From IMG/VR virus record IMGVR_UViG_3300024343_000011: a stretch of 64,000 nucleotides of DNA. The stretch is one strand, 5' to 3'. Positions 1-64,000 of the stretch are shown here, piece after piece; positions within the stretch are counted from its first letter, which is position 1, and each line of letters starts with the position of its first letter. Below the pieces are notes generated by a model, which was not told the origin of the DNA, did not search any database, and worked only from the letters and a program-made list of their open reading frames with translations. Source of the stretch: an uncultured virus (IMG/VR IMGVR_UViG_3300024343_000011) (taxonomy: Duplodnaviria > Heunggongvirae > Uroviricota > Caudoviricetes > Crassvirales). Both the position numbers and the translations under genes were made by a program.

Positions 1-222
1 AAATTCTTCAATATTTTGCTCACTTGTACAATCAGTGTTATCCCCATTACAAAAAGCATTTTCAATTCTTTCCTTTTCCATTTCTTTGGCTTGTTTTTCT
101 AATTCAAATCTTTTTGCGTGAAATTCTCCAATGCAAATTATTTTACCGTGGTATTGTGCGAATAGTTTCCCAATCTCAATACCGAACCACTCCACTGCCG
201 TTTGTTGTTTATTGTTTGTCAT
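1..222 (-). CDS. partial small early protein, MTNNKQQTAVEW family (runs off window)
   Basis: Manual translation MTNNKQQTAVEWFGIEIGK...EKQAKEMEKERIENAF; ATG overlaps the TGA of the upstream ORF; paralogous to 759-965. Confidence 0.75.
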   Translation of the reverse strand, partial: MTNNKQQTAVEWFGIEIGKLFAQYHGKIICIGEFHAKRFELEKQAKEMEKERIENAFCNGDNTDCTSEQNIEEF

Positions 223-542
223 TGCTCACCTCCTCCGTAGGTTAATGGTACTTCAATTACCTGCACACCGCAATGGTCTGCATTATCCCATAAGGTTGAA
301 TCATCACAATTTAGAATCTCTAATAGATGCCTTGCTTCTTCTTCCGTTGTTTCTTTGGTATTGTAGATGATGAGAGTTCTTTTTGTGGTGATTGGTGCTA
401 AATTCTTAAGGTGTTTTTCAATCATTGATTCGTGGAATTTTTCGGGGTAATTTTTAAGGTAATCCCTAATTGCATCAGCAGTGTTTAGCAATTGTTCTTC
501 TGTATATAGTTTCATTGCCGTTTGTTGTTTATTGTTTGTCAT
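219..542 (-). CDS. hypothetical early protein (MTNNKQQTA head, TYGG tail)
   Basis: 107-aa ORF overlapping both neighbours. Confidence 0.7.
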   Translation of the reverse strand: MTNNKQQTAMKLYTEEQLLNTADAIRDYLKNYPEKFHESMIEKHLKNLAPITTKRTLIIYNTKETTEEEARHLLEILNCDDSTLWDNADHCGVQVIEVPLTYGGGEQ

Positions 543-774
543 CTCCGTATGTTTCGTTAATTAATGGGACTCCTTCAAGAATAGGTGCATTTGTTAATGG
601 TCGGTGTGCAATAATTAATTTACACGCACCTAAATCAGTTAGGTAGTTAGGGAATTTATTAATTGTCAAACCACCTTCAAGATGATATTGACCCATAAAT
701 GGTCTTACATCTTTAATGTGTTCATCACTTACAGTAAGTGCGTAGTGTTCTGTGTATATTATTTCGTCTTGCAT
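529..774 (-). CDS. hypothetical early protein
   Basis: 81-aa ORF ending ETYGDDKQ. Confidence 0.65.
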   Translation of the reverse strand: MQDEIIYTEHYALTVSDEHIKDVRPFMGQYHLEGGLTINKFPNYLTDLGACKLIIAHRPLTNAPILEGVPLINETYGDDKQ

Positions 775-965
775 TTGTTACCTCCGTAGGTTTTGTTATA
801 GTATTCATTAAAGTCAACTTTCATTAGACCAGCCTCCCAACTTTTTATGTGTTGGTCTTTTTGCATTTCTTTGGCTTGTTCAAGTATTTCTTTCATACTT
901 AAATTTGGTTTTAACATTTCTTGTTCCAACCACTCTACTGCCGTTTGTTCTTTATTGTTTGTCAT
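759..965 (-). CDS. hypothetical early protein, QTAVEWL...EQAKEM...YYNKTYG family
   Basis: 68-aa ORF with an ATGA overlap. Confidence 0.7.
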   Translation of the reverse strand: MTNNKEQTAVEWLEQEMLKPNLSMKEILEQAKEMQKDQHIKSWEAGLMKVDFNEYYNKTYGGNKCKTK

Positions 966-1177
966 AGTAAGTCTGTTTTAATTAGTGTGTATTCTACGGA
1001 CTGGTGATCGCTTGTCCAAGTGTATGTCTCTGGGTGTGTCATTGCGAACTGACCCTCTTCCTCGTGGTAGATGTCAAGTGTGTATGACAGGTCTGCCTCA
1101 GAAGGCTCTGAGTCGAATGCGCAGACGATCCCGTCTACATTCGATAGTACCCATGCGTGTCTTTTTGCCTGTCTCAT
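962..1177 (-). CDS. hypothetical protein
   Basis: 71-aa ORF coupled to its neighbours. Confidence 0.6.
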   Translation of the reverse strand: MRQAKRHAWVLSNVDGIVCAFDSEPSEADLSYTLDIYHEEEGQFAMTHPETYTWTSDHQSVEYTLIKTDLL

Positions 1178-1338
1178 CGTGCTCTGTAGTATTTAATGGT
1201 TAGATAAGTGAACCGAACAAATCCAATGCCTCCGAGTACTCCGAGGATTAGAACGATTGACATTGGTGAGTAGATCGCCCATGCTACAAAGAAAAGGCCG
1301 ATGATTACAATTAGTGCTGTGATTAGTGCGTTGAGCAT
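1174..1338 (-). CDS. small two-TM membrane protein
   Basis: MLNALITALIVIIGLFFVAW...; start reassigned to ATG 1338 after an A-rich leader. Confidence 0.6.
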   Translation of the reverse strand: MLNALITALIVIIGLFFVAWAIYSPMSIVLILGVLGGIGFVRFTYLTIKYYRAR

Positions 1339-1471
1339 TGGTTTATTTTTACTGTGTCCCCTACATTTTTCTCTTCCAACATCATCAGGCTGTAGGTCTT
1401 TCCTGTGGTGTCCTTGCATGCGTACCTGTACCCACCGCTCGGGTGTGGCATCGACGCTAAAATGATTAGTA

Positions 1472-1675
1472 CTATCGTTGTGATGCTTTCCATATAATTC
1501 TATTTAAGTATTTCTGTCCTACCCCAAGGCCACACGCAGTGCGTATGAGCCAGTAAGTCGTGCACTGATATCGTGTAACCTCCTCGTCCTTCTTCTTGTC
1601 CCATGCGATAAGCTTATCACCTATCCATGCGTACACGTATCGTTTCTTTAATTTCTTCAACAAGCGTGTCTTCAT
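1472..1675 (-). CDS. hypothetical basic protein
   Basis: MKTRLLKKLKKRY...; ATGA overlap with the upstream stop. Confidence 0.55.
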   Translation of the reverse strand: MKTRLLKKLKKRYVYAWIGDKLIAWDKKKDEEVTRYQCTTYWLIRTACGLGVGQKYLNRIIWKASQR

Positions 1676-2103
1676 TTCTCCGCGATGTTTAAGGTGATGT
1701 CTCTGCCGTCCACCAGAACAACCAAGTACATGTTGTCGCAGGCCATCATCTCTGAGTACTGCATGATGTAGTTTGCCGTGTCTTGACTTAGGTTCTCCTT
1801 GGTCGTGTGCTTGGTCGTTCCCTCTACCCACTTGTACTCATTGGGCATCGGAATGACCAGTCCGAAGCAAAAGTCATACGCAAAGCCATCGTCAGATAAG
1901 TTGTCGAGTAGTTTTACGATGTTCCCCTTCTTGGGCTTGCATGTCTGACAGATGACGACCTTGTGGGTCTCGTCTATTGAGTCTGAGATGGCATGTCCGT
2001 CACCGCATGCACATGTGTGCAGTGTTAGGATGTCTGACTGGGTGCCATGGATTTGAGACAGAAGGCTTCGAGCCTCTGCCGAGTTGGTTGCGTAGTATAT
2101 CAT
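1672..2103 (-). CDS. hypothetical protein, possible Zn-binding (CxC...CxxC)
   Basis: 143-aa ORF containing CACGDGH and CQTC. Confidence 0.6.
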   Translation of the reverse strand: MIYYATNSAEARSLLSQIHGTQSDILTLHTCACGDGHAISDSIDETHKVVICQTCKPKKGNIVKLLDNLSDDGFAYDFCFGLVIPMPNEYKWVEGTTKHTTKENLSQDTANYIMQYSEMMACDNMYLVVLVDGRDITLNIAEK

Positions 2104-2336
2104 TCTTTACAAATTGCTAGTTCTGTTTGTGAAATGAACTCGGAGAAGTATCCGTGCTCAAATAAAAAGTCCTCAAACTCCTCTGAGTTTCCCACGCTGA
2201 TTGATATCAGTGGGAATCCCTTGGAGTCTTTGCCGTCAGATGTAACGCTGAAGCATTCAGCGTAGGCCATCATGCATGGCTCTTCCACTATCACGATTGA
2301 TGGGAAGGCCTCGATTAGTATATCTTTGAATTCCAT
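2100..2336 (-). CDS. hypothetical protein
   Basis: MEFKDILIEAFP...; start reassigned to ATG 2336. Confidence 0.6.
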   Translation of the reverse strand: MEFKDILIEAFPSIVIVEEPCMMAYAECFSVTSDGKDSKGFPLISISVGNSEEFEDFLFEHGYFSEFISQTELAICKE

Positions 2337-2349
2337 ATTTCTTTTAATT

Positions 2350-2376
2350 AAAGAGCGACCCAGCAATCGCTCTTTT
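2350..2376. terminator. terminator-like hairpin
   Basis: AAAGAGCGA-N8-TCGCTCTTT with short T tracts on both strands. Confidence 0.45.
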
Positions 2377-2438
2377 ACAACAAAACACAACAATATTTCA
2401 CAACCTTTCGTTGAGGGCTAGTGCTGGCTAGCCTTTGT

Positions 2439-2476
2439 GCACGGGACGGGCTTCGAACCCTGTTCATATCCCGTGC
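2439..2476 (-). ncRNA. tRNA-like minihelix (acceptor-like stem + T-arm)
   Basis: GCACGGG-AUAUGA-AC(A)GGG-UUCGAAG-CCCGU-CCCGUGC. Confidence 0.55.
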
Positions 2477-2582
2477 TGTTCACCGCATCACCCCATGGTG
2501 CTCCACCCATGATTCTAAGGACTGGGACTCAGTCCAGTGTGCGTACATAGTGGTCAGTCATTCGACTGCCAAATTACTTTTC

Positions 2583-2598
2583 CAATATGTCAAAGAAC
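2583..2598 (-). promoter_or_regulatory. rrn-type boxA-like antitermination site
   Basis: GTTCTTTGACATATTG directly after hairpin CAAGACAT-AA-ATGTCTTG. Confidence 0.5.
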
Positions 2599-2690
2599 AT
2601 GGCAAGACATTTATGTCTTGTCCTTAACCCCAAGCGATCCGACTTGGCTTAGTACACGGGACTCGTGTAGGTGTTGTACTAGGTTGGGGA

Positions 2691-2852
2691 TTAACCCAAC
2701 TCTAGTATTTCGTATTGAGCCACATCGCTAGATGATTCTGCAATAACATTGTATGCGTGCTCCTCGGCCTCCTCCTTGCTTGGGAAGAACATCTTCCTAG
2801 ACCACAGGTCGTTTCCATCCTCGTCTTGGTATATAATCTTAAATTCAACCAT
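2691..2852 (-). CDS. hypothetical protein (not in ORF track)
   Basis: MVEFKIIYQDEDGNDLWSRKMFFPSKEEAEEHAYNV...ELG*, 53 aa; start overlaps the end of the upstream gene. Confidence 0.65.
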   Translation of the reverse strand: MVEFKIIYQDEDGNDLWSRKMFFPSKEEAEEHAYNVIAESSSDVAQYEILELG

Positions 2853-3252
2853 GTCTTAGAATTCTTAAAAAGTCGTCCGAAGTGATGAATGTTACTGCGT
2901 CGCATCCACGAAGGTTGTCGATGACTGCCTTTGGCTTAGCAAGGGGAGAGAAGAATACAAGGTCACCCCTTCTTTTCTCGAAGATAATCTCGTAGCACAC
3001 CTCGAAGTCTCTGACTATCTCGTATACGTTCACCAGTTCCGCTCCGCATAGTGCGTGAACTAATGACTGGGATGGGTACTCGATGCCGTATCTTACACTA
3101 TCATCGCTGAAGTCGTGACCATCCTCGCAAAGAGACTCGCTCTCGTCGTCGTGTAGTTCGTAGACCTCGTAGTTGGCCTCGTGTAGGTACTTGGCAACCT
3201 TGGGTTGCACTATGTACCATGTGAATCCGTCTTGTGTTGTGAATGTGTTCAT
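2845..3252 (-). CDS. hypothetical protein
   Basis: MNTFTTQDG...VYELHDDESESLC; start follows a promoter. Confidence 0.65.
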   Translation of the reverse strand: MNTFTTQDGFTWYIVQPKVAKYLHEANYEVYELHDDESESLCEDGHDFSDDSVRYGIEYPSQSLVHALCGAELVNVYEIVRDFEVCYEIIFEKRRGDLVFFSPLAKPKAVIDNLRGCDAVTFITSDDFLRILRHG

Positions 3253-3261
3253 ATCTGTACG

Positions 3262-3293
3262 CAATATTAGTTACTATCTTGTTTATAACCTAA
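3262..3293 (-). promoter_or_regulatory. Bacteroidota-type early promoter
   Basis: TTAG-N20-TAATATTG. Confidence 0.55.
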
Positions 3294-3305
3294 TTTATTT
3301 GTCAT

Positions 3306-3503
3306 TTAATTGTCATTTAATAGCACAATTGATGTGAGCATGCTATTGTTTTCGTCGTGCAAGTCCTCGAACACAAAGTTGATTGGTGTTACGTCTGAGT
3401 CCTCGTCATGTCTGAAGTTTATCTCGATGAGAGATAGGTCGTTGCCGTCTGACTCAATCTCATTGAGGAACTGGCGAAGTTGTAGTGCTGTTAAATTGCT
3501 CAT
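3306..3503 (-). CDS. hypothetical acidic protein
   Basis: MSNLTALQLRQFLNEIE... Confidence 0.55.
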   Translation of the reverse strand: MSNLTALQLRQFLNEIESDGNDLSLIEINFRHDEDSDVTPINFVFEDLHDENNSMLTSIVLLNDN

Positions 3504-3505
3504 GA

Positions 3506-3775
3506 TTAGTCCTCCCATCCATTAGACCAATACCTTACAGCGTTGGCGTACGTTCCCTTTGTGCATCCTTTTAACTCATCCCGTGACGGGATAACGTTTC
3601 CGTAGTAGTCGGTGAATGATTTCTTTGGTAGCATGCAGATACCCATCTCGAGCAGTCGCATTGCCTCGCGTCCCATTGAGCCCTCCATCTTCCAAACGGA
3701 TCCGTTGTTGATGAGTCGTTGCATGTAGTCAACTCCCGCTGACTTTTGTCTTGAGTAAATTGTTTGTATGTTCAT
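3506..3775 (-). CDS. hypothetical phage protein
   Basis: QRLINNGSVWKMEGSMGREAMRLLEMG, a motif typical of small phage proteins. Confidence 0.65.
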   Translation of the reverse strand: MNIQTIYSRQKSAGVDYMQRLINNGSVWKMEGSMGREAMRLLEMGICMLPKKSFTDYYGNVIPSRDELKGCTKGTYANAVRYWSNGWED

Positions 3776-3984
3776 ATCTTGTTTTCTTTAACCCATATAA
3801 CCATAAGTTCATTTATTTCACCAATGATTGTTTGTCTGTACTCTGAAAAGAATTTTGTTAACATCTGATTGCAGTCCTCATCATTTAATGATGGAGGAAT
3901 TCCGTTGGCCATTTCAATTGCATTTCGCATGTCGTTGGCGTGCCATGATAGGCAAGAGTCGGTGATAAAGTTTTTGTTGTTCAT
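3772..3984 (-). CDS. hypothetical protein
   Basis: MNNKNFITDSCLSWHANDM...; start 20 nt after the minihelix. Confidence 0.65.
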   Translation of the reverse strand: MNNKNFITDSCLSWHANDMRNAIEMANGIPPSLNDEDCNQMLTKFFSEYRQTIIGEINELMVIWVKENKI

Positions 3985-4004
3985 GTCTATTTGTTTTTTA
4001 TTTG

Positions 4005-4047
4005 AACCACGGAGGGGAGTCGAACCCCTCTCGTTCCTTTCGTGGTT
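4005..4047 (-). ncRNA. tRNA-like minihelix (acceptor-like stem + T-arm)
   Basis: AACCACG-AAAGGAACGA-GAGGGG-UUCGACU-CCCCUC-CGUGGUU; perfect stems and a canonical T-loop. Confidence 0.65.
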
Positions 4048-4360
4048 AGTCCTCGTCGTGTCCAAGCATCTGAGCCAGTGCCTTGTGCATGTCGAGTGGG
4101 ATAAAGTCCTCGACGTGGCTGTACTCTTTTAACTTGCCCTTGATGTGCCATACTAGGTCTTGCAGTTCGCTCACCTCGTTAGGGCTGGGCTCCACCAACT
4201 CGATGTTGGTGTCCTCGACGATGATGTTGCACTGCTCCAACTCTTGGTAGTTTATGGTGTCCTTGTTGTCGTCCAACCAATCGTGTACCTCGATGGTGTT
4301 CTCTGCATCTACTACCAACTCTGTGGCGTAGGTTCTGCTGATGATTACGTTGTATTTCAT
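4046..4360 (-). CDS. hypothetical protein
   Basis: 104-aa ORF with TAATG coupling. Confidence 0.65.
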   Translation of the reverse strand: MKYNVIISRTYATELVVDAENTIEVHDWLDDNKDTINYQELEQCNIIVEDTNIELVEPSPNEVSELQDLVWHIKGKLKEYSHVEDFIPLDMHKALAQMLGHDED

Positions 4361-5061
4361 TATTTTAGTTTGTTGATTAGGTTGATGATGTTGTCCAATT
4401 GGTTCATGTGAATCTCGTAGTAGTCGTCGCTCCTTGAGTGGTTGTGCAGTTCGTTGAACTCGTCCATCGCCACGTCCAATGTGTGTAGCATGGCATCGAA
4501 GTCCTCGGACTTGTAGTCGCCTAGGCCGGCCTGTTCTGGCTCGTCCGATGTCGCTCTTCTGAGTATCGATGTCGCTCTCTCGTGCCCCTCGACCATCAAC
4601 TCATCCACGAAGTTGTACAAGTCATTGTAACTTGGCCTTGCATAGTCGACCTCTTCTGGCTCGTCTCCCTCTCTCATGAGGCGGTACTCGGATCCACTAG
4701 CGCAGTCCCATATAGCCTCTTGGTCATGGTGCTGTCCTAGAACGATGGCGACCTCCTTGGTCTGCACGTTCTCTGAGATGTCAAAGATGAATCGGCCAGC
4801 GTTGACCCAGCATCCCATGTAGTAGTTCGGGTCGGCCAATTGCTCGGCATGGCGGAGGAAGTAAGACCTACCGAATGCGATAAGGTCGCAACCACTTGGA
4901 GCCGTCTCCTCGTATCCCTTGATGGATACCATGAAGCCTTGGTCGGGGTTGTGGTCGCCCGTGTTGATGTTGTAAGAGAAACCGATGTGGTTTGTTTCAG
5001 CGTTGCGCAAGTGTGCGATGAGTGTGTTGTGGCTAGTGCCCATTACGATAGTTGATTTCAT
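4360..5061 (-). CDS. hypothetical early protein; N-domain resembles a domain in the giant virion protein
   Basis: GFSYN...GFMVS...MGCW...FDIS...AIVLGQHHDQEAIWD; start reassigned to ATG 5061 after a promoter. Confidence 0.7.
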   Translation of the reverse strand: MKSTIVMGTSHNTLIAHLRNAETNHIGFSYNINTGDHNPDQGFMVSIKGYEETAPSGCDLIAFGRSYFLRHAEQLADPNYYMGCWVNAGRFIFDISENVQTKEVAIVLGQHHDQEAIWDCASGSEYRLMREGDEPEEVDYARPSYNDLYNFVDELMVEGHERATSILRRATSDEPEQAGLGDYKSEDFDAMLHTLDVAMDEFNELHNHSRSDDYYEIHMNQLDNIINLINKLK

Positions 5062-5084
5062 GTCAGTTGTTATTAAAGTGTTCA

Positions 5085-5116
5085 CAATGTTAGTTATAAT
5101 ATCCGTACTTTCCAAA
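5085..5116 (-). promoter_or_regulatory. Bacteroidota-type early promoter
   Basis: TTTG-N20-TAACATTG. Confidence 0.6.
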
Positions 5117-5117
5117 T

Positions 5118-5516
5118 TTATTTTCTTGATTCTATCCAAAGTTTAGCGCGATAGTTCATCTCTGACTCAGACATTACCACGTCGATGAAGTCGGTTCCCT
5201 CTAGGTTCACCACGTTCAACTCTATGATTTGGTTTCCCTCGTCGACAGATACGTGGTATCCGTTCTCCTCGAACCATAGCCATGCCATCTGAAATTCAGT
5301 CCTACTTGGGGCTTGGCTCATGACTTTGTGTAGGTCGGTATCTTGGAAGTGCATCTCGCTTCCGTCCAAGAAGTACAAGGTCTGACGTGTGCCGTCGATG
5401 GTCTCCACGATGTGGGCTCTGACCTCGCCGTGCTCGATTACTTCGTACATGCTGTCGTCCTCGCTAGAGATGATGTAAGGCCATTTTACTTCGGGTAATT
5501 TGTTTAAGTGCTTCAT
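5118..5516 (-). CDS. hypothetical protein
   Basis: MKHLNKLPEVKW...; start 20 nt after the hammerhead cleavage site. Confidence 0.7.
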   Translation of the reverse strand: MKHLNKLPEVKWPYIISSEDDSMYEVIEHGEVRAHIVETIDGTRQTLYFLDGSEMHFQDTDLHKVMSQAPSRTEFQMAWLWFEENGYHVSVDEGNQIIELNVVNLEGTDFIDVVMSESEMNYRAKLWIESRK

Positions 5517-5530
5517 GTTCTTGTTGTTTT

Positions 5531-5586
5531 GGTTAAGATGGGGTGCTTCCACCCCATTTCGACTATTAAAGTCTCATCAGTTAACC
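5531..5586 (-). ncRNA. type I hammerhead ribozyme (AUC cleavage)
   Basis: GGUUAA-CUGAUGA-GACU-UUAAU-AGUC-GAAA-UGGGGUG-GAAG-CACCCCA-UC-UUAACC: complete core and three stems. Confidence 0.9.
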
Positions 5587-5880
5587 TTATTTTGATACGA
5601 TGCTATGCTCTTTGATATGTATGGCACAATCATATTCGCAGTTGATTGTTGTGCGCTCGTATCGTGTTCCTCCTTTGGCCGATTGACGTAATACCTTTGT
5701 CAAGTTCGCATAGTTGTAGGGGATGTCCTTGAACGTGTAGATTGGAGAGGTCTCCTCGATTAAGGTCACCGATAATGGCGTGTAACCTAGTTTAGCGATG
5801 CCATTGTACATGGCTTTGATGTTGGTGTACACGTCCGTGTGAAGGCCGTCCTCACTTAGATTGATTGAATAGATTTTCAT
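5587..5880 (-). CDS. hypothetical protein flanked by two hammerheads
   Basis: 97-aa ORF. Confidence 0.7.
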   Translation of the reverse strand: MKIYSINLSEDGLHTDVYTNIKAMYNGIAKLGYTPLSVTLIEETSPIYTFKDIPYNYANLTKVLRQSAKGGTRYERTTINCEYDCAIHIKEHSIVSK

Positions 5881-5894
5881 GTCGTTGTTGTGTT

Positions 5895-5961
5895 GGTTAA
5901 GACATGGATGAGTTCGCTATGCTCACCCATGTTTCGGTCATTCAGACCTCCTCAGTTAACC
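5895..5961 (-). ncRNA. type I hammerhead ribozyme (GUC cleavage)
   Basis: GGUUAA-CUGAGGA-GGUC-UGAAU-GACC-GAAA-CAUGGGUGAG-N9-CUCAUCCAUG-UC-UUAACC. Confidence 0.9.
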
Positions 5962-6228
5962 TTGGGTGATTGCTTCCTTGATGGCCTTTAGTTCAGCCCT
6001 CATTTGTGTGGCCGTCCCCTTGATGCCAAAGTAAGCCTTGACGTCCGATATCTTCCAATGACGATTGGGCTTCATTCCAATTTCGTACAAGCCTAGGTCT
6101 CTGATTGTAACGATTAGATTGTAGTACCCCTTTGGAGTAACTTTTCCGTTGATGTTGATGGCCTTACTCTCGTCGATTAGGTCTGCGAAGAATTGGCTTT
6201 TTCCGTTGATGATTTGTTGTGTGTTCAT
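5956..6228 (-). CDS. first gene of the early operon, hypothetical
   Basis: 90-aa ORF; its stop codon lies inside hammerhead stem I. Confidence 0.7.
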   Translation of the reverse strand: MNTQQIINGKSQFFADLIDESKAININGKVTPKGYYNLIVTIRDLGLYEIGMKPNRHWKISDVKAYFGIKGTATQMRAELKAIKEAITQG

Positions 6229-6251
6229 ATCGTGTGTGTCTTATGACATCA

Positions 6252-6283
6252 CAATGTTACAACCGATTGTTGACAATTACTAA
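6252..6283 (-). promoter_or_regulatory. Bacteroidota-type early promoter
   Basis: TTAG-N20-TAACATTG. Confidence 0.55.
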
Positions 6284-6379
6284 CCTATCAACATTTATTT
6301 TCTCATATTGCAATCTTTTTACAATTCCATGACAATTCATTTAATGCGTAGATTCTCAAGGCCTTGCAGATGGCGGGTT

Positions 6380-6660
6380 TATGATGCGACCATGGGCGGG
6401 GTGTAATGGAAACTCTGAGCGTTTCCGCAGTTTCCGTGCGCTGAGTGGAGCGGGGCACGGGGTCGGGGCTCCGATGGGCACCGCACGGGGCACCCACCTA
6501 GGGCACGGGCGGGCGGTTAGGGTAGGCGCAAGCACCAACCCAAAAGGCCAAAAAATCGGGGCAAGGCCGACCCTCCGATACCCCATGGGGCAAAAAAGAT
6601 CGCTTTCCCCAGCGGCCGGGCCAACGCAATATGGGGGTATTACCCAAAACCTCAGCCCAT
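6380..6660. other. GC-rich non-coding region at the strand switch (candidate genome end/packaging region)
   Basis: G-run-rich with repeated GGGCAC/GCACGGG; lies between divergent gene blocks. Confidence 0.45.
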
Positions 6661-6736
6661 CTGGTACTCGTAGGTATTGTACCTATAGGTATAAATTGAT
6701 CTTAAAAATGTCAACCTTTAGGTTTAATTTTGCCGT

Positions 6737-6871
6737 ATGGCTATAGAAATATCATTACTTGTACCGGACGCGATCTTGCTTGGGATCGAGTACTTTGAGT
6801 CTAACTACCCCGGAGAGACAAACGAGATTGACATCAACTTACTTTTCTTTCGTATCACGATAATGTGGTAA
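6737..6871 (+). CDS. hypothetical protein (not in ORF track)
   Basis: MAIEISLLVPDAILLGIEYF...FRITIMW*, 44 aa, 4 nt after TAATTTTG. Confidence 0.6.
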   Translation: MAIEISLLVPDAILLGIEYFESNYPGETNEIDINLLFFRITIMW

Positions 6872-6887
6872 ACCCTATCTTTGCATT

Positions 6888-7070
6888 ATGAAGAAACCAC
6901 TAAACAATCCAATGCCACCACAGATGTCTGGTATCGCTAAAATGGCCGAGGCCAATTCACAGATGAGGCAGATGAATAAGACCATGATGATGGCAGAAGC
7001 CATGACAATGGCGAAGAGAATGAGCGACATGCCGATGCCGATGAAGGTGAAAGGCAGCTGCGGTAAGTAG
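6888..7070 (+). CDS. small Met/Lys-rich protein
   Basis: Preceded by TATCTTTG-N4, followed by a terminator. Confidence 0.6.
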   Translation: MKKPLNNPMPPQMSGIAKMAEANSQMRQMNKTMMMAEAMTMAKRMSDMPMPMKVKGSCGK

Positions 7071-7101
7071 TCAAAATCGACCACCTTAAGTAAGATCACC
7101 T

Positions 7102-7129
7102 AAAGGCACCCAAATCAGGGTGCTTTTTT
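7102..7129 (+). terminator. intrinsic terminator
   Basis: GCACCC-AAATCA-GGGTGC-TTTTTT. Confidence 0.7.
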
Positions 7130-7347
7130 GTGTCGCTTTTCGTGGATAAGTGTCGGTTTTGTGTTGACAAGTGTCGGTTCTACTTAAAGTGACACTGGAG
7201 GTGGCATGGGTTAACTCATTGATCTTTAATTTCTTATCTCTTTTGTGTCGTTTTTTCTCTGTTCAATACTAATAAAAAAAAAATATATATAGAATAGTAA
7301 ATTATATATATAGTAGTAGGAGACCCATAAATCGACATATCGACACA
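7129..7347. repeat. iteron-like GTGTCG repeats with AT-rich core (origin-like element A)
   Basis: Multiple GTGTCG, inverted CGACA(C/T)A, AAAAAAATATATATAGAATA core; homologous to 59852-60069. Confidence 0.65.
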
Positions 7348-7401
7348 AAGACATTTTAATGTCTTTCTATCGGCCTGATCAACATTTATTATCTTCGCAC
7401 A

Positions 7402-7980
7402 ATGGAACTAACTAGGGAGACCGTCATGGCCGCCTGCTATAAGCTGGGATATAGGTACTTTGAGAATGGAGTTTACAACATGAATGTAATTGGTGTCAAA
7501 AACTCAGCACCGGGGAAGAAGGTAACGAACATCTTCGACGACTGGATGACATTGTCTTACAAGGATGACAAGGGTGTGTGGCAGTTCCACAAGTGGGCAT
7601 GCACGACTGATCCGGGCACGAAGGCGGTAAAGCAGTTCCACAATGCGGGCGGTGTTGCTAGAGTCGTTCCGGGGCAGTACCCTGCCAGCCACTTTGTTGG
7701 TCTTCACCAGGGGAAGTACAAGGCACTTAAGCAGTGCGGGCCTGTAAAGGTATACAGGGACTCGAACAAGGACATGGTCTTCGACGAGACCAAGGTTGAC
7801 ACGGGGATCTTTGGTATCAACATCCACCACGCAGGCGCCGACTCGTCGGTGGTAGAGAACTGGTCTGAGGGATGTCAGGTATTTAAACGGATAAAGGACT
7901 TCAATGAGTTCATGCGGATCGTGCAGTTGGACAAGGGCGAGAAGTGGACATACACATTGATTGAGAGTAAAAATTTATAA
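7402..7980 (+). CDS. putative endolysin/peptidoglycan peptidase (L,D-transpeptidase-like)
   Basis: GINIHH...WSEGCQV His/Cys motif. Confidence 0.6.
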   Translation: MELTRETVMAACYKLGYRYFENGVYNMNVIGVKNSAPGKKVTNIFDDWMTLSYKDDKGVWQFHKWACTTDPGTKAVKQFHNAGGVARVVPGQYPASHFVGLHQGKYKALKQCGPVKVYRDSNKDMVFDETKVDTGIFGINIHHAGADSSVVENWSEGCQVFKRIKDFNEFMRIVQLDKGEKWTYTLIESKNL

Positions 7981-7993
7981 TTATATTTGTGAC

Positions 7994-8209
7994 ATGGCAA
8001 AAAGAGATTACCCACTAAGCCCGACACCAAAGACTGGAACGACTCCAGTTTACAGGATGGAGAGCAAGAGCAAGAGCTACCAAGACAGCATGACGGCATA
8101 CAACAAGGTAAAGGGCAAGTCATCTGGCGCTGACACGTTGAAGCCAAAGGGGCCCGCCAAGAAATACGTCAAGGACGTGCCCACTAGCAGCATCAAGGTC
8201 AAGAAATGA
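7994..8209 (+). CDS. small basic protein
   Basis: MAKRDYPLSPTP...; TATATTTG-N4-ATG. Confidence 0.6.
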   Translation: MAKRDYPLSPTPKTGTTPVYRMESKSKSYQDSMTAYNKVKGKSSGADTLKPKGPAKKYVKDVPTSSIKVKK

Positions 8210-8376
8210 AGGGGGTAAATCATTACAAGAAGGACGGCACGCTACACAGCTCTGGATCTCACAAGATGCCTGACGGGACGCTGCTATCTGGCAAAACACA
8301 CAGCAAGTCAAGTGTAAGATTATTCCACTTAAAGGAGCTGCCCGCCACTATTCAGAAAAAAATAAAACAGAAATAA
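8206..8376 (+). CDS. small basic protein, HKMPDG motif (not in ORF track)
   Basis: MKGVNHYKKDGTLHSSGSHKMPDGTLLSGKTH...; ATGA overlap. Confidence 0.6.
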   Translation: MKGVNHYKKDGTLHSSGSHKMPDGTLLSGKTHSKSSVRLFHLKELPATIQKKIKQK

Positions 8377-8394
8377 TCTTATCTTTGAATCACT

Positions 8395-8589
8395 ATGATG
8401 TACCCTAAAAACCCAGGAAAGCCTACAGGAATGAAGGTTTCTCCAAAAGACATGACTTCCGCAAAAGCGAAGTTTGCAAAAATGAAAGAAAACAGCCCTA
8501 AAAAGGTATCTATTACGGCAGAGAGCATGTCTCCAAGAGAGATGAAGAAAGTCAATAAGAGCATGACCAAGATGGTCAAGAAGAAATAA
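8395..8589 (+). CDS. small Lys/Met-rich protein
   Basis: 64-aa ORF after a promoter box. Confidence 0.55.
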   Translation: MMYPKNPGKPTGMKVSPKDMTSAKAKFAKMKENSPKKVSITAESMSPREMKKVNKSMTKMVKKK

Positions 8590-8709
8590 ATGAAAGCCCC
8601 AATAAAGAAGTCAACGAAATCAAAATCCTTCCCCGACATGAACAAGGACGGCAAGGTAACCAAGAAAGACATCCTGATCGCTAAGGGTGTAATCACCAAG
8701 AAGAAATAA
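8590..8709 (+). CDS. small basic protein with EF-hand-like DMNKDGKVTKKD (not in ORF track)
   Basis: 39 aa, followed by a terminator. Confidence 0.55.
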   Translation: MKAPIKKSTKSKSFPDMNKDGKVTKKDILIAKGVITKKK

Positions 8710-8730
8710 ATTTTACGACAATTTGACAGA

Positions 8731-8754
8731 AAGGGGCTAATAGGCCCCTTTTTT
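8731..8754 (+). terminator. intrinsic terminator
   Basis: AAGGGGCT-AATA-GGCCCCTT-TTTT. Confidence 0.75.
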
Positions 8755-8784
8755 GTATTATATTCGCATCAAATTAAATCAAAT

Positions 8785-10356
8785 ATGATCGTAAAACAAG
8801 TAGACTTCGGCATCGAAGCAAGGGAGAAATTAGTATCTGGAATAGATATTATCGCAAATGCTGTTAAAAGCACGCTAGGCGCTAGGGGCCAGACAGTCTT
8901 AATTGAATCAGACCAGCACACTCATGGCTTGGCGATTACAAAAGACGGGGTCACGGTCGCAAGATCTATCTATTTAGAGGACGCTACCCAAAACTTAGCC
9001 GTTATGATGGTAAAAGAGGCATCCGAGAAGACGGCAACAGCTGCAGGCGACGGAACGACAACTTCTATCGTACTAACCCAAGGGTTAATCCATGGCTCGC
9101 AGCAGTTCATGAAGGCCGAGGACAACCCAACAAAGGTGCTGAGAGAGGTAAAAGAGCTAGCACTGTCAGTTGCGCAGGCATTGGACAGCATGGCTATCCC
9201 CGTTACAGACGATTCTATGGCCTCTGTAGCCACGATCTCCGCAAACAATGACCCAGAGCTAGGGCAGATCATCTCAGACGCTTACAGCATGGTCGGAAAA
9301 GACGGTGTGGTGACCGTTGAGACGTCTCAAAGCTCAAAGACTTACTCTGAGGTGGTATCTGGCATGAAGCTGGGCCGCGGATGGATGTCAAAGTACTTCG
9401 TGACTGACCAGAAGAAGGGCGAGGCGATCCTAGAGGACTGCTACATCTTAATCTCAGACCAGGAGATTACTTCATTGAACAATATCGAGCACCTGCTGGC
9501 ACCGGTTGTGCAGAGCGGTAAGAGCATACTAATTATCGCCGAGATGTCGGAGAACGCACTGAACTCTCTTAACCTTAACAGGCTGAAGGGTGTGATCAGG
9601 GCATGCGCTATCGTTCCACCGAGCTTCGGTCACATGAGATCCGAGATCATGGAGGACATCGCTGCGGCTACCGGGGCACGATTCATCTCTGACGGAACCG
9701 GAGACAATCTGTCTCTGGTCTCGTTTACTGATTTAGGCCATGCCCAGAAGGTGGTGGTCGGAAAGGAGTCGACGATTATCATCACCGACAACGATCTATC
9801 AGAAGAACTTGCTTCTAGAATCGAGGGCATCCGCAATAACCTTGCAGAGGCTACCAACGAGGGTGTGAAGAAGTTCTTGGAGGAGAGGCTCGCTAACCTT
9901 GCGGGCGGCGTTGGCGTTATCTACGTCGGAGCGCAGAGCGATGTCGAGATGAAGGAGAAGAGGGACCGTGTAGAGGACGCAGTGTACGCGACCAAGGCGG
10001 CGATGGAGGGAGGCATTCTTCCTGGCGGTGGTATTGCACTGCTTAACATAGCCGGCGAGATCTGCGGATGCTCTACAGCTAAGAGCATTATCAAGTACGC
10101 ACTGCAGCAGCCATTCAACGTGATCCTAGAGAACGGCGGCTATGACCCGAACGAGGTAAAGGGGGACATTGCCCTAAACTATCAAAATAGTTTCGGGTAT
10201 GGATTCGACGTGAAAGAGGGTGTTGTAGGGAATATGATCGAAATGGGAATCATCGACCCATTAAAGGTTACCAAGAGCGCATTGGAGAACGCTGTCAGCG
10301 TTGCAACGACGATCTTGAGCACCAACTGTATCATCACTAACGTAAGAGCAAAATGA
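8785..10356 (+). CDS. groEL: chaperonin GroEL (phage-encoded)
   Basis: VKSTLG, ITKDGVTVA, AGDGTTT, ERLANLAGG, RVEDA, GIIDPLKV motifs; no GGM tail. Confidence 0.97.
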   Translation: MIVKQVDFGIEAREKLVSGIDIIANAVKSTLGARGQTVLIESDQHTHGLAITKDGVTVARSIYLEDATQNLAVMMVKEASEKTATAAGDGTTTSIVLTQGLIHGSQQFMKAEDNPTKVLREVKELALSVAQALDSMAIPVTDDSMASVATISANNDPELGQIISDAYSMVGKDGVVTVETSQSSKTYSEVVSGMKLGRGWMSKYFVTDQKKGEAILEDCYILISDQEITSLNNIEHLLAPVVQSGKSILIIAEMSENALNSLNLNRLKGVIRACAIVPPSFGHMRSEIMEDIAAATGARFISDGTGDNLSLVSFTDLGHAQKVVVGKESTIIITDNDLSEELASRIEGIRNNLAEATNEGVKKFLEERLANLAGGVGVIYVGAQSDVEMKEKRDRVEDAVYATKAAMEGGILPGGGIALLNIAGEICGCSTAKSIIKYALQQPFNVILENGGYDPNEVKGDIALNYQNSFGYGFDVKEGVVGNMIEMGIIDPLKVTKSALENAVSVATTILSTNCIITNVRAK

Positions 10357-10616
10357 GAGCTATAGGAAAGTACATCGTGATTGATCCGATATTTGAGGAG
10401 ACCAAGTCTCAGTCAGGTCTGATCATGACAAATGACGATGAGAACGAGCTCAGGTACGGCAAGGCACACGTAGTACACGTGGGCGGGGATGTTGTATCTG
10501 ACATCGCTAGTGAGTCAATCGTATACTACGATAGACGCGCTGGCCACGGCGTTAGAATTCAGAGTCGTCAGTATCATATAATACTTGAGCGGGACGTTGT
10601 TCTCGTTCTAGATTGA
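10353..10616 (+). CDS. groES: co-chaperonin GroES
   Basis: EETKSQSGLIM mobile loop, VVHVG, ILERDV; coupled to groEL. Confidence 0.85.
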   Translation: MRAIGKYIVIDPIFEETKSQSGLIMTNDDENELRYGKAHVVHVGGDVVSDIASESIVYYDRRAGHGVRIQSRQYHIILERDVVLVLD

Positions 10617-11019
10617 TCCTCTTCATGAATATGGAGTGGTACTTCTGCGTGTAATTTTCTCTCTTGTGGACCGGGTTCTCGGCAGGATCGTCTGAGAAAC
10701 TGGTCTGCTCTAGTACCAGATCAAACAATTCCTTCATTATCTTGTCTGTCTTGACAGAGCACTGGTAGATAACGCCGAGCTTACGGGAGGAGTCCTTGTG
10801 AAACTTAATAAATCCGCGAGACTTCATGTCGGCGAATAACCTTGCCTGCCACTTCATGGTGCAGGCGAAGTCGTACAGCACTCTGAGGCGGAAGGTCCGT
10901 GTCCCGTGGATGAAGATCAGGATATCGACCTGCGTAGAGGATAGGTCATACTTCTCCATGTAAAGTCTTTTAATAATCGGCAGGTACCTGACGTACCGGG
11001 CCATTTCAATTGAGTCCAT
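10552..11019 (-). CDS. putative winged-helix (MarR-like) regulator
   Basis: YDLSSTQVDILIFI...MKSRGFI...YQCS; lone antisense gene with its own TAAATTTG box. Confidence 0.5.
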   Translation of the reverse strand: MDSIEMARYVRYLPIIKRLYMEKYDLSSTQVDILIFIHGTRTFRLRVLYDFACTMKWQARLFADMKSRGFIKFHKDSSRKLGVIYQCSVKTDKIMKELFDLVLEQTSFSDDPAENPVHKRENYTQKYHSIFMKRINLEREQRPAQVLYDTDDSEF

Positions 11020-11081
11020 TTGAGTTTAAATTAGTTCACAATTATTTTAATTGTGAAACAAATTTAACCTATTTTTGTTAC

Positions 11082-11255
11082 ATGGACAAGCAAAAGGGAT
11101 TGGGCGACACTGTAGCCGCCATTACAAAGGCCACCGGGATCGAGATGCTGGTAAAGAGCATCTTCGGGGAAAATTGCGGCTGCGACGCGAGGCAGGAGAA
11201 GCTTAATGAACTATTTCCGTATTCGACATCTTCTAAAGAAGATGAGAAGAAGTAG
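11082..11255 (+). CDS. conserved small phage protein
   Basis: KGLGDTVAAITKATGI...CGCDARQEKLNELFPY. Confidence 0.7.
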   Translation: MDKQKGLGDTVAAITKATGIEMLVKSIFGENCGCDARQEKLNELFPYSTSSKEDEKK

Positions 11256-11295
11256 ATTACACGACTTTGTCGTATAATATCGTTATATTTGCAAT

Positions 11296-11655
11296 ATGGC
11301 AATTTTACAACAGCAGCACGCACACGGGTGCTTGATATATCCGTCCGATACCGAGACATTACAGCAGGACCTGAACACTAGCAATAGGGATACCTGCCTA
11401 TACGTTGGTATTGGTGGAGATGTTCGAGTCCTTACCGCTGGCGGAGACGATGTGACGTTTGCCTCGTTACCATCTGGGACATTCGTCCCGGTTCACGTGA
11501 CAAAGGTGTTCTTGACCGGAACGACCGCTAGCAGTATCCTTGCCGTAGACATGGGCCCAGGATCTGGGGCGAACTGCTACTCTACAGACGTGTGGCAGGA
11601 CATCAATATCCTCTGGCAGGACTTTGACACTTTCTGGAACAGCTGTAATAAATAA
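11296..11655 (+). CDS. head-spike base-like protein, paralog 1
   Basis: PSDT...LYVGIGGDV...PVHVTKVFLTGTTA resembles RcGTA Rcc01079 (from memory); paralog of 14090-14347. Confidence 0.55.
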   Translation: MAILQQQHAHGCLIYPSDTETLQQDLNTSNRDTCLYVGIGGDVRVLTAGGDDVTFASLPSGTFVPVHVTKVFLTGTTASSILAVDMGPGSGANCYSTDVWQDINILWQDFDTFWNSCNK

Positions 11656-11706
11656 TACACAACTCTATCATGTGACTTTGTCACATAATATTCTTATCTT
11701 TGCAAT

Positions 11707-13506
11707 ATGGGATCAACCTTATTTAATACCACCCCTCAGAACACGTACCCCTCGCTGATAAAAATTGGCGACAACCTACCACTGAGCGGTACACTAAAGC
11801 GCCTGTCAGACGGCAATGGCAATGACCTGCCTCTGCTGGTATCTACCACAGCATTGACCAACTATGGTGCAGGTGGTGTCGCTACCAACACTGCATTTGG
11901 TGCGGCTGCCTTGGACTCAAACACAACTGGATCTAATAACGTAGCACTTGGACTGAACGCATTAACTGCTAACGTGAGTGGCACTACCAACACAGCGATT
12001 GGCTCACTTGCACTTGAAAACAACACCAATAGCAATAACACCGCATTGGGTTATAGGTCGCTTAGAGCCAACACAAGCGGAAGTTTGAACACCGCAGTAG
12101 GTGTAGATTCTTTGTTTACAAATACAACGGGTACTGATAATACCGCCATTGGTTATCAATCGTTAAATAACAATACGTCGGGATTAAGAAACGCAGCATT
12201 TGGTAATTATGCTCAATACTCAAAAACTACGGGTAATGATAATACTGCTATTGGCTATAATAGTTCTGCTTATTTGTCAACGGGTGGAAATAATACTTCG
12301 TTAGGTTCAGATTCTTTATATAGTGTGGGTGCTGCTTCAAATAACGTAGCATTAGGAAAATCCGCCTTATTCAACAACACCGCCTCCAACAACACCGCCG
12401 TAGGTTTTGAGGCGGGGTATAGTAATACGTCAAATACATCGATAACTGCAATTGGTTATCAAGCGTTACGTTTAAATAATGGGGGAGGAAGTAATACAGC
12501 AATGGGTTTTCAATCTTTAACTTCTAACACAACAGGAGGTAATAATACTGCTGTTGGTAATTCATCTTTGCTATTTAATACATCTGGTGACGTAAATACT
12601 GCTGTTGGTTCTGTTGCGTTACGTGATAATTCAACGGGAACAGATAACGTGGCTATCGGTTTTCAAGCATTAGTACAAAATAGTACGGGAAGTAATAATG
12701 TGGGTTTGGGTAATCAAGCGTTACTTGGAAACTTTACGGGTAATAATAATACCGCAGTTGGAAAAAGTGCTTTACAATCCAACACCGCCTCCAACAACAC
12801 CGCCGTAGGTTTTGAAGCGGGGTTGAGTAATACGAGTGGAACGGAAATCACCGCCGTTGGTTTTCAATCGTTGCGATTAAGTACGAGTGCGGGTAATACC
12901 GCTTTGGGTTACATAAGTGGTTTTCAAAATTCAACGGGTGCGAATAATACTTTTTTGGGTGGAAGCGTTGCAATAAGCAATACAACGGGTTCAAGTAATG
13001 TTGCAGTAGGTCAAGCAAGTTTGTTGAGTAATGTTAGTGGTTCAAATAACGTATCAATAGGTCGTGATTCATTACGTTCCAACACCGCCTCCAACAACAC
13101 CGCCGTAGGTTACGAGGCGGGGTATAGTAATACGAGTGGAACGAATGTAACTGCTATGGGTTATCAAGCGTTGAAAGCGAGTACGGGTAGTAGTAATACC
13201 GCCGTAGGTTTTTCAGCAATGGTTTCAAATACAACGGGAGTAGGTAATACCGCTATTGGTGATTCTACAATGTCGGGAAGTACAACGGGGAATTATAATG
13301 TATGTATCGGTGGAGGTCAAACTAATAATAACAATCAACAAGTATCAATGATTGGCGTAAATGATACCGCAACAGGAAACAATCAAATGCGTTTTGGTTC
13401 ATCTGCGTTTCCAAATGGTGCAGTTACCACCGAAGTAGTCGTATCGGACAAAACGTGGTCTGTGTTTATTAACGGCACTGCATACAAAATTTTACTTAAG
13501 GCATAA
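11707..13506 (+). CDS. fibre/adhesin with ~14-aa NTAxGxxAL repeats
   Basis: Tandem NTA(V/I/L)G repeats, YadA-head-like beta-roll. Confidence 0.8.
   Translation: MGSTLFNTTPQNTYPSLIKIGDNLPLSGTLKRLSDGNGNDLPLLVSTTALTNYGAGGVATNTAFGAAALDSNTTGSNNVALGLNALTANVSGTTNTAIGSLALENNTNSNNTALGYRSLRANTSGSLNTAVGVDSLFTNTTGTDNTAIGYQSLNNNTSGLRNAAFGNYAQYSKTTGNDNTAIGYNSSAYLSTGGNNTSLGSDSLYSVGAASNNVALGKSALFNNTASNNTAVGFEAGYSNTSNTSITAIGYQALRLNNGGGSNTAMGFQSLTSNTTGGNNTAVGNSSLLFNTSGDVNTAVGSVALRDNSTGTDNVAIGFQALVQNSTGSNNVGLGNQALLGNFTGNNNTAVGKSALQSNTASNNTAVGFEAGLSNTSGTEITAVGFQSLRLSTSAGNTALGYISGFQNSTGANNTFLGGSVAISNTTGSSNVAVGQASLLSNVSGSNNVSIGRDSLRSNTASNNTAVGYEAGYSNTSGTNVTAMGYQALKASTGSSNTAVGFSAMVSNTTGVGNTAIGDSTMSGSTTGNYNVCIGGGQTNNNNQQVSMIGVNDTATGNNQMRFGSSAFPNGAVTTEVVVSDKTWSVFINGTAYKILLKA
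12376..13111 (+). repeat. three identical 31-nt direct repeats
   Basis: AACACCGCCTCCAACAACACCGCCGTAGGTT at 12376, 12781 and 13081. Confidence 0.9.
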
Positions 13507-13525
13507 AAATAACTAAATTCGCAAT

Positions 13526-13861
13526 ATGACAACATACACTTGGAACGTAACCGCCCTGTATACCGAAACGGTAGATGGTGAGCAAAATTATGTAGTAATC
13601 GCTAACTATGAGGTAACAGGAGTTGATGGTGAGTACACCGCCTCCCTTTCAAACATCGCAAGGTTCTCGACAGAGAGCGTTAGCCCTTTCGTGCCTTACG
13701 AGGACTTAACCAATGAAATAGTCATTGCTTGGATTCAAGACGAATTGGGCGTTGACGGAGTATCTAACTTAGAGGCTTGTATTCAAGGACAGATTGATTC
13801 TCAAATCAACCCTCCCGTTACACCGCAGAACACACCATTGCCGTGGTCAGTAGCAGAATAA
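13526..13861 (+). CDS. fibre-associated protein
   Basis: TYTWNV...FVPYEDLTNEIVIAWIQ...LPW pattern; follows the fibre gene. Confidence 0.6.
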   Translation: MTTYTWNVTALYTETVDGEQNYVVIANYEVTGVDGEYTASLSNIARFSTESVSPFVPYEDLTNEIVIAWIQDELGVDGVSNLEACIQGQIDSQINPPVTPQNTPLPWSVAE

Positions 13862-13862
13862 T

Positions 13863-14021
13863 ATGGACATCAAAACATCAAATCAAATCATTGCGGAAGC
13901 ATTGAACATCGCCATTGCAAAAGGTTGCTTTGGACTGGTGGAAGTAAGTAACATCGTAAAGGCACTTGAGGTGATCAACAATATGCCAGACATTGAGTTT
14001 GGCGAGGTCACTGAAGAGTAA
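13863..14021 (+). CDS. small fibre-associated protein (not in ORF track)
   Basis: MDIKTSNQIIAEALNIAIAKGCFGL..., 52 aa. Confidence 0.55.
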   Translation: MDIKTSNQIIAEALNIAIAKGCFGLVEVSNIVKALEVINNMPDIEFGEVTEE

Positions 14022-14042
14022 TCGCATCACTAAAAATTTAAA

Positions 14043-14074
14043 AGGATACCACTCCCACAAGGACTGGTATTTTT
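14043..14074 (+). terminator. probable terminator
   Basis: ATACCA...TGGTAT followed by a T run. Confidence 0.45.
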
Positions 14075-14089
14075 GTTTATCTTTGTAGT

Positions 14090-14347
14090 ATGTACTTAAA
14101 ATTACAATCGGGCAGAGCGGCAGCGGTCAGCCCATCAGATACCGTAGACATCCCATCGGTTACCGGTGGAACTAGCAACAACGGATGCGTGTTGTACATT
14201 GGCGGCTTTGGAGACCTAAAGGTCGAGACCGTCGGCGGTGATCTTATTACATTCGTAGGTGTCAACGGAGGTTCATTCTTCCCGGTACAGGTGACAAGGG
14301 TTTACTCTACGGGCACAACAGCAACTGGCATTATAGCTCTCTGGTAA
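14090..14347 (+). CDS. head-spike base-like protein, paralog 2
   Basis: VSPSDT...LYIGG...PVQVTRVYSTGTTATGIIALW. Confidence 0.6.
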   Translation: MYLKLQSGRAAAVSPSDTVDIPSVTGGTSNNGCVLYIGGFGDLKVETVGGDLITFVGVNGGSFFPVQVTRVYSTGTTATGIIALW

Positions 14348-14348
14348 G

Positions 14349-14597
14349 ATGCAAATAAGCATATCCAACGTCATCGGATCAATGTACCCTCGTTACAACG
14401 GGGCTGACTACATTATGAACCTTTACGTGGACAGGGTAACAGCGGCTGGCGGTTACTTAGAGGCTGTAGGGTGCGCCAAGAACAAATTATCAGGGTACAA
14501 CTTATCATCACAATACTCAACACGTGTTACAGCCTCTGGGGGTTACCAGGAAGCATCAGCATGCGCAACACGGGGAATACAGCAACTTTCGTTGTAA
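14349..14597 (+). CDS. small structural protein with an internal repeat
   Basis: RVTAAGGYLEA..C / RVTASGGYQEA..C. Confidence 0.6.
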   Translation: MQISISNVIGSMYPRYNGADYIMNLYVDRVTAAGGYLEAVGCAKNKLSGYNLSSQYSTRVTASGGYQEASACATRGIQQLSL

Positions 14598-15277
14598 ATC
14601 TTTACGATGACTTCGGTCACGTAGCGACAGACATATTAAAAATATGCACAAAGTGCGGGAAGGCTAAGGACCTACTGAACTTTGGAATAAACTCTTCTAG
14701 GAGGAGCGGGATCCAGGAGACATGCAAGGAGTGCAAGGCGTTTTTAGAGAAGGTGCACAGGGCAAATAACCCAGACAAGTCCTCCGAAAAGTCAAAAAAA
14801 TACTATATCCTGAACAGGGGCTCTATAATAGAGAGGGTCAAGCAGTACGCAGACGACAACTCGGAACTATTAAAGCAAAAAAGAAAAGATTACTTTCAGC
14901 TGAACAAGGAGAGGTGGAACCAGTACGGGAAGGACAGGGCTAAGATCGACCCGGTATACAGAATAAAGGTCCATATGAGAAAGGTCCTGATCAAGGCGCT
15001 CAACGGGACCAGCAAGAGCAAGAAGACAGAGGATATCCTCGGCTGCAGCTTCTCAGAATTCAAGGAATACATTGAGGACCAGTTCGATCCATGGATGAAC
15101 TGGGACAATAAGGGCCTGTACAACGGTGATTTTAATTATGGATGGGACATCGACCATATCGTGCCACTGTGCACAGCAAAAAGTCCAGAAGAAGTGTTAT
15201 CTTTGAATCACTATACAAATCTGCGCCCACTGTGCAGCCATGTCAATAGAAATATCAAAAGAGACAAGCATGAGTAA
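14561..15277 (+). CDS. HNH-type endonuclease (probable freestanding homing endonuclease); start uncertain
   Basis: CTKC/CKEC Zn motif; WDIDHIVPL...NHYTNLRPL...N. Confidence 0.8.
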   Translation: MRNTGNTATFVVNLYDDFGHVATDILKICTKCGKAKDLLNFGINSSRRSGIQETCKECKAFLEKVHRANNPDKSSEKSKKYYILNRGSIIERVKQYADDNSELLKQKRKDYFQLNKERWNQYGKDRAKIDPVYRIKVHMRKVLIKALNGTSKSKKTEDILGCSFSEFKEYIEDQFDPWMNWDNKGLYNGDFNYGWDIDHIVPLCTAKSPEEVLSLNHYTNLRPLCSHVNRNIKRDKHE

Positions 15278-17033
15278 CCTATTAGAGCAAGCAAGTTTAG
15301 TCCTTATCCCGAGTGGATACAAGGAGGACGTAGTATATAGCCAAATACCTTTAGATGGAAGCGGAGATCTACAGCTGACCCGAGCATCCAACGGAACACG
15401 AATAAATAGTGCGGGGTTGGTGGAGGTTACGCCGTGGAATATAGCGGAGTATTCAGAAGACCAAACACAATGGACATCACAAAATGCGACCACAGTAACG
15501 GCAAATAGCACAACCGCACCAAACGGAACATCAACGGCTGACACAGTAACGCCAACGGCGGTGAATGATGACCATTATAGAGGCATTGGATTATCAAGCC
15601 AAGTTGGGGAATTAACCGCTTTTATTTATGTAAAGCCAAATGGGTACAATTTTTTTGATTGGGGTATTTATAATGGGTCAAGTTACTTAGTTCGTGCTAC
15701 CTTTGATTTGGTAAATTTAACTTACACATTTACAAATGCGGGAACGGCAACGATTGAAAGCGTAGGTAACGGATGGCTAAAATGTGGTATAAGCGGAAGT
15801 AATGCAAGTTTGTCAACCATTGATTTATATTATCGCATAAGACCAACGGGAGGCGCGGGGGGATTTACGGGTAACGGAACGAGCGGGGCATTCATTTGGG
15901 GCGCACAACTAAACATCGGCTCAACCGCCAAACCCTATTTCCCCACTACCGACCGCTTAAATGTTCCACGCCTAACTTATCAAAATGGCGGGGGCGGGTG
16001 TCCAAGTTTGTTGTTGGAGAAGCAGAGTACGAATTTGGTTACTTATTCTAACGATGCAACACAACAAGGGCTTAACAATATGTCGGCAACGGCGAACACC
16101 GCAACAAGCCCAGATGGAACTCAAAATGCAGATACAATAACACCAAGTGCGGGAACATCAGACCACTATTTAATTACGGGCGGCGCAAGTGTTTCAAGTG
16201 GCGTTATATTTACGGCAAGTGTTTTTGTTAAAAAGAAAGATTCAGATTATTTATATTTTGGTACGGGAGGCGCAGCGGCGTGGGGCTCGGTTGCTTATAG
16301 ATTTTCAACAAATACTTTTTTTAATGTTGGTGGTGGTGTTACAAGTTATAACGCAACTGATATGGGTAATGGTTGGATTCGTTTGACAAATACGGGCACA
16401 ACGGGTGGAACAGATTTGCGTATTTTGTTAACCCCAAGCGATTCGAGTGGTGCAAGAACATTTAACGCCAACGGAACGGATGGATTATATATTTGGGGAT
16501 TACAGATTGAACAAAGTTCGTATGTAACAAGTGCAATCGAAACCACCTCAGCAAGTGCCACAAGGGTGGCGGATGCTTGTTTTAAGACGGGGATAAGTAG
16601 TTTGATTGGGCAGAGTCAAGGAACAATTTTTATTGATGCAGTAATGAAGCCAACGGCGGGGGGGTATGATTGCATAATGAGCGTAAACGATGGGACGTTT
16701 GCAAATAGCGTTAATGTGTTTACAAATCCAACCCAAGATTATTATTTTGAAATTTATTCGGGCGGAGTGGTTCAAGCAACAGGGATGTTTGGTGCATTGC
16801 CAGCAACACGAATCAAATTTGCAGTTGCTTGGAATAGTACAAATAGCGTTTTTTATGTGAATGGTTCTTTATTGAACACAAGTTCGTCAATAACCACACC
16901 AAGCGGAATGGGAAGTTTTAATTTTAGCGGACCAAGCAATAGTTATACAATGGGCAAAAAGGAGGTAAATCAATTTTTGTCTTTTACTACAAGATTAACA
17001 AACGCAGAACTTGCCTCACTAACTACCTTATGA
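15270..17033 (+). CDS. head-spike fibre-like adhesin with duplicated carbohydrate-binding-like domain and C-terminal LamG-like domain
   Basis: TRASNGT, NVPRL, LLLEKQSTNL, two APNG/SPDG..AD...GNGW...IWGxQ units, TRVAD; resembles RcGTA Rcc01080 (from memory). Confidence 0.65.
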   Translation: MSNLLEQASLVLIPSGYKEDVVYSQIPLDGSGDLQLTRASNGTRINSAGLVEVTPWNIAEYSEDQTQWTSQNATTVTANSTTAPNGTSTADTVTPTAVNDDHYRGIGLSSQVGELTAFIYVKPNGYNFFDWGIYNGSSYLVRATFDLVNLTYTFTNAGTATIESVGNGWLKCGISGSNASLSTIDLYYRIRPTGGAGGFTGNGTSGAFIWGAQLNIGSTAKPYFPTTDRLNVPRLTYQNGGGGCPSLLLEKQSTNLVTYSNDATQQGLNNMSATANTATSPDGTQNADTITPSAGTSDHYLITGGASVSSGVIFTASVFVKKKDSDYLYFGTGGAAAWGSVAYRFSTNTFFNVGGGVTSYNATDMGNGWIRLTNTGTTGGTDLRILLTPSDSSGARTFNANGTDGLYIWGLQIEQSSYVTSAIETTSASATRVADACFKTGISSLIGQSQGTIFIDAVMKPTAGGYDCIMSVNDGTFANSVNVFTNPTQDYYFEIYSGGVVQATGMFGALPATRIKFAVAWNSTNSVFYVNGSLLNTSSSITTPSGMGSFNFSGPSNSYTMGKKEVNQFLSFTTRLTNAELASLTTL

Positions 17034-17404
17034 AAACCTTTTTGAAATTTGAGTTCACCCCTACACAATGGGCAACACTTCGCAAGTTAATAGAGCAAAC
17101 TACAACCACACCCGACGGGGAGCAAACTTCTTGGGTTAATTGTGCAGTAGTTGAGATAGGATTTATTTGTTTAGAGTGGGGGCAAGTGGATGACAAACCC
17201 GTGTGTACCAAGCAGTCCGATAAATGGGCGGTTGATATTCTATTTTATGCAGAACCACCAAAACAATTTGAGCCGTATGAGGTATTTCCGTCGCCAGTCG
17301 GAATACATACGTTTGCTGGTTGTGATGATTTGTATTTACAAAGTTTTTGCCGTAAATTCCCAGATAGTGAATATTGCAAATTGCCAGAATTAAATGCAAA
17401 ATAA
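17030..17404 (+). CDS. fibre-associated protein (apparent homing target gene)
   Basis: 124 aa; VDIL...P.GIHTFAG motif. Confidence 0.7.
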   Translation: MKTFLKFEFTPTQWATLRKLIEQTTTTPDGEQTSWVNCAVVEIGFICLEWGQVDDKPVCTKQSDKWAVDILFYAEPPKQFEPYEVFPSPVGIHTFAGCDDLYLQSFCRKFPDSEYCKLPELNAK

Positions 17405-18224
17405 AATAGGCATAGTATACAAATGGGAAAACATTGATAACCAGAAATGGTATATCGGGTCACACTATGGCAAATTAGATGATGGGTATATTGGTAGCGG
17501 TAAGGTTTTTCAAAACGCATACGCAAAAAATCAAAATAAAATGATTCGTTCTATTTTGTATACGGGCCAAGATTTTAGACAAGCGGAGGAGTTTTTTTTA
17601 TTGTATTTAGATGCCGCACGAGATAGGCAAAGTTATAACATGAAAAACACGGCATTGGGCGGAGGGCCAACTGTTGAAAATATGTCAATTGAAACAAGGC
17701 AAAGAATATCTGATGCCTTAAGAAATCGTGTAAGAAAACCATTTTCCGAGGAGACAAAAAACAAAATTAGCGCAACGCTTACAGGAAGGAAAGTGCCAAA
17801 AGAACTTTGCGAAAAAAGAAAATTAAATTCATTAGGCGATAAAAATCCATTTTATGGCAAAGTCCATACTGATGAGACAAAAGAAAAAATTAGAACGGCC
17901 AACAAAGGCAAGTGTCACTCTGGATTTGAATTTATGAAAGCCTTACACAAAAAGGCGCAAAAAAAAGTTTATTCTGGATTGTGCAATTTGACATTTGACT
18001 CACATAACGATTGTGCAAAATATTTTAATGTAAACCCTTCATCAATTTCAAACATGATAGCAAATAGAATAAAAAATAGGTTTTTATTAACCATAGAAAT
18101 GCCAAATCCTTGCGGGGTGCATACATTCAGCGGTGATGAGAGTTTGTATCTCAAGACCTTTTGTGCCAAGTTCCCCGATTCACCTTATTGCATAATCCCA
18201 ACACCAAATGATTCAACAAACTGA
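17394..18224 (+). mobile_element. GIY-YIG homing endonuclease with NUMOD3-like repeats
   Basis: GIVY..EN..N.KWYIGSH, YN...GG, SEETKNKIS, NPFYGKVHTDETKEKI. Confidence 0.9.
18102..18224 (+). repeat. displaced duplicate of the 3' end of gene 17030-17404
   Basis: PNPCGVHTFSGDESLYLKTFCAKFPDSPYC vs PSPVGIHTFAGCDDLYLQSFCRKFPDSEYC (from 17288). Confidence 0.9.
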
Positions 18225-18387
18225 CTCAGCCGCTAATACCCTCACAACAATTACGGGGGTTGCAGCCGTAGCATCTTTCGCCACGGCATGGCAGCCAATT
18301 ATATCAATGGTCGTTGGAGTGATCGGTTGCATCTCCGGTGTACTAGCATGCATTTACTACGTTAAGGGCATTGTAAAGAAGAGCTGA
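18208..18387 (+). CDS. putative holin / small membrane protein (not in ORF track)
   Basis: 59 aa; two hydrophobic segments and a basic C-terminus. Confidence 0.55.
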   Translation: MIQQTDSAANTLTTITGVAAVASFATAWQPIISMVVGVIGCISGVLACIYYVKGIVKKS

Positions 18388-18509
18388 TGGCGGCCAAGGT
18401 AAAGTCAAACGTATCCACATTCAGAGCAAAGCCTCGCAGGAAGCTTCGCCGGCATACCAAGCACGCTAACAAGCACAAAAGCTTTAAACCGTATAACAGA
18501 CAAGGATAA
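18387..18509 (+). CDS. small highly basic protein (not in ORF track)
   Basis: MAAKVKSNVSTFRAKPRRKLRRHTKHANKHK...YNRQG; stop/start overlaps on both sides. Confidence 0.55.
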   Translation: MAAKVKSNVSTFRAKPRRKLRRHTKHANKHKSFKPYNRQG

Positions 18510-18853
18510 TGAAAGACGCTTGCTACACCAAGGTAAAGGCACAGTACTCTGTCTTCCCATCTGCCAGGGCTTCTCAAGCAATTGCCAAGTGCAGAAAAGG
18601 GGCCGGGGTAGTTAGAAAGACAAAGGCCGGATCAGACCTAAAGCGTTGGGGATCCGAGAAGTGGGTAGATACCAAGAGCGGGAAAGCCTGCGGTGCCGGT
18701 GGCTCTAACGAGTACTGCCGCCCGTCGAAGAGGGTATCCTCCAAGACTCCGGTGACAAGGTCAGAGATGAGCCCTTCAAAGCTTGCAGCGAAGAAGGCCG
18801 AGAAGTCAAGAGTGGGCATGGGCTCACGGGTGAGCAATGTAAAGAGGAAGTAA
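18509..18853 (+). CDS. basic conserved phage protein
   Basis: DACYTKVK...PSA, LKRW..EKWVD, YCRPSKRVSSKTP. Confidence 0.7.
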   Translation: MKDACYTKVKAQYSVFPSARASQAIAKCRKGAGVVRKTKAGSDLKRWGSEKWVDTKSGKACGAGGSNEYCRPSKRVSSKTPVTRSEMSPSKLAAKKAEKSRVGMGSRVSNVKRK

Positions 18854-18934
18854 TGATGCTCGAGGGATTCTTGTTCGGGCTATTATTCATTACCTTTACA
18901 ATCGGAATTTCATACATTATAGGAGAGTACTTAG

Positions 18935-19204
18935 ATGGCAAAGATTACAGGGAAAAACACTAGGCCGGGCAGTAACAAAGTTACTGGCCGAGATTATTCA
19001 AAAGAAAAAGAGTATCAGTCTTCCCCCAAACGCCGGGCGTATCGCTCTGAGCTTAACGCTGAGGCACGCGAGCGAGGGATCTACGGTAAGAGAGCGGCTA
19101 TGTCGAAAGACCTTTCGCACACCAAGAGCGGGAAGATGGTGCTAGAGAGCAAGTCGCTCAATCGCGCCCGGAACGGAAGCGGGTCTAAGTCGACCAAGAA
19201 ATAA
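18935..19204 (+). CDS. small basic protein, degenerate HNH-like
   Basis: RDYSKE...KDLSH...NRARN. Confidence 0.55.
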   Translation: MAKITGKNTRPGSNKVTGRDYSKEKEYQSSPKRRAYRSELNAEARERGIYGKRAAMSKDLSHTKSGKMVLESKSLNRARNGSGSKSTKK

Positions 19205-19209
19205 CCAAC

Positions 19210-19893
19210 ATGTTCAGACCACCGACCAAATACTCCGAGTATCTACAGGACGTACTAAAGTCTATAGACCACATCCTCAAGATGCTGAGAAAGCCGAAGG
19301 TCGACAAGATCATCGCCGGAACGTACATATCTGTGTCTCCCGCATCTGGGACCGGAGATGTGACTGTAAGCGTTAACACCTCATTGCTACACGCTGGAGG
19401 TCTTTACTCACAGACACAGCAGAGCGTACCCGTAACCACCTCTGGTAGCTTGATTGATGGTGGTGTGGGAACTCTAACTATCCCAGCAAATGGATTTCAA
19501 GTTGGTGACTCTTTCAATGCGTTCTTCTCTGGCCAAATGTCATCTGCCAATAACGAGCAGATATCGATAACTATAATGGCAGGGGCTGTAACGTTAGCAT
19601 CAAGTGGGACTATAACGCTTCCTTCGACAACCAATAAAAACTGGGAGCTGTACATTACGTTTACAATTAGGGCCATTGGATCTGCGGGAACGGCATCAAT
19701 TGCAACTTCAGGCACCTTCTTCTTCAATAAGGACGCTAGTAATGCTCCAGAGAGTGTTGGCTTCTTTAGTCAAAACAATACAACATTTAGCACTACAATT
19801 AGCAATACTCTACAAGTGAATGTGCAGTGGATAACTGTAAACCCAGCAAATACAATACACACGGACCTTTTTAATGTGTATCGTATTTATTAA
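19210..19893 (+). CDS. putative structural/fibre protein
   Basis: IIAGTYISVSPASGTGDVTV; S/T/G-rich beta domain. Confidence 0.55.
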   Translation: MFRPPTKYSEYLQDVLKSIDHILKMLRKPKVDKIIAGTYISVSPASGTGDVTVSVNTSLLHAGGLYSQTQQSVPVTTSGSLIDGGVGTLTIPANGFQVGDSFNAFFSGQMSSANNEQISITIMAGAVTLASSGTITLPSTTNKNWELYITFTIRAIGSAGTASIATSGTFFFNKDASNAPESVGFFSQNNTTFSTTISNTLQVNVQWITVNPANTIHTDLFNVYRIY

Positions 19894-19907
19894 GTAAATT
19901 TGCATCA

Positions 19908-20141
19908 ATGAAAAAGATGATGGAGATGTTCAAGGGAGACAAGGGCGAGATCTCGTCTAAGCGTGTCGTTGGGATCGTGGGGGCCTTGGTGCTTTTTGCG
20001 ACCATGGCACACAACAGCTTGAGCCCACAAGAGATCGCTCCTAGCAAGGACCTCGTGGCCGCGGTTGAGTTTGTGGTGATCGCATGCCTTGGATTCACAA
20101 GTATCGACAAGTTTGCGAACAGGAACAATGCCGAAGGATAA
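19908..20141 (+). CDS. putative holin-like membrane protein
   Basis: SSKR followed by two hydrophobic helices. Confidence 0.5.
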   Translation: MKKMMEMFKGDKGEISSKRVVGIVGALVLFATMAHNSLSPQEIAPSKDLVAAVEFVVIACLGFTSIDKFANRNNAEG

Positions 20142-20418
20142 GCCGATAGCAAAGACGACCACCGGAAAGGGTGCCAACTACTTGCCAACGAGCAAGGGCG
20201 CGGGCATGACTGCTAAGGGAGTAGCTGCGTATCGCAAGGCCAATCCAGGCTCAAAGCTAAAGACAGCCGTAACGGGCAAGGTAAAGGCAGGAAGTGCAGA
20301 CGCAAAGAGGCGTAAGTCATTCTGTGCTCGCAGCGCTGGTCAGATGGCAGACTTCCCAAAAGCAGCGGCAGACCCGAACTCACGCCTCAGACAGGCACGC
20401 AAGAGATGGAAATGTTAA
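20128..20418 (+). CDS. basic conserved phage protein (DUF6321-like)
   Basis: GMTAKGVAAYR..NPGSKLK, RRKSFCARS, SRL..A...WKC. Confidence 0.65.
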   Translation: MPKDKPIAKTTTGKGANYLPTSKGAGMTAKGVAAYRKANPGSKLKTAVTGKVKAGSADAKRRKSFCARSAGQMADFPKAAADPNSRLRQARKRWKC

Positions 20419-20822
20419 AATACGCTATTGCTATATTGTTACTCACATCGTGCAGTGCTAACTGGCACTTGAAGCGTGCTATCAAAAAAGACCCCTCACT
20501 GCTGAAGGGTGGAGACACTGTGCTAGTACACGATACCCAGTTTGTCACAAAGGAGCGTGTGCTTACAGATAGCTTCTTTACCACATGCTACGACACGATT
20601 GTTATGGAGGATAGCTTTGTATACACCAAGGTGATCCGAAGGGACAATGTAATTAAAGTTTACACCAAGTGTAAGTCAGATACCATACGTGTTACCACCA
20701 AGATCCCTTTCAGCTTGCCACCAACAGTATCGTACAAGAACGATCCTTTCTGGAAATCTTTGGCAATTGGCTTCGGTACCTTGTTATTGTTAATTATTAT
20801 CCTTAGATTTGTACTTAAATGA
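20406..20822 (+). CDS. putative unimolecular spanin
   Basis: N-terminal lipobox LLTSC plus a C-terminal TM helix. Confidence 0.55.
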   Translation: MEMLKYAIAILLLTSCSANWHLKRAIKKDPSLLKGGDTVLVHDTQFVTKERVLTDSFFTTCYDTIVMEDSFVYTKVIRRDNVIKVYTKCKSDTIRVTTKIPFSLPPTVSYKNDPFWKSLAIGFGTLLLLIIILRFVLK

Positions 20823-21067
20823 AATCATTAGAAACACAAGAATTAGAATCGCTTAGATCTTTGAGCTCAAAGGTAAAGAACCTAAAGGAAGAGATCGCTG
20901 ACATTGAGGTAAACTTGTCTCGCTTGAACAACCGTAAGCCTGCTCTTATCTTTGATATTGAGAACACCGCTGAGGAGTTGACAAGCCTGCAAGGAGAATT
21001 GCAAGAGAAGTACGGTAACGTTGTTATCGACCTAAACACAGGAGAAATAAAAGATGGGCAATATTAA
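20819..21067 (+). CDS. coiled-coil hypothetical protein
   Basis: Ends EKYGNVVIDLNTGEI. Confidence 0.6.
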   Translation: MKSLETQELESLRSLSSKVKNLKEEIADIEVNLSRLNNRKPALIFDIENTAEELTSLQGELQEKYGNVVIDLNTGEIKDGQY

Positions 21068-21317
21068 TAACTATACGGTAGACAACTCTTTAGTTGGTAC
21101 CGAGAAACTTTTGATGTCTAACACACCCGCCGGTGGTGCGACAAATAACACGACCGTTGATGCGGTTGCTGTCTACACATTCGGAGCGGGAGCTCCTAAA
21201 GTTACACAAGCTCAGAGACTCGCTATCGTATCTCCAGTTGTCGGTCAGTTGGTTTACCAGACAGACGCAACTGAAGGAACGTATCAGTACAAGTCTACGG
21301 GCTGGGTTGCGTTATGA
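21054..21317 (+). CDS. putative structural protein
   Basis: PKVTQAQRLAIVSP..GQLVYQTD fibre-associated motif. Confidence 0.55.
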   Translation: MGNINNYTVDNSLVGTEKLLMSNTPAGGATNNTTVDAVAVYTFGAGAPKVTQAQRLAIVSPVVGQLVYQTDATEGTYQYKSTGWVAL

Positions 21318-21535
21318 TCGTAAGGAAGGTATCTATAGGCCAGGACTACAAGTCTGATGCCATGCACTACGTGCTTGGTCAGGACGTGCTGCGTGGCGAG
21401 TACAAGATATCTCTCATGCTATTAAAGGACGACGGTACCGTAGCCGTTTGGATCAAGAATGCCTCTGGTATGATGCTTTGGAAGACCTTCAACAGCAACA
21501 TGCCAATCTCAATCGAATACGATATAGACTTTTAA
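21314..21535 (+). CDS. conserved hypothetical protein
   Basis: IVRKVSIGQDYKSDAMHY...PISIEYD. Confidence 0.65.
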   Translation: MIVRKVSIGQDYKSDAMHYVLGQDVLRGEYKISLMLLKDDGTVAVWIKNASGMMLWKTFNSNMPISIEYDIDF

Positions 21536-21540
21536 ATAAA

Positions 21541-22098
21541 ATGAAATCACCGCTCTACTTTGTGGTAGAGCCTGTTGGCGACAAGCTTTACGACAGCACA
21601 ACAGATTACGGGCTCATACTGAGCTCATCAAAGGAGGACCACACGGCAACCAATCGATTTGCTACGGTCATCGCCACTCCGATCGGTTACACTGGGGAGA
21701 TCGTTCCCGGTGACACACTCATGGTACACCATAACGTGTTCAGAAAGTACTTCGATGTACGCGGAAAGGAGAAGTACGGCCCCTCTCACTTTAGGGACAG
21801 CACCTTCTTCATCGACTTCGACCAGTTCTTTTTGTATAAGCACGAAGACGTCTGGAAGGCGCCGCACCCGTACTGCATGGTAAAGCCATTGGAGAATGAT
21901 AACTCCACTATTATCAAGAGTACTGACATGGAGGCACCGCTGGTCGGGATCCTCAAGTACGGAAACGAGTACCTTTACTCTAAGGGGCTCAAGGACGGTG
22001 ACATGATCAGTTTCCAGCCGGAGAGCGAGTACCCGTTCACGGTGGACGGAGAGAAGCTGTACCGGATGTTTAGCAAGAACATATGCGTGGCACTATGA
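21541..22098 (+). CDS. tandem GroES-like protein
   Basis: GLIL...ATVIATP...PGDTLMVHHNVF and a second unit VKP...GLKDGDMISF...GEKLYRM. Confidence 0.5.
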   Translation: MKSPLYFVVEPVGDKLYDSTTDYGLILSSSKEDHTATNRFATVIATPIGYTGEIVPGDTLMVHHNVFRKYFDVRGKEKYGPSHFRDSTFFIDFDQFFLYKHEDVWKAPHPYCMVKPLENDNSTIIKSTDMEAPLVGILKYGNEYLYSKGLKDGDMISFQPESEYPFTVDGEKLYRMFSKNICVAL

Positions 22099-22379
22099 CC
22101 GAGAAAGAATTCAAGGAAAAGATTATAGAGGCCGCAGAGAAGGCTATACACGAGCTGATTGCAGTGGCAAAGGAGCCGATCCTGAATAATAACTCAGAGA
22201 CTGACCTGTCTGCAGACAAGCTGAAGAACGCTGCTGCCACCAAGAAGCTGGCCATCATGGACGCATTCGATATCCTCAAGAGGATACAGGAGGAGCGAAA
22301 CATGCTAGAAACGCCGGAGGCCAAGGTATCTGCCTCTGTAGAGACCAAGAAGGGATTTGCAGAAAGATTCTCTAAATGA
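22095..22379 (+). CDS. possible terminase small subunit
   Basis: Helical protein coupled directly upstream of terL. Confidence 0.4.
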   Translation: MTEKEFKEKIIEAAEKAIHELIAVAKEPILNNNSETDLSADKLKNAAATKKLAIMDAFDILKRIQEERNMLETPEAKVSASVETKKGFAERFSK

Positions 22380-24580
22380 GCAGGCTGTACGAGGTTTTAA
22401 AGGATCCTATACCAAAGGATGTATTGACCAAGGGCAACAAGGCAGGCTCTTGGGAGTACGGCTATAACCCCAAGTACGACATGATCGTCATATCCAAGGA
22501 CGGGACAATCGGACCGGTCTACGAGATCAACGGACTAAAGATAGCGCTGCCGTTTCCAAAGCATGTAGAGGACCGCGGGGGCAAGTGGGTACCACAAGAA
22601 TATCCAAAGGAGCTTTCCAAGCTAAAGACAATATTCGACTGGAACAAGTACGACAACCAGTTCAAGGGGAAGTGGGTAGACTATATCGAGACAGAGTTTG
22701 ACAGAAGAGAGCACGGATTCTGGTTCCTCAACAAGAAGCAAAAGACATATATTACCGGTACTCACTACATGTACCTCCAGTGGACAAAGATCGATATCGG
22801 TCTGCCGGAGTTCCGTGAGTCTAACCGCATATTCTTCATTTACTGGGAGGCCTGCAAGGCAGACACAAGGTGCTTCGGCATGTGCTACCTCAAGAACAGG
22901 CGTTCTGGATTCTCATTTATGAGCTCATCCGAGCTAGTGAACATTGGTACCATCACAAAGAATGCAAGGCTCGGTATCCTGTCCAAGACCGGATCCGATG
23001 CCAAGATCATGTTCACGGACAAGGTCGTCCCTATATCTACAAATTACCCGTTCTTCTTCAAGCCGGTCCAGGACGGTATGGACAAGCCTAAGACGGAGCT
23101 CGGATTCCGTGTTCCTGCGTCTAAGATCACACGCAATAACATGGACAAGAACGAGGAGGACATCGAGGGCCTCGACACGTCCATCGACTGGAAGAACACT
23201 GCAGACAACTCTTACGATGGAGAGAAACTGAAGCTGCTCATTCATGACGAGAGTGCGAAATGGACACCACCAAACAACATCGAGACCAACTGGCGTGTGA
23301 CAAAGACCTGTCTTCGTTTGGGTTCTAGGATCATCGGCAAGTGCATGATGGGCTCTACCTCTAACGCCATGGACAAGGGTGGTTCTGGATACAAAGTACT
23401 TTACAATGACTCCGACCCAAGGAAGCGAAGTCAGAACGGTCAGACAAAGAGCGGGCTGTACGGGCTATTTATCCCAATGGAGTGGAACTTCGAGGGATTC
23501 ATCGACGAGCATGGATGGCCGGTACTAGAGAAGCCGGAAGAGCCGATCAAGGGTATAGACGGTGGATGGATATCCAACAGCGTTGTCGACTACTGGGAGA
23601 ACGAGGTACAGTCATTGAAGTCTGACTCGGACGCACTGAACGAATTCTATCGTCAGTTCCCACGCACGGAGTCTCACGCATTCCGTGACGAGAGCAAGCA
23701 GTCTCTGTTCAACCTGACCAAGATATACCAGCAGATCGATTACAACGACTCCATGATCAAGGGCCAGATGATTACCCGTGGCAACTTCCACTGGAAGAAC
23801 GGAGAGAAGGACAGCGAGGTTGTGTGGACACCGGAAAATACCGGCAGGTTCTACATCTCTTGGTTCCCTGACAAGCCTAACAATGTCATCGACATTAACG
23901 GAAGGAAGAAGCCGGGCAACGAGCACATGGGAACATTCGGATGCGATCCTTACGATATCTCGGGTACCGTAGGTGGGGGTGGATCTAACGGATCACTGCA
24001 CGGGATGACCAAGTTCCACATGGACAGCGGTCCGTGCAACCAGTTCTTTCTGGAGTACATCGCAAGGCCACAGACCGCGGAGATATTCTTCGAGGACGTT
24101 TTGATGGCGTGTGTCTTCTATGGAATGCCGGTACTGGCGGAGAATAACAAGCCAAGACTACTTTATCATTTCAAGAACAGAGGATACAGAGCGTTCGCTA
24201 CTAACAGGCCCGACAAGCCCATTGCGAAGCTCTCTAAGACAGAGATAGAGATCGGGGGCATACCCAACACCTCCGAGGACATTAAGCAGGCTCACGCATC
24301 GGCTATCGAGAGTTACATCGAGCAGCACGTGGGAATAGACATGGAGGGAACTTACCGTCCGTCGGACGAAATGGGCGTGATGGCATTCACTAGGACACTT
24401 GAGGACTGGGCCAGATTTGATATCAATAACCGTACAAAGCACGATGCTTCTATTAGTTCTGGACTTGCAATTATGGCTAACCAAAAACACTTATATTTAA
24501 AGGCCGTACAGAAGTCGAAAATAAGCGTTAAATTTGCACAATACGATAACAAAGGCTCCGAAAGCCAGTTGATAAGATAA
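22376..24580 (+). CDS. terL: terminase large subunit
   Basis: KNRRSGFS Walker A, LLIHDE Walker B, GST, GCDPYD nuclease. Confidence 0.92.
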   Translation: MSRLYEVLKDPIPKDVLTKGNKAGSWEYGYNPKYDMIVISKDGTIGPVYEINGLKIALPFPKHVEDRGGKWVPQEYPKELSKLKTIFDWNKYDNQFKGKWVDYIETEFDRREHGFWFLNKKQKTYITGTHYMYLQWTKIDIGLPEFRESNRIFFIYWEACKADTRCFGMCYLKNRRSGFSFMSSSELVNIGTITKNARLGILSKTGSDAKIMFTDKVVPISTNYPFFFKPVQDGMDKPKTELGFRVPASKITRNNMDKNEEDIEGLDTSIDWKNTADNSYDGEKLKLLIHDESAKWTPPNNIETNWRVTKTCLRLGSRIIGKCMMGSTSNAMDKGGSGYKVLYNDSDPRKRSQNGQTKSGLYGLFIPMEWNFEGFIDEHGWPVLEKPEEPIKGIDGGWISNSVVDYWENEVQSLKSDSDALNEFYRQFPRTESHAFRDESKQSLFNLTKIYQQIDYNDSMIKGQMITRGNFHWKNGEKDSEVVWTPENTGRFYISWFPDKPNNVIDINGRKKPGNEHMGTFGCDPYDISGTVGGGGSNGSLHGMTKFHMDSGPCNQFFLEYIARPQTAEIFFEDVLMACVFYGMPVLAENNKPRLLYHFKNRGYRAFATNRPDKPIAKLSKTEIEIGGIPNTSEDIKQAHASAIESYIEQHVGIDMEGTYRPSDEMGVMAFTRTLEDWARFDINNRTKHDASISSGLAIMANQKHLYLKAVQKSKISVKFAQYDNKGSESQLIR

Positions 24581-27009
24581 TGACAGAACCAACCATTGCA
24601 ATAAGCCCAAGCAGCTTCCCAACTCAGTTGGCCACTGATGCCGAAAAGGCCTCAAAAGAGTATGGCCTAAAGATAGGAAGTGCTATTCAGTACGAGTGGT
24701 TTCGCAGAGATGCGGGTTCTTGCCGTTTCTACAACCAGTGGACAGAGTTTCACCGCCTGCGTTTGTACGCCCGTGGTGAGCAGTCTGTCGAGAAGTACAA
24801 GAAGGAGATGTCATTCGACGGAGACCTTTCGTACTTGAACTTATCTTGGACCCCGGTCCCAATCATACCCAAGTTCGTTGACATCGTTGTCAACGGGATG
24901 GCAGACAGAAACTTCAGCGTAAAGGCCGTTGCACAGGATGCGATGGCCGCTGAAAAGAGGTCTCAGTTCCAGGACATGATTGAGGGCGACATGGTTGCAA
25001 AGGACTTCTTGCTCCAGACAAAGGAGCAGTTCGGCGTAGACGCTTTCAACACAGACGTTGAAAACTTGCCATCTACCGACGAGGAGTTGCAGCTTTATAT
25101 GCAATTAAATTACAAGCCTAGCATCGAGATTGCCGAAGAAGAGGCGATCAACACGATCCTAGAGCAGAACAACTATGCAGACATTAAGAAAAGAATCAAC
25201 TATGACTTGGCAGTGCTGGGTCTGGGTGGGGCAAAGCACAACTTTTTGCCCGGGGCAGGTGTTAAGGTCGAGTACGTTGACCCGGCCAACCTGGTCTACA
25301 GTTACACCGAGTCACCAACATTTGACGATTGCTTTTACTATGGTGAGGTAAAGCAGGTCCCGATCACTGAGCTGATCAAGATCAAGCCTGACATTACCAA
25401 GGAAGAGATGAACGAGATTTCTAATCTAGGTTCAGCTTGGTACAACTACTATGGTATCATGCGCCCTTACAGAGACGATATCTTCTCTAAGGACAATGTT
25501 ACGCTTCTTTATTTCAACTACAAGACAGACAAAAAATTCGTATACAAGAAGAAGTTCTTGGACAACGGAGGAGAGCGTGTTATCCGCAAGGACGAGAACT
25601 TTAATCCAGAGGTAACTCCAGAGGACAGGTTCGAGAAGGTAGAGAAGAGAATTGACGTTTGGTACGAGGGTATCCTTGTGATGGGATCGAACCACTTGAT
25701 CAAGTGGGAACTTTCCAAGAACATGGTAAGGCCAAAGTCTGCGTCTCAGTACGCATACTCTAACTACGTGATGTGTGCTCCACGCTTGTACAAGGGCGTT
25801 GTCGAGTCATTGGTACGCAGGATGATATCATTCGCCGACCTGATTCAAATGACTCACCTTAAGCTGCAACAGGTCCTTACTAAGATCGTCCCAGATGGTG
25901 TATTCATCGATGCTGACGGACTTACCGACGTTGACCTAGGCAATGGTGCCGCTTACAACCCAGAGGACGCTCTACGCATGTACTTCCAGACTGGTAGTGT
26001 TATCGGTAGAAGCTACACCTCTGACGGTGAGTTCAACAATGCACGTGTTCCAATTCAAGAGCTAAACTCTAACTCTGGTCAGGCTAAGATTTCTAGCTTG
26101 ATCGGTACATACAACCATTACCTGTCTATGATCAGGGACGTTACAGGACTCAACGAGGCCCGTGACGGTTCTATGCCATCCTCTGACGCACTAGTTGGTG
26201 TTCAGAAGTTGGCAGCCGCTAACTCAAATACTGCCACGAGGCACATCCTTGACGCAGCTCTATTCATCACAAGAAGGCTATCTACCTGCGTGTCTGGCCG
26301 TGTGTCTGACATCTTGGAGTATGCTGACTTCCGTGAGGAGTTCGCTAACCAGATCGGCAAGTATAACGTGCAGATCCTAGAGAGTATCAAGGACCTTTAC
26401 TTGCATGACTTTGGTATCTTTATCGAGGTATCTCCAGACGAGGAAGAGAAGCAACAGCTCGAGGCCAATATCCAGATGGCACTATCTAGAGACCAGATCG
26501 GTCTAGAGGATGCAATCGATATCCGTGAGATCAAGAACTTGAAGCTTGCCAACCAATTATTGAAGGTCAAGCGCAAGGAGAAGGATAAGAAGGAGATGGA
26601 GAAGCAGCAGCAGATATCTCAGTTCCAGTCGCAGGCAAACATCGAGGCCGCTAACGCTACAGCTCAGGCCAAGATGCAGCAGATCCAAGCCGAGACTCAG
26701 TCTAAGATCGAGATCAAGAGGGCAGAGGTTCAGTTCGACGTGGAGAAAATGCAGCAAGAGGCACAGATCAAGTTAGGCCTTATGCAGCAGGAGTTCCAGA
26801 TGAACATGCAGCTAAAGGGCGTAGACATGCAGGGGCTAACCGAAAAGGACAAGATGAAGGAAGAGGCAAAGGATAAACGAGTATCTTTACAAAATACACA
26901 GCAATCAAAGTTGATCGAGCAAAGAAAAAACAACTTGCCACCGGTAGACTTCGAGTCGAATGAGGACACCCTTGATGGCTTTGACCTAGCGTCATTTGAG
27001 CCAAAATAG
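24580..27009 (+). CDS. portal protein
   Basis: 809 aa after terL; PIIPKFVDIVVNG, TGLNEARDG, Q-rich coiled C-terminus. Confidence 0.85.
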   Translation: MTEPTIAISPSSFPTQLATDAEKASKEYGLKIGSAIQYEWFRRDAGSCRFYNQWTEFHRLRLYARGEQSVEKYKKEMSFDGDLSYLNLSWTPVPIIPKFVDIVVNGMADRNFSVKAVAQDAMAAEKRSQFQDMIEGDMVAKDFLLQTKEQFGVDAFNTDVENLPSTDEELQLYMQLNYKPSIEIAEEEAINTILEQNNYADIKKRINYDLAVLGLGGAKHNFLPGAGVKVEYVDPANLVYSYTESPTFDDCFYYGEVKQVPITELIKIKPDITKEEMNEISNLGSAWYNYYGIMRPYRDDIFSKDNVTLLYFNYKTDKKFVYKKKFLDNGGERVIRKDENFNPEVTPEDRFEKVEKRIDVWYEGILVMGSNHLIKWELSKNMVRPKSASQYAYSNYVMCAPRLYKGVVESLVRRMISFADLIQMTHLKLQQVLTKIVPDGVFIDADGLTDVDLGNGAAYNPEDALRMYFQTGSVIGRSYTSDGEFNNARVPIQELNSNSGQAKISSLIGTYNHYLSMIRDVTGLNEARDGSMPSSDALVGVQKLAAANSNTATRHILDAALFITRRLSTCVSGRVSDILEYADFREEFANQIGKYNVQILESIKDLYLHDFGIFIEVSPDEEEKQQLEANIQMALSRDQIGLEDAIDIREIKNLKLANQLLKVKRKEKDKKEMEKQQQISQFQSQANIEAANATAQAKMQQIQAETQSKIEIKRAEVQFDVEKMQQEAQIKLGLMQQEFQMNMQLKGVDMQGLTEKDKMKEEAKDKRVSLQNTQQSKLIEQRKNNLPPVDFESNEDTLDGFDLASFEPK

Positions 27010-27056
27010 TGTGTCACATTTATTCGTAAATTTGTGACCAAATAATTAAATCTAAT

Positions 27057-28184
27057 ATGACAAACGAATTTAAAGTGCGTTCTGTCTCTTTCGATGACGA
27101 GAAATCCGTTCAAGAAATCGAGGCACAACTGCTAAAGGAACACGAAGAGAAGAATGGCATCTCTTCAGAGGAAACGCCAGTAGAGACCACAGTGGTGGGA
27201 TCGGATGGCACGATTGAAAAAGAAAGTGTCGAAGAGACTCCGGGGGCAACCTCAAGAGAATTGGAAGACACAGACGTTCTTACATATCTTAAAAATCGGT
27301 ACAACAAGGAGATCAACTCAGTAGACGAGTTGTTTTCCGCAAGAAAAGAGGCCGAGGAATTGCCGGAGGACGTGTCAGCATTCTTGAAGTTCAAGAGAGA
27401 TACGGGCCGTGGATTCGAAGACTTTGTTAAAATTAACAAGGACTACGATGCAGTTCCCGCCAATGATTTGTTAGTCGAGTATCTTAAGCAGACTAATCCT
27501 GACCTAGACGATGAGGACATCAAGTTCGAGGTTGAGAGCAGGTACGCTTATAACGAAGACTACGACGACGCCAAGGAGGTGAAGTCAAAACAGATCGCAA
27601 TGAAAAAAGATCTTGCCAAGGCCAAAGAGTACTTTAATAAACAGAAAGAACAGTACAAGCTTCCTCTTGAGTCAAGAGAAGGCTTTGTTCCAGAAAATGA
27701 AAAAGGTAACTACGAGGCTTTGAAGAAGTATTCCAAAGAGACCGAGGAAATGCAAAAGCAGCAGATGGAGCGCTCAGAGTTCTTTGCAAAGAAGACAGAA
27801 GAAGTCTTCAACGACAAGTTCAAAGGTTTTGAATTCAATGTCGGTGAGGGTGATGTATCTTTCAAACCTAGCAATCCCGAACAAATGAAGAAAGCTCAGT
27901 CTGATGTAAGCCAATTTATTGGATCGTTCTTAGATGAGAATGGTTTTATTAAAAACGCTGAAGCATATCACAAGTCAATTGCTGTTGCAATGAACCCAGA
28001 CAGCTTTGCCAAGTTCTTTTACGAGCAAGGAAAAGCATCTGCCATCGATCAAGTAAGCAAGGAGTCTAAGAATATCCAGATGGATATCAGACAGACACCG
28101 CAGCCTACCGCGACAGGTGGATTCAAAGTAACTGCACTCGACAACGACCACGGTTCTGGACTACGTATAAAAACACGTAACTAA
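27057..28184 (+). CDS. putative capsid scaffolding protein
   Basis: Acidic helical protein between portal and MCP. Confidence 0.6.
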   Translation: MTNEFKVRSVSFDDEKSVQEIEAQLLKEHEEKNGISSEETPVETTVVGSDGTIEKESVEETPGATSRELEDTDVLTYLKNRYNKEINSVDELFSARKEAEELPEDVSAFLKFKRDTGRGFEDFVKINKDYDAVPANDLLVEYLKQTNPDLDDEDIKFEVESRYAYNEDYDDAKEVKSKQIAMKKDLAKAKEYFNKQKEQYKLPLESREGFVPENEKGNYEALKKYSKETEEMQKQQMERSEFFAKKTEEVFNDKFKGFEFNVGEGDVSFKPSNPEQMKKAQSDVSQFIGSFLDENGFIKNAEAYHKSIAVAMNPDSFAKFFYEQGKASAIDQVSKESKNIQMDIRQTPQPTATGGFKVTALDNDHGSGLRIKTRN

Positions 28185-28209
28185 ACAAAAAAAACTAAAA
28201 AACTAAACT

Positions 28210-29610
28210 ATGGCTGGATCAGTTCAAGTGAGTCCCGGGTTTGCTATAACCCCCTCATCCGTCAAGGCAACATTGCCTTCTAACTACATTACCAACTTCG
28301 ATTTCTTAAACCAGTATCTTCCTGATACCTACGAGAAAGAATTCGAGCGTTACGGTAATCGCTCTATCGCATCTTTCTTACGTCAAGTAGGAGCTGAGAT
28401 GCCTTCTAACTCTGACCTTATCAAGTGGGCAGAACAAGGTCGTTTGCACACCAAGTATACAAGCTGTACTTCCGCTGCTGCCGCTACTTCTGACACCGCT
28501 ACTTGGACAGTTGCTGATGCTGGTATTACTGCATGTAACTTCCGCGTTGGTCAAACCGTATTCTTGTCTCGTAACGCTGCTGGTACCCAAAGCGATAAAG
28601 CTATCATCACCGCAGTATCTGGATTGACTTTCACTGTAGCTTACTACGCTGCTGGTGGTCAAACCATCCCTGTATCAACTACTTCTACTGCATTCGTTTA
28701 TGGTTCTGAATTCAAAAAAGGAGCTAACGGTATGTCTGGTTCTTTGGAGGCTGAAGATAGTTTCTTCGACAACTCTCCTATCATCATCAAGGACAACTAC
28801 GAAGTATCTGGTTCTGACATGGCTCAGATCGGATGGGTAGAAGTTACTACTGAAAATGGTGCAACTGGATACTTGTGGTACATCAAGTCTGAGCACGAAA
28901 CTCGTTTGCGTTTCGAAGACTACATGGAAATGGCCATGGTAGAAGGTGTTCCTGCTGAAACCGCTTCTGGTGCTATCGCAGTAACTGGTGATGTTGGTAA
29001 CAAAGGAACTAAAGGTTTATTCTACACAGTTGAACAGCGTGGAAACATTTGGGCTGGTGGAAATCCAAGTACTTTGGCTGACTTCGATGCTATCATCCAA
29101 CGTTTGGACAAGCAAGGTGCTATCCAAGAGAACGTATTGTTCTTGAACCGTAACTTCAGCTTCGATATCGATGATATGTTGGCTGCTCAAAACAGCTACG
29201 GTGCTGGTGGAACTAGCTACGGTTTGTTCAACAACGACGAGAAAATGGCCTTGACTTTGGGCTTCTCTGGATTTAAGCGTGGATATGAGTTCTACAAGAC
29301 TGATTGGAAATACTTAAACGATGCTACTCTTCGTGGTGGTATCAATGGTGGTGAAATCAACGGTGTATTAGTACCTGCTGGTTCAACTAATGTTTACGAT
29401 CAAGTTATGGGTAAGAACGCTAAGCGTCCATTCTTGCACGTTCGTTACCGTGCTAGCGAAACTGAGAATCGCAGATACAAGACTTGGATCACAGGTTCTG
29501 CTGGTGGCGCTGCTACTAGTGACTTGGATGCAATGAAAGTTAGTTTCTTGTCTGAGCGTGCATTGTGCACCTTGGGCGCGAACAACTTCTTCTTGTTCAA
29601 GACTGCTTAA
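28210..29610 (+). CDS. major capsid protein
   Basis: 466 aa; synteny, biased codon use, WAEQGRLH, followed by a terminator. Confidence 0.85.
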   Translation: MAGSVQVSPGFAITPSSVKATLPSNYITNFDFLNQYLPDTYEKEFERYGNRSIASFLRQVGAEMPSNSDLIKWAEQGRLHTKYTSCTSAAAATSDTATWTVADAGITACNFRVGQTVFLSRNAAGTQSDKAIITAVSGLTFTVAYYAAGGQTIPVSTTSTAFVYGSEFKKGANGMSGSLEAEDSFFDNSPIIIKDNYEVSGSDMAQIGWVEVTTENGATGYLWYIKSEHETRLRFEDYMEMAMVEGVPAETASGAIAVTGDVGNKGTKGLFYTVEQRGNIWAGGNPSTLADFDAIIQRLDKQGAIQENVLFLNRNFSFDIDDMLAAQNSYGAGGTSYGLFNNDEKMALTLGFSGFKRGYEFYKTDWKYLNDATLRGGINGGEINGVLVPAGSTNVYDQVMGKNAKRPFLHVRYRASETENRRYKTWITGSAGGAATSDLDAMKVSFLSERALCTLGANNFFLFKTA

Positions 29611-29633
29611 TCTTAAATAGGTTATCACACACA

Positions 29634-29663
29634 AGGGGTGGGTACAATGTACTCACCCTTTTT
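29634..29663 (+). terminator. intrinsic terminator after MCP
   Basis: GGGTGGGTAC-AAT-GTACTCACCC-TTTTT. Confidence 0.75.
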
Positions 29664-29695
29664 GTTTATATTTGTACCAACAATTAAATCTACTT

Positions 29696-30439
29696 ATGAT
29701 AAAATCTACAAATGAGCTTAAGGACAGGGTATTTGTCCTTACCTCCAGCACCTCCCCGTTAACTTATGTGTTGCCATCTCGTAACACTAAAAGATTTTCA
29801 CTGCTCCACTTCGATGGAAAGACTAACCGTGCTCTTCGCTATGCAAGAAACCAAAAGTCTGTATTTGAAGACGAACAAGACGACAATGCAATTGTCGAGC
29901 CTGTTGTCTTTGAAGATGGAGCCTTGGTAGTTCCAGCAAACAATCCTCTTTTGTCACAGTTCTTGGATATCCATCCATTAAATGGCCAGATCTTTATGGA
30001 GTTGAATCCAGAAAAAGAGGCTATGATCGACATCGAGGACATGAATGTAGAGCTAGACGCTCAGATCTCCGCTAGAAATATGGACCTAGATACCATGTTA
30101 GCTGTAGCTAGATTGGTTTGGGGGCCTGTAGTTGACACAATGACTACTCCAGAGTTGAAGAGAGACATCTTGTTGTACGCAAGAGAGTATCCAATTCAGT
30201 TGCTAGAGATGTTGAACGACCCATCATTGACCGAGACAGCTTTAGCCTCTAAGGCGCTTTCTGAGGGCTTGTTTGGTATGCGTAACAATAACCGTGAGAT
30301 CTGGTTTAACATGACCGGAAACAAGCGTAAGTTGATGAACGTGCAGCAGGGCGAAGACGCTGTGTATGTTTTGACTGCATACTTAGAGTCTGCTGAAGGG
30401 AAAGAAGTATTAGAGATGGTGAAGTCTAAGTTATCATAA
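29696..30439 (+). CDS. conserved hypothetical protein
   Basis: RALRYARNQKSVFEDEQ...VFEDGALVVP. Confidence 0.7.
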   Translation: MIKSTNELKDRVFVLTSSTSPLTYVLPSRNTKRFSLLHFDGKTNRALRYARNQKSVFEDEQDDNAIVEPVVFEDGALVVPANNPLLSQFLDIHPLNGQIFMELNPEKEAMIDIEDMNVELDAQISARNMDLDTMLAVARLVWGPVVDTMTTPELKRDILLYAREYPIQLLEMLNDPSLTETALASKALSEGLFGMRNNNREIWFNMTGNKRKLMNVQQGEDAVYVLTAYLESAEGKEVLEMVKSKLS

Positions 30440-30458
30440 TTATACGTATATTTGTTGT

Positions 30459-30740
30459 ATGGAAAAATTTTTAAGCATCCCAGTTACTAGCGAACAAAAT
30501 CAGCTAGTTCAGGCTACAGGAATCATTTTGATTGAGCAAGCCTCTACAACTACAGTTACTATCGTTTACGGTGGTGGCAAAGTGGTTACACTTACACATG
30601 CTACTGCTGGTGCAGGAGACGAGACACAGCGTGACGCAATTCAAAATTCCGTAGTTGCTGCTTTGCAGACTCCTTGGACTTATGTTGCATACACTGTATC
30701 AGGTCTTCCATACGCAGTTAGCGGAATTACCGTAGCGTAA
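30459..30740 (+). CDS. putative minor structural protein
   Basis: 93 aa with its own promoter box and terminator. Confidence 0.6.
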   Translation: MEKFLSIPVTSEQNQLVQATGIILIEQASTTTVTIVYGGGKVVTLTHATAGAGDETQRDAIQNSVVAALQTPWTYVAYTVSGLPYAVSGITVA

Positions 30741-30761
30741 ACATCAAGACTATTTAAAACT

Positions 30762-30792
30762 AAGGCCATCTCGAGAGGGGTGGCCTTTTTTT
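30762..30792 (+). terminator. intrinsic terminator
   Basis: AAGGCCATCTC-GAGA-GGGGTGGCCTT-TTTTT. Confidence 0.75.
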
Positions 30793-30809
30793 GTTATCTT
30801 TGTGAGAAC

Positions 30810-31502
30810 ATGATTAACACGGTTAGAAATACTGTTATGGCTATCATAAACAAGGACAACAACGGTTATATTACACCGGATGAGTTCAACTTGTTTGCCA
30901 AGCAGGCTCAGCTAGAGATATTTGAACAACAATTTTACGATTACACTAACTGGGTTAATAAAAGAAACGCCAGAATGGCCAACGATGGCTACTCAGATAT
31001 TCAAAAACAAATTGCAGAAAAAATTGATAGATTTAGTGAGCAAGCGACTCTTACGTATAATTCTGGTGCCGGCGCTTTTCCTGCACCTTCTAATTCTTAT
31101 TTTGTTAACGTTCTACTTTACGCTAACAAAGAGATTGAGTACGTGGCTCACACCAAAATTATGAACCTTATCTCGTCAAACTTGACGGCTCCCACTACAT
31201 CGTACCCTGCGTACTATGAGAAGGAGAATTTTTATTATGTATATCCGAGCACAATCCAAACGAATGTCAGCGCTCTGCACGTTCGCTATCCTGTTGATCC
31301 TAAGTGGACATACTCTGTCGTGTCAGGGTCGCCTATATTCAACCAGTCAGCTGTTGACTATCAAGACTTTGAGCTTTCGGAAAGCTCACAAAACGACTTA
31401 GTCTTCAAGATCCTTTCATACGCTGGTGTTAATATCCGTGAGGCCGATGTGGTTCAGTTCGCAATGGCCGGAGAAAACGCAGAGTCAACCAAGCAATCAT
31501 AA
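30810..31502 (+). CDS. putative head-tail adaptor/ring protein
   Basis: NK...GYITPDEFN..A..AQ; position after the head genes. Confidence 0.55.
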   Translation: MINTVRNTVMAIINKDNNGYITPDEFNLFAKQAQLEIFEQQFYDYTNWVNKRNARMANDGYSDIQKQIAEKIDRFSEQATLTYNSGAGAFPAPSNSYFVNVLLYANKEIEYVAHTKIMNLISSNLTAPTTSYPAYYEKENFYYVYPSTIQTNVSALHVRYPVDPKWTYSVVSGSPIFNQSAVDYQDFELSESSQNDLVFKILSYAGVNIREADVVQFAMAGENAESTKQS

Positions 31503-32401
31503 TGGCATATATAAGCAATCAACAATACTACTCAGACCCCAATAATAATGGGGAGTACCAGTATGTCAGCCTTGCTGACGTGGTTAATAACTTCATGCTT
31601 ATGTATGTTGGTGACGACAAGTTGATCGGAACCGTGAACAGGTACAATGTACTGTTCTACGCAAAGCGTTCTATACAGGAACTCAACTACGATGCGGCTA
31701 GGAATGTTCGTGTCCTTGAGTTTAGGATTGGCCCAGATCTTAAGTTGATACTGCCACCTGACTACATTAACTACGTTCGTATCTCATTGGAGAACGAGGG
31801 CGTGTTATTCCCGTTACTAGAGAGCAAGACCGTAAACTACGCACAGACATACCTAAAGGACTCTAGTGACAATATCCTATACGATCAGAACGGAGAGGTG
31901 CTTACGGGCACGTCTGAGCTTGACATAAAGAGAATCCAAGGCGGAACGCAGTCATTGTTCACCGGCGACGCTTGGGCAAACGGAAGATATGGATGGCTTG
32001 TAGATGGCTATTGGTACTTTAACTATGACTTGGGCGGATACTTCGGCCTGAACGGAGAGACTGCCAACGGTAATCCGAACTTCAGAATCGATCAAGGCTC
32101 TGGCGTGATTAACTTCAGCTCTCAGATGTCTGACCAGTTATTGGTGATGGAGTACATCTCCGATGGTCTTGAGAACGGTGACGACTCATTGGTCAAGGTA
32201 AACAAGCTTGCCGAGGACTTCATGTATAGCTATATCAAGTGGTGTATTTTAAACAATCGTGTTGGAGTACAGGAGTATATCGTTCGTAGAGCGAGAGAAG
32301 AGAAGTCAGCCCTTCTTCGCAACGCAAAGATTAGGATGAGCAACTTGCACTCTGGTAGATTGTTGATGGTATTACGGAATCAATCTAACTGGATTAAATA
32401 A
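31502..32401 (+). CDS. putative tail ring/structural protein
   Basis: LPPDYINYVRIS, MEYISDG; coupled to its neighbours. Confidence 0.55.
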   Translation: MAYISNQQYYSDPNNNGEYQYVSLADVVNNFMLMYVGDDKLIGTVNRYNVLFYAKRSIQELNYDAARNVRVLEFRIGPDLKLILPPDYINYVRISLENEGVLFPLLESKTVNYAQTYLKDSSDNILYDQNGEVLTGTSELDIKRIQGGTQSLFTGDAWANGRYGWLVDGYWYFNYDLGGYFGLNGETANGNPNFRIDQGSGVINFSSQMSDQLLVMEYISDGLENGDDSLVKVNKLAEDFMYSYIKWCILNNRVGVQEYIVRRAREEKSALLRNAKIRMSNLHSGRLLMVLRNQSNWIK

Positions 32402-35400
32402 TGCAAATAACAAGGTCGCTGGTATCCGGCATAATGAATAAGGACCTAGACGAGCGTCTAGTTCCAAACGGGCAGTATCGTAATGCTCTTAACATAACCG
32501 TAGGAACCTCTGAGGACGCCGGTGTTGGCGCTGTAGCTAACGAGCTAGGTAATACACAGGTGAGCGGACTAGCTGCCGCTGCGACTGCTTTTTCTGGAAG
32601 TGCATTCTCTTTGGCCGGGGCCAAGACGATTGGCTCTATAGCTGTCCCTGCCGAGTTCTTAATCTTCTGGTTTGTAAAGGCTGTTACGGGAAACATCATT
32701 GCATCTTACAATTCACAGACAGGCCTTACATCCATTATTGCAATGGACACTAGAGGCGGATCTAGCAATGTCTTAAACTTCAATTCTGAATACTTAATCA
32801 CTGGTGTAAATTACATTAGTGGTCTATTATTCTGGACAGACAATTTAAACCCACCTAGGAGGGTTGATACAAAGGCTTTCTACGCTTACAACAACTTCAC
32901 AGAGGAGAGTATAAACGTAATTGTAAAGCCACCACTGGCTGCACCTACATTGGTCTTTAGAAATGACTCTAACGCATCAAACAATATCAAGGACAAATTC
33001 TTGTACTTCGCTTACAGGTACAAGTACATGAACAACGAGTACTCTTCTTTCTCTCCGTTCTCTGTTGTTGGATTTGAACCAAGTGTATTTACATTTGACT
33101 ATGGGACTGGTGTAAACAAGTCAATGCAGAACACATACAACCTTATAGATATTTCTTTTTCTATTGGCGGGTCAAACATAAAAGAGATCCAGTTGTTATT
33201 CAAGGACGCAGCTAGTACTAATGTTAACGTAATTGAGAACTTGGTAAGGGCGGACTTGGTATTGAATAATATCCAAGGTGTTACATTTTCTGGAACCAAT
33301 GCTACATTCTCTGGATTTTCCAATAACAAAGTATATGGCGTATTGCCGTCAAACCAACTAACAAGACTATTTGACAACGTTCCATTAAAGGCAAAGGCTC
33401 AAGAGCTAATTGGCAGCCGAATTATCTACGGAAACTATACGCAGTTTTACAACATTGTATCCATAGCTGGAAAGGGAATTGTTCCGAATTACTCTGTAAG
33501 TGTTGTTAGCGAGAGTAAGCTTAATATAGGGTATGTTGTAAACACGCCGGTAAAGACGCTTCACTCTGACAGAGACTACGAGGTTGGCATATCTTATATG
33601 GACGACTACGGTAGAATGAGCACCGTATTGACATCGACTACAAACACAGCAAGTGTTTCATCGGCAAATTCAGATACAAGCAATTACTTAAAGGTTAATA
33701 TAATAAGCGAGGCTCCCGCATTTGCTACGAAGTATAGGATATTTGTAAAGCAAGCAAAGGGACAGTACTACACTATATTCCCCAACATTTTTTATACCGA
33801 GGGAATTTATACGTATTTTATGATCAACGAGTCTGACGTGGACAAGGTTCACGCCAACGACTACATAGTGTTTAAGGTTAATCCAAATGGAATTACGTAT
33901 AGCAATACAGAGTTTAAAGTCCTTGATGTAGTCGTAAAAGCAAAGGACTTTTTAAATAATAAAAAAGGACAGATATCTGGCGTATACATGAAGGTAAAGA
34001 CCGACGGAAATACTGCATTTTCTGCGACTAATCTAATTGTAAACAAAACAACAAGCAGAGGGGCTAACTCTGCAAAAGCTTCTTTGTATGGGGCAATTTT
34101 TCCATGCGCACTAAGCGATCCAGCCGCAATACCAATACTTAATACTCATTCTTTTACTGAAGACCCTGTTTTTTACGGGACTGGCACAAATGACTTGGCT
34201 GTTGTAAATAAATCAGAAAGCGTATCGGTAGATAGGCGTATAAGAATTGAAATTGATGGAAGAAACGCATCTGGTATAGATACCTTTAAAGTCTCAGTTC
34301 TTTCTACAGATGTTTCCGGAGCATCTCTCTTTCAAAATATTGCAATTACGGGAGCAAATCAAGTAATATCATCTGGTACAAAAACTTTATGCACAATCAG
34401 GTTTGCCAAAACAACTGGACATACAATTGGTGATTCTTGGAGAATAAATCAAAGATCTAGATGGGGAAATTCTTCTTCTAGAACTATTTTTGATGGCCCA
34501 CTATTGTTTTTAGGAGAATTAAATAATTTTGGTGGTGTTGCAATAGTCCCTAAAAATGTTACTACTATTAGTGGCGGAGCTGTTATTACTATTAAAATAA
34601 ACGAAACAAGAGTTGCCGGAGGAGAGGGCCAACCAGAACAGACTTTTATCTCGTCAAGAGATTATATAAATATTGAGGAGTGGTTTTTTGAGGATTCTAT
34701 ATACGAGCAGTTCTCAATGACCGCTAGGAATCAAAATCAAGGTGCACAGACAGTATTCTTTAGAAGGTGTAGCAATTATATAGACGTTCAAGCTGGAGGT
34801 CAATCTTGTAGCCAAGTAGAACAAACAGATAATGGCGACATTAGAATGTTCATTCGCGGGCATGCAGATGCAAATAGCGATGAATTTAAAAGTGGAAATA
34901 TTAGAACATGCCTTAGATCTATTCTTACTGTAGACTGTGTAATTACTCAAACAAAAAATAAGACCATAATTGAGACACAGCCAAAGAATACCGACATCGA
35001 CATATACCACGAGACAGAGACATTCGCGGTTACTAATGGGCTACACTCTGGAACAAATGGTCAAAACCAATCTAGAGATACAGCGGGAACCATCCGGAAA
35101 CCTGCAGTAGTAGACTTGGTGAATGTATACAATGCATACTGCTTTAGAAATGGTGTTGAGAGCGATCGTATTCGTGATGACTTTAATGGATCGTACATGC
35201 AGTACAGTCCACGTGTTTCTTCTACAATTGAGAATTATGAGCAGGAACGTGTTCCACACGGACTAACTTATAGTGGTGTGTTCAGACAGGACACGGGAAC
35301 AAACAGACTAAACGAGTTCAACCTATCTACTGCTAACTTTAAGTACGTTGACCGTTTCTTTGGAAGTATTCAAAAGCTATACGCTCGTGACACAAACTTG

Positions 35401-38307
35401 ATCGTATTCCAAGAGGATAAGATATCTACCGTGCTTTACGGAAAAAACTTACTAAGTGACTCTACCGGTGGTGGAGCTATCGCTAGCATACCAGAGGTAT
35501 TAGGAACGCAGATCTCCTTCGTTGGCGAGTACGGTATCAGTCTAAACCCAGAGAGCTTCGCTACATGGGGTAACGACATGTTCTTTACAGATGCAAGGCG
35601 TGGCGTTGTATTGACCATATCTGGAAATGACCTAGGAGAAATTTCTATCCAAGGGATGAAGGACTGGTTCAGAGACTTGTTTATTACCGGAACCAACAAA
35701 CAGAAGATCGGAGTTCTAGATCCGTACAGTCAGATGTACGTACTAACCTCAAACGATATTACATCTAACCCTTGTCAACTGTCTATATCTCCGCTATCTA
35801 TAACAACAGATAATGCGGCAAAAACTGTAAACATATTTGATATCCAGTCAAACTCAGGATGGGTGATCACCGGGATGCCGGTATGGATGACCGTGTCTCC
35901 ATCGAGTGGAACAGGAGATCAAGATATTATGGCAGACATAGCTGTAAATAATACACTGGTTACAAGAAGTGCAGTTCTTACAATTACCGCTTCATGTGGC
36001 AACGTGGTTACATTTACTGTAATTCAGACAGGAAAGCAACTTGTAAGAAGGGGGAGCGTAGTTATTGGCGGAAGCGGAGACAGTGGCACTGTCAGCACGC
36101 AGAAGTACAACTATAGCAGCTCTGGTACACTTGGATACGAGTTTACCGATACGTCCTTTACTCTGGCCCCGGTCAGCTTGTTTAATACCTTTGGAGCTCC
36201 TGGAGGAACCGATGGCGTTCCAAACCCCGGAGACACGGTGACATTGTTTGCTTATAACACCACTACTAGCCCATCTGGTATTCCAGCTACCCCATTCCTT
36301 CCGGGCCTTGGTAACAAGGCGTACTACTTGGTATCTAATACACAGTACACAGATCAAGACTCTGCGGCGATAATAGCTCTTGCGACTCCTGTCACAATGA
36401 CACTTGCTGGCTCTGAGTATAGCGGAACGTTCTCTTACTTAACACCGTCCAATGAGCAGTACTTGTACTTGCTTTGGGACTATAGGAATATTATAGCGTG
36501 CGGAGCTACGGCGTCTTACACTGGAACTGCATTGACATCTGAGACTACAGTTACAACTGGATCGGCAAATGGAAATGTCACATTTAACTATGACGCCCAG
36601 TCTACACCAGACCGTTTTGTTATTACATTGAATGGTGGCGTAGTTGCAGATAGCGGATATATTGGACTTAATAGTTCGGCTAACTACAATGCGCTAATCG
36701 CGGCTGGCGTTGCTGCTAGTGACATCAAGTTGGTTTCGCCATACGATGGCCTTGTAAATAATAGCACAGGCACGTTGAAATTTACAAAGACTCAAGCTGG
36801 TGACCCAATACTAACTGTTTACTCTCCACTATCATCAAATGGATGGAGTGTTGTTACTGCGTGTGCGAGTTTGAATACCGTAACAATCGACACCGCCAAT
36901 GGCACATTGGCTAATGTTTGTGCTCAGACGCCGGCCACTGTTAAGTATCATAACGGGCCTTCGGCTACTCCAACGGTTGGTGTTGTTGTTTACAACGAGT
37001 CCACCGGCACAACTGTTTATAACGGAGGAAATGCATATCACAAGTTTGGCACGTCTTACGCATTCATCACATCTTCTGGTGTTATTACAGAGGTTGGGTC
37101 TTGTATTTGCGCCGAGACGTTCTCTCCGATCGTTACAATGTCTGACATTGAGATTGGAATAGGTTCTTCGGTATCTATTAAGGTTGCAGCTACAAATAAT
37201 CCTACAAGCTACGGCTTAATTACTAACTGTACCAGTTTTACATTCTATGGAGGAACTGATGGAGCTGTGTTCTACGGATCAAACTGCGAGACCGGATACT
37301 ACGAAACATTCCCTGTATCTGCATATGAGACGAGCTCAAGGTGCTTTACGGCTGGAACAGTAACCAAGTTGTCTGGATCTGCTGACGCTACGCTAGAGGC
37401 TACCGGGTCTTGTGGTGAAACATCTTTACCATTTGGTATTACGTTCGATAGTACAAGTGGATTCTTGTCAGGAATTGCAGAGGGGCAGGGGCAGTACAAA
37501 GCTACCTTTAATGCTACAAACTGCTTTGGAACTGGACCGAATACTACTATTAACATCTCGTCTGTTCAGGTAGATGTTCCGGCAACTGCATTCCAAATTA
37601 ACGTAGACGATCAGGCTAGCGCCGCAGCTGCGTGTGCACTGGTTCCAGAAGTTTGGGTGACCCTTTACCATAACGGATACTATACGTACCCAATACTTGG
37701 TGATACGGTTTACATCCAGTCTAGGGGCGGGAATACTTTTGACGGAAATAACTTATGGTATGCTATCAATAATAATCAGGCAATTCAGATCAGCGATGAT
37801 GGGGTTGTCACTGCGGTATTCAACTGCGGCTCAACGCCTCCAACACCTCCGACACCTCCAGCCGGAAACTACTACACCGCTGTTCTATGTAATAGTACAT
37901 ACAGTGCCGTCCTTTACGATGCTGTAGCTCGTGTTGTTGCGCCTGGAACTAAGCTGAAGACCACTGACGGGAACTGCTGGACAGTAGGAGCCGCGGTAGC
38001 TGCAATAGCGACTAGCTTTAACATACCAACAACTATCGTTACATTCGCAAGCTGTGCAACGTGCACTGGCGTAGTGCCGGCCCTTACAGAGGTATTCTTG
38101 ACCGATGCTGGTACCAAGTCTGGTGTGTGTGCTTCTCCTAACTATTACTCTTACTGGACTAATGGAACGGTAGGGACTAGTGGAACCTTGTACATGAACT
38201 CGTCTGGAACTATCGTAGCACCTTCTGGGTACTACAAGAATCAGGCTGATCCAACAAATGCACACTACTGGAGCGGAACTGCTTGGACACTGACAGAAGC
38301 TTGCTAA
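32401..38307 (+). CDS. tail stabilisation/nozzle protein with C-terminal BACON, Ig-like and Cys-rich domains
   Basis: MNKDLDERLVPNGQYRNALN, LFWTDNLNPPR, NGVESDRIRDDFN, YGISLNPESFA, FTDARRG; BACON pattern at ~35773-36033. Confidence 0.7.
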   Translation: MQITRSLVSGIMNKDLDERLVPNGQYRNALNITVGTSEDAGVGAVANELGNTQVSGLAAAATAFSGSAFSLAGAKTIGSIAVPAEFLIFWFVKAVTGNIIASYNSQTGLTSIIAMDTRGGSSNVLNFNSEYLITGVNYISGLLFWTDNLNPPRRVDTKAFYAYNNFTEESINVIVKPPLAAPTLVFRNDSNASNNIKDKFLYFAYRYKYMNNEYSSFSPFSVVGFEPSVFTFDYGTGVNKSMQNTYNLIDISFSIGGSNIKEIQLLFKDAASTNVNVIENLVRADLVLNNIQGVTFSGTNATFSGFSNNKVYGVLPSNQLTRLFDNVPLKAKAQELIGSRIIYGNYTQFYNIVSIAGKGIVPNYSVSVVSESKLNIGYVVNTPVKTLHSDRDYEVGISYMDDYGRMSTVLTSTTNTASVSSANSDTSNYLKVNIISEAPAFATKYRIFVKQAKGQYYTIFPNIFYTEGIYTYFMINESDVDKVHANDYIVFKVNPNGITYSNTEFKVLDVVVKAKDFLNNKKGQISGVYMKVKTDGNTAFSATNLIVNKTTSRGANSAKASLYGAIFPCALSDPAAIPILNTHSFTEDPVFYGTGTNDLAVVNKSESVSVDRRIRIEIDGRNASGIDTFKVSVLSTDVSGASLFQNIAITGANQVISSGTKTLCTIRFAKTTGHTIGDSWRINQRSRWGNSSSRTIFDGPLLFLGELNNFGGVAIVPKNVTTISGGAVITIKINETRVAGGEGQPEQTFISSRDYINIEEWFFEDSIYEQFSMTARNQNQGAQTVFFRRCSNYIDVQAGGQSCSQVEQTDNGDIRMFIRGHADANSDEFKSGNIRTCLRSILTVDCVITQTKNKTIIETQPKNTDIDIYHETETFAVTNGLHSGTNGQNQSRDTAGTIRKPAVVDLVNVYNAYCFRNGVESDRIRDDFNGSYMQYSPRVSSTIENYEQERVPHGLTYSGVFRQDTGTNRLNEFNLSTANFKYVDRFFGSIQKLYARDTNLIVFQEDKISTVLYGKNLLSDSTGGGAIASIPEVLGTQISFVGEYGISLNPESFATWGNDMFFTDARRGVVLTISGNDLGEISIQGMKDWFRDLFITGTNKQKIGVLDPYSQMYVLTSNDITSNPCQLSISPLSITTDNAAKTVNIFDIQSNSGWVITGMPVWMTVSPSSGTGDQDIMADIAVNNTLVTRSAVLTITASCGNVVTFTVIQTGKQLVRRGSVVIGGSGDSGTVSTQKYNYSSSGTLGYEFTDTSFTLAPVSLFNTFGAPGGTDGVPNPGDTVTLFAYNTTTSPSGIPATPFLPGLGNKAYYLVSNTQYTDQDSAAIIALATPVTMTLAGSEYSGTFSYLTPSNEQYLYLLWDYRNIIACGATASYTGTALTSETTVTTGSANGNVTFNYDAQSTPDRFVITLNGGVVADSGYIGLNSSANYNALIAAGVAASDIKLVSPYDGLVNNSTGTLKFTKTQAGDPILTVYSPLSSNGWSVVTACASLNTVTIDTANGTLANVCAQTPATVKYHNGPSATPTVGVVVYNESTGTTVYNGGNAYHKFGTSYAFITSSGVITEVGSCICAETFSPIVTMSDIEIGIGSSVSIKVAATNNPTSYGLITNCTSFTFYGGTDGAVFYGSNCETGYYETFPVSAYETSSRCFTAGTVTKLSGSADATLEATGSCGETSLPFGITFDSTSGFLSGIAEGQGQYKATFNATNCFGTGPNTTINISSVQVDVPATAFQINVDDQASAAAACALVPEVWVTLYHNGYYTYPILGDTVYIQSRGGNTFDGNNLWYAINNNQAIQISDDGVVTAVFNCGSTPPTPPTPPAGNYYTAVLCNSTYSAVLYDAVARVVAPGTKLKTTDGNCWTVGAAVAAIATSFNIPTTIVTFASCATCTGVVPALTEVFLTDAGTKSGVCASPNYYSYWTNGTVGTSGTLYMNSSGTIVAPSGYYKNQADPTNAHYWSGTAWTLTEAC

Positions 38308-38324
38308 TATCGTAACTTTGCATA

Positions 38325-39119
38325 ATGGCTAATTATACTCTCACATACTCCCCAGCGCTTGAAGGGTGGACATCGTTCCACTCATATTTTCCAGAGTGGA
38401 TGGAACACATGAACAGCTTCATGTATACATTCAAAAACGGGGAGATGTGGAAACACAATACCAATGCAACTCGAAATAGGTGGTACAATGTAAATTATCC
38501 ATCTACTATTACCGTTATATTGAACGATGCTCCGGCAGAGACCAAGATGTTCAAAACCCTGTCTTACGACTCGGACCATAGGTGGTCTGCCTCTGTAATC
38601 ACCGACCTAAGCGCCGGATCGATGGCCAGTAGTTATTTCGAGGAGAAGGAGGGTGGTTACTTTACATACATTAGAAGGAATCCAAATACCATCGACCTCA
38701 AGGCTCTGTCTACGCAGGGTATCGGCAAGGTGGCTCTTGCTACGATCGCTCCCGGAACAGGTTATCTTAGCGTGTTCTTTGCGTTTGAGATACCAAACTC
38801 TATAAGCGTATTTGACCCGACAGTGTCACCGCCGAGTGGGGGTGACGTATTGTACGTTGTGGATGCAATTACCAGTGTCGTTAAGTTGATTGGAAATGTT
38901 GATGAGATTATCAATGATCCAAGTACCGGAAACAGGATAGTTGTCAAAATCCCAGCAAATACTGTAAATACTAACGACTTTGCATATGTCATTAAAAATG
39001 CAGTAGCCGAGTCTTACGGAGCTAGAGGTTACTACATGGAAACAACGCTCACAAACACTGACACAGAGGCTGTTGAATTATTTGCAATTTCTTCACAGAT
39101 ATTTAAAAGTTACCCATAA
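38325..39119 (+). CDS. tail protein, likely the separated C-terminal part of the nozzle family
   Basis: TLTYS...GWTSFHSY.PE, FKTL, FEEKEG, RGYYM. Confidence 0.55.
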   Translation: MANYTLTYSPALEGWTSFHSYFPEWMEHMNSFMYTFKNGEMWKHNTNATRNRWYNVNYPSTITVILNDAPAETKMFKTLSYDSDHRWSASVITDLSAGSMASSYFEEKEGGYFTYIRRNPNTIDLKALSTQGIGKVALATIAPGTGYLSVFFAFEIPNSISVFDPTVSPPSGGDVLYVVDAITSVVKLIGNVDEIINDPSTGNRIVVKIPANTVNTNDFAYVIKNAVAESYGARGYYMETTLTNTDTEAVELFAISSQIFKSYP

Positions 39120-39140
39120 CTTCGCTATCTTTGCGTAGCA

Positions 39141-39548
39141 ATGGGTTTTCAGGCAAGGTTTCTTACAGAGAACGATTACGACAACATCTTATGTGGATGG
39201 TGGTCTGATTGGAGATGGACGCCGCCTTCCAAAGACTTCTTGCCAGACAATGGCAATGGTGGAGTTATCGTATCAAAAGACGGTACCGACATCTGCGCTG
39301 GATATCTTTACTTTACCAACTCTAAAGCAGTGTGGGTAGAGTTTGTGGTGTCTAATATTAACTACAAGGACAAGGATAGGAAGCAAGCTATTATGTTCTT
39401 GGTTGATACATTGACTGAATATGCGAAACTAAACGGAGCGAAGTACGCTTATGTTTCTTTGAAGAGCCAGCCACTGATCAATAAGTTTATTGAGTGTGGC
39501 TTTCAACAGGGCAGCGTTGGTTGTACGGAGCTCATAAAAACATTATAA
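39141..39548 (+). CDS. GNAT-like protein
   Basis: ICAGYLY..NS..WVEFVVSN...FIECGF; precedes the ejection proteins. Confidence 0.5.
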   Translation: MGFQARFLTENDYDNILCGWWSDWRWTPPSKDFLPDNGNGGVIVSKDGTDICAGYLYFTNSKAVWVEFVVSNINYKDKDRKQAIMFLVDTLTEYAKLNGAKYAYVSLKSQPLINKFIECGFQQGSVGCTELIKTL

Positions 39549-39549
39549 A

Positions 39550-40293
39550 ATGCCGGCAGTAACATCAATCATAGCAGCAGCAGGAGCCGCAGCAAGCGCT
39601 GGACAGGCAGTTGCAGCAAACCAAAGAAGAAAGAAAGACGAGACAGCAGCTAAAGAGGCTGCATCGCGTCTTCGTGGTTTAACAGAGACCGACTACTCAG
39701 CTGGCCTTCAAGTCCCAACAATGGGATACGACTTGGCTCAGCAGGGAATCCAACAACAACAAGCGTCTGGAATACAGGCCTTGCAAGAGGCTGGAGCCGC
39801 TGGCGTTATTGGTGGTGTTCCATCAATGAACCAAGCTGCTAATGAAGCACAGCTTCAGTTATCTGCTGACCTTCAGCAAGCCGAATACAACAGAGACTTG
39901 TACCGTTCACAGAACAGGCAGGGAATCGAGGGCAGAAGAATGGAAAGAGAGTTTAACTTGGGAGATTCTGAATTGTATGGAGCTCAAATGTCTGCTCTTC
40001 AAAACAAGCAAATGGTAAACCAAGGTGTTGCGGGGGCGTTCTCTGGACTAACGTCGATGGGAGAGTCTATTGCAGCAAACCAAGATTTGTATAAGGAACA
40101 AAAATTGGCTGCAGATTTGAGCCAAATAAAGCCAATGGGTATAACGACTACCGCAAAGCAGGTAGTGCCAAAATCCCCTTATACTCCAGCTCCTGGGTTG
40201 TCATATCCAGCGGGAGTAATGGGTGGCTCTAGAAGAGTTAATCCGGCTAATATGAGAATGAATTCTGACGGAACTTTTAGCTTTATAGACTAA
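39550..40293 (+). CDS. putative internal virion/ejection protein
   Basis: A/G/Q-rich; podovirus synteny. Confidence 0.55.
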   Translation: MPAVTSIIAAAGAAASAGQAVAANQRRKKDETAAKEAASRLRGLTETDYSAGLQVPTMGYDLAQQGIQQQQASGIQALQEAGAAGVIGGVPSMNQAANEAQLQLSADLQQAEYNRDLYRSQNRQGIEGRRMEREFNLGDSELYGAQMSALQNKQMVNQGVAGAFSGLTSMGESIAANQDLYKEQKLAADLSQIKPMGITTTAKQVVPKSPYTPAPGLSYPAGVMGGSRRVNPANMRMNSDGTFSFID

Positions 40294-40295
40294 CC

Positions 40296-41705
40296 ATGGT
40301 AGAATACTTAGGTTATCAAGGAAGGGCCGAGGGTGTTGATTGGGCTGGAATAGCTGACAAGGCTATTACTGGATACAATACAATACAAAAAGATCGTGAC
40401 GAGCAGCGTGCTTCTCTCGAGAAGTCTGCAGACGATTTAGTTTCTGCGTCAAAGCAGTACAAGCCTGGTCAGTCAAATGTATTTAACGAGAAGATTTTAC
40501 AGGGTGCGGACCGTGTAAGGGCTAATACACTAGACCTTAAAAAGGAATTGATGGCTGGAAGGATTACACCTACCGAGTACAAGGCCCGTGTTGGAAAGAT
40601 GTCTGGTGACTGGAAGCTAGTAGGTGACTTTGCTAAGTCTTACAACGATATTATAACTAAGAACACAGAGTACTTGAACGATCCAAAGTCGTCAGCTCTT
40701 GGTGCGTACATGCTTGAAAAGCAGGCAGGTTTGTCAGACTTATCAGGTAAGAATTTTGTAGTAGACGAAAGTGGTTCAATAGTTTTATCTGATCCAAACT
40801 CCGGTATGGTTGTTGACTTTATGTCTATGCTAAACCCAGAGAATCAAACACCAGAGAAGGTGGACCTGCTTGGCCAAGTTGCTGGCTTTACGAAAAACTT
40901 AGGCGCTGTTACTGGATACGATAAAGGTTTCTGGACTAAGTCTGCTCAGTTGAACCCTGCATACACAAAGGCAAAGGAAAACTTCTCAGCCTCATTATTA
41001 AAGAATCCAAGGTCAGCTGCAAGTATATTGTCTGACTATGTTGGAGATTACGAGTTCTACGAGACCGAGCAGCAGAAGAAGAATATCCCTGCAGGCAAGG
41101 GCATTCAGTTGGTCATGGGGCCAAATGGTATTGCTACGCCTAAGCTCACCCCAGAGCAACTAAAGGCCGCTCAAGCTGTAATCGAAAGACAGGTAGATGC
41201 AGAAGTAGAAAAGCTCAGAGAACAGCCAGAGCCTATCAAAGCAGCTAGTGGTAGCGGTGGAGATGGAGGAAGTGGAGGCGCTAAAGCTCCTAATTTAATA
41301 ATGGATTATGCATCTTTTGCTGCAGAAGATCCAGTTTTTGCAAATGCTATATTAAAGTCTAGAGCGCTCCCTGGAGAGCCGAACTCTTTTGTAGAAAAAG
41401 TAGAACGGGGCAGTGATGGTAAATACAGGTTTTATACGTACGGTTACTCAGAGCCAACCGAAAAAGAGAAGGCAAAAGGAGAGCGTCCAAAACCAAGTAA
41501 GGCTGTTGTTACTAGAGTTGTAAATGCATCGCAAGTTAGAAGTGTCTTTGCAGACATACTAGCAAAATCACAGTCTGTAGACAAGAACGAGGCATGGAAC
41601 CAAGGGATATTACCACAGGACTACAATCAAAGTTATGTTAGAGGGGGTCAATCTTACAGGCCTAATACAAGTACAACTCAAAAGAAAAAATTACCAGGAA
41701 CATAA
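40296..41705 (+). CDS. putative internal virion/ejection protein
   Basis: 469 aa; podovirus synteny. Confidence 0.55.
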   Translation: MVEYLGYQGRAEGVDWAGIADKAITGYNTIQKDRDEQRASLEKSADDLVSASKQYKPGQSNVFNEKILQGADRVRANTLDLKKELMAGRITPTEYKARVGKMSGDWKLVGDFAKSYNDIITKNTEYLNDPKSSALGAYMLEKQAGLSDLSGKNFVVDESGSIVLSDPNSGMVVDFMSMLNPENQTPEKVDLLGQVAGFTKNLGAVTGYDKGFWTKSAQLNPAYTKAKENFSASLLKNPRSAASILSDYVGDYEFYETEQQKKNIPAGKGIQLVMGPNGIATPKLTPEQLKAAQAVIERQVDAEVEKLREQPEPIKAASGSGGDGGSGGAKAPNLIMDYASFAAEDPVFANAILKSRALPGEPNSFVEKVERGSDGKYRFYTYGYSEPTEKEKAKGERPKPSKAVVTRVVNASQVRSVFADILAKSQSVDKNEAWNQGILPQDYNQSYVRGGQSYRPNTSTTQKKKLPGT

Positions 41706-41707
41706 AT

Positions 41708-44700
41708 ATGCCAAATAAAATAGACGCTCTTTACTCAGAAGTATCCAAGTCATACGAAGTAGGCTCGATTGACGACTTTAAGAAATATTTGGCCGACCCT
41801 AAGAAGAGGCAGTTGTTTTTTAAGGAAGTAATTGCACCTGAGTATGACGTGAAGTCTATCGAAGACTTTGACGAGGCATACGGATTTAAAAAAAAAAGTA
41901 CGGAGTCTCTTTCTCAAGGGGCTCAAAAAGATATTTTCTCGGTTTCTGGAGAGACGCCGAAAGCTGGGCCTTCGGCGCCTTCTGTAAATCCTCCAAGCAA
42001 TAAGCTTCAAGAGGAATTATTCCAAAAGTCAAGACTAGCCGCTAGCGCATTTGTTAATCCAATGAAGCCGGGGTATACCCCTGTCCCAGAGGCCGAGGCA
42101 AAGAAAGCTTTTTATGGTAAGGCTAATGTAGAAGCGGGAACTCTTAGGGGGATTCCTGGCGAGACAAAAAGCACCGTAGCCAATCTTAACGACAAGTATA
42201 AAAAACTTGGTGTTCAATTTAAAGAAGCTCCTAGTAAAATTCAGAAAAGTTTTGGATTAGGAGACATTGTCGTAACGGCAGACGATGGGTCTACGCACAT
42301 TGTTCAGTCTACAGGTGCTGATGAAAAATTGAGAGAAGAGGAAGCAAAGTTGCAGGAATTCCTAATGGGTAAGTCTGCTGGTGCAGAAAAGAAAGAGGTA
42401 ACTCCTATGGATTTCTTGATGATGTCAAGAGATGGTATATCTCCACAAGAAGAGGGCAAGTTTAAAAGAGTATACAGCCAAGAGATGGTTGACAACTCTA
42501 TTAAGTTTGCAAATGACGAGTTAAACAATACAAAGAAAGCTGTAGACGATATCAACAAAGAGGTATCTCAATTGAACGAAGAAGCCAAAAAGATATCTGA
42601 GATAGTTGCAGTAAGTGGAGTTACTCCAGAAATTGAGGAAACGTACAACTCAATTACTCAGAGATATCAAGACTTACAGGCAAGAGCAGATGAAAGAGTT
42701 AATTATGCAAAAAGCATAGCCACATTGGCTGATGAAGGGGTGAAGAAAGCAGCTGGTGAGAACACTCGTCTTTTGTCATACAATGGAAATATTCCTAGCG
42801 CATTGTACAACTCTCTTTTGAAAGGAGCTAAAGATTTGGTTGGTGGAGCAATGGCTGCACTTCCAGAGGTGGCCGATATTGCTACATTGGGTGCTTCTGA
42901 AAGTTTTTATGGAGACAAGGTGCAAGCCAAGGAGGATTCTAAAAAGTTTCTTGACGAAATATATGACAACTTAAAAGCAGATGGTGTTTCAAAAGAATAC
43001 ACAACGCAGGGCAATATGGCGTGGAAAGCCTTGTTCTCTGTTCCAGAATTTATACCATCTTTACTAGTTCCTGGTGGAGCTGCCGCTAGAGTAACAGCTA
43101 TGACTACTCAGGGCATTGGCAGACGATACGAGGAGATGAACAGTAATCCAGAGACAAAGAATCTTATAGAAGAGGAAAAGTTCTTTATGGCTGCTGGGCC
43201 AGCATTGGTAGAGGCCAAGCTCGAGAACTTTGGTTTAACACAATGGCTTGGTGCCAACAAAGGATTGACATCTTCGATATTTGTTAGTGCACTTTCTAAG
43301 GTAGCTCCAAAGGCTGGCATAAGAGGCCTTAATAAGATCATCAATGCAGAGATAAATAATTTGGTCTTGAGAGGAGCGGCCAATACAGCTGGTGCAATGA
43401 TAAGCGAGTTTGAAACAGGAGCTCTTCAAAACATTTCAGAGACTGCGTTTAGAGATGCATACGAAATAGCAAAGGATAAAAACTTATTCAAGCAGCCTGG
43501 GTTTGGTGAGGATGGATTCAAGAAAGCGCTGTTAGAAGACGCAATGCTAGAGAGTCTGGGGGGTATGTGGATGGCCGGAGCTGTGAATATTGCACAGCAA
43601 ACATCAAGCTACATTACCGGAAAGTCTAATACAAATGAAACGTTTAGACTTGTAAAGCAAATACTTGCAGACGAAACTACATCAAAGTCTTTGATCGCTA
43701 CTCTAAAGTCTCAGATAATGGATGGAAAGCTTTCCAAGGAACAAGCCGTAAATACCATTAACAACTTTAACGAGGCCCGTGCTATAACAATGGAGTTGCC
43801 TCAAGACCTTAGCGAAGACAATCAAAGAAAAGCATTTGACTTAATTGCAGAGAAACGTAAGCTTTCAAAACAAATTGAAGGTAAAGATCCTTCATTAGTA
43901 GATAAACAAAAAACGCGTATAACCGCGATTGACCAAGAACTAAAAAACATATCAAATGCCGTTCAAGAGCAAACAACAAGTGAAGTACCTGTACAGCCAG
44001 AAGCCAGAGTTGGCGAAGAAGTGGTCGAAGGAAAACCCCAGCCAGAACCTGAAGTCGTTACCGAAGAAGGTCAAGTCGCAAAAGAAGAAATAGCCACAAA
44101 ACAAAGCGAGACCGAGTCAAAAATAAAAAGAAAAGATTTATTTGATGGCGTTGGAACTTTTTCAAGGCAACTAGGCGGCAGCGATGTGGACGCTGTTCCG
44201 GTATCTCATTCAGAGAATAACGGAATAGAGTTTGTTCAATACGCAAACCCTAACACCGGATCTATAGATGTCGTTGTAACGGGTACTTCAGAAAATGACT
44301 ATGTAGGGTTTTATAGGATTTACGAAAACGGAAAACCTACAAATAAATGGAGTTCGAAGTTTGAAAACCAGTCAAGAAACAAAGAGAACTTTAAGACTAT
44401 GATCAGTGGTGTACAGTCAATGTTGCCAAGTGATCACGAGTATACAGAAAAAACAAGTATCTCTACCGATGGACTTAGAGTTTGGAACCAGCAACTTGGG
44501 CGAGGTTATGAATTGCAATTTGATGAAAAAGGAGATGTAGTAACAAATGAGGTGTCTATCAATGGTGATGCAATTGTAAATGAACTTGGTGTAGATGTAG
44601 TTCCAGGAAATTTCCAGAATATTTCGGTGACAACAAACGATCAATTTGACAAGGCAAAGAAAGCCATACTTCCATACTTAGAAAGTATGGGACTTGGTGA

Positions 44701-47700
44701 GTCTAATATCAAATGGGAAAATGGAACCGTAAAGATAGACTTACCAGTATTAAAAAAGAGTACTACTGTTAAAGATCAAAAGGAAGTATCAGTAGATAAA
44801 CAGGCAATTGCCAATAACACATCACTAGAAGTAGACTCTATTAAAAACGCAGCTGTAGACGTAGAAACTGGCCAGACGTTTAACATAGACGGAACTGTTT
44901 ATACTGGAGGTGGATTAGTTGTTCCTGTTGCAAGCCAAAACTTAACACAAGAAGAGCTTACCCCAGAGCTAATTGCTGACTTTGTAGAACAAAACAAAAG
45001 CAAGGTAGGGTCAAATGCTGTAAAGGTTGGAATTTATAAGTTCCCGAATAGTAACAAAGTATCTATCGACTTAAACATAGTGGTTCCAAGAGAGAATAGA
45101 GAGGCAGCTCTTGAGTTTGGAAGATTGTCGGGACAAGAATCATTGTTTGACTTGGATACTTTCGAGAACGTAAAGACTGGAGCAGATGGAAATAACCCGA
45201 TAGAATTTAACGATGATCAATTTGTAGACATCGCAAAAAAGCTAGAAAGTGGAATTGTTCCAGATGTATCTGTGCAAACAGAGTTCGATCAGGCCTTGAA
45301 CAAGTCTGCTCAAGCACTTAACATGGTGGCACCGGGATTAAAGGTGATAGTGGGGGAGAATATTGACGATGTACAGAACCAAATCGTAGAGGCACTAGCT
45401 CCATTAGTTGGCGAGAGACAGGCCGTAAAGGCATCCGAGGAGTTTGCCCAAGGCACTAGGGGTCAGACAATCTTTGTTGACGGCAAGCCAGTAGCTATTG
45501 TATTCGATAAGACTACCGCGGATAGCCGTACAATTGGACACGAAGCATGGGAGACAATGCTGAACGATGCGTTCGGCAACGACCAAGCCAAGTTCAAGGA
45601 GTTTACAGCAGGCATCGACGCACAGCTAAGGGCTCAAGGTTTTACTGATATCGCTGATGCTTTGGATGCATTTGCCAGCCAGAAGGGCTACGAAGCCGTA
45701 AAATACTCGGAGTACATGGCTGAGCTTGGAGGTATGTTGGTAGAGGCTGGCTTCGGAAAGGGATCACTAACGGCTCAACAGAAGACATTACTACAGAAGA
45801 TCGGTGACATCATCAATAAGTTTGCTGAGCTATTCACCGGCAAGAAGCAGTTTTTAGATCAGGCTACTCCAGAGGATATCCTTGGATTCATGGTGACCAT
45901 CTCTGAGAAGGTTGCTAAGGGTGAGGACGTGTCAAGCTTCTTTAGAAAAGGCGAGAAGGCTAAGGCTAAGGAAGGCGTGACATCTAGAAAGCAGGCAGAG
46001 AAAATATTCACAGGAGAAGAAAAGGTACCTACATTCAAGAGCCTTCCAGAGATAGCCAATTGGCTTGAGGGTTGGTCCAAGAAGAATAAAATATTTGCAA
46101 AAGACATAAAGGATGTATCTGATCAAGAGTTTGTAAAGAAGCTTGAGTCTCATACATTAAAAGAGCTAGCGGCTTGGGATGGTGTTCGTGGTCAGGACTA
46201 TGTAAGCTTCTATGTTGGAGATATCGTAGATCGCCTTAATCCTAAATTGCAAAAATTCGCAGAGGCTAGATACGGAAGGATGTTGACTCCAGGCGAGGTA
46301 ACTCTTTACCACGCTGTCAGCGGATTTGCATCTCCACAGGCAGATCCTATGTTTGACTCTAGTAAGGGTCTTGAGATATTCGACAAGTACATGAATGGTG
46401 GAAAGCCAGATGTAAATAAACTATCTGGTTATGCTGACAAGCAAGCTACTATATATGAATTAAACGACAAAGGAAAGAAAGTAGATACAGGTAAATTAAA
46501 GTTTGACAAAGAGGGAAATCCTGTTTACTCTCAAGTCTCAATGCACTACGCTGTACCTTCTTTGAATAAAATGAAGGCCATGATATCTCATTTTGAAGGA
46601 GATGTTGAAAAGGCTATGGAATGGATGACATCTATCCACTCTTACGAAGAGATATCCGAAGTAATGGGTACTCCATTAAAAGGGGCTAAGGCTCTTACTC
46701 CTCACGAGAACTTGAGCAAGGAAGACGGTGGATTTGGTATCTTTGGATTTACTGGTGCCAAGTTGGGATCTTATATCCTTAACAGGGTCGGAGAGTACTC
46801 TACGGTTACCAAGGACATGTGGTACGCCAGAACAATGGCAAGACTAGTTGGCGAGCCATTGACAAAAGATGGCAAGGCCATGACAGACCCATGGGCAGCT
46901 GGCACTGTTGCTGGTGTGAAGAAAAGAAAACTTGCAGATCAGGCTTGGGAATCAGTTGCTAAGAAATTAAATATTAGCCCGTCTGACGTTCAAGAAAGAA
47001 TGTGGGACTTTGAGAAAAGACTTTATGAGAAGATGGGTGCTATAGAAAAGGCATCTTACGCCTCAGAAGGTTTCATGAAGACCGCAAAGAAGCTTGAGCC
47101 AGGCTTAGATCTAGAGACCAAGGTGGTGGAGTCACGCTCACAGAAGAATGTACCACCGGTAGTAGACGAGGTTCTTACCGATGACGGTAAGGGCAACTAC
47201 TTATTCGTTCACTACTCTGATGAGAATAGAGATGTGATCAAGCCAATGTCAGGATCTAAGAGCAACTTCACAAGCCGTGAAGAGGTATCTGCGATATCTG
47301 CAGTAGGTGGTGTTGCAATGTACTACACAAAGTCCGGCCAGAAAGAGAGCGGTGTTGGTAATGTTCCACACACAGTTTTAGTTCCAAAGGACAAGGTATA
47401 CTTCTACGGAAGCACAAAAAAGGGGACCGTCTCTCACGATCCAGAAGGATTCGAGGAAGAGGCAAGACAAAGATTCCAGGCCTACAGGAACCGTGGAAAC
47501 GAGGACAGACCAACAAAGTATGCGTTTGATGCAAACAACTCAGCAGCTTGGGTGACCAAGGTTGCCGGTGAGAATGGTTACGACATGCTAGTTACCAACT
47601 GGGGAGGACCTAACAGTTACCGTGCTCAGACTACCAAGGCATTAAAGCCAGAGGCAGAGTACACTGGTTTCAAGAAGCCAGAGCCTGTGGTATTTGAGGT

Positions 47701-50700
47701 AGGAGACGAGGTCTTCTTGTATGGAAGATATGCTACTATTGTAGCTGTTGATGGGGACGTCCTTTCGTATGAATCTCAAAACGACTTCGGAAGATTTGAT
47801 ACTGGTAAGTTCACGTTGTCACCATATACAAGCTACAAGATCACAATGATCGAGAAGGCTAAGCCGTCTGTTACAACTCGCTCTCAGAAGGTAGAGGTAA
47901 AGACCATCCCTGGATACGACAGAATGATGAACGAGGTCGAGGGTATTATGGACAAGAGCATCAACAGGGGCAGGTCTTATAATCAAACAAGCGCTAACGC
48001 AGTTGACTACATTCAGAAGTCATCTGTTTATGAAAGGGCAGACGATTCTCAGCGTGAGCAGATCATCCGCGACTTCAAGAAGATCAGAGGAGAGAAGTTT
48101 AAGACCGCTCCGTCTGTGGCTAAAATACTAGGCCAGATCGAGGACGTAAAAAAGGTAACAGTAAAAGAGAGCACAGCGCTTAAGGATCAGATCAAGTTGG
48201 AGGCAAAGGCAGCCAAGGACTCTGCAGCCTTTGTAAAGCAGCTCCGCATGGACATCTCTGGTAGGTTAAAGTCTATGGTTGGCCGTGGCATGATGTCTGC
48301 TAGACAGGCCACCGCTATTATCTCTCGCTACGACAAGATGAACATATTGAACCCTGTGATGCGTGACCGCTTTGTAGACTACATGTCTAGGGTATTCCAA
48401 AGCGCTGAGTACATGGACAAGATCAAGGAAGCGTCAAAGCTTAGAGCATCTATCAAGAAGGCCATGAAGTCACCTGCAAACCAAGCAGAGATTGCAAAGC
48501 TTGCTAAGGACTTTGGAGACATTGATCCGTCTCGCGTAGAGAATATTGACGACTATATTAACAACGCAACACAGATGCTAAACGCAGTGGCCAGAAAGAC
48601 TGGAGATCCATTGATGCGTAGCCTTGTGAATGCTGCTGATATGAACTCTTATATTGATATAGAGATCGAGGCACAGAGAGAGCAGATCAAGAACGAGTTA
48701 CTAGACAAGTATAAAGAATTGGTAGACGCTGGTGTATTGTCAAGCGACATGACCATCAATGAGATCAAGAAGGTCGTTGCAGCTATTGAGGAAAACGATA
48801 GCGATGCTGTAGCCAAGGAAGAGAAGGCAAAGGCCGCTGTCAAGGAAATGATGGCCGAGGTATCCCCATTGATTGTGCAGATCGTTAAGACTGGAGAGGA
48901 TCCATTCACTGGCGAGCCTATATCACTTACACAGGACGAGAAGAAGTCATTGATCGCATTGACTAATATTGACACCGACAGTCTTTCATTGTCAGAGGCA
49001 TTGCAGGTCCTTGAATATGCCAACAACTTTGTTGCAAATGGTATCACTTCTGGTATCGATGGAATGGTAAGCCTTTACCAAGGAGGACTGAATGCCGGAG
49101 AGCTAGTTGATGATGGTATCAAGTCTATCCCATTGAGCAAGTACTTCTCTGGGCTAGTTGGAAGAGTATGGGGCGAAGGATTCGCAACGCTTCCAATGCT
49201 TAACAAGTTATTATGGGGTAACACAAGGCGTGCTATAATGGTCTCTGAGAAGGCCGGAATCAATGGAGTGTCGAATGGTAAGGCCAAGGCCTTGAAGATG
49301 GTTGACAATGCTGTTAAACAGTACGTAAAGCTATTCTCGAAGACCAAGGACTTCTTGGCAAGTGAGAATGTTGTCGAGCGTGGTGTATTTGCATTCATGT
49401 CTAGAAACGTGGTCGGCGATGAATTCCAGGCGCAAGACGAGTTTAATAGGCGCAAATCACTCATTAAGGAAACAATCCAGGCGCTATCTGACGTAGACAA
49501 CAACACTGAATCAGAAATCAAGAAGGGCGAGGTCATCCAAAAGGTGTACGACAAGGTCTTGAAAGATGCCAAGAATATTAATGACGTCAAGAAAAACGTA
49601 AGCCAGATAAACCAAGACGCTGTAAACTGGTGGATAAACAAGTGGTCTGAGAACTTCGACCGTATCGACGAGGTATCTAGAAACGTGTACAACACACAGC
49701 TGTCTAGGGACATTGACTTTACACCCGACAGGTTCCAACTAAAGGAGGCACCAACAGCTGTAGAGGAAGACTTTGAGTCTGGATTCTTTGGAAACTTTGA
49801 GTACGTTGACACATCTAAGTCAGGATCACTGAGAAAAAATAACCGTATCTCTAATCTTCCAAAGGACAAGAACGGTGTTAAAACCCGTATAGTCAACCTT
49901 GACTTCGACGTTAACAATGTTAACGCATTGACAAGTGCAATGGTAGACGTAGAGACCGCTAGCTCTGTAATGCAGATGAAAGGTTTTGTTACATCTAAAA
50001 ACTTCTCAAAGCTTTTCTCAAACAAGGAAGACAAGAACCTTTACAAGAAGAGACTGATCAAGTACGTAAACCGTGCCAAGGGTGGTTCTTATGTGGACCA
50101 GAATGAGCTTTCAAAGATAAATAGAACAATTAATACCATTGCATCATTTGGTGTTGCTAAGGCATTGTTCAGTGTGTCACAGCCATTTAAGCAGTTCTTT
50201 CCTCCAATGATAAACACTTTTGTTCAGACAGGTAGGTTTGACTTAAACAAGTTGCTGTACAATGGCGGAATGGGCTTTATTGACAGTTCTGGTTATCCTA
50301 TCGCCAACCGTGGTGTCGCATCTCAGGGTGAACTTAAGTCTATCAACAGACAGTTGGTAGAGGCAGAGAAGAACTTGGCCATGCGTGGACTAGATGGTGT
50401 TGCGGAGTTTAGCAACAAGACTCTTGAAATTACACTTAAGAATCCGGACATTTTTGCTGCACGTGCCTCTTGGATTTCTTTTTACTTGAGCAAGTTGAAG
50501 AAGCAGGGTGTAAATATCTCTGGAATAGATTTCAATACTCACGAGCTAAATAAAGATGCGGCCGACTACGCACAGGCGATGGTTGACTCTCAGCAAAACA
50601 TCAGTGACACTGACATGCAGGGAGAGATCTTCGCTAGCAAGCAGCCAGCTACTGTGTTCTTGAGACGTGCCATTCTTCCATTGATGACATTTACCTTAAA

Positions 50701-51391
50701 CCAAAAGACTCGTATATGGTCTGACGTAAGAACCCTTTCAAATGACGTGTCGTCAAAAAATGACAAGGTAGAGGCGGCCAAGTCTTTATCTGGAGCGTTG
50801 ATCGAGTTAGTAGCGTTCCAGGGAATAGTACTTGCGTTCAAGGAGCTTTACAATGTAGTAGCAGCTGCCATCATGGGTGAAGATGAGGACGAAGAGGAAA
50901 AGAAAATCAGAAAGATGAGACAGTCTCAATCCACTGCTCAGGCATTCATGAAGGACTTCTTCTTGCCACCGATCCCCGGAATGGACATATTAGCTAGCAA
51001 GGGTGTCAATTACCTTTTAGACGAGACGGGCCTATCTGACGAGTTGCCATACAAGTGGTACGGTATCGAGGACGAGGAGCAGAAGTTCAGACTGTACGAC
51101 AAGATGAACAAAGGTTACTTGGACATGCTTGGAACGCAGGGTATCGCAGCTGAGAAAGCTCTTGAGCTAATCGAATACTATGACGCTGCTATCGATGGCG
51201 AGTTCACCAAAGAGTACAACGGCAATAAAGTAAAAAAGGCCCTCATGGAAGAGGACCTTGATATAGCTAGAATGAATGCTATTATTATGACTGCTTATTA
51301 TGGAGGTGTGTTACCATCAGACATGGCTAACATCGTCAACATAATGAACAAGAAGATTCAGAAGAGAGCAGAGCAGGTAGACGAGGACTAG
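41708..51391 (+). CDS. giant (3227 aa) polyvalent internal virion/ejection protein
   Basis: Last late gene; modular; GHEAWE zincin-like and TKDMWYAR glycosylase-like motifs. Confidence 0.65.
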   Translation: MPNKIDALYSEVSKSYEVGSIDDFKKYLADPKKRQLFFKEVIAPEYDVKSIEDFDEAYGFKKKSTESLSQGAQKDIFSVSGETPKAGPSAPSVNPPSNKLQEELFQKSRLAASAFVNPMKPGYTPVPEAEAKKAFYGKANVEAGTLRGIPGETKSTVANLNDKYKKLGVQFKEAPSKIQKSFGLGDIVVTADDGSTHIVQSTGADEKLREEEAKLQEFLMGKSAGAEKKEVTPMDFLMMSRDGISPQEEGKFKRVYSQEMVDNSIKFANDELNNTKKAVDDINKEVSQLNEEAKKISEIVAVSGVTPEIEETYNSITQRYQDLQARADERVNYAKSIATLADEGVKKAAGENTRLLSYNGNIPSALYNSLLKGAKDLVGGAMAALPEVADIATLGASESFYGDKVQAKEDSKKFLDEIYDNLKADGVSKEYTTQGNMAWKALFSVPEFIPSLLVPGGAAARVTAMTTQGIGRRYEEMNSNPETKNLIEEEKFFMAAGPALVEAKLENFGLTQWLGANKGLTSSIFVSALSKVAPKAGIRGLNKIINAEINNLVLRGAANTAGAMISEFETGALQNISETAFRDAYEIAKDKNLFKQPGFGEDGFKKALLEDAMLESLGGMWMAGAVNIAQQTSSYITGKSNTNETFRLVKQILADETTSKSLIATLKSQIMDGKLSKEQAVNTINNFNEARAITMELPQDLSEDNQRKAFDLIAEKRKLSKQIEGKDPSLVDKQKTRITAIDQELKNISNAVQEQTTSEVPVQPEARVGEEVVEGKPQPEPEVVTEEGQVAKEEIATKQSETESKIKRKDLFDGVGTFSRQLGGSDVDAVPVSHSENNGIEFVQYANPNTGSIDVVVTGTSENDYVGFYRIYENGKPTNKWSSKFENQSRNKENFKTMISGVQSMLPSDHEYTEKTSISTDGLRVWNQQLGRGYELQFDEKGDVVTNEVSINGDAIVNELGVDVVPGNFQNISVTTNDQFDKAKKAILPYLESMGLGESNIKWENGTVKIDLPVLKKSTTVKDQKEVSVDKQAIANNTSLEVDSIKNAAVDVETGQTFNIDGTVYTGGGLVVPVASQNLTQEELTPELIADFVEQNKSKVGSNAVKVGIYKFPNSNKVSIDLNIVVPRENREAALEFGRLSGQESLFDLDTFENVKTGADGNNPIEFNDDQFVDIAKKLESGIVPDVSVQTEFDQALNKSAQALNMVAPGLKVIVGENIDDVQNQIVEALAPLVGERQAVKASEEFAQGTRGQTIFVDGKPVAIVFDKTTADSRTIGHEAWETMLNDAFGNDQAKFKEFTAGIDAQLRAQGFTDIADALDAFASQKGYEAVKYSEYMAELGGMLVEAGFGKGSLTAQQKTLLQKIGDIINKFAELFTGKKQFLDQATPEDILGFMVTISEKVAKGEDVSSFFRKGEKAKAKEGVTSRKQAEKIFTGEEKVPTFKSLPEIANWLEGWSKKNKIFAKDIKDVSDQEFVKKLESHTLKELAAWDGVRGQDYVSFYVGDIVDRLNPKLQKFAEARYGRMLTPGEVTLYHAVSGFASPQADPMFDSSKGLEIFDKYMNGGKPDVNKLSGYADKQATIYELNDKGKKVDTGKLKFDKEGNPVYSQVSMHYAVPSLNKMKAMISHFEGDVEKAMEWMTSIHSYEEISEVMGTPLKGAKALTPHENLSKEDGGFGIFGFTGAKLGSYILNRVGEYSTVTKDMWYARTMARLVGEPLTKDGKAMTDPWAAGTVAGVKKRKLADQAWESVAKKLNISPSDVQERMWDFEKRLYEKMGAIEKASYASEGFMKTAKKLEPGLDLETKVVESRSQKNVPPVVDEVLTDDGKGNYLFVHYSDENRDVIKPMSGSKSNFTSREEVSAISAVGGVAMYYTKSGQKESGVGNVPHTVLVPKDKVYFYGSTKKGTVSHDPEGFEEEARQRFQAYRNRGNEDRPTKYAFDANNSAAWVTKVAGENGYDMLVTNWGGPNSYRAQTTKALKPEAEYTGFKKPEPVVFEVGDEVFLYGRYATIVAVDGDVLSYESQNDFGRFDTGKFTLSPYTSYKITMIEKAKPSVTTRSQKVEVKTIPGYDRMMNEVEGIMDKSINRGRSYNQTSANAVDYIQKSSVYERADDSQREQIIRDFKKIRGEKFKTAPSVAKILGQIEDVKKVTVKESTALKDQIKLEAKAAKDSAAFVKQLRMDISGRLKSMVGRGMMSARQATAIISRYDKMNILNPVMRDRFVDYMSRVFQSAEYMDKIKEASKLRASIKKAMKSPANQAEIAKLAKDFGDIDPSRVENIDDYINNATQMLNAVARKTGDPLMRSLVNAADMNSYIDIEIEAQREQIKNELLDKYKELVDAGVLSSDMTINEIKKVVAAIEENDSDAVAKEEKAKAAVKEMMAEVSPLIVQIVKTGEDPFTGEPISLTQDEKKSLIALTNIDTDSLSLSEALQVLEYANNFVANGITSGIDGMVSLYQGGLNAGELVDDGIKSIPLSKYFSGLVGRVWGEGFATLPMLNKLLWGNTRRAIMVSEKAGINGVSNGKAKALKMVDNAVKQYVKLFSKTKDFLASENVVERGVFAFMSRNVVGDEFQAQDEFNRRKSLIKETIQALSDVDNNTESEIKKGEVIQKVYDKVLKDAKNINDVKKNVSQINQDAVNWWINKWSENFDRIDEVSRNVYNTQLSRDIDFTPDRFQLKEAPTAVEEDFESGFFGNFEYVDTSKSGSLRKNNRISNLPKDKNGVKTRIVNLDFDVNNVNALTSAMVDVETASSVMQMKGFVTSKNFSKLFSNKEDKNLYKKRLIKYVNRAKGGSYVDQNELSKINRTINTIASFGVAKALFSVSQPFKQFFPPMINTFVQTGRFDLNKLLYNGGMGFIDSSGYPIANRGVASQGELKSINRQLVEAEKNLAMRGLDGVAEFSNKTLEITLKNPDIFAARASWISFYLSKLKKQGVNISGIDFNTHELNKDAADYAQAMVDSQQNISDTDMQGEIFASKQPATVFLRRAILPLMTFTLNQKTRIWSDVRTLSNDVSSKNDKVEAAKSLSGALIELVAFQGIVLAFKELYNVVAAAIMGEDEDEEEKKIRKMRQSQSTAQAFMKDFFLPPIPGMDILASKGVNYLLDETGLSDELPYKWYGIEDEEQKFRLYDKMNKGYLDMLGTQGIAAEKALELIEYYDAAIDGEFTKEYNGNKVKKALMEEDLDIARMNAIIMTAYYGGVLPSDMANIVNIMNKKIQKRAEQVDED

Positions 51392-52500
51392 AACAAGTGA
51401 GTGATTCTAGCGACCTGCCCGTGCTCGGGGTGGTGGAGGAAGCCTTCCACCGCCTTGGGAGAGCCGGTGTAACCATTTCTATGGTGCCAGCTATCTGTTC
51501 CAGACGGTGATCGAAGACTCTCCACAGTGACACCGATGTAGTCCTTGGACGTCTTGTGGTGTACGTGGTGTGTATACACATAGCGATGCTTGGTCTGTGA
51601 CCATGACAGCGGTGACTCTTGAGCCATAAGCAATGGCAAGTCCTGCGCCTTGGCACCATCTCCATGTGTCGATCCAATCATGTTGGTCCCGTACGTGTAA
51701 TACTTTCTGTGTGCTATAGAGCAGTCGAAGGTAATGTTTTCGCACTTTGAGAACCATGACTGAATCGTGTCGGCCAAAAAGAATCCATTAGTGTAGTCGT
51801 GGTTAGACGGATTAAAGCAGAAGTGCACGTCAGCAACCGTTACCAGCATCTCGAGTATCTCAATGTAAAGCTGCTTGGCGATCAAGAAGTTGTCGTACCA
51901 CATGCCATCGGTGTCCTGGAACGTACCAGACGTAGTGGTCCTCCTTGGCGTGTCGATGTGCAGGATATCGTTTCCAGCAATAAATAAGATCTTATCAATA
52001 TTGAATCCAGCGGTCTTGTCTAGGATTCCCTTGACTCCCTCTCTGACTCTTTGGACAGCAATTTGGTTGTTGTAGTCCTCGCCTGTCTCGAAAGAGCTAG
52101 CGAGCTTTCCAATGTGAATGTCTGCAGGATCGATCACCAGTAGGTGCCCGTCCTTGCTATGGCTTCTGTGGATGTGTTGGTACAAGGGTGCGTAAGACTT
52201 CATCTGATCGATGATATCATCTCTGATCTCCTCGTAAGATGGGGCGGCGTCTCCCTTTACGTTCATAGAGAAGTTCTTTCCCTTGTGCCAGTAATACTTT
52301 ACCTTGTCAACGGGAACCCCTATTACGTTACACTCTTCAACCAAGGCTCTGTGCTTGGTGATCTGTCTGCATACTTCTTTTCTCACTGTCTCTTCAGACA
52401 TTGGCAGATTGTACTTGTCCTTTAGGGACTTAGCAATCTGGGTCTTATTGAGTTTGCCTTCGGCAAAAAGCTCAACAGCCTCTTGTTTATATGATTTCAT
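51388..52500 (-). CDS. calcineurin-like metallophosphoesterase with N-terminal HTH
   Basis: DIHIG, GND, NHD, HGD and HVHH motifs. Confidence 0.8.
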   Translation of the reverse strand: MKSYKQEAVELFAEGKLNKTQIAKSLKDKYNLPMSEETVRKEVCRQITKHRALVEECNVIGVPVDKVKYYWHKGKNFSMNVKGDAAPSYEEIRDDIIDQMKSYAPLYQHIHRSHSKDGHLLVIDPADIHIGKLASSFETGEDYNNQIAVQRVREGVKGILDKTAGFNIDKILFIAGNDILHIDTPRRTTTSGTFQDTDGMWYDNFLIAKQLYIEILEMLVTVADVHFCFNPSNHDYTNGFFLADTIQSWFSKCENITFDCSIAHRKYYTYGTNMIGSTHGDGAKAQDLPLLMAQESPLSWSQTKHRYVYTHHVHHKTSKDYIGVTVESLRSPSGTDSWHHRNGYTGSPKAVEGFLHHPEHGQVARITHLF

Positions 52501-52672
52501 TTGTGTGGGTCGCTTGAATATCCTTTAACAAAGGTATCATAGCCTCAACGATCTTCTTCACTTCCTTGTTCTCCTGGTCCATCATGGCCTCGTAAAGGTC
52601 TGTAGACAGGCTGTTCAACTCATCCATAACCGAGTTGACGTAGTTAGATATGTTTTTGTGTTCTGCTTTCAT
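52487..52672 (-). CDS. hypothetical protein
   Basis: MKAEHKNISNYVN...LYEAMMD. Confidence 0.55.
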   Translation of the reverse strand: MKAEHKNISNYVNSVMDELNSLSTDLYEAMMDQENKEVKKIVEAMIPLLKDIQATHTNEII

Positions 52673-52789
52673 GGTATTTAAAACAATGGGGCCGGAAAAT
52701 TCCAAACCCCAATGTTACCCAACGAGATATGAACAAGGCAAAGATAATCAGACTATATCCTGAGTTATTAACAAATTGTACGCAAACAT

Positions 52790-53138
52790 TTGCCACTATT
52801 TCTATTTACTGGCAATTGTGAGTAATTCTGCCGCATTATAGTTCGGCGTAACAATAAACACTGGGACGCTTAAAAGCAAATATATGCACAAAGTAGCGAA
52901 AAGTAATACCTTGTGCAAAAATAACCATTATATTGTGCAATTTGTGCTATTTTTGGCACATTTAACCATTATAATGTGCAATTATTGTACAATAATGTCC
53001 TTTAAGACACCCAAAACTATGTCAAAATGAGCTTTATATGACCGGTTATTCCGCCATTACTTGATTTGTTGTCAAATAATGGCGGGTTATACGGACAATA
53101 ACCGAGTAATGTCCAGTTTATTTACATAAAAACTGGAC
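52790..53138. repeat. cluster of different imperfect palindromes in non-coding DNA
   Basis: TTGCCA/TGGCAA, TGCACAA/TTGTGCA, GCACATT/AATGTGC, ATTATTGTACAATAAT, CCGCCATTA/TAATGGCGG, GTCCAGTTT/AAACTGGAC. Confidence 0.6.
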
Positions 53139-54994
53139 TATGAAACCTCGCAGGCACCGCCAGCGCAAGCAGCTTGGTCCATTAGGCTCGTCTTGTCGCT
53201 AATCTCTACAATTTTTGCGACATCCAAAGCGTTAAGATTTGTAACGAGTTGATCGTACTTCTCCTTTGTAATGGTCTCGAACGGAGTTTGAACGTACGTT
53301 CCAAGGTCCTTTGGCAAGAAAGATAGTCCGTTGAAGAACTGCTTGTTCTTCCACAACCACTCTCCAACTGCCGGCCACTCTGACTGACCCATGCTCACCG
53401 TAGCGCTCACGTTGTGTGTGTTATCTCCACGCACGTGTCCCGGTGTGATCCAGTACTCGTGGAAGTACTTTACACGCTCCAAGAACTGAATAGCGTTCTC
53501 GTCATTTCTAGTGATGGCGCCAACCGGTGCAGACTGCGGAACAGACACGACAGCTTGCTGCTGTGGCTTGAACACATCGTCCTCCAACATCTCTGGGTGG
53601 TAGATCGACAGGTACGTGTACATCGCCTCATTCTTTCCAATACGCATCCTGCGGACATAATACTCGTCGTGCCATGCATGGATACCAGACGAAGTCCCCA
53701 AGACCAAGGAAGAGGTCCCAGATGGCTTCACGCATGTGATGCGAGCTGCCGGATTGATTCCGATCATCTCAGACACAGACACGTTTGCGTATATCGCTTG
53801 GTTAACGGCCAGCTGAAGGTTCATCTTCATCACCGGACCGCTAGCGATCCCGGTCATGCCGATTCCCAACAATGCCTCTCGCTCTGTGGTCTCTTTCCAG
53901 ATCGGACGCAGGTAATGGAAGTCAGTGTAGCTTGCCTGCATGGTTCCAATAACAGAGGCCCAGTACACGCGATCGTTCAAGTCGTCCTGGTCCTTGATGT
54001 CAGAGGCATTCACCTCTACCAAGTTACAGAACTGGAATGGGTTCAACGCAATCTCAGCGCAGGGGTTGGTGCCCATGGTCTCGTTATCGCTGAAGTAAAA
54101 ACCGGGCTCACCAGAATTGCTCAACTCAATTTTTTTCCATAGACCAAGGAACTCCTCCTTAGATACACTATCACGCTTTAGGATAGCAGAGTTGTTGGCA
54201 CGTGCACGCTGTGGGTTCAGTTCCCACCAGTTGCCGAACTTAGACGTGAGCATTTCCTCGTCGTCAAGATCAAACAATGAAATCATCGCGCTGCGTCTGA
54301 TACCGCCGCTTAATACCGCATCTGCGATAAAGCACATGATGTCGTGACACTCTACAGATGTAAGCCTTTCTCCGTCAGACTTGCGGTCTAATACTGACTG
54401 GATGTGCATCAAGCAGATCTTCAATGGCTCCGGTCCCGGGGCAACACCACCAGATGTGATAAGCCTTTCTCCCTTTGCTCTGATCGCACGGAAGTCGAAG
54501 CTAGGTACTGTGGCGCTAAGGCCCAAGTATCCTTTCATCAAAACCTTTACGGCGTCTGCCCAACCCTCGATAGAGTCACCGATCAAGTACCTACGAGTCT
54601 TGGTTCCCTTGGCAATTGCTGGAAGCTTCTCAATGTTAAATGACTGCACCGAGTATCCAACACCAGTACCACAAAGAAGCAAGAACATGGTCTCAGAGAA
54701 CGCACGGTAATCGTCAACCGACAAGTAAGAGCAGTTGAACAAGCGAGTGTTGTTTACCTCGATTGGCTTTCCACCAAACTGAAGCGATCGCATAGACGGG
54801 AGGATCTTCTTGGCATACACCAACTCATAAGCTCTCTCGATCAAAGCGGTCATCTGAGGGAACTTCCTCAAGTGCATTTCCTTGTTGCGTGTAACAAGCT
54901 CGGTCCATGTCTCTCTTCTGTTCAACTCAGGTACGAAGCGGGCATACTTAGACCATACTACTAAATCCGATAAAATCTCTTTCTCTAGTTCCAT
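53138..54994 (-). CDS. nrdJ: class II (B12-dependent) ribonucleotide reductase
   Basis: PSMRSL, FNC, GGIRRSA, TNPCAEI, CVKPSGT, C-terminal CAGGAC. Confidence 0.9.
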   Translation of the reverse strand: MELEKEILSDLVVWSKYARFVPELNRRETWTELVTRNKEMHLRKFPQMTALIERAYELVYAKKILPSMRSLQFGGKPIEVNNTRLFNCSYLSVDDYRAFSETMFLLLCGTGVGYSVQSFNIEKLPAIAKGTKTRRYLIGDSIEGWADAVKVLMKGYLGLSATVPSFDFRAIRAKGERLITSGGVAPGPEPLKICLMHIQSVLDRKSDGERLTSVECHDIMCFIADAVLSGGIRRSAMISLFDLDDEEMLTSKFGNWWELNPQRARANNSAILKRDSVSKEEFLGLWKKIELSNSGEPGFYFSDNETMGTNPCAEIALNPFQFCNLVEVNASDIKDQDDLNDRVYWASVIGTMQASYTDFHYLRPIWKETTEREALLGIGMTGIASGPVMKMNLQLAVNQAIYANVSVSEMIGINPAARITCVKPSGTSSLVLGTSSGIHAWHDEYYVRRMRIGKNEAMYTYLSIYHPEMLEDDVFKPQQQAVVSVPQSAPVGAITRNDENAIQFLERVKYFHEYWITPGHVRGDNTHNVSATVSMGQSEWPAVGEWLWKNKQFFNGLSFLPKDLGTYVQTPFETITKEKYDQLVTNLNALDVAKIVEISDKTSLMDQAACAGGACEVS

Positions 54995-54997
54995 ACC

Positions 54998-55378
54998 TTA
55001 AAACGCTTTACCATGCTTATAACCCCTTGTTGAATTGTAGGCCATCTTAAGTTGAATGTGATTCTGAAGGTCAATATCAAGACCGCCACATAAATCAAAT
55101 AGACGTATACAAACGTCTGCCAACTCGTCCTCGAAGCTAGACTTAATATTATTTCTAAAAATTTCTGCATATTCTTCTTTTGTGCCACCTCTTGCAAAGA
55201 AGTCGTCAGACAAGAGGGCGACTGCTGCCTTGTCTGCGTAATGATTTTTCCTCAAGGCCTCTAGTGCCTCCGCTGCCTCAGATACGATCAACATCAACAT
55301 CTCTGGTTTGTTGCGCTCTGTGTCCCAAAACCCGTTGGCTTTGGCTGTTCCGTGTGCTTGTGATATTAGCTTTTTCAT
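54998..55378 (-). CDS. MazG-like NTP pyrophosphohydrolase
   Basis: LIVSEAAEALEA, EDELAD, KMAYN..R.YKHGK. Confidence 0.8.
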   Translation of the reverse strand: MKKLISQAHGTAKANGFWDTERNKPEMLMLIVSEAAEALEALRKNHYADKAAVALLSDDFFARGGTKEEYAEIFRNNIKSSFEDELADVCIRLFDLCGGLDIDLQNHIQLKMAYNSTRGYKHGKAF

Positions 55379-55635
55379 AATAGTTCTTTAAATTTTTCCA
55401 TTGAGTCGCAGACCAAGGCCTCGACTCCTATCTCTTTTAATTCTTTAATTCGATACTCTTGCAGTGGCCGGGCCTTACCTCCCTCTCTCTTGACCTCAAC
55501 AAAGACAGTTCTCCCTTCCCGATACATGTACAGATCGGGGATCCCTGGTTTATTAGTGCTCAAAAGTTTTAGGACGTACCACCCGTTTTCCTCAGCAAGC
55601 TTGATCATCTTTGATTGCAGCTTAGATTCTAACAT
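55375..55635 (-). CDS. VRR-NUC nuclease
   Basis: E..LQ, GIPDL, FVEVK, LQ.Y; start ATG 55635. Confidence 0.85.
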   Translation of the reverse strand: MLESKLQSKMIKLAEENGWYVLKLLSTNKPGIPDLYMYREGRTVFVEVKREGGKARPLQEYRIKELKEIGVEALVCDSMEKFKELL

Positions 55636-55639
55636 GGGA

Positions 55640-56893
55640 CTACAAAGATAATAAATCCTTCTTGAAATGCGATACCGTGTAAGGTTTTTTTCCTTGAACA
55701 ACCTTATAAATTTTCTCCTCGATACCACCCTCGGCAAAGACCCAGTACACGTTATTCTCTAGCCTGTCCATCGTAGTTAGGCGATCCCGGCTCTGCCAGT
55801 AAGACGTAGCAGAGAAGTCAATGTTGTAGTAGACCAAGTAGTCGGCCTGCATCAAAGAGATTCCCTCACGCCCCGTAACAATTTGTATAGCAAAATTGTT
55901 ACACTCACCTGCATGAAATTTTCCTAAATCGGTGGTCATATCTTCTTGAAAGACAGACAACAAGCTTTCTAGCTCTGCCTGGAACTTGTAGAATACCGCT
56001 ATGCGTTTTCCTGCAAAGTGCTCCTTTATGAACTCAGACTTCGTGTTGTCAAACACTAGCCTGTTCCCTGACTCAAGGATGACAGTCCCGCTGTAGATCT
56101 GGTGCAGCTTCTGCATCAGCTTTACCGGAGTGTCGGCAAGTATCACGTCGCTCTTGCCCTCGAAGACCAGGTCCTTCTTCAGCTTGTCTGCGATCTTGTA
56201 GGTGGTCTCGCTCATCTTGACCATGAGAACGTGCTCGTTTACCTTGGATGTAAATCCGGCCTCGTCCTGCGTGTAGCTGATCATGTAAGGCTGTACCGCC
56301 GGCATGATGCTCTCCTTGATGCCGTTCGAGTAGTCGTGGACCCTGAATCCGTTGATCATCCGCTCCCAGATCTTTACGTAGATGTGAGCCCACTTGTAGA
56401 AGGTCGGCTCATAGAACGGAGACCTTGACCCGAGCACCCACATCTGATGGTACATCTGTGAGTATGACTCCGGCGACGGCGTTCCCGACAGAAAGATGAC
56501 ATATGGGTTGTGCTTGTGCACCAGATCCCTTGCAACCTTGGCCCTGTTAGACGGTTTGGGAAATGCTCCCATGCTGTGAGCCTCGTCGAATACAATGGCA
56601 TCTATCTTGGACATGTCGACCTTGTGCAGGCTCTCGTAGTTTACAAACGTGCAATTGTAGCTAGGGGCCAGAGCCTTGTAGTCCTTCTGGATTCCGGATA
56701 TCGCCTTCTTCTTGGTTACAAATACCATTTCGTTGACGTCACCAATATGATCAAGAGCAGACAAGGCCGTCAAGGTCTTGCCTGTCCTAACTTCCATGGA
56801 AAGATATGCAAAACGAGGGGCTCCCCTCAATAATTCACAAGTTTTTTCCACTATAACCTGCTGATATGGTCTTAATGTGATATTTTTTTCCAT
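55640..56893 (-). CDS. SF2 (SNF2-like) helicase
   Basis: LRPYQ, TGKT, DEAH, SGTP, EGISL, QSRDR. Confidence 0.85.
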   Translation of the reverse strand: MEKNITLRPYQQVIVEKTCELLRGAPRFAYLSMEVRTGKTLTALSALDHIGDVNEMVFVTKKKAISGIQKDYKALAPSYNCTFVNYESLHKVDMSKIDAIVFDEAHSMGAFPKPSNRAKVARDLVHKHNPYVIFLSGTPSPESYSQMYHQMWVLGSRSPFYEPTFYKWAHIYVKIWERMINGFRVHDYSNGIKESIMPAVQPYMISYTQDEAGFTSKVNEHVLMVKMSETTYKIADKLKKDLVFEGKSDVILADTPVKLMQKLHQIYSGTVILESGNRLVFDNTKSEFIKEHFAGKRIAVFYKFQAELESLLSVFQEDMTTDLGKFHAGECNNFAIQIVTGREGISLMQADYLVYYNIDFSATSYWQSRDRLTTMDRLENNVYWVFAEGGIEEKIYKVVQGKKPYTVSHFKKDLLSL

Positions 56894-59289
56894 TAGAATT
56901 CAAATTCAGATTGCTCAGGCTCCTTCTTTACAAACTTGATCCATCGCCCAGAACCATCACGTCCCTGCTCTACGGTCTCTCCTGTGTAGAACATACCGAA
57001 CGACTCGAGCCACTTGTAGAACTTGTTCAACGATATCGATGTCTTTCCTCTCTGACCAAAGTCAGGGTTGTCCAGCACGAAGTCCTTGTACACGTCCTCC
57101 TTGTAGATCTTAGAGTTTGTTCTTAGGTACCTGTTCTCGCTGTCTGTCATCCACTCCCAGAAGCTGTGGTCCGTCTCTGCGATAAACTTACGTGTCTTAA
57201 GATTCTTAAAGTCAGACTTAATAAATCCAAAGCACAGGTAGTTCTTTAAGTTGTTGACCATGTAGTTGTCAAACTTGCACCAGTCGTCATCGTTCCAGTC
57301 CTCGAACAACAAACGGCCAAACTCTACGTGTGGCGTGAAGTCCTTGTTGTAGTACTGCTTGAACTCTAGCTCCCACTTGCGTCGCTCGAATGAGTTACCC
57401 TTTCCCTTGATCGCGTAGTTGGTCGTGATAACAACCTTCGGCGACTTGTGGAACGGTATCTTGATGGCGTCCTTGTTCTTCTTCTCAAGAGTGATACCCT
57501 CGGTAACGATAGAGAATAACCTCTCGAAGTCAAAGTTCCTTCTCACGTCATCAAATACGATGATCTGTGTGTCCGTTGACACGGTCTGGTAGGCGAAGCT
57601 CCTCTCGAAGTTAAAACTCTTTCCGTCGATCACCGACGACTTCTTCATCCTAGAGATGGCGTTCATGAATAGCCCCTTACCCGTACCACCCTCTGGGTTG
57701 TCGGTGATGACCTCGTCATTGATAATAACCGCAGGGCAGTACCCATGGTTCTTGTAGCTGTGCAGCAAGAAACCAACCGTACTCTCTACCGATCTGACAC
57801 GGTCCCTCTCTCCTCCAGATATGTTAGAGATGAATGTCTTGAAGTCGCAGTCATGCGAGTCGCATATCTCAAAGTCCCTGTCAATTACCTGATCCTTCCA
57901 CACGTAACCACCAAGGTCGATGTAGTCGATCATAACGATCTCGTTGCAGTTGGCCTTGACGGCGCAGTTCCTGTAGTACAGGTATGCATCGTCCTTGTCG
58001 TCCTCTACAAAGTACACGTCGACAGGAGACAGCAGAGACAGAAAGTCTTCCTTGAAGTATCTGGTCTTGTCTGCAAAGTGATTGTAGATGGACAGGTCCT
58101 CCATCTTGAATAGATACTCTAGAACAAAGTCCTTGATCTCATCTTCAGATGCATTAGAAATAAGGTTATTCGTAACCTTAACAAAAATATAGTTTTTTGT
58201 GCCCTCCGGCGAATACTTAAAGTAACCATTGTCTTCTAGAAATTCTTTTAATAAATAATGTACAACACTGACCGCGCCCTTCGATGACTTGGTCCAAAAA
58301 TCTTTGCTTGATGAGTCCTCCTCTATCTTTACCATTACGGCGTCAGATACACCGTCACTCAGCCCGGAATCTCTAAGCTGTTGACGGATCTCCTTTTTTG
58401 GCACGCCCTTCTTGATCTGCCTTCTCACGCTGTCGATCGCGTCCCGGTCCTCGAAGAACTTGGTATTGAAGTTCTGCTCCTTTCGGTAAGCGCTGTCGAT
58501 TGTGGTCTTGATCTCAGATAGCGGGAAGTCATCGTGTGCAAACTCTCCGAGCACGTAGCTCGCTAGCTCCTTGTTGATGCCAAAGTCATTGAATGCGGCA
58601 GCTAGGATGTACACGTTTGCGTTTCTCTCTCCGACCACGATCCCGTACTGGCGCTCCCACCAAAGGCGTAGCCTGCGTACAATTTCGTTCTGGTCCGTAA
58701 GAGTGATAGTGCGCTCGTTGTCAGGCCTCTTGATCTGCTCGAACTCTTCCTCCGATACCTTGTCCCATTCCTTTGACTCTGGGTTATGGAATATCAATGG
58801 GTCGTAAGACTCGTAGCAGACACGGGAGATGTTCTTCGATGTCTTGTCAAACTGCTCGCAGTTGTAGTACTTCTCGAGTGACTTGAAGTATGACTTGTGC
58901 TTGTCCTCGTCTGCCGGTATCTTGACCAGCAACTTGAGGCCATCGCCAGATGGTGAGATAAACACTGACAGGGTGTACTTGTCCTTAGTGAACTCCTCCT
59001 TCTTGGCAAGCATGTCCGCCTTCTTTGAAAAGCCATCGAAGTCTAGGCAGATCACGCCAGAGTGAGATACTAGTGCAGAGTCTTCTCTGCGTGTGAACTC
59101 ACCGGAGAAGCAGATAGCCGGTAGCTCCTTCTTTATCTGGTTTCGTTTCTCCTTGTCCTTCTCCTCTCTGATCCGCTTGACGATGTCCTTGGACTTGCCC
59201 TCCTTGATCCTGTGAATGATGTAGTCGACCGACCTGTAGAATGGCGCCGACGTGTCCTTGATGCTCTTGAATATTGTTATGTTTCCCAT
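56893..59289 (-). CDS. primase-helicase (VirE-N/BT4734-like + PriCT + P-loop)
   Basis: K..LPAICFSG, HSG.ICLDFD, SPSGDGLK, GERN, GGTGKG; start ATG 59289. Confidence 0.8.
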   Translation of the reverse strand: MGNITIFKSIKDTSAPFYRSVDYIIHRIKEGKSKDIVKRIREEKDKEKRNQIKKELPAICFSGEFTRREDSALVSHSGVICLDFDGFSKKADMLAKKEEFTKDKYTLSVFISPSGDGLKLLVKIPADEDKHKSYFKSLEKYYNCEQFDKTSKNISRVCYESYDPLIFHNPESKEWDKVSEEEFEQIKRPDNERTITLTDQNEIVRRLRLWWERQYGIVVGERNANVYILAAAFNDFGINKELASYVLGEFAHDDFPLSEIKTTIDSAYRKEQNFNTKFFEDRDAIDSVRRQIKKGVPKKEIRQQLRDSGLSDGVSDAVMVKIEEDSSSKDFWTKSSKGAVSVVHYLLKEFLEDNGYFKYSPEGTKNYIFVKVTNNLISNASEDEIKDFVLEYLFKMEDLSIYNHFADKTRYFKEDFLSLLSPVDVYFVEDDKDDAYLYYRNCAVKANCNEIVMIDYIDLGGYVWKDQVIDRDFEICDSHDCDFKTFISNISGGERDRVRSVESTVGFLLHSYKNHGYCPAVIINDEVITDNPEGGTGKGLFMNAISRMKKSSVIDGKSFNFERSFAYQTVSTDTQIIVFDDVRRNFDFERLFSIVTEGITLEKKNKDAIKIPFHKSPKVVITTNYAIKGKGNSFERRKWELEFKQYYNKDFTPHVEFGRLLFEDWNDDDWCKFDNYMVNNLKNYLCFGFIKSDFKNLKTRKFIAETDHSFWEWMTDSENRYLRTNSKIYKEDVYKDFVLDNPDFGQRGKTSISLNKFYKWLESFGMFYTGETVEQGRDGSGRWIKFVKKEPEQSEFEF

Positions 59290-59303
59290 TGGATTTGATT
59301 TGT

Positions 59304-59507
59304 TCATTTGTATGCGGAACCATTTATCATGTCTTGCAACACGTCCATGATGTCCTGCTGTGTCTGGCCCCAGTACATGCTGCACTTGCCGTCTATGATC
59401 GGGGACTCGGTAAAGTATGACTGATACTCAGTCGCTGGGTCTGTGAACCTGTGGCATGTCTCCTTCATGGGACATCCCTCTCCCTTGCATTTGGTTATGT
59501 CGCTCAT
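59304..59507 (-). CDS. small Cys-rich phage protein
   Basis: MSDITKC.G..CP.KE.C.RF...QSYF...P. Confidence 0.65.
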   Translation of the reverse strand: MSDITKCKGEGCPMKETCHRFTDPATEYQSYFTESPIIDGKCSMYWGQTQQDIMDVLQDMINGSAYK

Positions 59508-59728
59508 AAGTTATCGATCTCTTGTCTTACTCTGTGAAGGTACTCATACATTTCGTCGGCTTGCTTTCCAGTGAACGTGAATGCCACACCGAGCATGCTC
59601 TGAATTTCTTTGGTTGCGAACAGCTTTGCGGTAGGCCACTCAATACGTGAGTCGTCGCTAATCTTAAAGCTCCTGTTCTTCATGTAATACTCGACCATCT
59701 CCTTGGCCTTAATTTTTGCTTCTATCAT
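59504..59728 (-). CDS. hypothetical protein (start uncertain)
   Basis: KAKEMVEYY...AK.FA...V.QEIDNL; the ORF-track N-terminus runs into the iteron repeats. Confidence 0.5.
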   Translation of the reverse strand: MIEAKIKAKEMVEYYMKNRSFKISDDSRIEWPTAKLFATKEIQSMLGVAFTFTGKQADEMYEYLHRVRQEIDNL

Positions 59729-59851
59729 AAATTTAATTGCTTCTTGTATTGTGTCAAACTCTTTTACCCTCTCCATGTTCACGTAAACTCTTATTTTCCT
59801 ATTGTCATTTACTGTCGCTCTTACGATTTGAGTGTTCGAAGGTATGGTTTT

Positions 59852-60069
59852 TGTGTCGATTTTTTGCATTTTGTGTCGATTTTTTGGGGTTTGTGTCGAC
59901 TTAGTGTCGATTTTAAAATGAACCGACACAACCAAACTCATTGAATTTCTTCTACTTAGCTATTTTGTGTCGATTTTTACTATACTTATTAGTAATTTTA
60001 AAAAAATATATATAGAATACAATTTTATATATATAGAGTAGAGGACCTAAAAACCGACACAACGACACA
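59852..60069. repeat. iteron-like TGTGTCG array with AT-rich core (origin-like element B)
   Basis: TGTGTCG at 59852, 59872, 59892 (20-nt period) and 59966; inverted CGACACA at 59924, 60055, 60063. Confidence 0.75.
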
Positions 60070-60102
60070 TGGGGCAGTCCCATGTGCCTGTGTCTTGGTT
60101 TC

Positions 60103-60393
60103 TTAGAACGGTAACTCTTCGGATGGTGCGCTTGCCTTCTTGGGCTCATTAGAGGACTTCTCAGCCACTTTAATGCTTCCGTCGGTCCAAACTACCTTTC
60201 CGCCTCCGATGTAGGCCTTAGAAGCCTTCGCTTCGCGTTCCTCTTTTGTCTGCGACTCGTAGATGGAAGCGTTCTTGCCCCACTGGTTCGTTGCATCGTC
60301 TACAGAGATGGTTACGTCAAGGTACTTTCCGTCCTTGATTTTGCTTTTCGTGATCTTGCTCACGTCGATTGATAAACTGATTAGTGTACTCAT
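60103..60393 (-). CDS. putative single-stranded DNA-binding protein
   Basis: Acidic C-terminal EELPF tail; adjacent to the exonuclease and recombinase. Confidence 0.6.
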   Translation of the reverse strand: MSTLISLSIDVSKITKSKIKDGKYLDVTISVDDATNQWGKNASIYESQTKEEREAKASKAYIGGGKVVWTDGSIKVAEKSSNEPKKASAPSEELPF

Positions 60394-61124
60394 AGTGTTT
60401 CTTTTGTGTAATACTGTGTGATGTCCTCCGTTTTATTTGGCCCGAAGAACTTGCGCCATACTTCTACTGCTCTTTGCACTTTCTCTTTTCCTCTGTCCAA
60501 GAACTCGTCAGAGCAGTCGAATAGTCCTGTCTTGTTGGTACCCTTCTCTACCGCGATAAAGATGACCGGCTTACCGAAGATCTGGTTGTAGATGTAGGCC
60601 TGCGAGTCGTAGTTGTACTTCCTTGCAGAGTACTTGAACTCCTCGATGTTTGATGTGGTCTTGAGGTCGATGACATACTCAGATGAGATGATGTCGGCCT
60701 TCCCCTTCCAGATCTCGCCCATTACATTGGATATACCCGGCTGCTCGTACATGTTGCCGTCCTCGTAGATCATGTCGAAGAAGTCCATGCGGCCCTTGAC
60801 AGACTCGACCATCGAGTCCAGCTCCTCTACCTCCTTGGAAAGAAGGATGATGTCTACACCCTGTGCCTCGCACATCTCTTTGTACTTGTTGGTATTTCGA
60901 GATGTCACGTCGCAGATCAGGAAGTCTACCATCTTCTGTGGCTCCAGCATTGCGGTGTGGAAGTAAGAACCCTGTACCATCGGTACAGTCTTCTCCTTGT
61001 CCTTGCCGTACGATGACGGGTCCTTCAGAAGTGTGCCGATGTCCGAGTTGGACAGGAAGGTCTTGCCGAAGTCCCCGTAATACTCAGAGTCGCTGTTCAG
61101 TCTTGTTAGGATTTCTTGGGTCAC
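60390..61124 (-). CDS. PD-(D/E)XK exonuclease (RecE/Exo VIII-like)
   Basis: LSNSDI, GS.FH..LEP, KGKAD, IDLKTT, Y..QA..Y. Confidence 0.8.
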   Translation of the reverse strand: MTQEILTRLNSDSEYYGDFGKTFLSNSDIGTLLKDPSSYGKDKEKTVPMVQGSYFHTAMLEPQKMVDFLICDVTSRNTNKYKEMCEAQGVDIILLSKEVEELDSMVESVKGRMDFFDMIYEDGNMYEQPGISNVMGEIWKGKADIISSEYVIDLKTTSNIEEFKYSARKYNYDSQAYIYNQIFGKPVIFIAVEKGTNKTGLFDCSDEFLDRGKEKVQRAVEVWRKFFGPNKTEDITQYYTKETL

Positions 61125-61705
61125 GATGCAACCTCCTTGTTAACCTCTGTCCTGATCACGTCCGTGATGTTGTACTTCTTGGACAACTGCTCAAGGATAA
61201 ATTTCGATCCCTTCTTCTTGTTGGCGTTGACATAGTTCATCACCCTTACCCAGTTCTCGTCGCCCAACTCTAGTTCGATGATGATACCCTCTGCACTTGG
61301 TGTGGCCTTGGCCGCCTTCTCCTCGTCTGGCATGTCCTCTCCGGCGTAGACGTAAAGACCTAGCCCGTGTAGTCCGATCGCCTTAGTGGTAGATCTTTGG
61401 ATCGCCTTGTTCACGTCAAATGATGTGACCCTCTCGATTGGAAGGGAAGCGTTCTTGGCGTCCATGATCGGTAGGTAATCGATGTGCTCCTGCCCGTCGA
61501 TGGTGATACCAACCTTGACCCATGCCGTCTTTCCGTCTGTGTGGTAGTTGTTACCGGTCTCAGACTCGTACACCTTTCGTGTCATGTCTGGGCAGATCTT
61601 CATTGTCTCTTGCCATGCGTAGGCCCAAGACAGGTAACTTTGATTGCCCTTCTTCTCCGTCATCTTGTTGACGTTGATTGCATTTAATTCTTTAAACTTG
61701 CTCAT
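61121..61705 (-). CDS. Sak-like (Rad52-family, DUF1071) ssDNA annealing protein
   Basis: YLSWAYAW, LPIMD, NKAIQR...KAI.LHGLGLYVYAGED. Confidence 0.85.
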   Translation of the reverse strand: MSKFKELNAINVNKMTEKKGNQSYLSWAYAWQETMKICPDMTRKVYESETGNNYHTDGKTAWVKVGITIDGQEHIDYLPIMDAKNASLPIERVTSFDVNKAIQRSTTKAIGLHGLGLYVYAGEDMPDEEKAAKATPSAEGIIIELELGDENWVRVMNYVNANKKKGSKFILEQLSKKYNITDVIRTEVNKEVAS

Positions 61706-61913
61706 ATTTTTCTATTAATTTGTTTAAATACCATTGGGCCTTCTTGAGGTCCTCTATTTTATTCTTATTCTCATACCGCCAGATGTATTTTTGTGTGTTA
61801 CCCTTAAGGTATCCACAGAACTGGTCTTTGCTCATTGATGCCTCTATCGCTTGGATGCACTCGATACCCGATTGGTTATAGTGTGCCGGCTTCTCTACGT
61901 TGTCAAAACTCAT
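61692..61913 (-). CDS. DUF3310 / T7 gp1.7-like protein
   Basis: V..PAHY..GIECI, GN..KY.WR, EDLKKA.WYL. Confidence 0.85.
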   Translation of the reverse strand: MSFDNVEKPAHYNQSGIECIQAIEASMSKDQFCGYLKGNTQKYIWRYENKNKIEDLKKAQWYLNKLIEKYEQV

Positions 61914-61928
61914 ATGCAAATTTAACCA

Positions 61929-62228
61929 TTAGTTGTCTGATTTCCAAGGACTTTCTGATAATTTTAATCCCCAGTTCAGTGAAATCATTGCCATCTGAAC
62001 ATCGGCAGACTTGGCGTAAAGCCTCATGTACTTCATCAGATAGGCCTTTCCCCACTTGCGCCATTCAGCGTCCTGATCTGGGGTCATGGTCCAGTCTTGG
62101 AACCAGTTGTCTTTCCTGTCGACGATGTCATTAAATGTCACCTCGTGTCCGGCAATCTCAAACATCTTGTTGATCAGTGTCTCAAGTGCGATCTGCCATT
62201 TTTCTTCATAACTCAATCTTTTCACCAT
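61929..62228 (-). CDS. hypothetical protein
   Basis: LINKMFEIAGH.V, W...WTMT. Confidence 0.6.
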   Translation of the reverse strand: MVKRLSYEEKWQIALETLINKMFEIAGHEVTFNDIVDRKDNWFQDWTMTPDQDAEWRKWGKAYLMKYMRLYAKSADVQMAMISLNWGLKLSESPWKSDN

Positions 62229-62354
62229 ATTCTTGTATTGTTTCTATTAGTTGATTCATTTTTACATTTATAAATACTATTATCTCCTCGCATAGTATCA
62301 GCGGTAAGCTCATTGCACCTAGCCCGAGGACCATTATGATCACGAATGCCTTTC

Positions 62355-62858
62355 TCATTTCATTTCTTTTAGTTTGTTTACATAACTAGGATCAGAGGCG
62401 TAAGACCCGTTGATGTTCTTTAAGTAACGGCCCTGTATGTGAGCGTAGCACTTGACATTGTCCTTGTAGCTGTTGTACTTGGCGTAGACCCCGTACTGGC
62501 CTGCCACGTGCTGGCACCTATGGAATACAATACCGAACAGGTTCTTGGCCTCACGTCCAACCTTGGACTTGCCTAGGCCTGACTCGATCGTTGCCTGTGC
62601 AACCGCTACGTTTGGTAGTAGAACTCCGCTGGCAACCAACTCAGCGGTCAGACCGCTATCGGTCAGTGCCATGTCATTGCTCTCTTCGTTCACTATCACG
62701 GAATGGTACACGTGTCGTATCTTTTCTGGCAGGTTGGCCATGTACACAAATCCAAGTCCCATACCCAAGTTCAGCAGAACGCTTGCAAGCATGACCCTCT
62801 TCCAGTCGTACCTGTAGCATGTGGTCATGTCGTCGTTAATTACCAGTCTCCTTTTCAT
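62355..62858 (-). CDS. membrane-anchored GH73 glucosaminidase-like muralytic enzyme
   Basis: N-terminal TM; AQATIESG, NLFGI, YASDPSY. Confidence 0.75.
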   Translation of the reverse strand: MKRRLVINDDMTTCYRYDWKRVMLASVLLNLGMGLGFVYMANLPEKIRHVYHSVIVNEESNDMALTDSGLTAELVASGVLLPNVAVAQATIESGLGKSKVGREAKNLFGIVFHRCQHVAGQYGVYAKYNSYKDNVKCYAHIQGRYLKNINGSYASDPSYVNKLKEMK

Positions 62859-63099
62859 ACTTGTGGTTAAAATAGTCCGTACCAGATATGACCCAAGGCT
62901 CATACATCCCGTCAGTGCACGCTTGAACAATACATTTCTTTTCATCCGCAAGAGATTGCAATAACTGTTCCTTAAGGCTGACAGCCTCCTGCAGTGCTCC
63001 CATGTGAAAGTTTGAATCGTTACTGAGTGTCTGTGCCTGCGAGTGGAATGAGATCCTGCTCTCCACCTGCTGTAATAATTTTTGAATAGGGGTTTTCAT
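62836..63099 (-). CDS. hypothetical protein, distant member of the EK..I..A...G...DYFN..Y family
   Basis: C-terminus resembles the ORFs at 1-965. Confidence 0.55.
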   Translation of the reverse strand: MKTPIQKLLQQVESRISFHSQAQTLSNDSNFHMGALQEAVSLKEQLLQSLADEKKCIVQACTDGMYEPWVISGTDYFNHKYEKETGN

Positions 63100-63451
63100 A
63101 TGTCTTCTTTAATATATTAGTTCTCTGTTCTTGATACTTTGTCGGATCTTGGCCGGCAGATAGTCTGTTCTGGATGATTCTGTTCAACGCCTCGATCTGA
63201 TACTTATAAGTCTGTAGTTCTACGAACTTGGTTCCCATGACCCATCCATCGGCCTCGAATACCGCGTACTCTGAGTCCTTCAGCTTCTTGTAGAAGTCTC
63301 CGCCCAGCCTAGTGTTCTTGATGATGATCTTTCCGTTATTAAATCTCTCTATCTTGCATCCGTTCTGGATCGTGAATAGTGAGTCGTTGCCGATGAAGAA
63401 GGAATTATCCTTGTGTCTCAGCGCTTCGTTCCAAATGTCTTGTAATGTCAT
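63020..63451 (-). CDS. hypothetical protein
   Basis: 143-aa ORF overlapping its neighbours. Confidence 0.55.
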   Translation of the reverse strand: MTLQDIWNEALRHKDNSFFIGNDSLFTIQNGCKIERFNNGKIIIKNTRLGGDFYKKLKDSEYAVFEADGWVMGTKFVELQTYKYQIEALNRIIQNRLSAGQDPTKYQEQRTNILKKTYENPYSKIITAGGEQDLIPLAGTDTQ

Positions 63452-63857
63452 CGATTAGTTTGTTTTCTCTTGTGTAAAATTTCTTGTTAGCAATCCAGTC
63501 TGATACCAACTGCACTCCGTGGATCACAGTTGAGTGGTCTCTTCCTCCCATCAACTCACCGATCATTTTCAGCGTGAGTCTCATCCTTGTGTATACAAAG
63601 TGCATGAATAGGAAGCGGGCCTCTACGTGCTGTTGTGTTCTGGTCTTGACATTGAAGTCGTCGAAGTTCATGCCTGTCACGATCTCTACTGCCTCAATGA
63701 TCTCTATCAGTTCTCTTCTGTCCTCTGTACCCATGAATGTCATGCCAAGGCTCTTTCGCTTGGGCTCACACATCTTACTGATGATGGTTGCCACGTCATT
63801 GCCTGCAAAGTTATTGTACGGGCGATCGTTAAAGTATTTGATTAATTCTTTCTCCAT
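63405..63857 (-). CDS. DnaA C-terminal-like HTH protein
   Basis: EAR...M...LTLKMIGELMGGRDHSTVIHG. Confidence 0.8.
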   Translation of the reverse strand: MEKELIKYFNDRPYNNFAGNDVATIISKMCEPKRKSLGMTFMGTEDRRELIEIIEAVEIVTGMNFDDFNVKTRTQQHVEARFLFMHFVYTRMRLTLKMIGELMGGRDHSTVIHGVQLVSDWIANKKFYTRENKLIDDITRHLERSAETQG

Positions 63858-64000
63858 GTCTTTAAGTTGTCGTGAAATTCATTGAACCCTTCAATCGGGC
63901 GGTCATACTCAAACTCGTATGGGGTGGCCTCCACCACCTCCGTCTCTCTATTAAATAAGTTTTTGATTAGATTAATTATTTTGCTCATTGTTATTTGCGT

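Follow-up and report, generated by a model that had tools for sequence, protein, structure and literature searches.

In bacteriophage T7, RNase III cuts the polycistronic early mRNA at intergenic structures, giving separately stable and translatable messages. Animal mitochondrial transcripts are punctuated by tRNAs, and in MALAT1 (mascRNA) and MEN-beta the ends are set by RNase P and RNase Z, drawn in by a tRNA-like fold that is part of the longer RNA. Perreault et al. put forward in 2011 the idea that hammerheads process phage messages, describing clustered consensus-core hammerheads between (pro)phage genes, often several per region (PMC3088659); a 2019 review restates the proposal as untested (PMC6765202). 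Plant mitochondrial t-elements are tRNA-like, carry a conserved GGTTCRANYCC T arm and adjoin mRNA ends; they are known or suggested signals for RNase Z and RNase P, a role also put forward for acceptor-like stem-loops alone (Forner et al. 2007, PMC1920247). RNA viruses have type I hammerheads positioned just a few nucleotides 5' of an initiation codon (at 7 nt in one example). The 5' end produced by self-cleavage was mapped in vivo, and without the catalytic base translation failed to occur normally; that study explicitly set aside DNA bacteriophage matches (PMC13725137).

The window analysed here, a stretch of 64 kb, encodes a terminase nearest to those of Flavobacterium, Cellulophaga and Tenacibaculum phages, and its source is probably a podovirus-like phage of Flavobacteriia. 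An operon of small genes on its minus strand is punctuated by structured RNA elements. Pfam searches gave one weak match among the 18 proteins, which are of unassigned function. The features are as follows.

219..6228, minus strand: early-type operon of 18 small genes (gene map)
5895..5961, minus strand: hammerhead ribozyme HH1, type I, with open stem I GGUUAA/UUAACC (sequence, descriptor, fold, model R1)
5881..5900, minus strand: HH1 leader, 20 nt, UUAACCAACACAACAACGAC, preceding ATG 5880; predicted unpaired probability 0.81
5531..5586, minus strand: hammerhead ribozyme HH2, layout as HH1, core CUGAUGA, descriptor stems of 6/4/8 bp
5517..5536, minus strand: HH2 leader, 20 nt, UUAACCAAAACAACAAGAAC, preceding ATG 5516; unpaired probability 0.97
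5062..5117, minus strand: promoter-like spacer, 56 nt, with TTTG, 20 nt and TAACATTG; kept in relatives
4005..4047, minus strand: tRNA-like minihelix, a tRNA top half (descriptor, minimum free energy (MFE) fold, model R2)
3985..4004, minus strand: minihelix leader, 20 nt (discriminator-like C plus 19 nt), CAAAUAAAAAACAAAUAGAC, preceding ATG 3984; unpaired probability 0.96
3253..3305, minus strand: promoter-like spacer, 53 nt, with a TAATATTG box; kept in relatives
2337..2690, minus strand: conserved ORF-free block, 354 nt, containing the fourth element and several covarying hairpins
2439..2476, minus strand: fourth element, a tRNA-like hairpin with acceptor GCACGGG/CCCGUGC and GGGUUCGAAGCCC T arm (folding)

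Sequence reading and a descriptor scan, which found exactly two hammerheads in the 64-kb window, both give HH1 and HH2 three helices and a perfect catalytic core, reproducing the coordinates of the original prediction. HH1 reads GGUUAA / CUGAGGA / stem II GGUC-UGAAU-GACC / GAAA / stem III of 10-11 bp / UC^ / UUAACC (stems I/II/III of 6/4/11 bp in the descriptor scan), with a G at core position 7 (1/83 in the family). The upstream stop TAA (5958-5956) sits within stem I of HH1, and that of HH2 (5589-5587) directly adjoins stem I; the predicted cuts fall between 5901 and 5900 and between 5537 and 5536, respectively. Both MFE folds have the expected shape (-24.6 kcal/mol, z -3.28 for HH1; z -4.10 for HH2). 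Against R1, a covariance model that draws on 12 unrelated phage contigs and leaves the window out, HH1 scored 41.6 bits (E 1.4e-9, filters off; 54.7 bits with default filters) and HH2 61.3 bits (E 2.5e-15), and the best other score in the window was 9.9 bits. Among 200 dinucleotide shuffles there were three weak matches (0.015 per window), all weaker than HH1 and HH2. No Rfam family reached its gathering score on the window elements; in the suggested check against the Rfam hammerhead models, RF03152 matched HH2 at 25.1 bits, below the gathering score of 56.3.

Phage loci totalling 1.18 Mb contained 136 R1 matches, 121 of them distinct, with the core (C3-A9, G12-A14, H17) kept in every one. In the family alignment 99.7% of cells are paired and 364 are changed on both sides, giving a covariation score of 0.543 compared with 0.110 when shuffled (0 of 500 shuffles reach 0.543) and at most 0.049 with slid partners. 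When candidates were chosen by sequence pattern only, 101/140 folded, and none of the 140 did once their inserts were shuffled. Outside the imposed pattern, the unpaired positions are conserved as A at -1 and A at +1 (82/83 each) and as U-N-A-N-U in loop II (67/67, 64/67 and 61/67), which is how a tertiary contact between stem I and loop II would look. Stem I reads GGUUAA in 78/87, a near-invariance unusual for a helix. Hammerheads at the same junctions in relatives keep the fold with different stems. Judged by sequence and covariation, HH1 and HH2 are genuine members of a large, strongly covarying hammerhead family.

The element at 4005..4047 stacks a 7-bp acceptor (AACCACG/CGUGGUU) on a 6-bp T stem (GAGGGG/CCCCUC) with T loop UUCGACU and a 10-nt linker, AAAGGAACGA, containing GG; the stop TAA (4048-4046) overlaps acceptor bases 1-2. 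Its MFE fold has the expected shape, ARAGORN did not call it a tRNA, and it scored 51.6 bits against model R2, of whose seven seeds the window supplies one. At the same junction, the relative L139 has a minihelix of entirely different stem sequence, again with a 20-nt leader, and the descriptor, the fold and this counterpart together bear out the predicted element. The descriptor gave 35 minihelix matches (26 strong), as against 3-12 (1-8 strong) in 10 shuffles. In the 22 R2 matches, 98.5% of cells are paired, 12 of 13 pairs have changed on both sides and the covariation score is 0.954 compared with 0.217 shuffled, figures that lean towards structure because the alignment was model-fitted and 7 of the 22 rows are seeds. 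Five minihelices lie within 2.6 kb in L240, one directly 5' of the homologue of window gene 3775-3506. On this sequence evidence, the minihelix is a conserved tRNA top half with compensatory change both at the same junction and family-wide.

In the window, HH1, HH2 and the minihelix each take in or touch the upstream stop codon and have a leader of exactly 20 nt up to the ATG, as predicted, and the close relatives have leaders of 18-21 nt; family-wide, the claim of exactly 20 nt widens to 18-24 nt. Among 87 hammerheads from 66 non-redundant loci, 76 have an ORF; its ATG lies 18-24 nt past the cut in 56/76, and the upstream stop falls between -3 and +7 relative to stem I in 57/76; GGUUAA supplies it as TAA in 21 hammerheads and CUGA as UGA in 15. 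Of the 21 minihelices with an ORF, 12 have leaders of 18-23 nt and the other nine have leaders of 5, 7 or 34-112 nt. The leaders are A-rich, G-poor (G 0.01 and 0.05) and predicted to be unpaired. Thus, a stop-proximal start and a leader of ~20 nt common to both kinds of element are supported in many unrelated phages. Spacing of this length could also be the minimum ribosome room beside any folded RNA in a compact genome, cut or uncut. Where loci carry both kinds, hammerheads share the strand of the minihelices (24 examined, none opposite), and in L230 a single operon has the two one after the other on the same strand. The idea of interchangeable modules holds to the extent that, in four pairs of homologous downstream genes from three gene families, one member follows a hammerhead and the other, from a different phage, follows a tRNA-like element, but at least one pair reflects insertion or deletion of a gene with its hammerhead, not clean replacement.

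The fourth element, at 2439..2476, had been listed with the other three. It is a real tRNA-like hairpin, conserved with a consensus fold in an alignment (A1) with L131, L136 and L139, and had no R2 match at E up to 5. The next ATG is 102 nt and a terminator-like hairpin away, the hairpin (~2345-2375) being followed by UUUAAUU. The surrounding 354-nt block gave only a weak partial DUF2693 match in Rfam (16.5 bits). The fourth element is a domain of a larger, separate non-coding RNA and not an intercistronic spacer.

We propose that the operon message is cut at the hammerhead and minihelix elements to yield leadered downstream messages, a reading we consider somewhat more probable than otherwise. 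The structures, their conservation, covariation and placement are observed; from these we infer that cutting takes place, which enzyme acts and how message stability or translation might be affected. Transcription from a small number of promoters would give RNAs that each span several of the small early genes on the minus strand. Two junctions each have a type I hammerhead merged with the end of the preceding gene, the stop lying within or directly before stem I, and this hammerhead would cut itself during transcription after GUC/AUC. The upstream message would keep the whole folded ribozyme at its 3' terminus, ending in a 2',3'-cyclic phosphate, and the weak stem I (-4.1 kcal/mol) would melt once cut. 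Downstream, the message would start at UUAACCAA... and carry a 5'-hydroxyl; this 20-nt leader, unstructured, rich in A and poor in G, may suit ribosomes working without Shine-Dalgarno pairing. At the third junction the tRNA top half occupies the same kind of slot. Since the spacing from its 3' end to the ATG equals that from hammerhead cut to ATG, and its 5' end overlaps the stop, a cut on the 3' side is most likely, possibly by a host RNase Z-type enzyme that matures tRNA 3' ends; the upstream message would then carry the minihelix as its 3' cap. RNase Z homologues were found in 3 of 3 Bacteroidota genomes with this hammerhead type, one above the curated cut-off. Cutting by RNase P at the 5' side is possible; in the window it would take two bases of the stop codon, destroying the upstream stop.

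The original prediction that the early polycistron is diced into monocistrons does not hold. Elements occur at only 3 of the 17 same-strand junctions of the operon, 10 of which overlap, and two conserved spacers (5062..5117 and 3253..3305) look like internal promoters, with boxes that we take to resemble the Bacteroidota promoter consensus; at the first, the transcript start would fall ~17-20 nt 5' of ATG 5061. Only 61 + 10 of the 1563 same-strand junctions in the wider locus set have one. Early gene expression in these phages cannot in general depend on processing.

The gains and losses seen among relatives bear on a different reading, in which the elements are mainly borders of mobile gene cassettes and cleavage is secondary or serves the cassette. 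Short homologies from the hammerhead ends (A-GGUUAACUGA... and ...UCUUAACCAA) and the minihelix ends would let phages swap, insert or delete units of element, leader and gene; T4-type phages offer a comparison in their promoter-stem-loop cassettes. A hammerhead of L131 with a stem III almost identical to that of HH1 lies at a different site, splitting the homologue of gene 5061-4360 into genes of 128 and 162 aa. L131, L135 and L136 add a hammerhead and a gene of 69-76 aa after the 5516-5118 homologue, exactly the unit absent from the window, and L225 is without the small gene and hammerhead that precede the shared 507-aa gene in L163. The nearly invariant stem I would also suit this explanation. 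However, there is strong purifying selection on the core, on pairing in stems II and III and on unpaired tertiary-type positions, which recombination does not need; hammerheads of relatives at the same junction keep the fold with different stems, and the tight stop/start codon link points to a role in expression. We therefore think it unlikely that cassette borders are the main function, an idea that is in any case compatible with message cutting.

It is distinctly improbable, in our view, that the elements act uncut, as folded insulators that block exonucleases arriving from the 3' side, keep the translation of adjacent genes separate or adjust how ribosomes gain access, with the ~20-nt spacing being the 30S footprint beside a structure: such a role has no need of the invariant catalytic core, yet all 136 model matches keep it, and the uncut state locks the first 6-8 nt of the leader in stem I. 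Favouring it, MW202828.1, the nearest database phage, has 11 perfect copies of a plain 16-nt palindromic hairpin followed by 16-23 nt spacing, with no hammerhead and no minihelix within the 50,000 bases examined, and the promoter-like spacers of the window would likewise give leaders of ~20 nt. Alternatively, the minihelices may be tRNA mimics unconnected with message processing, such as decoys or substrates of host tRNA-directed enzymes or defence nucleases, targets of CCA-adding enzyme, decayed tRNA genes or attachment-site remnants. Their canonical T loop and invariant linker GG could mimic the D-loop/T-loop elbow, CCA is encoded directly after the acceptor in some relatives (L238; L139 2487-2600), and larger three-armed versions exist in L163, L197 and L225. 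They cannot decoy anticodon nucleases because they have no anticodon arm; their presence in up to five copies per genome, always on the coding strand and intergenic, argues against an attachment-site or relic origin; compensatory change indicates selection on the fold; and stop-proximal starts with the 18-23 nt leaders tie them to gene boundaries. We regard this explanation as quite unlikely.

Read as message cutting, the arrangement fits the older proposal that long phage messages are divided into parts translated independently. The hammerheads of Perreault et al. 2011 likewise have a consensus core and lie between phage genes; the passages of that paper considered here do not mention the near-fixed stem I GGUUAA/UUAACC, the ribozyme-embedded stop codon, the 18-24 nt leader, the loop II U-N-A-N-U or the sharing of slots with minihelices, all present here. 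A literature search returned no paper on tRNA-like minihelices in hammerhead slots. Their closest analogue is the t-element, as described organellar, mostly near-cloverleaf and in several cases with mapped RNA ends, whereas the phage minihelices belong to a bacterial virus, consist of a 43-nt top half, keep a tight link to the stop and start codons and are known from sequence. The RNA-virus hammerheads, as reported, belong to eukaryotic viruses with cap-independent initiation, unlike those of this bacterial virus. The MALAT1 mascRNA and MEN-beta system is eukaryotic and nuclear, unlike the phage element, which scored 15.8 bits against RF01684 (mascRNA; gathering score 42.5) and is therefore not a member. 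T7 relies on long double-stranded hairpins and a single host enzyme, whereas self-cleaving RNA and tRNA-end enzymes are proposed here, and no such long hairpin was seen at the three element junctions. RiboJ-type ribozyme insulators and tRNA-spaced guide RNA arrays are engineered to standardise 5' ends and separate transcript units; they use the same two kinds of module but are man-made, and the phage arrangement would be a natural counterpart of these synthetic ribozyme and tRNA insulators.

We identified two hammerhead ribozymes (HH1 and HH2) and a tRNA-like minihelix at gene junctions of an operon in the window. Direct reading of the sequence confirmed that both hammerheads lie on the minus strand, as stated in the original prediction. 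The features discussed here are listed below.

Features of the window and a related hammerhead in a cultured phage
6228 down to 219, minus strand: operon of 18 small genes without known domains
5961-5895, minus strand: HH1, GGUUAA, CUGAGGA, GGUC-UGAAU-GACC and GAAA, stem III of 10 bp plus A15.1-U16.1, then UC^UUAACC (caret, predicted cut)
5586-5531, minus strand: HH2, GGUUAA, CUGAUGA, GACU-UUAAU-AGUC and GAAA, stem III of 7 bp plus A15.1-U16.1, then UC^UUAACC
4047-4005, minus strand: minihelix, acceptor-like stem of 7 bp (AACCACG/CGUGGUU), 10-nt linker, 6-bp stem, loop UUCGACU
2337-2690, minus strand: structured block of 354 nt without ORFs, containing a fourth element (2476-2439)
~6229-6300 (upstream of the first gene), 5117-5062 and 3305-3253, minus strand: promoter-like spacers, TTTG, about 20 nt, TAAYATTG
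8997-9054 of L261 (NC_055854.1): family hammerhead in cultured phage elemoE_6-9C, 42 bits with our hammerhead covariance model R1, stem I GGCAAA/UUUGUC

The hammerhead core, as set out in an excerpt of Perreault et al. 2011 (PMC3088659), comprises C3 U4 G5 A6 N7 G8 A9, G12 A13 A14, the pair A15.1-U16.1 and H17 (not G). HH1 reads CUGAGGA...GAAA...UC and HH2 reads CUGAUGA...GAAA...UC, and the core-adjacent pairs 10.1-11.1, 1.1-2.1 and 15.1-16.1 contain no mispair in either. Three helices close on the core, with stems of 6/4/11 bp in HH1 and 6/4/8 bp in HH2, and the minimum free energy (MFE) folds agree, the three-way junction being the MFE fold in both (z -3.3 for HH1 and -4.1 for HH2). A structural descriptor of our own, combining the core with the three stems, recovered only HH1 and HH2 from both strands of the 64 kb, also when relaxed; 200 dinucleotide shuffles gave three weak matches in total, none equalling the real hammerheads in strength. 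HH1 and HH2 have every sequence and pairing feature of the hammerhead class, and we predict that they self-cleave. The predicted cuts would leave UUAACCAACACAACAACGAC-AUG and UUAACCAAAACAACAAGAAC-AUG, respectively, each with a leader of 20 nt between cut and start codon. The upstream stop is a UAA within stem I for HH1 and lies immediately 5' of stem I for HH2.

Rfam 15, searched with all models including the hammerhead families (a check proposed with the original prediction), returned nothing for the whole window at gathering score or at E up to 5. When a 501-nt slice was searched, the sole hammerhead-family match was RF03152 (RAGATH-1-hammerhead), to HH2 only, at 25.1 bits vs a threshold of 56.3. 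As no Rfam family reaches its threshold for the hammerheads or the minihelix, all three elements are outside every curated family by score. R1, which was built from 12 sequences, all from contigs other than the window, detected both hammerheads. HH2 scored 61.3 bits (E 2.5e-15); for HH1 the score was 41.6 bits (E 1.4e-9) when filters were off and 54.7 bits under default filters. The next-best match in the window scored 9.9 bits.

The large ORFs of the window match phage terminase, portal, structural protein, GroEL-like chaperonin, ribonucleotide reductase and helicase/primase families. The chaperonin is encoded at 8785-10356, and in MW202828.1 and NC_055854.1 the gene after GroEL is annotated as GroES-type; another ORF, at 41708-51391, encodes 3227 aa. 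No RNA end-healing enzyme (kinase, ligase or RtcB-type) was found among the 38 of 83 ORFs scanned with Pfam. From the other 45, 13 were scanned against PHROGs, and ORF 7402-7980 was included in both scans. The terminase is 68.9% identical to that of the uncultured podovirus MW202828.1 and about 42% identical to Flavobacterium phage terminases, and phages of Cellulophaga, Tenacibaculum and Maribacter also match (89 matching records). Because these matches point to phages of the four genera, the host is most likely a member of the Flavobacteriia. A blastn search of region 2300-6300 against 50,697 phage records gave no match. We found neither a hammerhead nor a minihelix in the 50,000 bases examined of MW202828.1, the closest phage in the databases. 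Positions 43745-49889 of that genome contain 11 perfect copies of the 16-nt palindrome GTGTCGTTAACGACAC, where 0 are expected, and several copies closely follow a stop codon, with 16-23 nt left to the ATG of the next early gene. The palindrome could be an operator or a further, third type of junction element.

A family pattern whose sole fixed parts are stem I, the core, GAAA and UC-UUAACC occurred in at least 129 stretches in IMG/VR. Among 185,579 species genomes it occurred at only seven loci, mostly on short contigs from metagenome bins, so the family is essentially borne by phages. Of 140 distinct pattern matches, 101 fold with a stem II of at least 4 bp and a stem III of at least 5 bp, vs 0 of 140 after shuffling of the inserts, and the pattern matches include 24 stem II and 45 stem III identities. 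R1 gave 136 matches (121 distinct) over 1.18 Mb of phage loci, with 99.7% of cells paired, 364 cells altered on both sides and both-side changes at 10 of 15 pairs. The original prediction was open to refutation by a lack of structural covariation in relatives; for the hammerheads covariation is present, with a score of 0.543 vs 0.110 in shuffles (none of 500 reaching 0.543) and at most 0.049 with slid partners. Also, hammerheads of relatives at the same junctions as those of the window have different stems.

Several positions left free by the pattern are nevertheless kept, specifically an A just 5' of stem I (82/83), A then A 3' of stem I (82/83 and 70/83) and a loop II of the form U-N-A-N-U (67/67, 64/67 and 61/67). 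Both HH1 and HH2 carry the flanking A residues and this loop. The conservation of these unpaired bases suggests the contact between stem I and loop II that gives natural hammerheads their speed at cellular Mg2+.

Placement was analyzed for 87 hammerheads in 66 non-redundant loci (930 kb), the next ORF being counted if it had at least 40 aa. Such an ORF follows 76 hammerheads (the other 11 have none downstream), and its ATG is 18-24 nt past the cut in 56 of these; the remaining leaders are 16, 25-34, 44-45 and 64-65 nt. For 57 of the 76, the upstream stop codon falls at offsets between -3 and +7 relative to stem I. It is the UAA of GGUUAA in 21 cases, the UGA of CUGA in 15, a UAG completed by the first G in 12 and a UAA just before the ribozyme in 9; thus, the 5' strand of the ribozyme gives stops in two frames. 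The original prediction gave exactly 20 nt for each leader, which holds for all three window elements, but leaders in close relatives are 18-21 nt (L131: 21, 19, 20 and 18; L135: 20, 20 and 20; L136: 19, 21 and 20; L139: 20; L numbers designate loci of other phages). The exact value is therefore a local one inside a narrow family range.

The phage elemoE_6-9C, a Flavobacterium phage that infects Flavobacterium sp. BAL314, carries a family hammerhead. A 35-aa gene, gp65 (L261 8962-9069), is annotated over it on the opposite strand, and this ORF is probably spurious. Gene callers put spurious ORFs on top of these elements, which makes the elements relevant to annotation.

The minihelix resembles the top half of a tRNA. 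Its 7-bp and 6-bp stems stack, the T stem joining the 3' acceptor strand with no intervening base, in both the descriptor and the MFE fold, and it has the defining features of t-elements and minihelices, an acceptor stacked on a T stem (12-13 bp) and a 7-nt T loop of the form UUCRANY. It shares its first two bases with the stop codon UAA (4048-4046), and 20 nt lie between the minihelix and the AUG at 3984.

Other identities were considered for this element. ARAGORN found no tRNA or tmRNA in the window, and a tRNA gene is ruled out because only a 10-nt linker joins the acceptor and T stems, which precludes a cloverleaf. The same program found neither in 10 of 11 relatives; in the remaining one, L144, it called a tRNA at 11664-11735, adjoining the GroEL-like gene of this distant relative; the anticodon has four bases (taag) and the type is undetermined. 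A mascRNA scored 15.8 bits vs a threshold of 42.5 in a short slice. A PreQ1-I riboswitch at 3985-4034 was rejected, as it scored 20.9 bits vs 39, required an 11-nt insertion and would have a loop of 7 nt where that class has a large loop followed at once by an A-rich tail. No U run that would indicate a terminator follows on the coding strand, the match in the terminator scan being to the opposite strand. Attachment sites and tRNA relics were rejected on account of the multiple copies, strand bias and covariation of minihelices.

At the junction that follows the homologue of gene 4360-4046, L131 and L136 have the same minihelix with loop changes, and L139 has a minihelix with unlike stems (UCCCAAG/CUUGGGA and GUCAG/CUGAC), a 20-nt leader and a linker core, AAAGGAA, in common with that of the window. 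A minihelix descriptor, requiring a UUCRANY T loop, a T stem of 4 bp or more and an immediately adjacent acceptor of 6 bp or more, gave 35 matches (26 strong) in the 66 loci vs 3-12 (1-8 strong) in ten shuffles; 3 of the 35 overlap ARAGORN tRNAs. From seven ungapped 43-nt examples, including that of the window, we built a minihelix covariance model, R2, setting aside mixed-length MAFFT alignments that were structurally inconsistent. R2 had 22 matches in 1.24 Mb, with 98.5% paired, both-side changes at 12 of 13 pairs and a covariation score of 0.954 vs 0.217 in shuffles; these figures are biased towards the structure because the alignment was fitted to the model. R2 misses the fourth element and the minihelix type of L139 and L238, which has a 13-nt linker, so the model covers less than the whole minihelix family. 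The linker GG is invariant among the R2 seeds and might stand in for the guanines of the D loop, which in tRNA dock on the T loop.

One locus, L240, has five minihelices within 2.6 kb and zero hammerheads; its T stems are ATCGGG/CCTGAT (two of five), GAGTGG/CCACTC, CCGATG/CATCGG and TATCAG/CTGATA, and one of these minihelices directly precedes the homologue of window gene 3775-3506. Among 24 minihelices tabulated, hammerheads of the same locus are always on the same strand, never the opposite one, and the upstream stop is at most about 25 nt away in most. The distance from 3' end to ATG is 18-23 nt in 12 of the 21 that have an ORF, and 5, 7, 34, 34, 36, 37, 44, 63 and 112 nt in the other nine. 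Minihelices of the GAACUG type form a subfamily with the stop codon 9-10 nt upstream and a C run, usually CCCCC, immediately 5' of the acceptor (L161, L198, L229, L230 and L240). Elements that resemble tRNA and encode CCA, at 2487-2600 of L139 (minus strand) and 1468-1516 of L238, end 2-5 nt before the next ATG; that of L139 has a four-armed fold and no ARAGORN call.

Hammerheads and minihelices occupy a comparable slot. The distance from hammerhead cut to AUG equals that from minihelix 3' end to AUG, and the 5' sides of both overlap the upstream stop. On one strand of L230, a hammerhead (10001-10050) is followed by minihelices at about 10928, 11444, 12028 and 12714. Leaders of both kinds are A-rich and G-poor (minihelix: A 0.54, C 0.31, U 0.13, G 0.01; hammerhead past UUAACC: A 0.57, U 0.27, C 0.10, G 0.05), vs about 0.3/0.2/0.3/0.2 for the loci overall. 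All three leaders in the window are predicted to be unpaired (0.81-0.97).

The proposal that the two kinds are interchangeable held in part. Among 124 unique pairs of element and downstream ORF, four pairs from three gene families have a hammerhead vs a tRNA-like element before homologues. The clearest concerns a 507-aa protein (55% identity) in L163/L188 vs L225, where the loci in fact differ in whether they have a small gene together with a hammerhead. In the 26 loci with a homologue of gene 3775-3506, no hammerhead replaces the minihelix of the window, and any element in the gene-free spacer immediately preceding that homologue (or preceding the w10-w11 pair) is a minihelix.

Minihelices composed of an acceptor and T arm can serve as substrates of RNase P and RNase Z. 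Given the equal AUG spacing and the shared overlap of the 5' side with the stop, the simplest parallel to the hammerhead would be RNase Z-like cleavage 3' of the minihelix, following the C at 4004, which resembles a discriminator base. The upstream message would then keep the fold, as with a cleaved hammerhead. A cut by RNase P at the 5' side would fall inside the stop UAA in the window clade; as the stop lies 9-10 nt upstream in other minihelix families, this argument holds for the window alone. All three Bacteroidota genomes with this hammerhead have RNase Z homologues, and one homologue exceeds the curated cut-off. Stem I has -4.1 kcal/mol as a duplex and should melt once cleaved.

The fourth element was predicted to be a further module of the same kind. 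It does fold as a tRNA-like hairpin, but it is part of the 354-nt block, its next ATG is 102 nt away and R2 does not match it. The core of the block is nearly invariant among the window, L131, L136 and L139, vs 45-94% identity for the flanking proteins. It contains covarying hairpins (GGCAGUC...GACUG vs GGCGGUC...GACCG; GGCUAG...CUAGCC vs GGUCAG...CUGACC), a long-range helix and a terminator-like hairpin, and the tRNA-like part has an additional small arm in L136 and L139. No Rfam family matched the block, and a DUF2693 match in a slice was weak and sub-threshold. The block is a separate structured RNA, and we speculate that its tRNA-like domain could set one end of it.

The original prediction that the operon is diced into monocistrons is not borne out, as 10 of its 17 junctions overlap and elements are present at only three. 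Across the 66 loci, a hammerhead is present at 61 and a minihelix at 10 of 1563 same-strand junctions delimited with a crude gene caller, and 54 of 268 gaps of 45-120 nt carry an element. Given how few junctions have one, any processing would be selective rather than general. The promoter-like spacers resemble Bacteroidota promoters; those at 5117-5062 and 3305-3253 are conserved in L131, L136 and L139, and two of the three sites would yield leaders of about 20 nt as well. A 52-nt intergenic spacer at 1420-1471 (minus strand) has a GC-rich hairpin, CCAC...GGUGG, that is no better than shuffles (z -0.64); it is missing in relatives, whose genes overlap there.

Alternatively, the elements may act as joints for recombination, in a role either secondary to RNA processing or rival to it. 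In L131, a hammerhead at 3992-4058 whose stem III is nearly identical to that of HH1 is at another place than HH1 and splits the homologue of gene 5061-4360 into genes of 128 and 162 aa, the latter with a new N-terminal part. Also, an additional hammerhead with its small gene is present in L131, L135 and L136 and missing from the window. These observations support the recombination role.

Overall, the hammerheads, the minihelix and their placement features are real. As a tentative reading, which we consider rather doubtful in its full extent, Bacteroidota phages and some others may share an RNA punctuation that consists of a stop codon, an exchangeable cutter, a leader of about 20 nt and an AUG. 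The cutter would be a hammerhead with a stop in its 5' strand, or a tRNA top half that uses the host tRNA 3'-end enzyme. With either cutter, the upstream message would retain the folded element as a 3' cap, and a new 5' end would arise at an AUG distance suited to ribosomes blind to Shine-Dalgarno sequences, and the cassettes might also be recombination joints that shuffle early genes.

The role of bacterial and phage hammerheads has been open since thousands were found in 2011. Excerpts of Perreault et al. 2011 (PMC3088659) describe clustered hammerheads that flank prophage genes, suggest processing to operon- or gene-length mRNAs and report a halovirus transcript with its 5' end mapped at most 3 nt from the hammerhead cut; a passage in a 2019 review (PMC6765202) calls the mRNA-processing idea still unproven. 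The hammerheads of the window are new members of this known class, with a role already proposed. What sets this locus apart as a variant worth testing is the partnership with a tRNA top half, the stop codon within the ribozyme and the narrow range of leader lengths. The processing idea becomes exact, with predictions of cut sites at nucleotide level, an embedded stop, a leader of 18-24 nt and, in the same slot, a tRNA mimic dependent on a host enzyme. The cultured pair elemoE_6-9C and Flavobacterium sp. BAL314, which carries the family hammerhead, makes testing possible. Full-text literature searches on tRNA-like elements or minihelices in phage mRNA processing, and on hammerheads in flavobacterial phages, yielded no description of the minihelix slots.

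A 2026 paper (PMC13725137) shows that hammerheads just 5' of ORFs enable translation in RNA viruses, and according to PMC6847099 Bacteroidia ribosomes ignore Shine-Dalgarno sequences and rely on unstructured leaders. If true, the punctuation reading would bear on start-site choice by such ribosomes and would give the ribozyme and tRNA insulators of synthetic biology a precedent in nature. It would also be the equivalent, in a bacterial virus, of the tRNA punctuation of mitochondria; in plant mitochondria, according to an excerpt of Forner et al. 2007 (PMC1920247), t-elements are RNase Z and RNase P signals at mRNA ends.

Follow-up and report, generated by a model that had tools for sequence, protein, structure and literature searches.

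A tRNA top-half mimic in a phage intergenic slot shared with hammerhead ribozymes: a candidate intercistronic processing signal

The C4 RNAs of phages P1 and P7 and the CI RNA of P4 are phage transcripts matured by host RNase P via tRNA-like features. They were named as precedents in the original prediction of the element described here, a tRNA top-half mimic between two phage genes, and they are real RNase P substrates; however, they are antisense/immunity RNAs of temperate coliphages and not intercistronic mini-tRNAs, that is, not T-loop minihelices repeated between genes. The t-elements of plant mitochondria are a closer analogue, with no common descent implied by the likeness. As reported by Forner et al. 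2007 (PMC1920247), t-elements were found via the motif GGTTCRANYCC and coincide with mapped mRNA ends, which the same account assigns to RNase P and RNase Z. Hairpins consisting of an acceptor stem, T-stem and T-loop are efficient RNase P substrates according to PMC11143913, where such model substrates are described from McClain, Guerrier-Takada and Altman 1987. Lastly, clustered hammerhead ribozymes that flank single prophage genes were proposed by Perreault et al. 2011 (PMC3088659) to cut long messages. The principle is already known, then, from mitochondrial tRNA and t-element punctuation, from RNase P-processed phage RNAs and, as PMC3088659 presents them, from prophage hammerheads. Phage mini-tRNAs, on the other hand, were found described neither in the literature covered, outside of which subscription journals largely lay, nor in Rfam 15, and no counterpart of a phage mini-tRNA that exchanges with hammerheads was found in either.

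The stretch of DNA analysed, called the window hereafter, is 64,000 nucleotides long, and in its first 7.3 kb the genes lie on the minus strand. The mimic occupies 4005..4047 on that strand and consists of 43 bases, which from 4047 to 4005 read AACCACGAAAGGAACGAGAGGGGTTCGACTCCCCTCCGTGGTT; it was recognised from its sequence and fold, from a covariance-model match, from near-identical copies in three relatives and from covariation in the family. When the sequence was read on the minus strand and the 43-mer was folded, every point of the structural description in the original prediction was borne out, the coding strand included. An acceptor-like stem of 7 bp (4047-4041 paired with 4011-4005) is stacked on a T-stem of 6 bp (4030-4025 paired with 4017-4012), which is closed by the 7-nt T-loop TTCGACT (4024-4018), and the two stems are joined on one side by a 10-nt linker, AAAGGAACGA (4040-4031), in which 9 of the 10 bases are purines and a GG stands at 4037-4036. 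Directly 3' of the stem is an unpaired C in the discriminator position (4004), with no CCA after it. The upstream gene (4046..4360, minus strand, 104 aa) and the downstream gene (3772..3984, minus strand, 70 aa from the ATG at 3984-3982) are both without a family match. The predicted overlap of the upstream stop with the 5' end of the element is there, the TAA at 4048-4046 covering bases 1-2 of the stem, and so is the predicted lack of a U-tract on the coding strand, where the stem passes into the C and then into the leader of the downstream gene (3985..4003, minus strand), 19 nt that are A-rich and without a Shine-Dalgarno motif. From the end of the stem to the ATG there are 20 nt, or 19 counted after the unpaired C. 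That the flanking genes are early, as had also been said, is plausible from their position. Two properties of a t-element are thus found at the locus, an acceptor-like stem stacked on a T-arm that carries GGTTCRANYCC, and a place on the coding strand at a border of protein genes (stop 4048-4046, ATG 3984). Set beside the minimal model substrate of RNase P, the element has the T-loop, a stack of 13 bp, and on its 3' side the C followed by AAA.

Taken alone, the window places the element only marginally beyond chance. The isolated 43-mer folds as described at -17.7 kcal/mol, with an energy z of -1.5, and 10 of 200 shuffles fold equally well, which is modest support; in an 81-nt context the minimum-energy fold retains the T-arm, but the outer pairing differs. 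A permissive descriptor (7-bp stem, 6-17-nt linker, 5-6-bp stem, TTCRANN loop) has one match in the window and at least one in 14 of 300 dinucleotide-shuffled windows. The motif GGTTCRANYCC occurs three times where 0.27 are expected, the other two copies lying antisense within ORFs of 809 aa and 1968 aa. A covariance model scores the element at 56.6-57.2 bits, and no further copy was found in the window, the next match with filters off reaching 15.2 bits (E 0.097) inside a helicase gene. It is the conservation and covariation in relatives that lead us to regard the mini-tRNA element as real.

A number of known identities were considered and rejected. No family in Rfam reaches its gathering score in the window. 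A canonical tRNA gene, real or split, can be set aside, as ARAGORN finds no tRNA gene in the window and merely 10 nt separate the acceptor and T stems; the tRNA model RF00005 has no match at E up to 10 in 3000-5000 and none at the gathering score in the whole window. The tRNA-like domain of tmRNA is likewise not recognised by ARAGORN, the third stem pair being C-G rather than G-U and the CCA absent. The best weak Rfam match, to the PreQ1-I riboswitch (RF00522), scores 20.9 bits where the gathering score is 39, and it requires an 11-nt insertion before the tail; in two relatives (L007 and L009) unrelated sequence takes the place of the A-rich tail and the hairpin persists. A match to mascRNA at 15.8 bits (gathering score 42.5) reflects the generic top-half shape only. 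The element itself is no hammerhead, having neither the CUGANGA nor the GAAA core, and no intrinsic terminator, the coding strand being without a U-tract; the terminator-like call is confined to the plus strand at 4011-4031, where no gene ends or converges. An attP site or tRNA remnant is at odds with relatives whose operons each carry a number of differing copies, and the scanned ORFs showed no integrase. Nor was an RNA polymerase family found among those ORFs, which speaks against a hairpin promoter for an N4-like virion RNA polymerase.

A DNA similarity search of phage sequences around the locus gave no match, and the element recurs in three other distinct phage contigs (L005, L007 and L009). 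The three copies match that of the window at 42-43 of 45 aligned positions and differ in the loop, which is TTCAACT or TTCAATT, and in a linker longer by one A. The 150 nt upstream align at 87/178 to 99/163 across the three contigs, and the 60 nt downstream at 33/69 to 40/69 in two of them, the exception being L005, where these 60 nt are identical to the window (60/60); overall, the flanks align at about 48-61%, this stretch of L005 excepted. The upstream protein is 48-79% identical across the three relatives, with 48% in two. In these alignments, the element is an island of nucleotide conservation between diverged genes. As to the T-loop, whose lack of conservation at homologous loci would have spoken against the original prediction, TTCGACT, TTCAACT and TTCAATT are what these loci keep, the variation being limited to R57 and N59. 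A separate observation concerns L005 (2190-2438) and L007 (1250-1482), where the upstream gene is lengthened at its C-terminal end by about 70-75 aa that neither the window nor L009 has; the extended frame still stops on a TAA that coincides with the very first bases of the element.

A profile of the upstream protein found more distant phage contigs in which the architecture is the same and the stems are others. A covariance-model search had been suggested as a check on the prediction; run on related phage contigs, with a model built from five gapless sequences and later from 13, it uncovered a multi-copy family, with seven copies in one record of 36 kb, three in another and two each in two more, all copies within each multi-copy record being on one strand. 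Model-free regex scans recover the same members. In an alignment of 39 distinct family sequences fitted to the covariance model, 96.4% of the cells pair, and shifting the partner strand cuts pairing to 19-46%; 11 of the 13 pairs show changes on both sides, and none of 500 shuffles reaches any of the measures, an earlier set of 13 sequences having shown both-side changes in 10 of the 13 pairs. The second and fourth stem pairs are invariant in 39/39. Scanning viral contigs with a pattern for the commonest outer stem gave at least 132 stretches, mostly chance matches in coding DNA; among the matches listed, 41 of 121 distinct inner sequences passed a hairpin parse, and 47 members from 32 sources were kept after filtering, 23 of them forming what we call class I, with the copy of the window included. 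In the 47 listed members, G-U pairs account for 6 of 611 and Watson-Crick pairs for 592 of 611. The distribution among terminase relatives is patchy, 25 phage records related by terminase yielding one weak covariance-model match only (G015). The pattern for the GAACTG subfamily, the commonest, has no convincing copy in 185,579 prokaryote species represented by one genome each: 105 stretches were returned, of which 5 pass the hairpin parse and none has the loops or flanks of the family, a triple match being a coding tandem repeat.

The resemblance to a tRNA extends to particular positions. All 23 class I members have the loop TTCGATT, TTCGACT, TTCGAGT, TTCAACT or TTCAATT, each fitting TTCRANT, and all 23 have a GG within the first seven bases of the linker, as against 10 of the 24 members with other loops; for 22 of 23 the base directly after the stem is a C. 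In 38 of the 39 aligned sequences a G-C forms the innermost pair of the T-stem, and the corresponding pair in tRNA is G53-C61. In the elbow of tRNA, the D-loop provides a GG opposite the T-loop, and by analogy the GG of the mini-tRNA linker may dock on the T-loop in a D-loop-like manner. The element departs from a tRNA top half in having 13 stacked bp where a tRNA has 12, in lacking CCA and in being nearly free of G-U pairs. There are also sister elements, with the same outer stem and flanks, that have loops other than T-loops, namely AGCGATA (AGCGAWA), TTCGTTA and TTCGTGA (YTCGTGA), and linkers that form a 3-5-bp mini-hairpin, like a stub of a D-arm; they are found in the records G006, G007 and G010 and at the loci L144, L154, L158, L194, L204, L220, L228, L241, L242 and L251. 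In the sister subfamily, position -1 is a C. Loop type and linker type switch jointly between the classes, which suggests a contact between loop and linker, and the fact that the sister elements carry other loops implies that the function of the slot does not strictly need the T-loop.

The operon of the window also holds hammerhead ribozymes. A descriptor made up of the core and helices detected two, both on the same strand as the mini-tRNA: HH-A (5531..5586, minus strand), with the full core and a fold z of -3.8, in the next-but-one intergenic slot upstream, and HH-B (5895..5961, minus strand), with a fold z of -3.6. They occupy the gaps 5587-5516 and 5956-5880, respectively, and both are type I, with CUGANGA, GAAA, a UC cut site and three-way-junction folds; helix I is common to both, and helices II and III differ. 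In HH-A, the stop TAA (5589-5587) stands just before helix I, the predicted cut is at 5537/5536 and the ATG is at 5516; in HH-B, the TAA (5958-5956) is inside helix I, the predicted cut is at 5901/5900 and the ATG is at 5880. The distance from predicted cut to ATG is exactly 20 nt in each. An Rfam match to the RAGATH-1-hammerhead at 5609-5532 corresponds to HH-A and has 25.1 bits against a gathering score of 56.3. As a matter of annotation, the ORF listed from a GTG at 5552 more likely starts at the ATG at 5516.

Hammerheads and mini-tRNA thus have one layout in common: stop codon, module, 20-nt leader, ATG. Of the 23 class I members, 21 have a stop codon -2 to 8 nt ahead of the element and 18 have the ATG 18-21 nt past the stem end; among the 24 others, 23 have the ATG 17-21 nt past the stem end. 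The six hammerheads found leave 19-21 nt before the ATG. A complete relative, G003, has three hammerheads followed by a mini-tRNA, and in the operon of a relative an Rfam scan gave a hammerhead-like match and a real tRNA-Trp gene amid mini-tRNAs. The clearest evidence that the two modules are equivalent in the slot is their exchange before orthologous genes: in G010 a hammerhead stands directly before a 59-aa gene of the A1 family, the family of the upstream protein, and in G007 a class I mini-tRNA stands before the 58-aa orthologue of that gene, while G010 retains, ahead of its hammerhead, a remnant (the first bases) of the 5' strand of a mini-tRNA. A census that used the Rfam hammerhead model and accepted E values up to 0.05 gave matches in 10 of 34 related records, none above the gathering score, and in 0 of 14 control genomes; 7 of these 10 records belong to the 9 that bear mini-tRNAs, and since the records are related, such counts do not represent independent events. 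The two records with the most mini-tRNAs, G006 and G007, have no hammerhead-model matches.

The host is probably a member of the Bacteroidota, as relatives of the terminase infect Flavobacterium, Cellulophaga, Tenacibaculum and Maribacter and the leaders are without Shine-Dalgarno motifs; the terminase relatives are podoviruses of Flavobacterium and Cellulophaga at 42% and below, the best match being one of 69% to the uncultured MW202828.1. In that related phage groEL is annotated beside a 10-kDa co-chaperonin, and the window encodes a GroEL-type chaperonin (8785-10356, plus strand; Cpn60_TCP1, 200 bits; phrog_5725). After the virion genes of the window comes an ORF of 3227 aa (41708-51391, plus strand), with no Pfam match, no sequence relative in the PDB and two weak PHROG matches to families of unknown function. 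Another stretch of the window, of about 260 nt, is hairpin-rich and without an ORF on the gene strand (2343-2604, minus strand, in a wider gap of 2345-2690). It is 77-93% identical in four related contigs, shows compensatory change in 11 of 64 predicted pairs, has no Rfam match and has at its end a hairpin that covaries, with TTT after it (about 2372-2350); it also holds a looser acceptor/T-loop minihelix (2476-2438) with the loop TTCGAAG, which in three of the four relatives is TTCAAAT or TTCAAAC. From its sequence, it is possibly an uncatalogued phage RNA. Three tRNA genes were seen in related phages, at 3577-3669 and 8836-8907 of L130 (record G010) and at 15895-15967 of L134 (record G015), comprising a Gly-CCC (93 nt, unusual), a Trp-CCA with acceptor mismatches and a Met-CAT. 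The tRNA-Trp gene sits in the mini-tRNA operon, 13 nt before an ATG, and CCA follows none of the three.

By analogy with t-elements and from the sequence evidence above, we consider it somewhat better than an even chance that the element marks a processing site between cistrons for host RNase Z and/or RNase P. We infer that the mini-tRNA would be transcribed within the polycistronic message of small phage genes and be recognised by the endonucleases that process the ends of host tRNAs, which would cut the message there. RNase Z would be the most likely enzyme, cutting after the unpaired C4004, and RNase P might possibly cut as well, 5' of base 4047. With a cut on the 3' side, the upstream mRNA would end in a stable tRNA-like fold and the downstream mRNA would gain a free 5' end about 19-20 nt before the ATG, the same outcome that the neighbouring self-cleaving hammerheads would produce without an enzyme. 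A cleavage signal is the simplest reading in that the element shares slot, spacing and orthologous position with a self-cleaving ribozyme and copies exactly that part of tRNA which the end-processing enzymes read. For the processing role claimed originally, the occurrence of hammerheads in slots of the same operon and the replacement of one module by the other in relatives offer indirect support from sequence. The 3' cut by RNase Z would be favoured because it reproduces the leader of about 20 nt made by hammerheads, because RNase P, cutting on the 5' side, would cost the UAA two of its bases in this subfamily, and because no CCA follows the element, as none follows the three tRNA genes of relatives. 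In the subfamily of the window, a canonical RNase P cut would take the AA of the upstream UAA and so create a non-stop mRNA, which argues against it. The rule for RNase Z on CCA-less precursors comes from work in Bacillus; RNase Z together with CCA addition would be the host route for CCA-less tRNAs, and tRNA genes without an encoded CCA fit such a route in this host. The main facts that a processing signal leaves unexplained are the near absence of G-U pairs, which is unusual for RNA helices and would equally fit selection at the DNA level, and the sister classes without a T-loop. The constant distance to the ATG, for its part, could reflect the need of the ribosome for an unstructured leader and not a cut.

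Several other explanations have to be weighed against an intercistronic cleavage signal. The module could remain uncleaved and act as an insulator or stabiliser that blocks 3' exonucleases, separates the folding or translation of the cistrons, or juxtaposes stop and start for re-initiation. A position fixed relative to the stop codon and ATG would suit that role, as would stable helices of nearly all Watson-Crick pairs and loops that vary between classes within the same outer stem; we hold it to be unlikely, because it accounts neither for the strict TTCRANT loop and GG linker (23/23 class I) nor for a slot partner that is a catalytically complete self-cleaving ribozyme. The decoy that formed the other half of the original prediction would require release of a small RNA of about 44 nt, cut on both sides and possibly CCA-tailed, that acts in its own right, for example by luring host or defence proteins that bind tRNA elbows or acceptor ends, and this we find quite improbable. 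It is consistent with a complete top half that includes the GG and T-loop typical of an elbow, with the 4-7 different versions per operon in related phages, which are somewhat like a tRNA cluster, and with the accumulation of plant t-elements as small RNAs with an added C that PMC1920247 reports. However, lacking an anticodon arm, it would not lure anticodon nucleases, the scanned ORFs showed no linked gene for a tRNA-directed enzyme or for defence, and exchange with hammerheads fits cutting in cis better than an RNA acting in trans. The release of such an RNA would be compatible with a processing signal and not exclusive of it.

If a protein reads the outer stem and loop, be it for a translational operator, antitermination or packaging, one can understand why the outer-stem sequence is conserved, with two stem pairs (the second and fourth) invariant in 39/39, why the GAACTG/CAGTTC stem and the C-run before it are common to dozens of copies among the matches listed, and why loop and linker switch jointly between classes; but no candidate protein was identified, the subfamily of the window has another outer stem and yet the same loop and GG, and the tRNA-like details go unaccounted for, so that we think a binding site very unlikely. 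A self-cleaving ribozyme of a new class, its likeness to a tRNA top half being fortuitous, would sit naturally in hammerhead slots and replace a hammerhead before orthologous genes, and no Rfam family claims the element at its gathering score. Such a class must be judged highly improbable with no invariant core beyond the tRNA-like positions, linkers and loops that vary widely between classes, and a size of 43 nt with a single bulge, very small against known self-cleavers. The almost exclusively Watson-Crick pairing raises the question of whether the element works as DNA, be it as a hairpin that starts or stops transcription by a phage polymerase, as a repeated hairpin that recombines or is mobile, or as what is left of a decayed tRNA or attP site, and this is the setting in which the multiple copies in related phages, the terminator-like match on the plus strand (4011-4031) and, in one relative, an upstream C-terminal extension that stops exactly at the element would also find a place. 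Against it, the 45 model matches have a single orientation within each multi-copy record, and an ATG follows on the same strand at 17-21 nt in 41 of 47 listed members. The scanned ORFs yielded neither an RNA polymerase nor an integrase family, the 3227-aa protein is without a relative in the PDB, and the plus strand has no gene converging on the locus. An attP site is ruled out because the copies differ in sequence, the slot partner is an RNA enzyme, and the GAACTG subfamily has no convincing copy in the 185,579 genomes of prokaryote species. A function at the DNA level has, in our judgement, hardly any probability.

Returning to cleavage of the message, a broader scheme can be envisioned, to which we would attach a low though appreciable probability. 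The phages of Bacteroidota, whose messages are without Shine-Dalgarno motifs, may carry a set of swappable RNA-cutting cassettes (hammerheads, mini-tRNAs, variants with an extra arm and real tRNAs) that make free 5' ends a fixed 19-21 nt before start codons, such that translation of internal cistrons would depend on cleavage; the mini-tRNA would borrow RNase Z or P for this, and the released minihelix might serve as a tRNA-elbow decoy. The constant spacing of about 20 nt between module and start codon offers a clue to how translation of internal cistrons may begin in hosts without Shine-Dalgarno pairing. The purpose of intergenic hammerheads in phages, a question since 2011, becomes testable through swaps of modules in a defined slot. 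Moreover, if the element is cut as proposed, a minimal phage mimic of tRNA, 43 nt in length, recruits the enzymes that trim host tRNAs for the punctuation of an operon, and the mini-tRNA may be a compact natural part for multiplexed RNA processing.

How, then, does the mini-tRNA compare with described systems? The tRNA-like domain of tmRNA and the mammalian mascRNA likewise combine an acceptor stem and T-arm with a reduced D region, mascRNA differing in being a vertebrate family. With the hairpin substrates of RNase P, as PMC11143913 describes them, the element shares a coaxial helix of acceptor and T-stem, a T-loop cap and a single-stranded 5' leader, and this is the least structure that the enzyme cleaves. 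However, those substrates are synthetic, with 12 bp, a 3' RCCA and no bulged linker, whereas the phage element is natural, with 13 bp, a 10-nt linker containing GG and no CCA. What it has in common with the clustered phage hammerheads of PMC3088659 is the proposed cutting into gene-length mRNAs, two hammerheads of the same slot layout being present in this very operon; the difference is that hammerheads cut themselves, while the mini-tRNA, which is without a hammerhead core, would depend on enzymes of the host. With the t-elements, in the description given in PMC1920247, the likeness comprises a tRNA-like fold, a T-arm with GGTTCRANYCC, the absence of a normal cloverleaf and a location on the coding strand beside protein genes, as well as borders proposed as RNase P and RNase Z sites that make mRNA ends, partly mapped in t-elements. 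In contrast to those elements of organelle genomes, several of which have experimentally mapped ends, the phage element is minimal (43 nt, a 10-nt linker and a 13-bp stack), and it stands in a fixed slot per gene, between stop codon and leader with its ATG, where it can be exchanged with hammerheads. Should it be cut as proposed, it would be the bacterial-virus counterpart of the punctuation by tRNAs and t-elements in mitochondria, and one that is interchangeable with self-cleaving ribozymes.

Follow-up and report, generated by a model that had tools for sequence, protein, structure and literature searches.

Paired type I hammerhead ribozymes predicted to separate small genes in the operon of a Bacteroidota-type phage

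Introduction

The window analyzed here, i.e., the whole stretch of 64 kb of uncultured phage DNA, contains a leftward operon that begins with three small genes, ORF90, ORF97, and ORF132, all encoded on the minus strand. The question raised by this locus is what occupies the first two intergenic gaps of the operon, and what it would do to the transcript that crosses them. The original prediction, made from the sequence alone, placed a type I hammerhead ribozyme in the gap that follows ORF97, described it as the second of two copies, and suggested that the two together would excise ORF97 as a discrete RNA that might even be circularized. Here, we examine these two elements, referred to as HH1 and HH2 (the latter preceding ORF97), together with their relatives in other phages. 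What occupies these two intergenic gaps of a Bacteroidota-type phage appears to be a pair of self-cleaving ribozymes instead of promoters or small ORFs.

Two type I hammerheads in consecutive intergenic gaps

HH1 occupies 5531..5586 on the minus strand and is delimited by its sequence, its fold, and a family model. Read in the direction of transcription, it consists of the stem I 5′ strand GGUUAA (5586-5581), the core CUGAUGA (5580-5574), a 4-bp stem II, GACU/AGUC, closed by the loop UUAAU (5573-5561), GAAA (5560-5557), a 7-bp stem III, UGGGGUG/CACCCCA, closed by the loop GAAG (5556-5539), U16.1 and C17 (5538-5537, the “AUC” triplet being 5539-5537), and the stem I 3′ strand UUAACC (5536-5531), with a predicted cut at 5537/5536. 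HH2, delimited by the same three kinds of evidence, lies at 5895..5961 on the same strand and has a predicted cut at 5901/5900. Its stem I is identical to that of HH1 and its core reads CUGAGGA; stem II is formed by GGUC/GACC, whereas stem III is longer than and unrelated to that of HH1. The two cores differ at position 7, which is free in hammerheads.

Both copies follow the same order of elements, namely the 5′ strand of stem I, the core, the stem II hairpin, GAAA, the stem III hairpin, UC, and the 3′ strand of stem I, and both have type I topology, with stem I open and stems II and III closed by loops. The hammerhead core is present in each (CUGAUGA...GAAA...UC in HH1 and CUGAGGA...GAAA...UC in HH2), with a complete set of invariant positions as well as the G10.1-C11.1 and A15.1-U16.1 pairs. 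The minimum free energy (MFE) fold is the canonical three-way junction for HH1 (z -3.52) and HH2 (z -4.00), and 1 of 200 shuffles folded equally well in the corresponding control. Each element listed in the original prediction (core, GAAA, stems, and AUC triplet) was found on the minus strand, the assignment to type I was borne out by the element order and the MFE fold, and the stem I said to be common to the two copies, GGUUAA/UUAACC, is indeed present in both.

A family covariance model, R1, was built from 141 sequences, comprising HH1, HH2, and 139 other phage copies. It scores HH1 at 68.3 bits over 5528-5589 (E ~1e-14) and HH2 at 61.1 bits over 5892-5964 (E ~7e-13). These are the only R1 matches in the 64-kb window when both strands are searched with filters off, the next best hit reaching 12.2 bits, and a regex scan of both strands found no further complete hammerhead in the window.

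HH2 and HH1 fill the first two intergenic gaps of the operon. The TAA stop codon of ORF90, the first gene (5956..6228, minus strand), lies at 5958-5956 and doubles as the final three nucleotides of the 5′ strand of stem I in HH2. ORF97, of 97 aa, lies between the two ribozymes (5587..5880, minus strand); it starts 20 nt past the HH2 cut, and its TAA (5589-5587) abuts stem I of HH1, which agrees with the predicted start of HH1 immediately after the ORF97 stop codon. ORF132 (5118..5516, minus strand) follows HH1, with its ATG at 5516, again 20 nt past the cut. The 20-nt leader after the HH1 cut (5517..5536, minus strand) consists of UUAACC and an A/C-rich tract without a Shine-Dalgarno sequence, and the 20-nt leader of the ORF97 mRNA after the HH2 cut (5881..5900, minus strand) is nearly identical to it; outside the two ribozyme sites, the window has no mismatch-free occurrence of this leader motif. 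Hammerheads cleave 3′ of position 17, leaving a 2′,3′-cyclic phosphate and a 5′-OH. With cuts at 5537/5536 and 5901/5900, the 5537/5900 junction given in the original prediction was correctly computed, and the double cut would free a discrete ORF97 RNA with a predicted length of 364 nt (5900..5537).

Standing among Rfam families

Neither HH1 nor HH2 was recovered by Rfam 15, which gave no match in the whole window at gathering scores; RF00163 (Hammerhead_1) and the other Rfam hammerhead models did not reach their gathering scores anywhere in the window. When positions 5000-6500 were searched at E up to 10, the sole hammerhead family to appear was RF03152 (RAGATH-1-hammerhead), which left HH2 unmatched and scored HH1 at 25.1 bits, well under its gathering score of 56.3 and thus outside family membership. 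The RAGATH-1 (pseudoknot) hammerhead resembles HH1 in its type I order, its core, and the start of its stem II. However, the extra 5′ hairpin of RF03152 is not formed in HH1, the alignment flags non-standard pairs, and stem II has 1 bp in the RF03152 model, versus 4 bp in HH1 and HH2.

A phage family of intergenic type I hammerheads

Related elements were sought by four pattern scans of viral contigs, which returned at least 128, at least 125, at least 125, and at least 136 loci. The first pattern combined the shared stem I strand with the core and CGAAA; among the matches listed, there are up to 5 copies in 4.4 kb, and UUAACC follows the variable hairpin in 157/167. Because this pattern imposes stem I, the scan was repeated with stem I unfixed, using two patterns that fix the core, the stem II closing pair, and the UNAAU loop, and neither stem I nor stem III. 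Together, the two repeat scans listed 245 unique raw matches, of which 239 form each of the three free pairs of stem II and 239 yield a complete type I hammerhead parse. Stem I has 6 bp in 237 of the 245 listed, compared with a mean of 24.6 when the upstream 10 nt were swapped among matches. There are 79 different stem I words among the matches listed, the commonest being GGUUAA (59/245), and the dinucleotide at the cleavage site reads UC in 207 of the same raw matches and UA in 32.

The 139 family copies were aligned with HH1 and HH2. In this 141-sequence alignment, 98.4% of cells are paired, as against 62.3% after shuffling and 31-36% with slid partners; the 98.4% is inflated, since the parser that chose the 139 sequences demands pairing, and the unbiased figure for the structure is the raw-match count (239/245 listed). 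The diversity of pair types is not inflated in this way. Changes on both sides are seen in 14/16 pairs, and the covariation score is 0.889 versus 0.172, with none of 500 shuffles as high.

Placement is equally regular across the 160 non-redundant copies listed. An A precedes stem I in 158 and follows it in 158, with a second A at the next 3′ position in 122. Downstream, an ATG opens an ORF of at least 35 codons in 154 of the 160; its median distance from the cut is 27 nt (interquartile range 23-35), and the ORFs that follow have a median length of 82 aa. An upstream ORF was identified for 136 listed copies, and in 80 of them it terminates at a stop codon that overlaps or directly adjoins stem I. 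HH1 and HH2 conform to every one of these placement rules. The family thus appears to share a build in which stem I is exactly 6 bp and flanked by A, stem II is 4 bp, stem III varies freely, and the next gene starts some 20-30 nt past the cut.

In 21 of 341 unique members listed, stem III resembles an intrinsic terminator, with an A-tract, a GC hairpin, and a U-tract, and 20 of these 21 have the stem I GGUUAA; examples are L027, L029, L039, L061, L112-L114, L121, and L122, but not HH1 or HH2. Given this resemblance, one hairpin could act as both a terminator and a ribozyme helix.

A search of 596 Gb of cellular genomes with the stem I pattern found 113 loci, of which 19 are full hammerheads, all on short contigs of metagenome-assembled genomes (MAGs). 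The remaining loci were rejected as hammerheads, as they look like chance pattern matches. Some of the short MAG contigs carry 6 copies in 3 kb, and this distribution fits DNA of lytic phages rather than prophages. Four such contigs from one MAG (L421, L422, L439, and L440) are especially dense, with as many as 6 hammerheads in 3 kb, or roughly one for each small gene; the leader is conserved among these copies, and their stem I contains a G-U wobble (GGUUAA or GAUUAA with UUAAUC).

A candidate tertiary contact between loop II and the tail

In the fourth scan, both stem I and loop II were left free; it listed 149 unique raw matches, 115 of them full hammerheads. Across these 115, the final loop II base combines with the nucleotide directly 3′ of stem I as U:A in 84 cases, A:U in 20, G:A in 9, and G:G in 2, while A:A and U:U do not occur among them (Fisher p 8e-22 for the A/U cells). 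The 20 A:U cases span 15 different stem I words among the matches listed, which indicates that the A:U swap arose many times. Both window copies are U:A: the last loop II base is the U at 5565 in HH1 and 5940 in HH2, and its candidate tertiary partner is the A just 3′ of stem I at 5530 and 5894, respectively (all minus strand).

Contacts between the stem I side and loop II are what give natural hammerheads their speed at cellular Mg2+ concentrations, as is generally known and as stated by Perreault et al. (2011; PMC3088659). The loop II–tail pair is a candidate for a single-pair tertiary contact of this kind that would define a sub-family, and such a contact would also explain the fixed 6-bp stem I. 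Mutual information of loop II position 2 or of N7 with the flanks gave nothing convincing. It is worth noting that 4-nt GNRA-like loops II co-occur with a U just 3′ of stem I.

Genes and phage context

None of ORF90, ORF97, and ORF132 belongs to a Pfam or PHROG family. ORF97 is an orphan, with only 6 proteins, at 85-100% identity, among 5.8 billion clusters. Compared with its homolog in the nearest distinct relative discussed below, ORF97 has a dN/dS of 0.084 at a dS of 0.97, and is therefore a real gene.

Elsewhere in the window, Pfam and PHROG matches include GroEL, virion proteins, a crAss muzzle-like C-terminal domain, a BT4734-type primase, ribonucleotide reductase, and a Sak annealing protein, in addition to portal-region genes and ORFs of 1968 and 3227 aa. 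Primase relatives in GenBank come from phages of Flavobacterium, Nonlabens, Polaribacter, Cellulophaga, and Bacteroides, the best being that of an uncultured 60.85-kb podovirus (59.5% identity over 99% of the protein). The host phage is most likely a podovirus-like phage of roughly 65 kb whose relatives infect Flavobacteriia and other Bacteroidota. The window would then represent nearly the whole genome, the longest contig in the ORF97 cluster being 64,945 bases, and a Bacteroidota host would fit leaders without a Shine-Dalgarno sequence. Megablast of positions 4000-9000 against GenBank phages gave no match, and a tRNA scan found none.

Predicted regulatory signals around the ribozymes were not in excess: between 3500 and 7500, there are 6 sigma-70 promoters versus 6.7 in shuffles, from a model ill-suited to Bacteroidota-type promoters, and 8 terminators versus 4.5 in shuffles, which were not called above the shuffled level.

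Upstream of ORF90 (minus strand), the region between the divergent operons includes a GC-rich non-coding stretch (6400-6650; 60-67% G+C versus ~43% around it) that holds terminator-like hairpins and is a candidate structured RNA. Part of this flank is conserved in the nearest distinct relative discussed below (window 7052-6541, 72% identical), and an Rfam search of the non-coding region 6200-7450 at E up to 5 returned noise only. Where the leftward and rightward operons diverge, the gap also holds, at ~7120-7185 on the minus strand, three direct repeats of a ~10-nt word with a consensus close to AACCGACAC; these AACCGACAC-like repeats resemble an operator, an iteron, or a phage promoter.

Gain and loss of ribozyme sites among relatives

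One other contig (L129) represents the same phage, being 100% identical over 5411 bases. The nearest distinct relative among the matches listed (L130) is 70-81% identical in DNA and 85% identical in ORF97, with a dS of about 1. It keeps the ribozyme that follows ORF97, i.e., the ortholog of HH1, which scores 66.1 bits and retains the core. The original prediction had taken the covariation between the two window copies, whose stems II and III differ yet still pair, as a sign of selection on structure. This pattern holds between HH1 and HH2, and extends to the comparison of HH1 with the L130 ortholog, in which three stem pairs are changed on both sides and none is broken.

The surroundings of this shared ribozyme differ between the two phages. 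In L130, the non-coding region is followed first by ORF97, and neither ORF90 nor a ribozyme precedes that gene. An extra 59-aa ORF (ORF59) sits just after the leader of the shared ribozyme, and the homolog of ORF132, a 142-aa ORF at 3403-3831 of L130, is followed by a second ribozyme (67.2 bits). No decayed ribozyme was found at 5135-5040, the window counterpart of this second site. Two ribozymes therefore enclose a different gene pair in L130, and since ORF97 has no ribozyme before it there, the “excised ORF97” unit is not conserved. These differences suggest that ribozyme sites are gained and lost along with small genes. In a more distant comparison, no R1 match at E up to 1 was found in the first 50,000 bases of MW202828.1, a 60.85-kb relative (60,850 bases), and the absence of ribozymes from these 50 kb suggests that no particular gene needs one.

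Such turnover brings up a different explanation, in which the ribozyme and its leader are mainly a repeated intergenic module through which small-gene cassettes spread or are exchanged by recombination, with cleavage playing a minor part. Besides stem I, the HH1 and HH2 sites have in common the 20-nt leader and the opening bases of the following gene, and no other place in the window carries this leader; each of the three stems is more similar between copies of one contig than between copies of different contigs (among those listed); and all three differences in gene content between the window and L130 fall at ribozyme sites, namely ORF90 with HH2, the ORF59 insertion, and the extra ribozyme after ORF142. 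The synteny comparison, however, is with one relative, and compensatory change has preserved the core, the helices, and the candidate tertiary pair in hundreds of divergent copies, which requires selection on a folded, active RNA and not on a mere DNA repeat. We consider it unlikely that exchange of cassettes is the main reason for these elements.

The circular-mRNA hypothesis

The original prediction also regarded a circular mRNA as conceivable. In this scenario, the 364-nt ORF97 unit would be ligated head to tail, by a host RtcB or by hammerhead self-ligation, into a translatable circular phage mRNA. If true, this would be a natural circular, translatable phage mRNA. The predicted ends are chemically suited to ligation according to established hammerhead chemistry, and the stems I of HH1 and HH2 are identical, so that the 5′ UUAACC of the unit could re-pair with GGUUAA of HH1. 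There is also precedent for the reaction itself: as reported by Cervera and de la Pena (2020; PMC7229834), RtcB circularizes retrozyme RNAs bounded by type I hammerheads, and RNAs between two such animal-retrozyme ribozymes were circularized in vitro to ~30-80% by RtcB and to ~1-3% by self-ligation.

Across the family, the stems I of adjacent copies listed are fully cross-compatible in 33/51 cases, compared with 10.7% of random between-contig pairs. However, they are not fully interchangeable in the other 18 of the 51 adjacent pairs listed, and the similarity is not confined to stem I: among the copies listed, identity within versus between contigs is 53% versus 7% for stem I, 44% versus 5% for stem II, and 34% versus 3% for stem III. 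Since the within-contig resemblance extends to stems II and III, the sharing of stems largely reflects paralogy. Stem I identity was therefore rejected as a family-wide sign of selection for matching ends.

Other observations likewise speak against the circle. In a ribozyme-derived circular RNA, the unit should be bounded by ribozymes in all relatives; instead, the bounded unit differs in L130, which has no ribozyme before ORF97. In both the MFE and the centroid fold of the 364-nt unit, the 5′ UUAACC is unpaired and does not pair with HH1, and no RtcB or RNA ligase was found by Pfam in the 82 of 85 window ORFs scanned. Circular or spliced products were already considered by Perreault et al. 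(2011; PMC3088659), who looked for them in their own cases and detected none, and our literature search found no natural phage case of a circular product. These comparative data are a first test of the circular-mRNA idea, and its outcome is negative: with a unit that is not conserved in L130, a stem I rule that fails, a free 5′ end in the predicted fold, and no ligase among the ORFs scanned, a circular ORF97 mRNA finds no support. The idea is unsupported rather than refuted, and we regard it as quite improbable.

That HH1 and HH2 are decayed or inactive hammerhead-like relics, or chance motifs, is scarcely credible, because, although no Rfam family matches them at gathering score and their activity is a prediction from sequence, they carry the full invariant core including G10.1-C11.1 and A15.1-U16.1, reach E ~1e-14 and ~7e-13 with the family model, and show compensatory changes relative to the L130 ortholog.

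Proposed role in transcript processing

We favor the reading that HH1 and HH2 are genuine cis-cleaving type I hammerheads that cut the leftward operon transcript into single-gene mRNAs, and assign it a probability of about 0.78. The motif, its fold, its covariation, its membership in a large phage family, and its fixed stop-to-start placement are direct observations, and from them we infer that both copies would cleave in vivo.

Upon transcription of the operon, each ribozyme would fold into a 6-bp stem I, a 4-bp stem II with a UNRAU-type loop, and a stem III hairpin, and HH1 and HH2 would each cut after C17. Three products would result, one carrying ORF90, one of 364 nt carrying ORF97, and one with the remaining genes of the operon. 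At its 3′ end, each upstream piece would retain a stable, almost entire ribozyme bearing a 2′,3′-cyclic phosphate, and the downstream pieces would begin with a 5′-OH and a fixed, unstructured, A/C-rich leader of 20 nt that runs straight to the AUG. The use of such processing may be to uncouple neighboring genes, each of which would have its own mRNA ends, its own stability, and its own context for translation start. This role resembles that of the ribozyme insulators of synthetic biology. Gains in stability or translation from such uncoupling are plausible on general grounds. It counts against the processing explanation that most genes of the leftward operon are tightly packed without a ribozyme; the later genes overlap or abut one another, with no ribozyme between them. 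Further points against it are the shifting positions of the ribozymes between relatives, with HH2 missing from L130 and the second L130 site missing from the window, the lack of R1 matches in the first 50 kb of MW202828.1, and the failure of either copy to reach an Rfam 15 gathering score.

Comparison with known systems

Intergenic hammerheads that bracket single small genes of changing identity have been known in phages since 2011, and HH1 and HH2 add further members to this arrangement. In the study of Perreault et al. (2011; PMC3088659), multiple hammerheads flank single genes in prophages and processing into single-gene mRNAs was proposed; all ribozymes in ~2-kb transcripts were cleaved in vitro, and one triple arrangement was cleaved in E. 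coli. The clustered arrangement of that study is seen here as two same-strand copies that bracket ORF97 in phage DNA. By contrast, the examples tested there were mixed-type prophage arrangements in Clostridium, Azorhizobium, and Agrobacterium, whereas HH1 and HH2 are both type I and belong to an apparently lytic phage lineage. Three family motifs and the core word were not found in the searched part of the supplements of that paper.

The animal retrozymes described by Cervera and de la Pena (2020; PMC7229834) are similar to the HH2-ORF97-HH1 unit in having two type I hammerheads, a length of a few hundred nucleotides, and ends suited to RtcB. Retrozymes, however, code for no protein, consist of tandem repeats in which the ribozymes are identical, and have been observed as circles, whereas the ORF97 unit is a protein-coding gene of a DNA phage, is bounded by ribozymes that differ in two stems, and is known from its sequence alone.

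A likeness in placement is offered by type I hammerheads that RNA mycoviruses carry in their 5′ UTRs, and the role in translation proposed for them (Lopez-Galiano et al., 2026; PMC13725137) parallels the one considered here. These ribozymes, like HH1 and HH2, fill an intergenic UTR and cut a few nucleotides before the start codon, 7 nt before it in one case. The mycoviruses are RNA viruses of eukaryotes, whereas HH1 and HH2 lie in phage DNA, and no clear loop-loop contacts are described in the mycovirus ribozymes, in contrast to the covarying candidate tertiary pair of the phage family.

Finally, the same architecture is present in a cultured phage, Flavobacterium phage vB_FspP_elemoA_7-9A (MT497017.1; host Flavobacterium sp. 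BAL314), with an R1 score of 57.8 bits. Like HH1 and HH2, this copy, at about 17,287-17,350 of MT497017.1 (L493 5994-6057), lies between two small same-strand genes; it differs in being the single copy in the 12 kb examined and in its stem I (GGCAAA/UUUGUC), and it is unannotated. A 35-aa “hypothetical protein” on the opposite strand is annotated exactly over this hammerhead (MT497017.1 17275-17382; L493 5962-6069), and is probably a spurious gene call. Overall, this hammerhead family is very large and very frequent in lytic-phage contigs, yet invisible to Rfam at gathering scores, and because of this invisibility and of the spurious small ORF over the site in at least one cultured phage record, routine annotation misses it. 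Since the build of the family is, as it appears, so sharply defined, the function of phage hammerheads would be directly testable in this cultured Flavobacterium phage-host pair.
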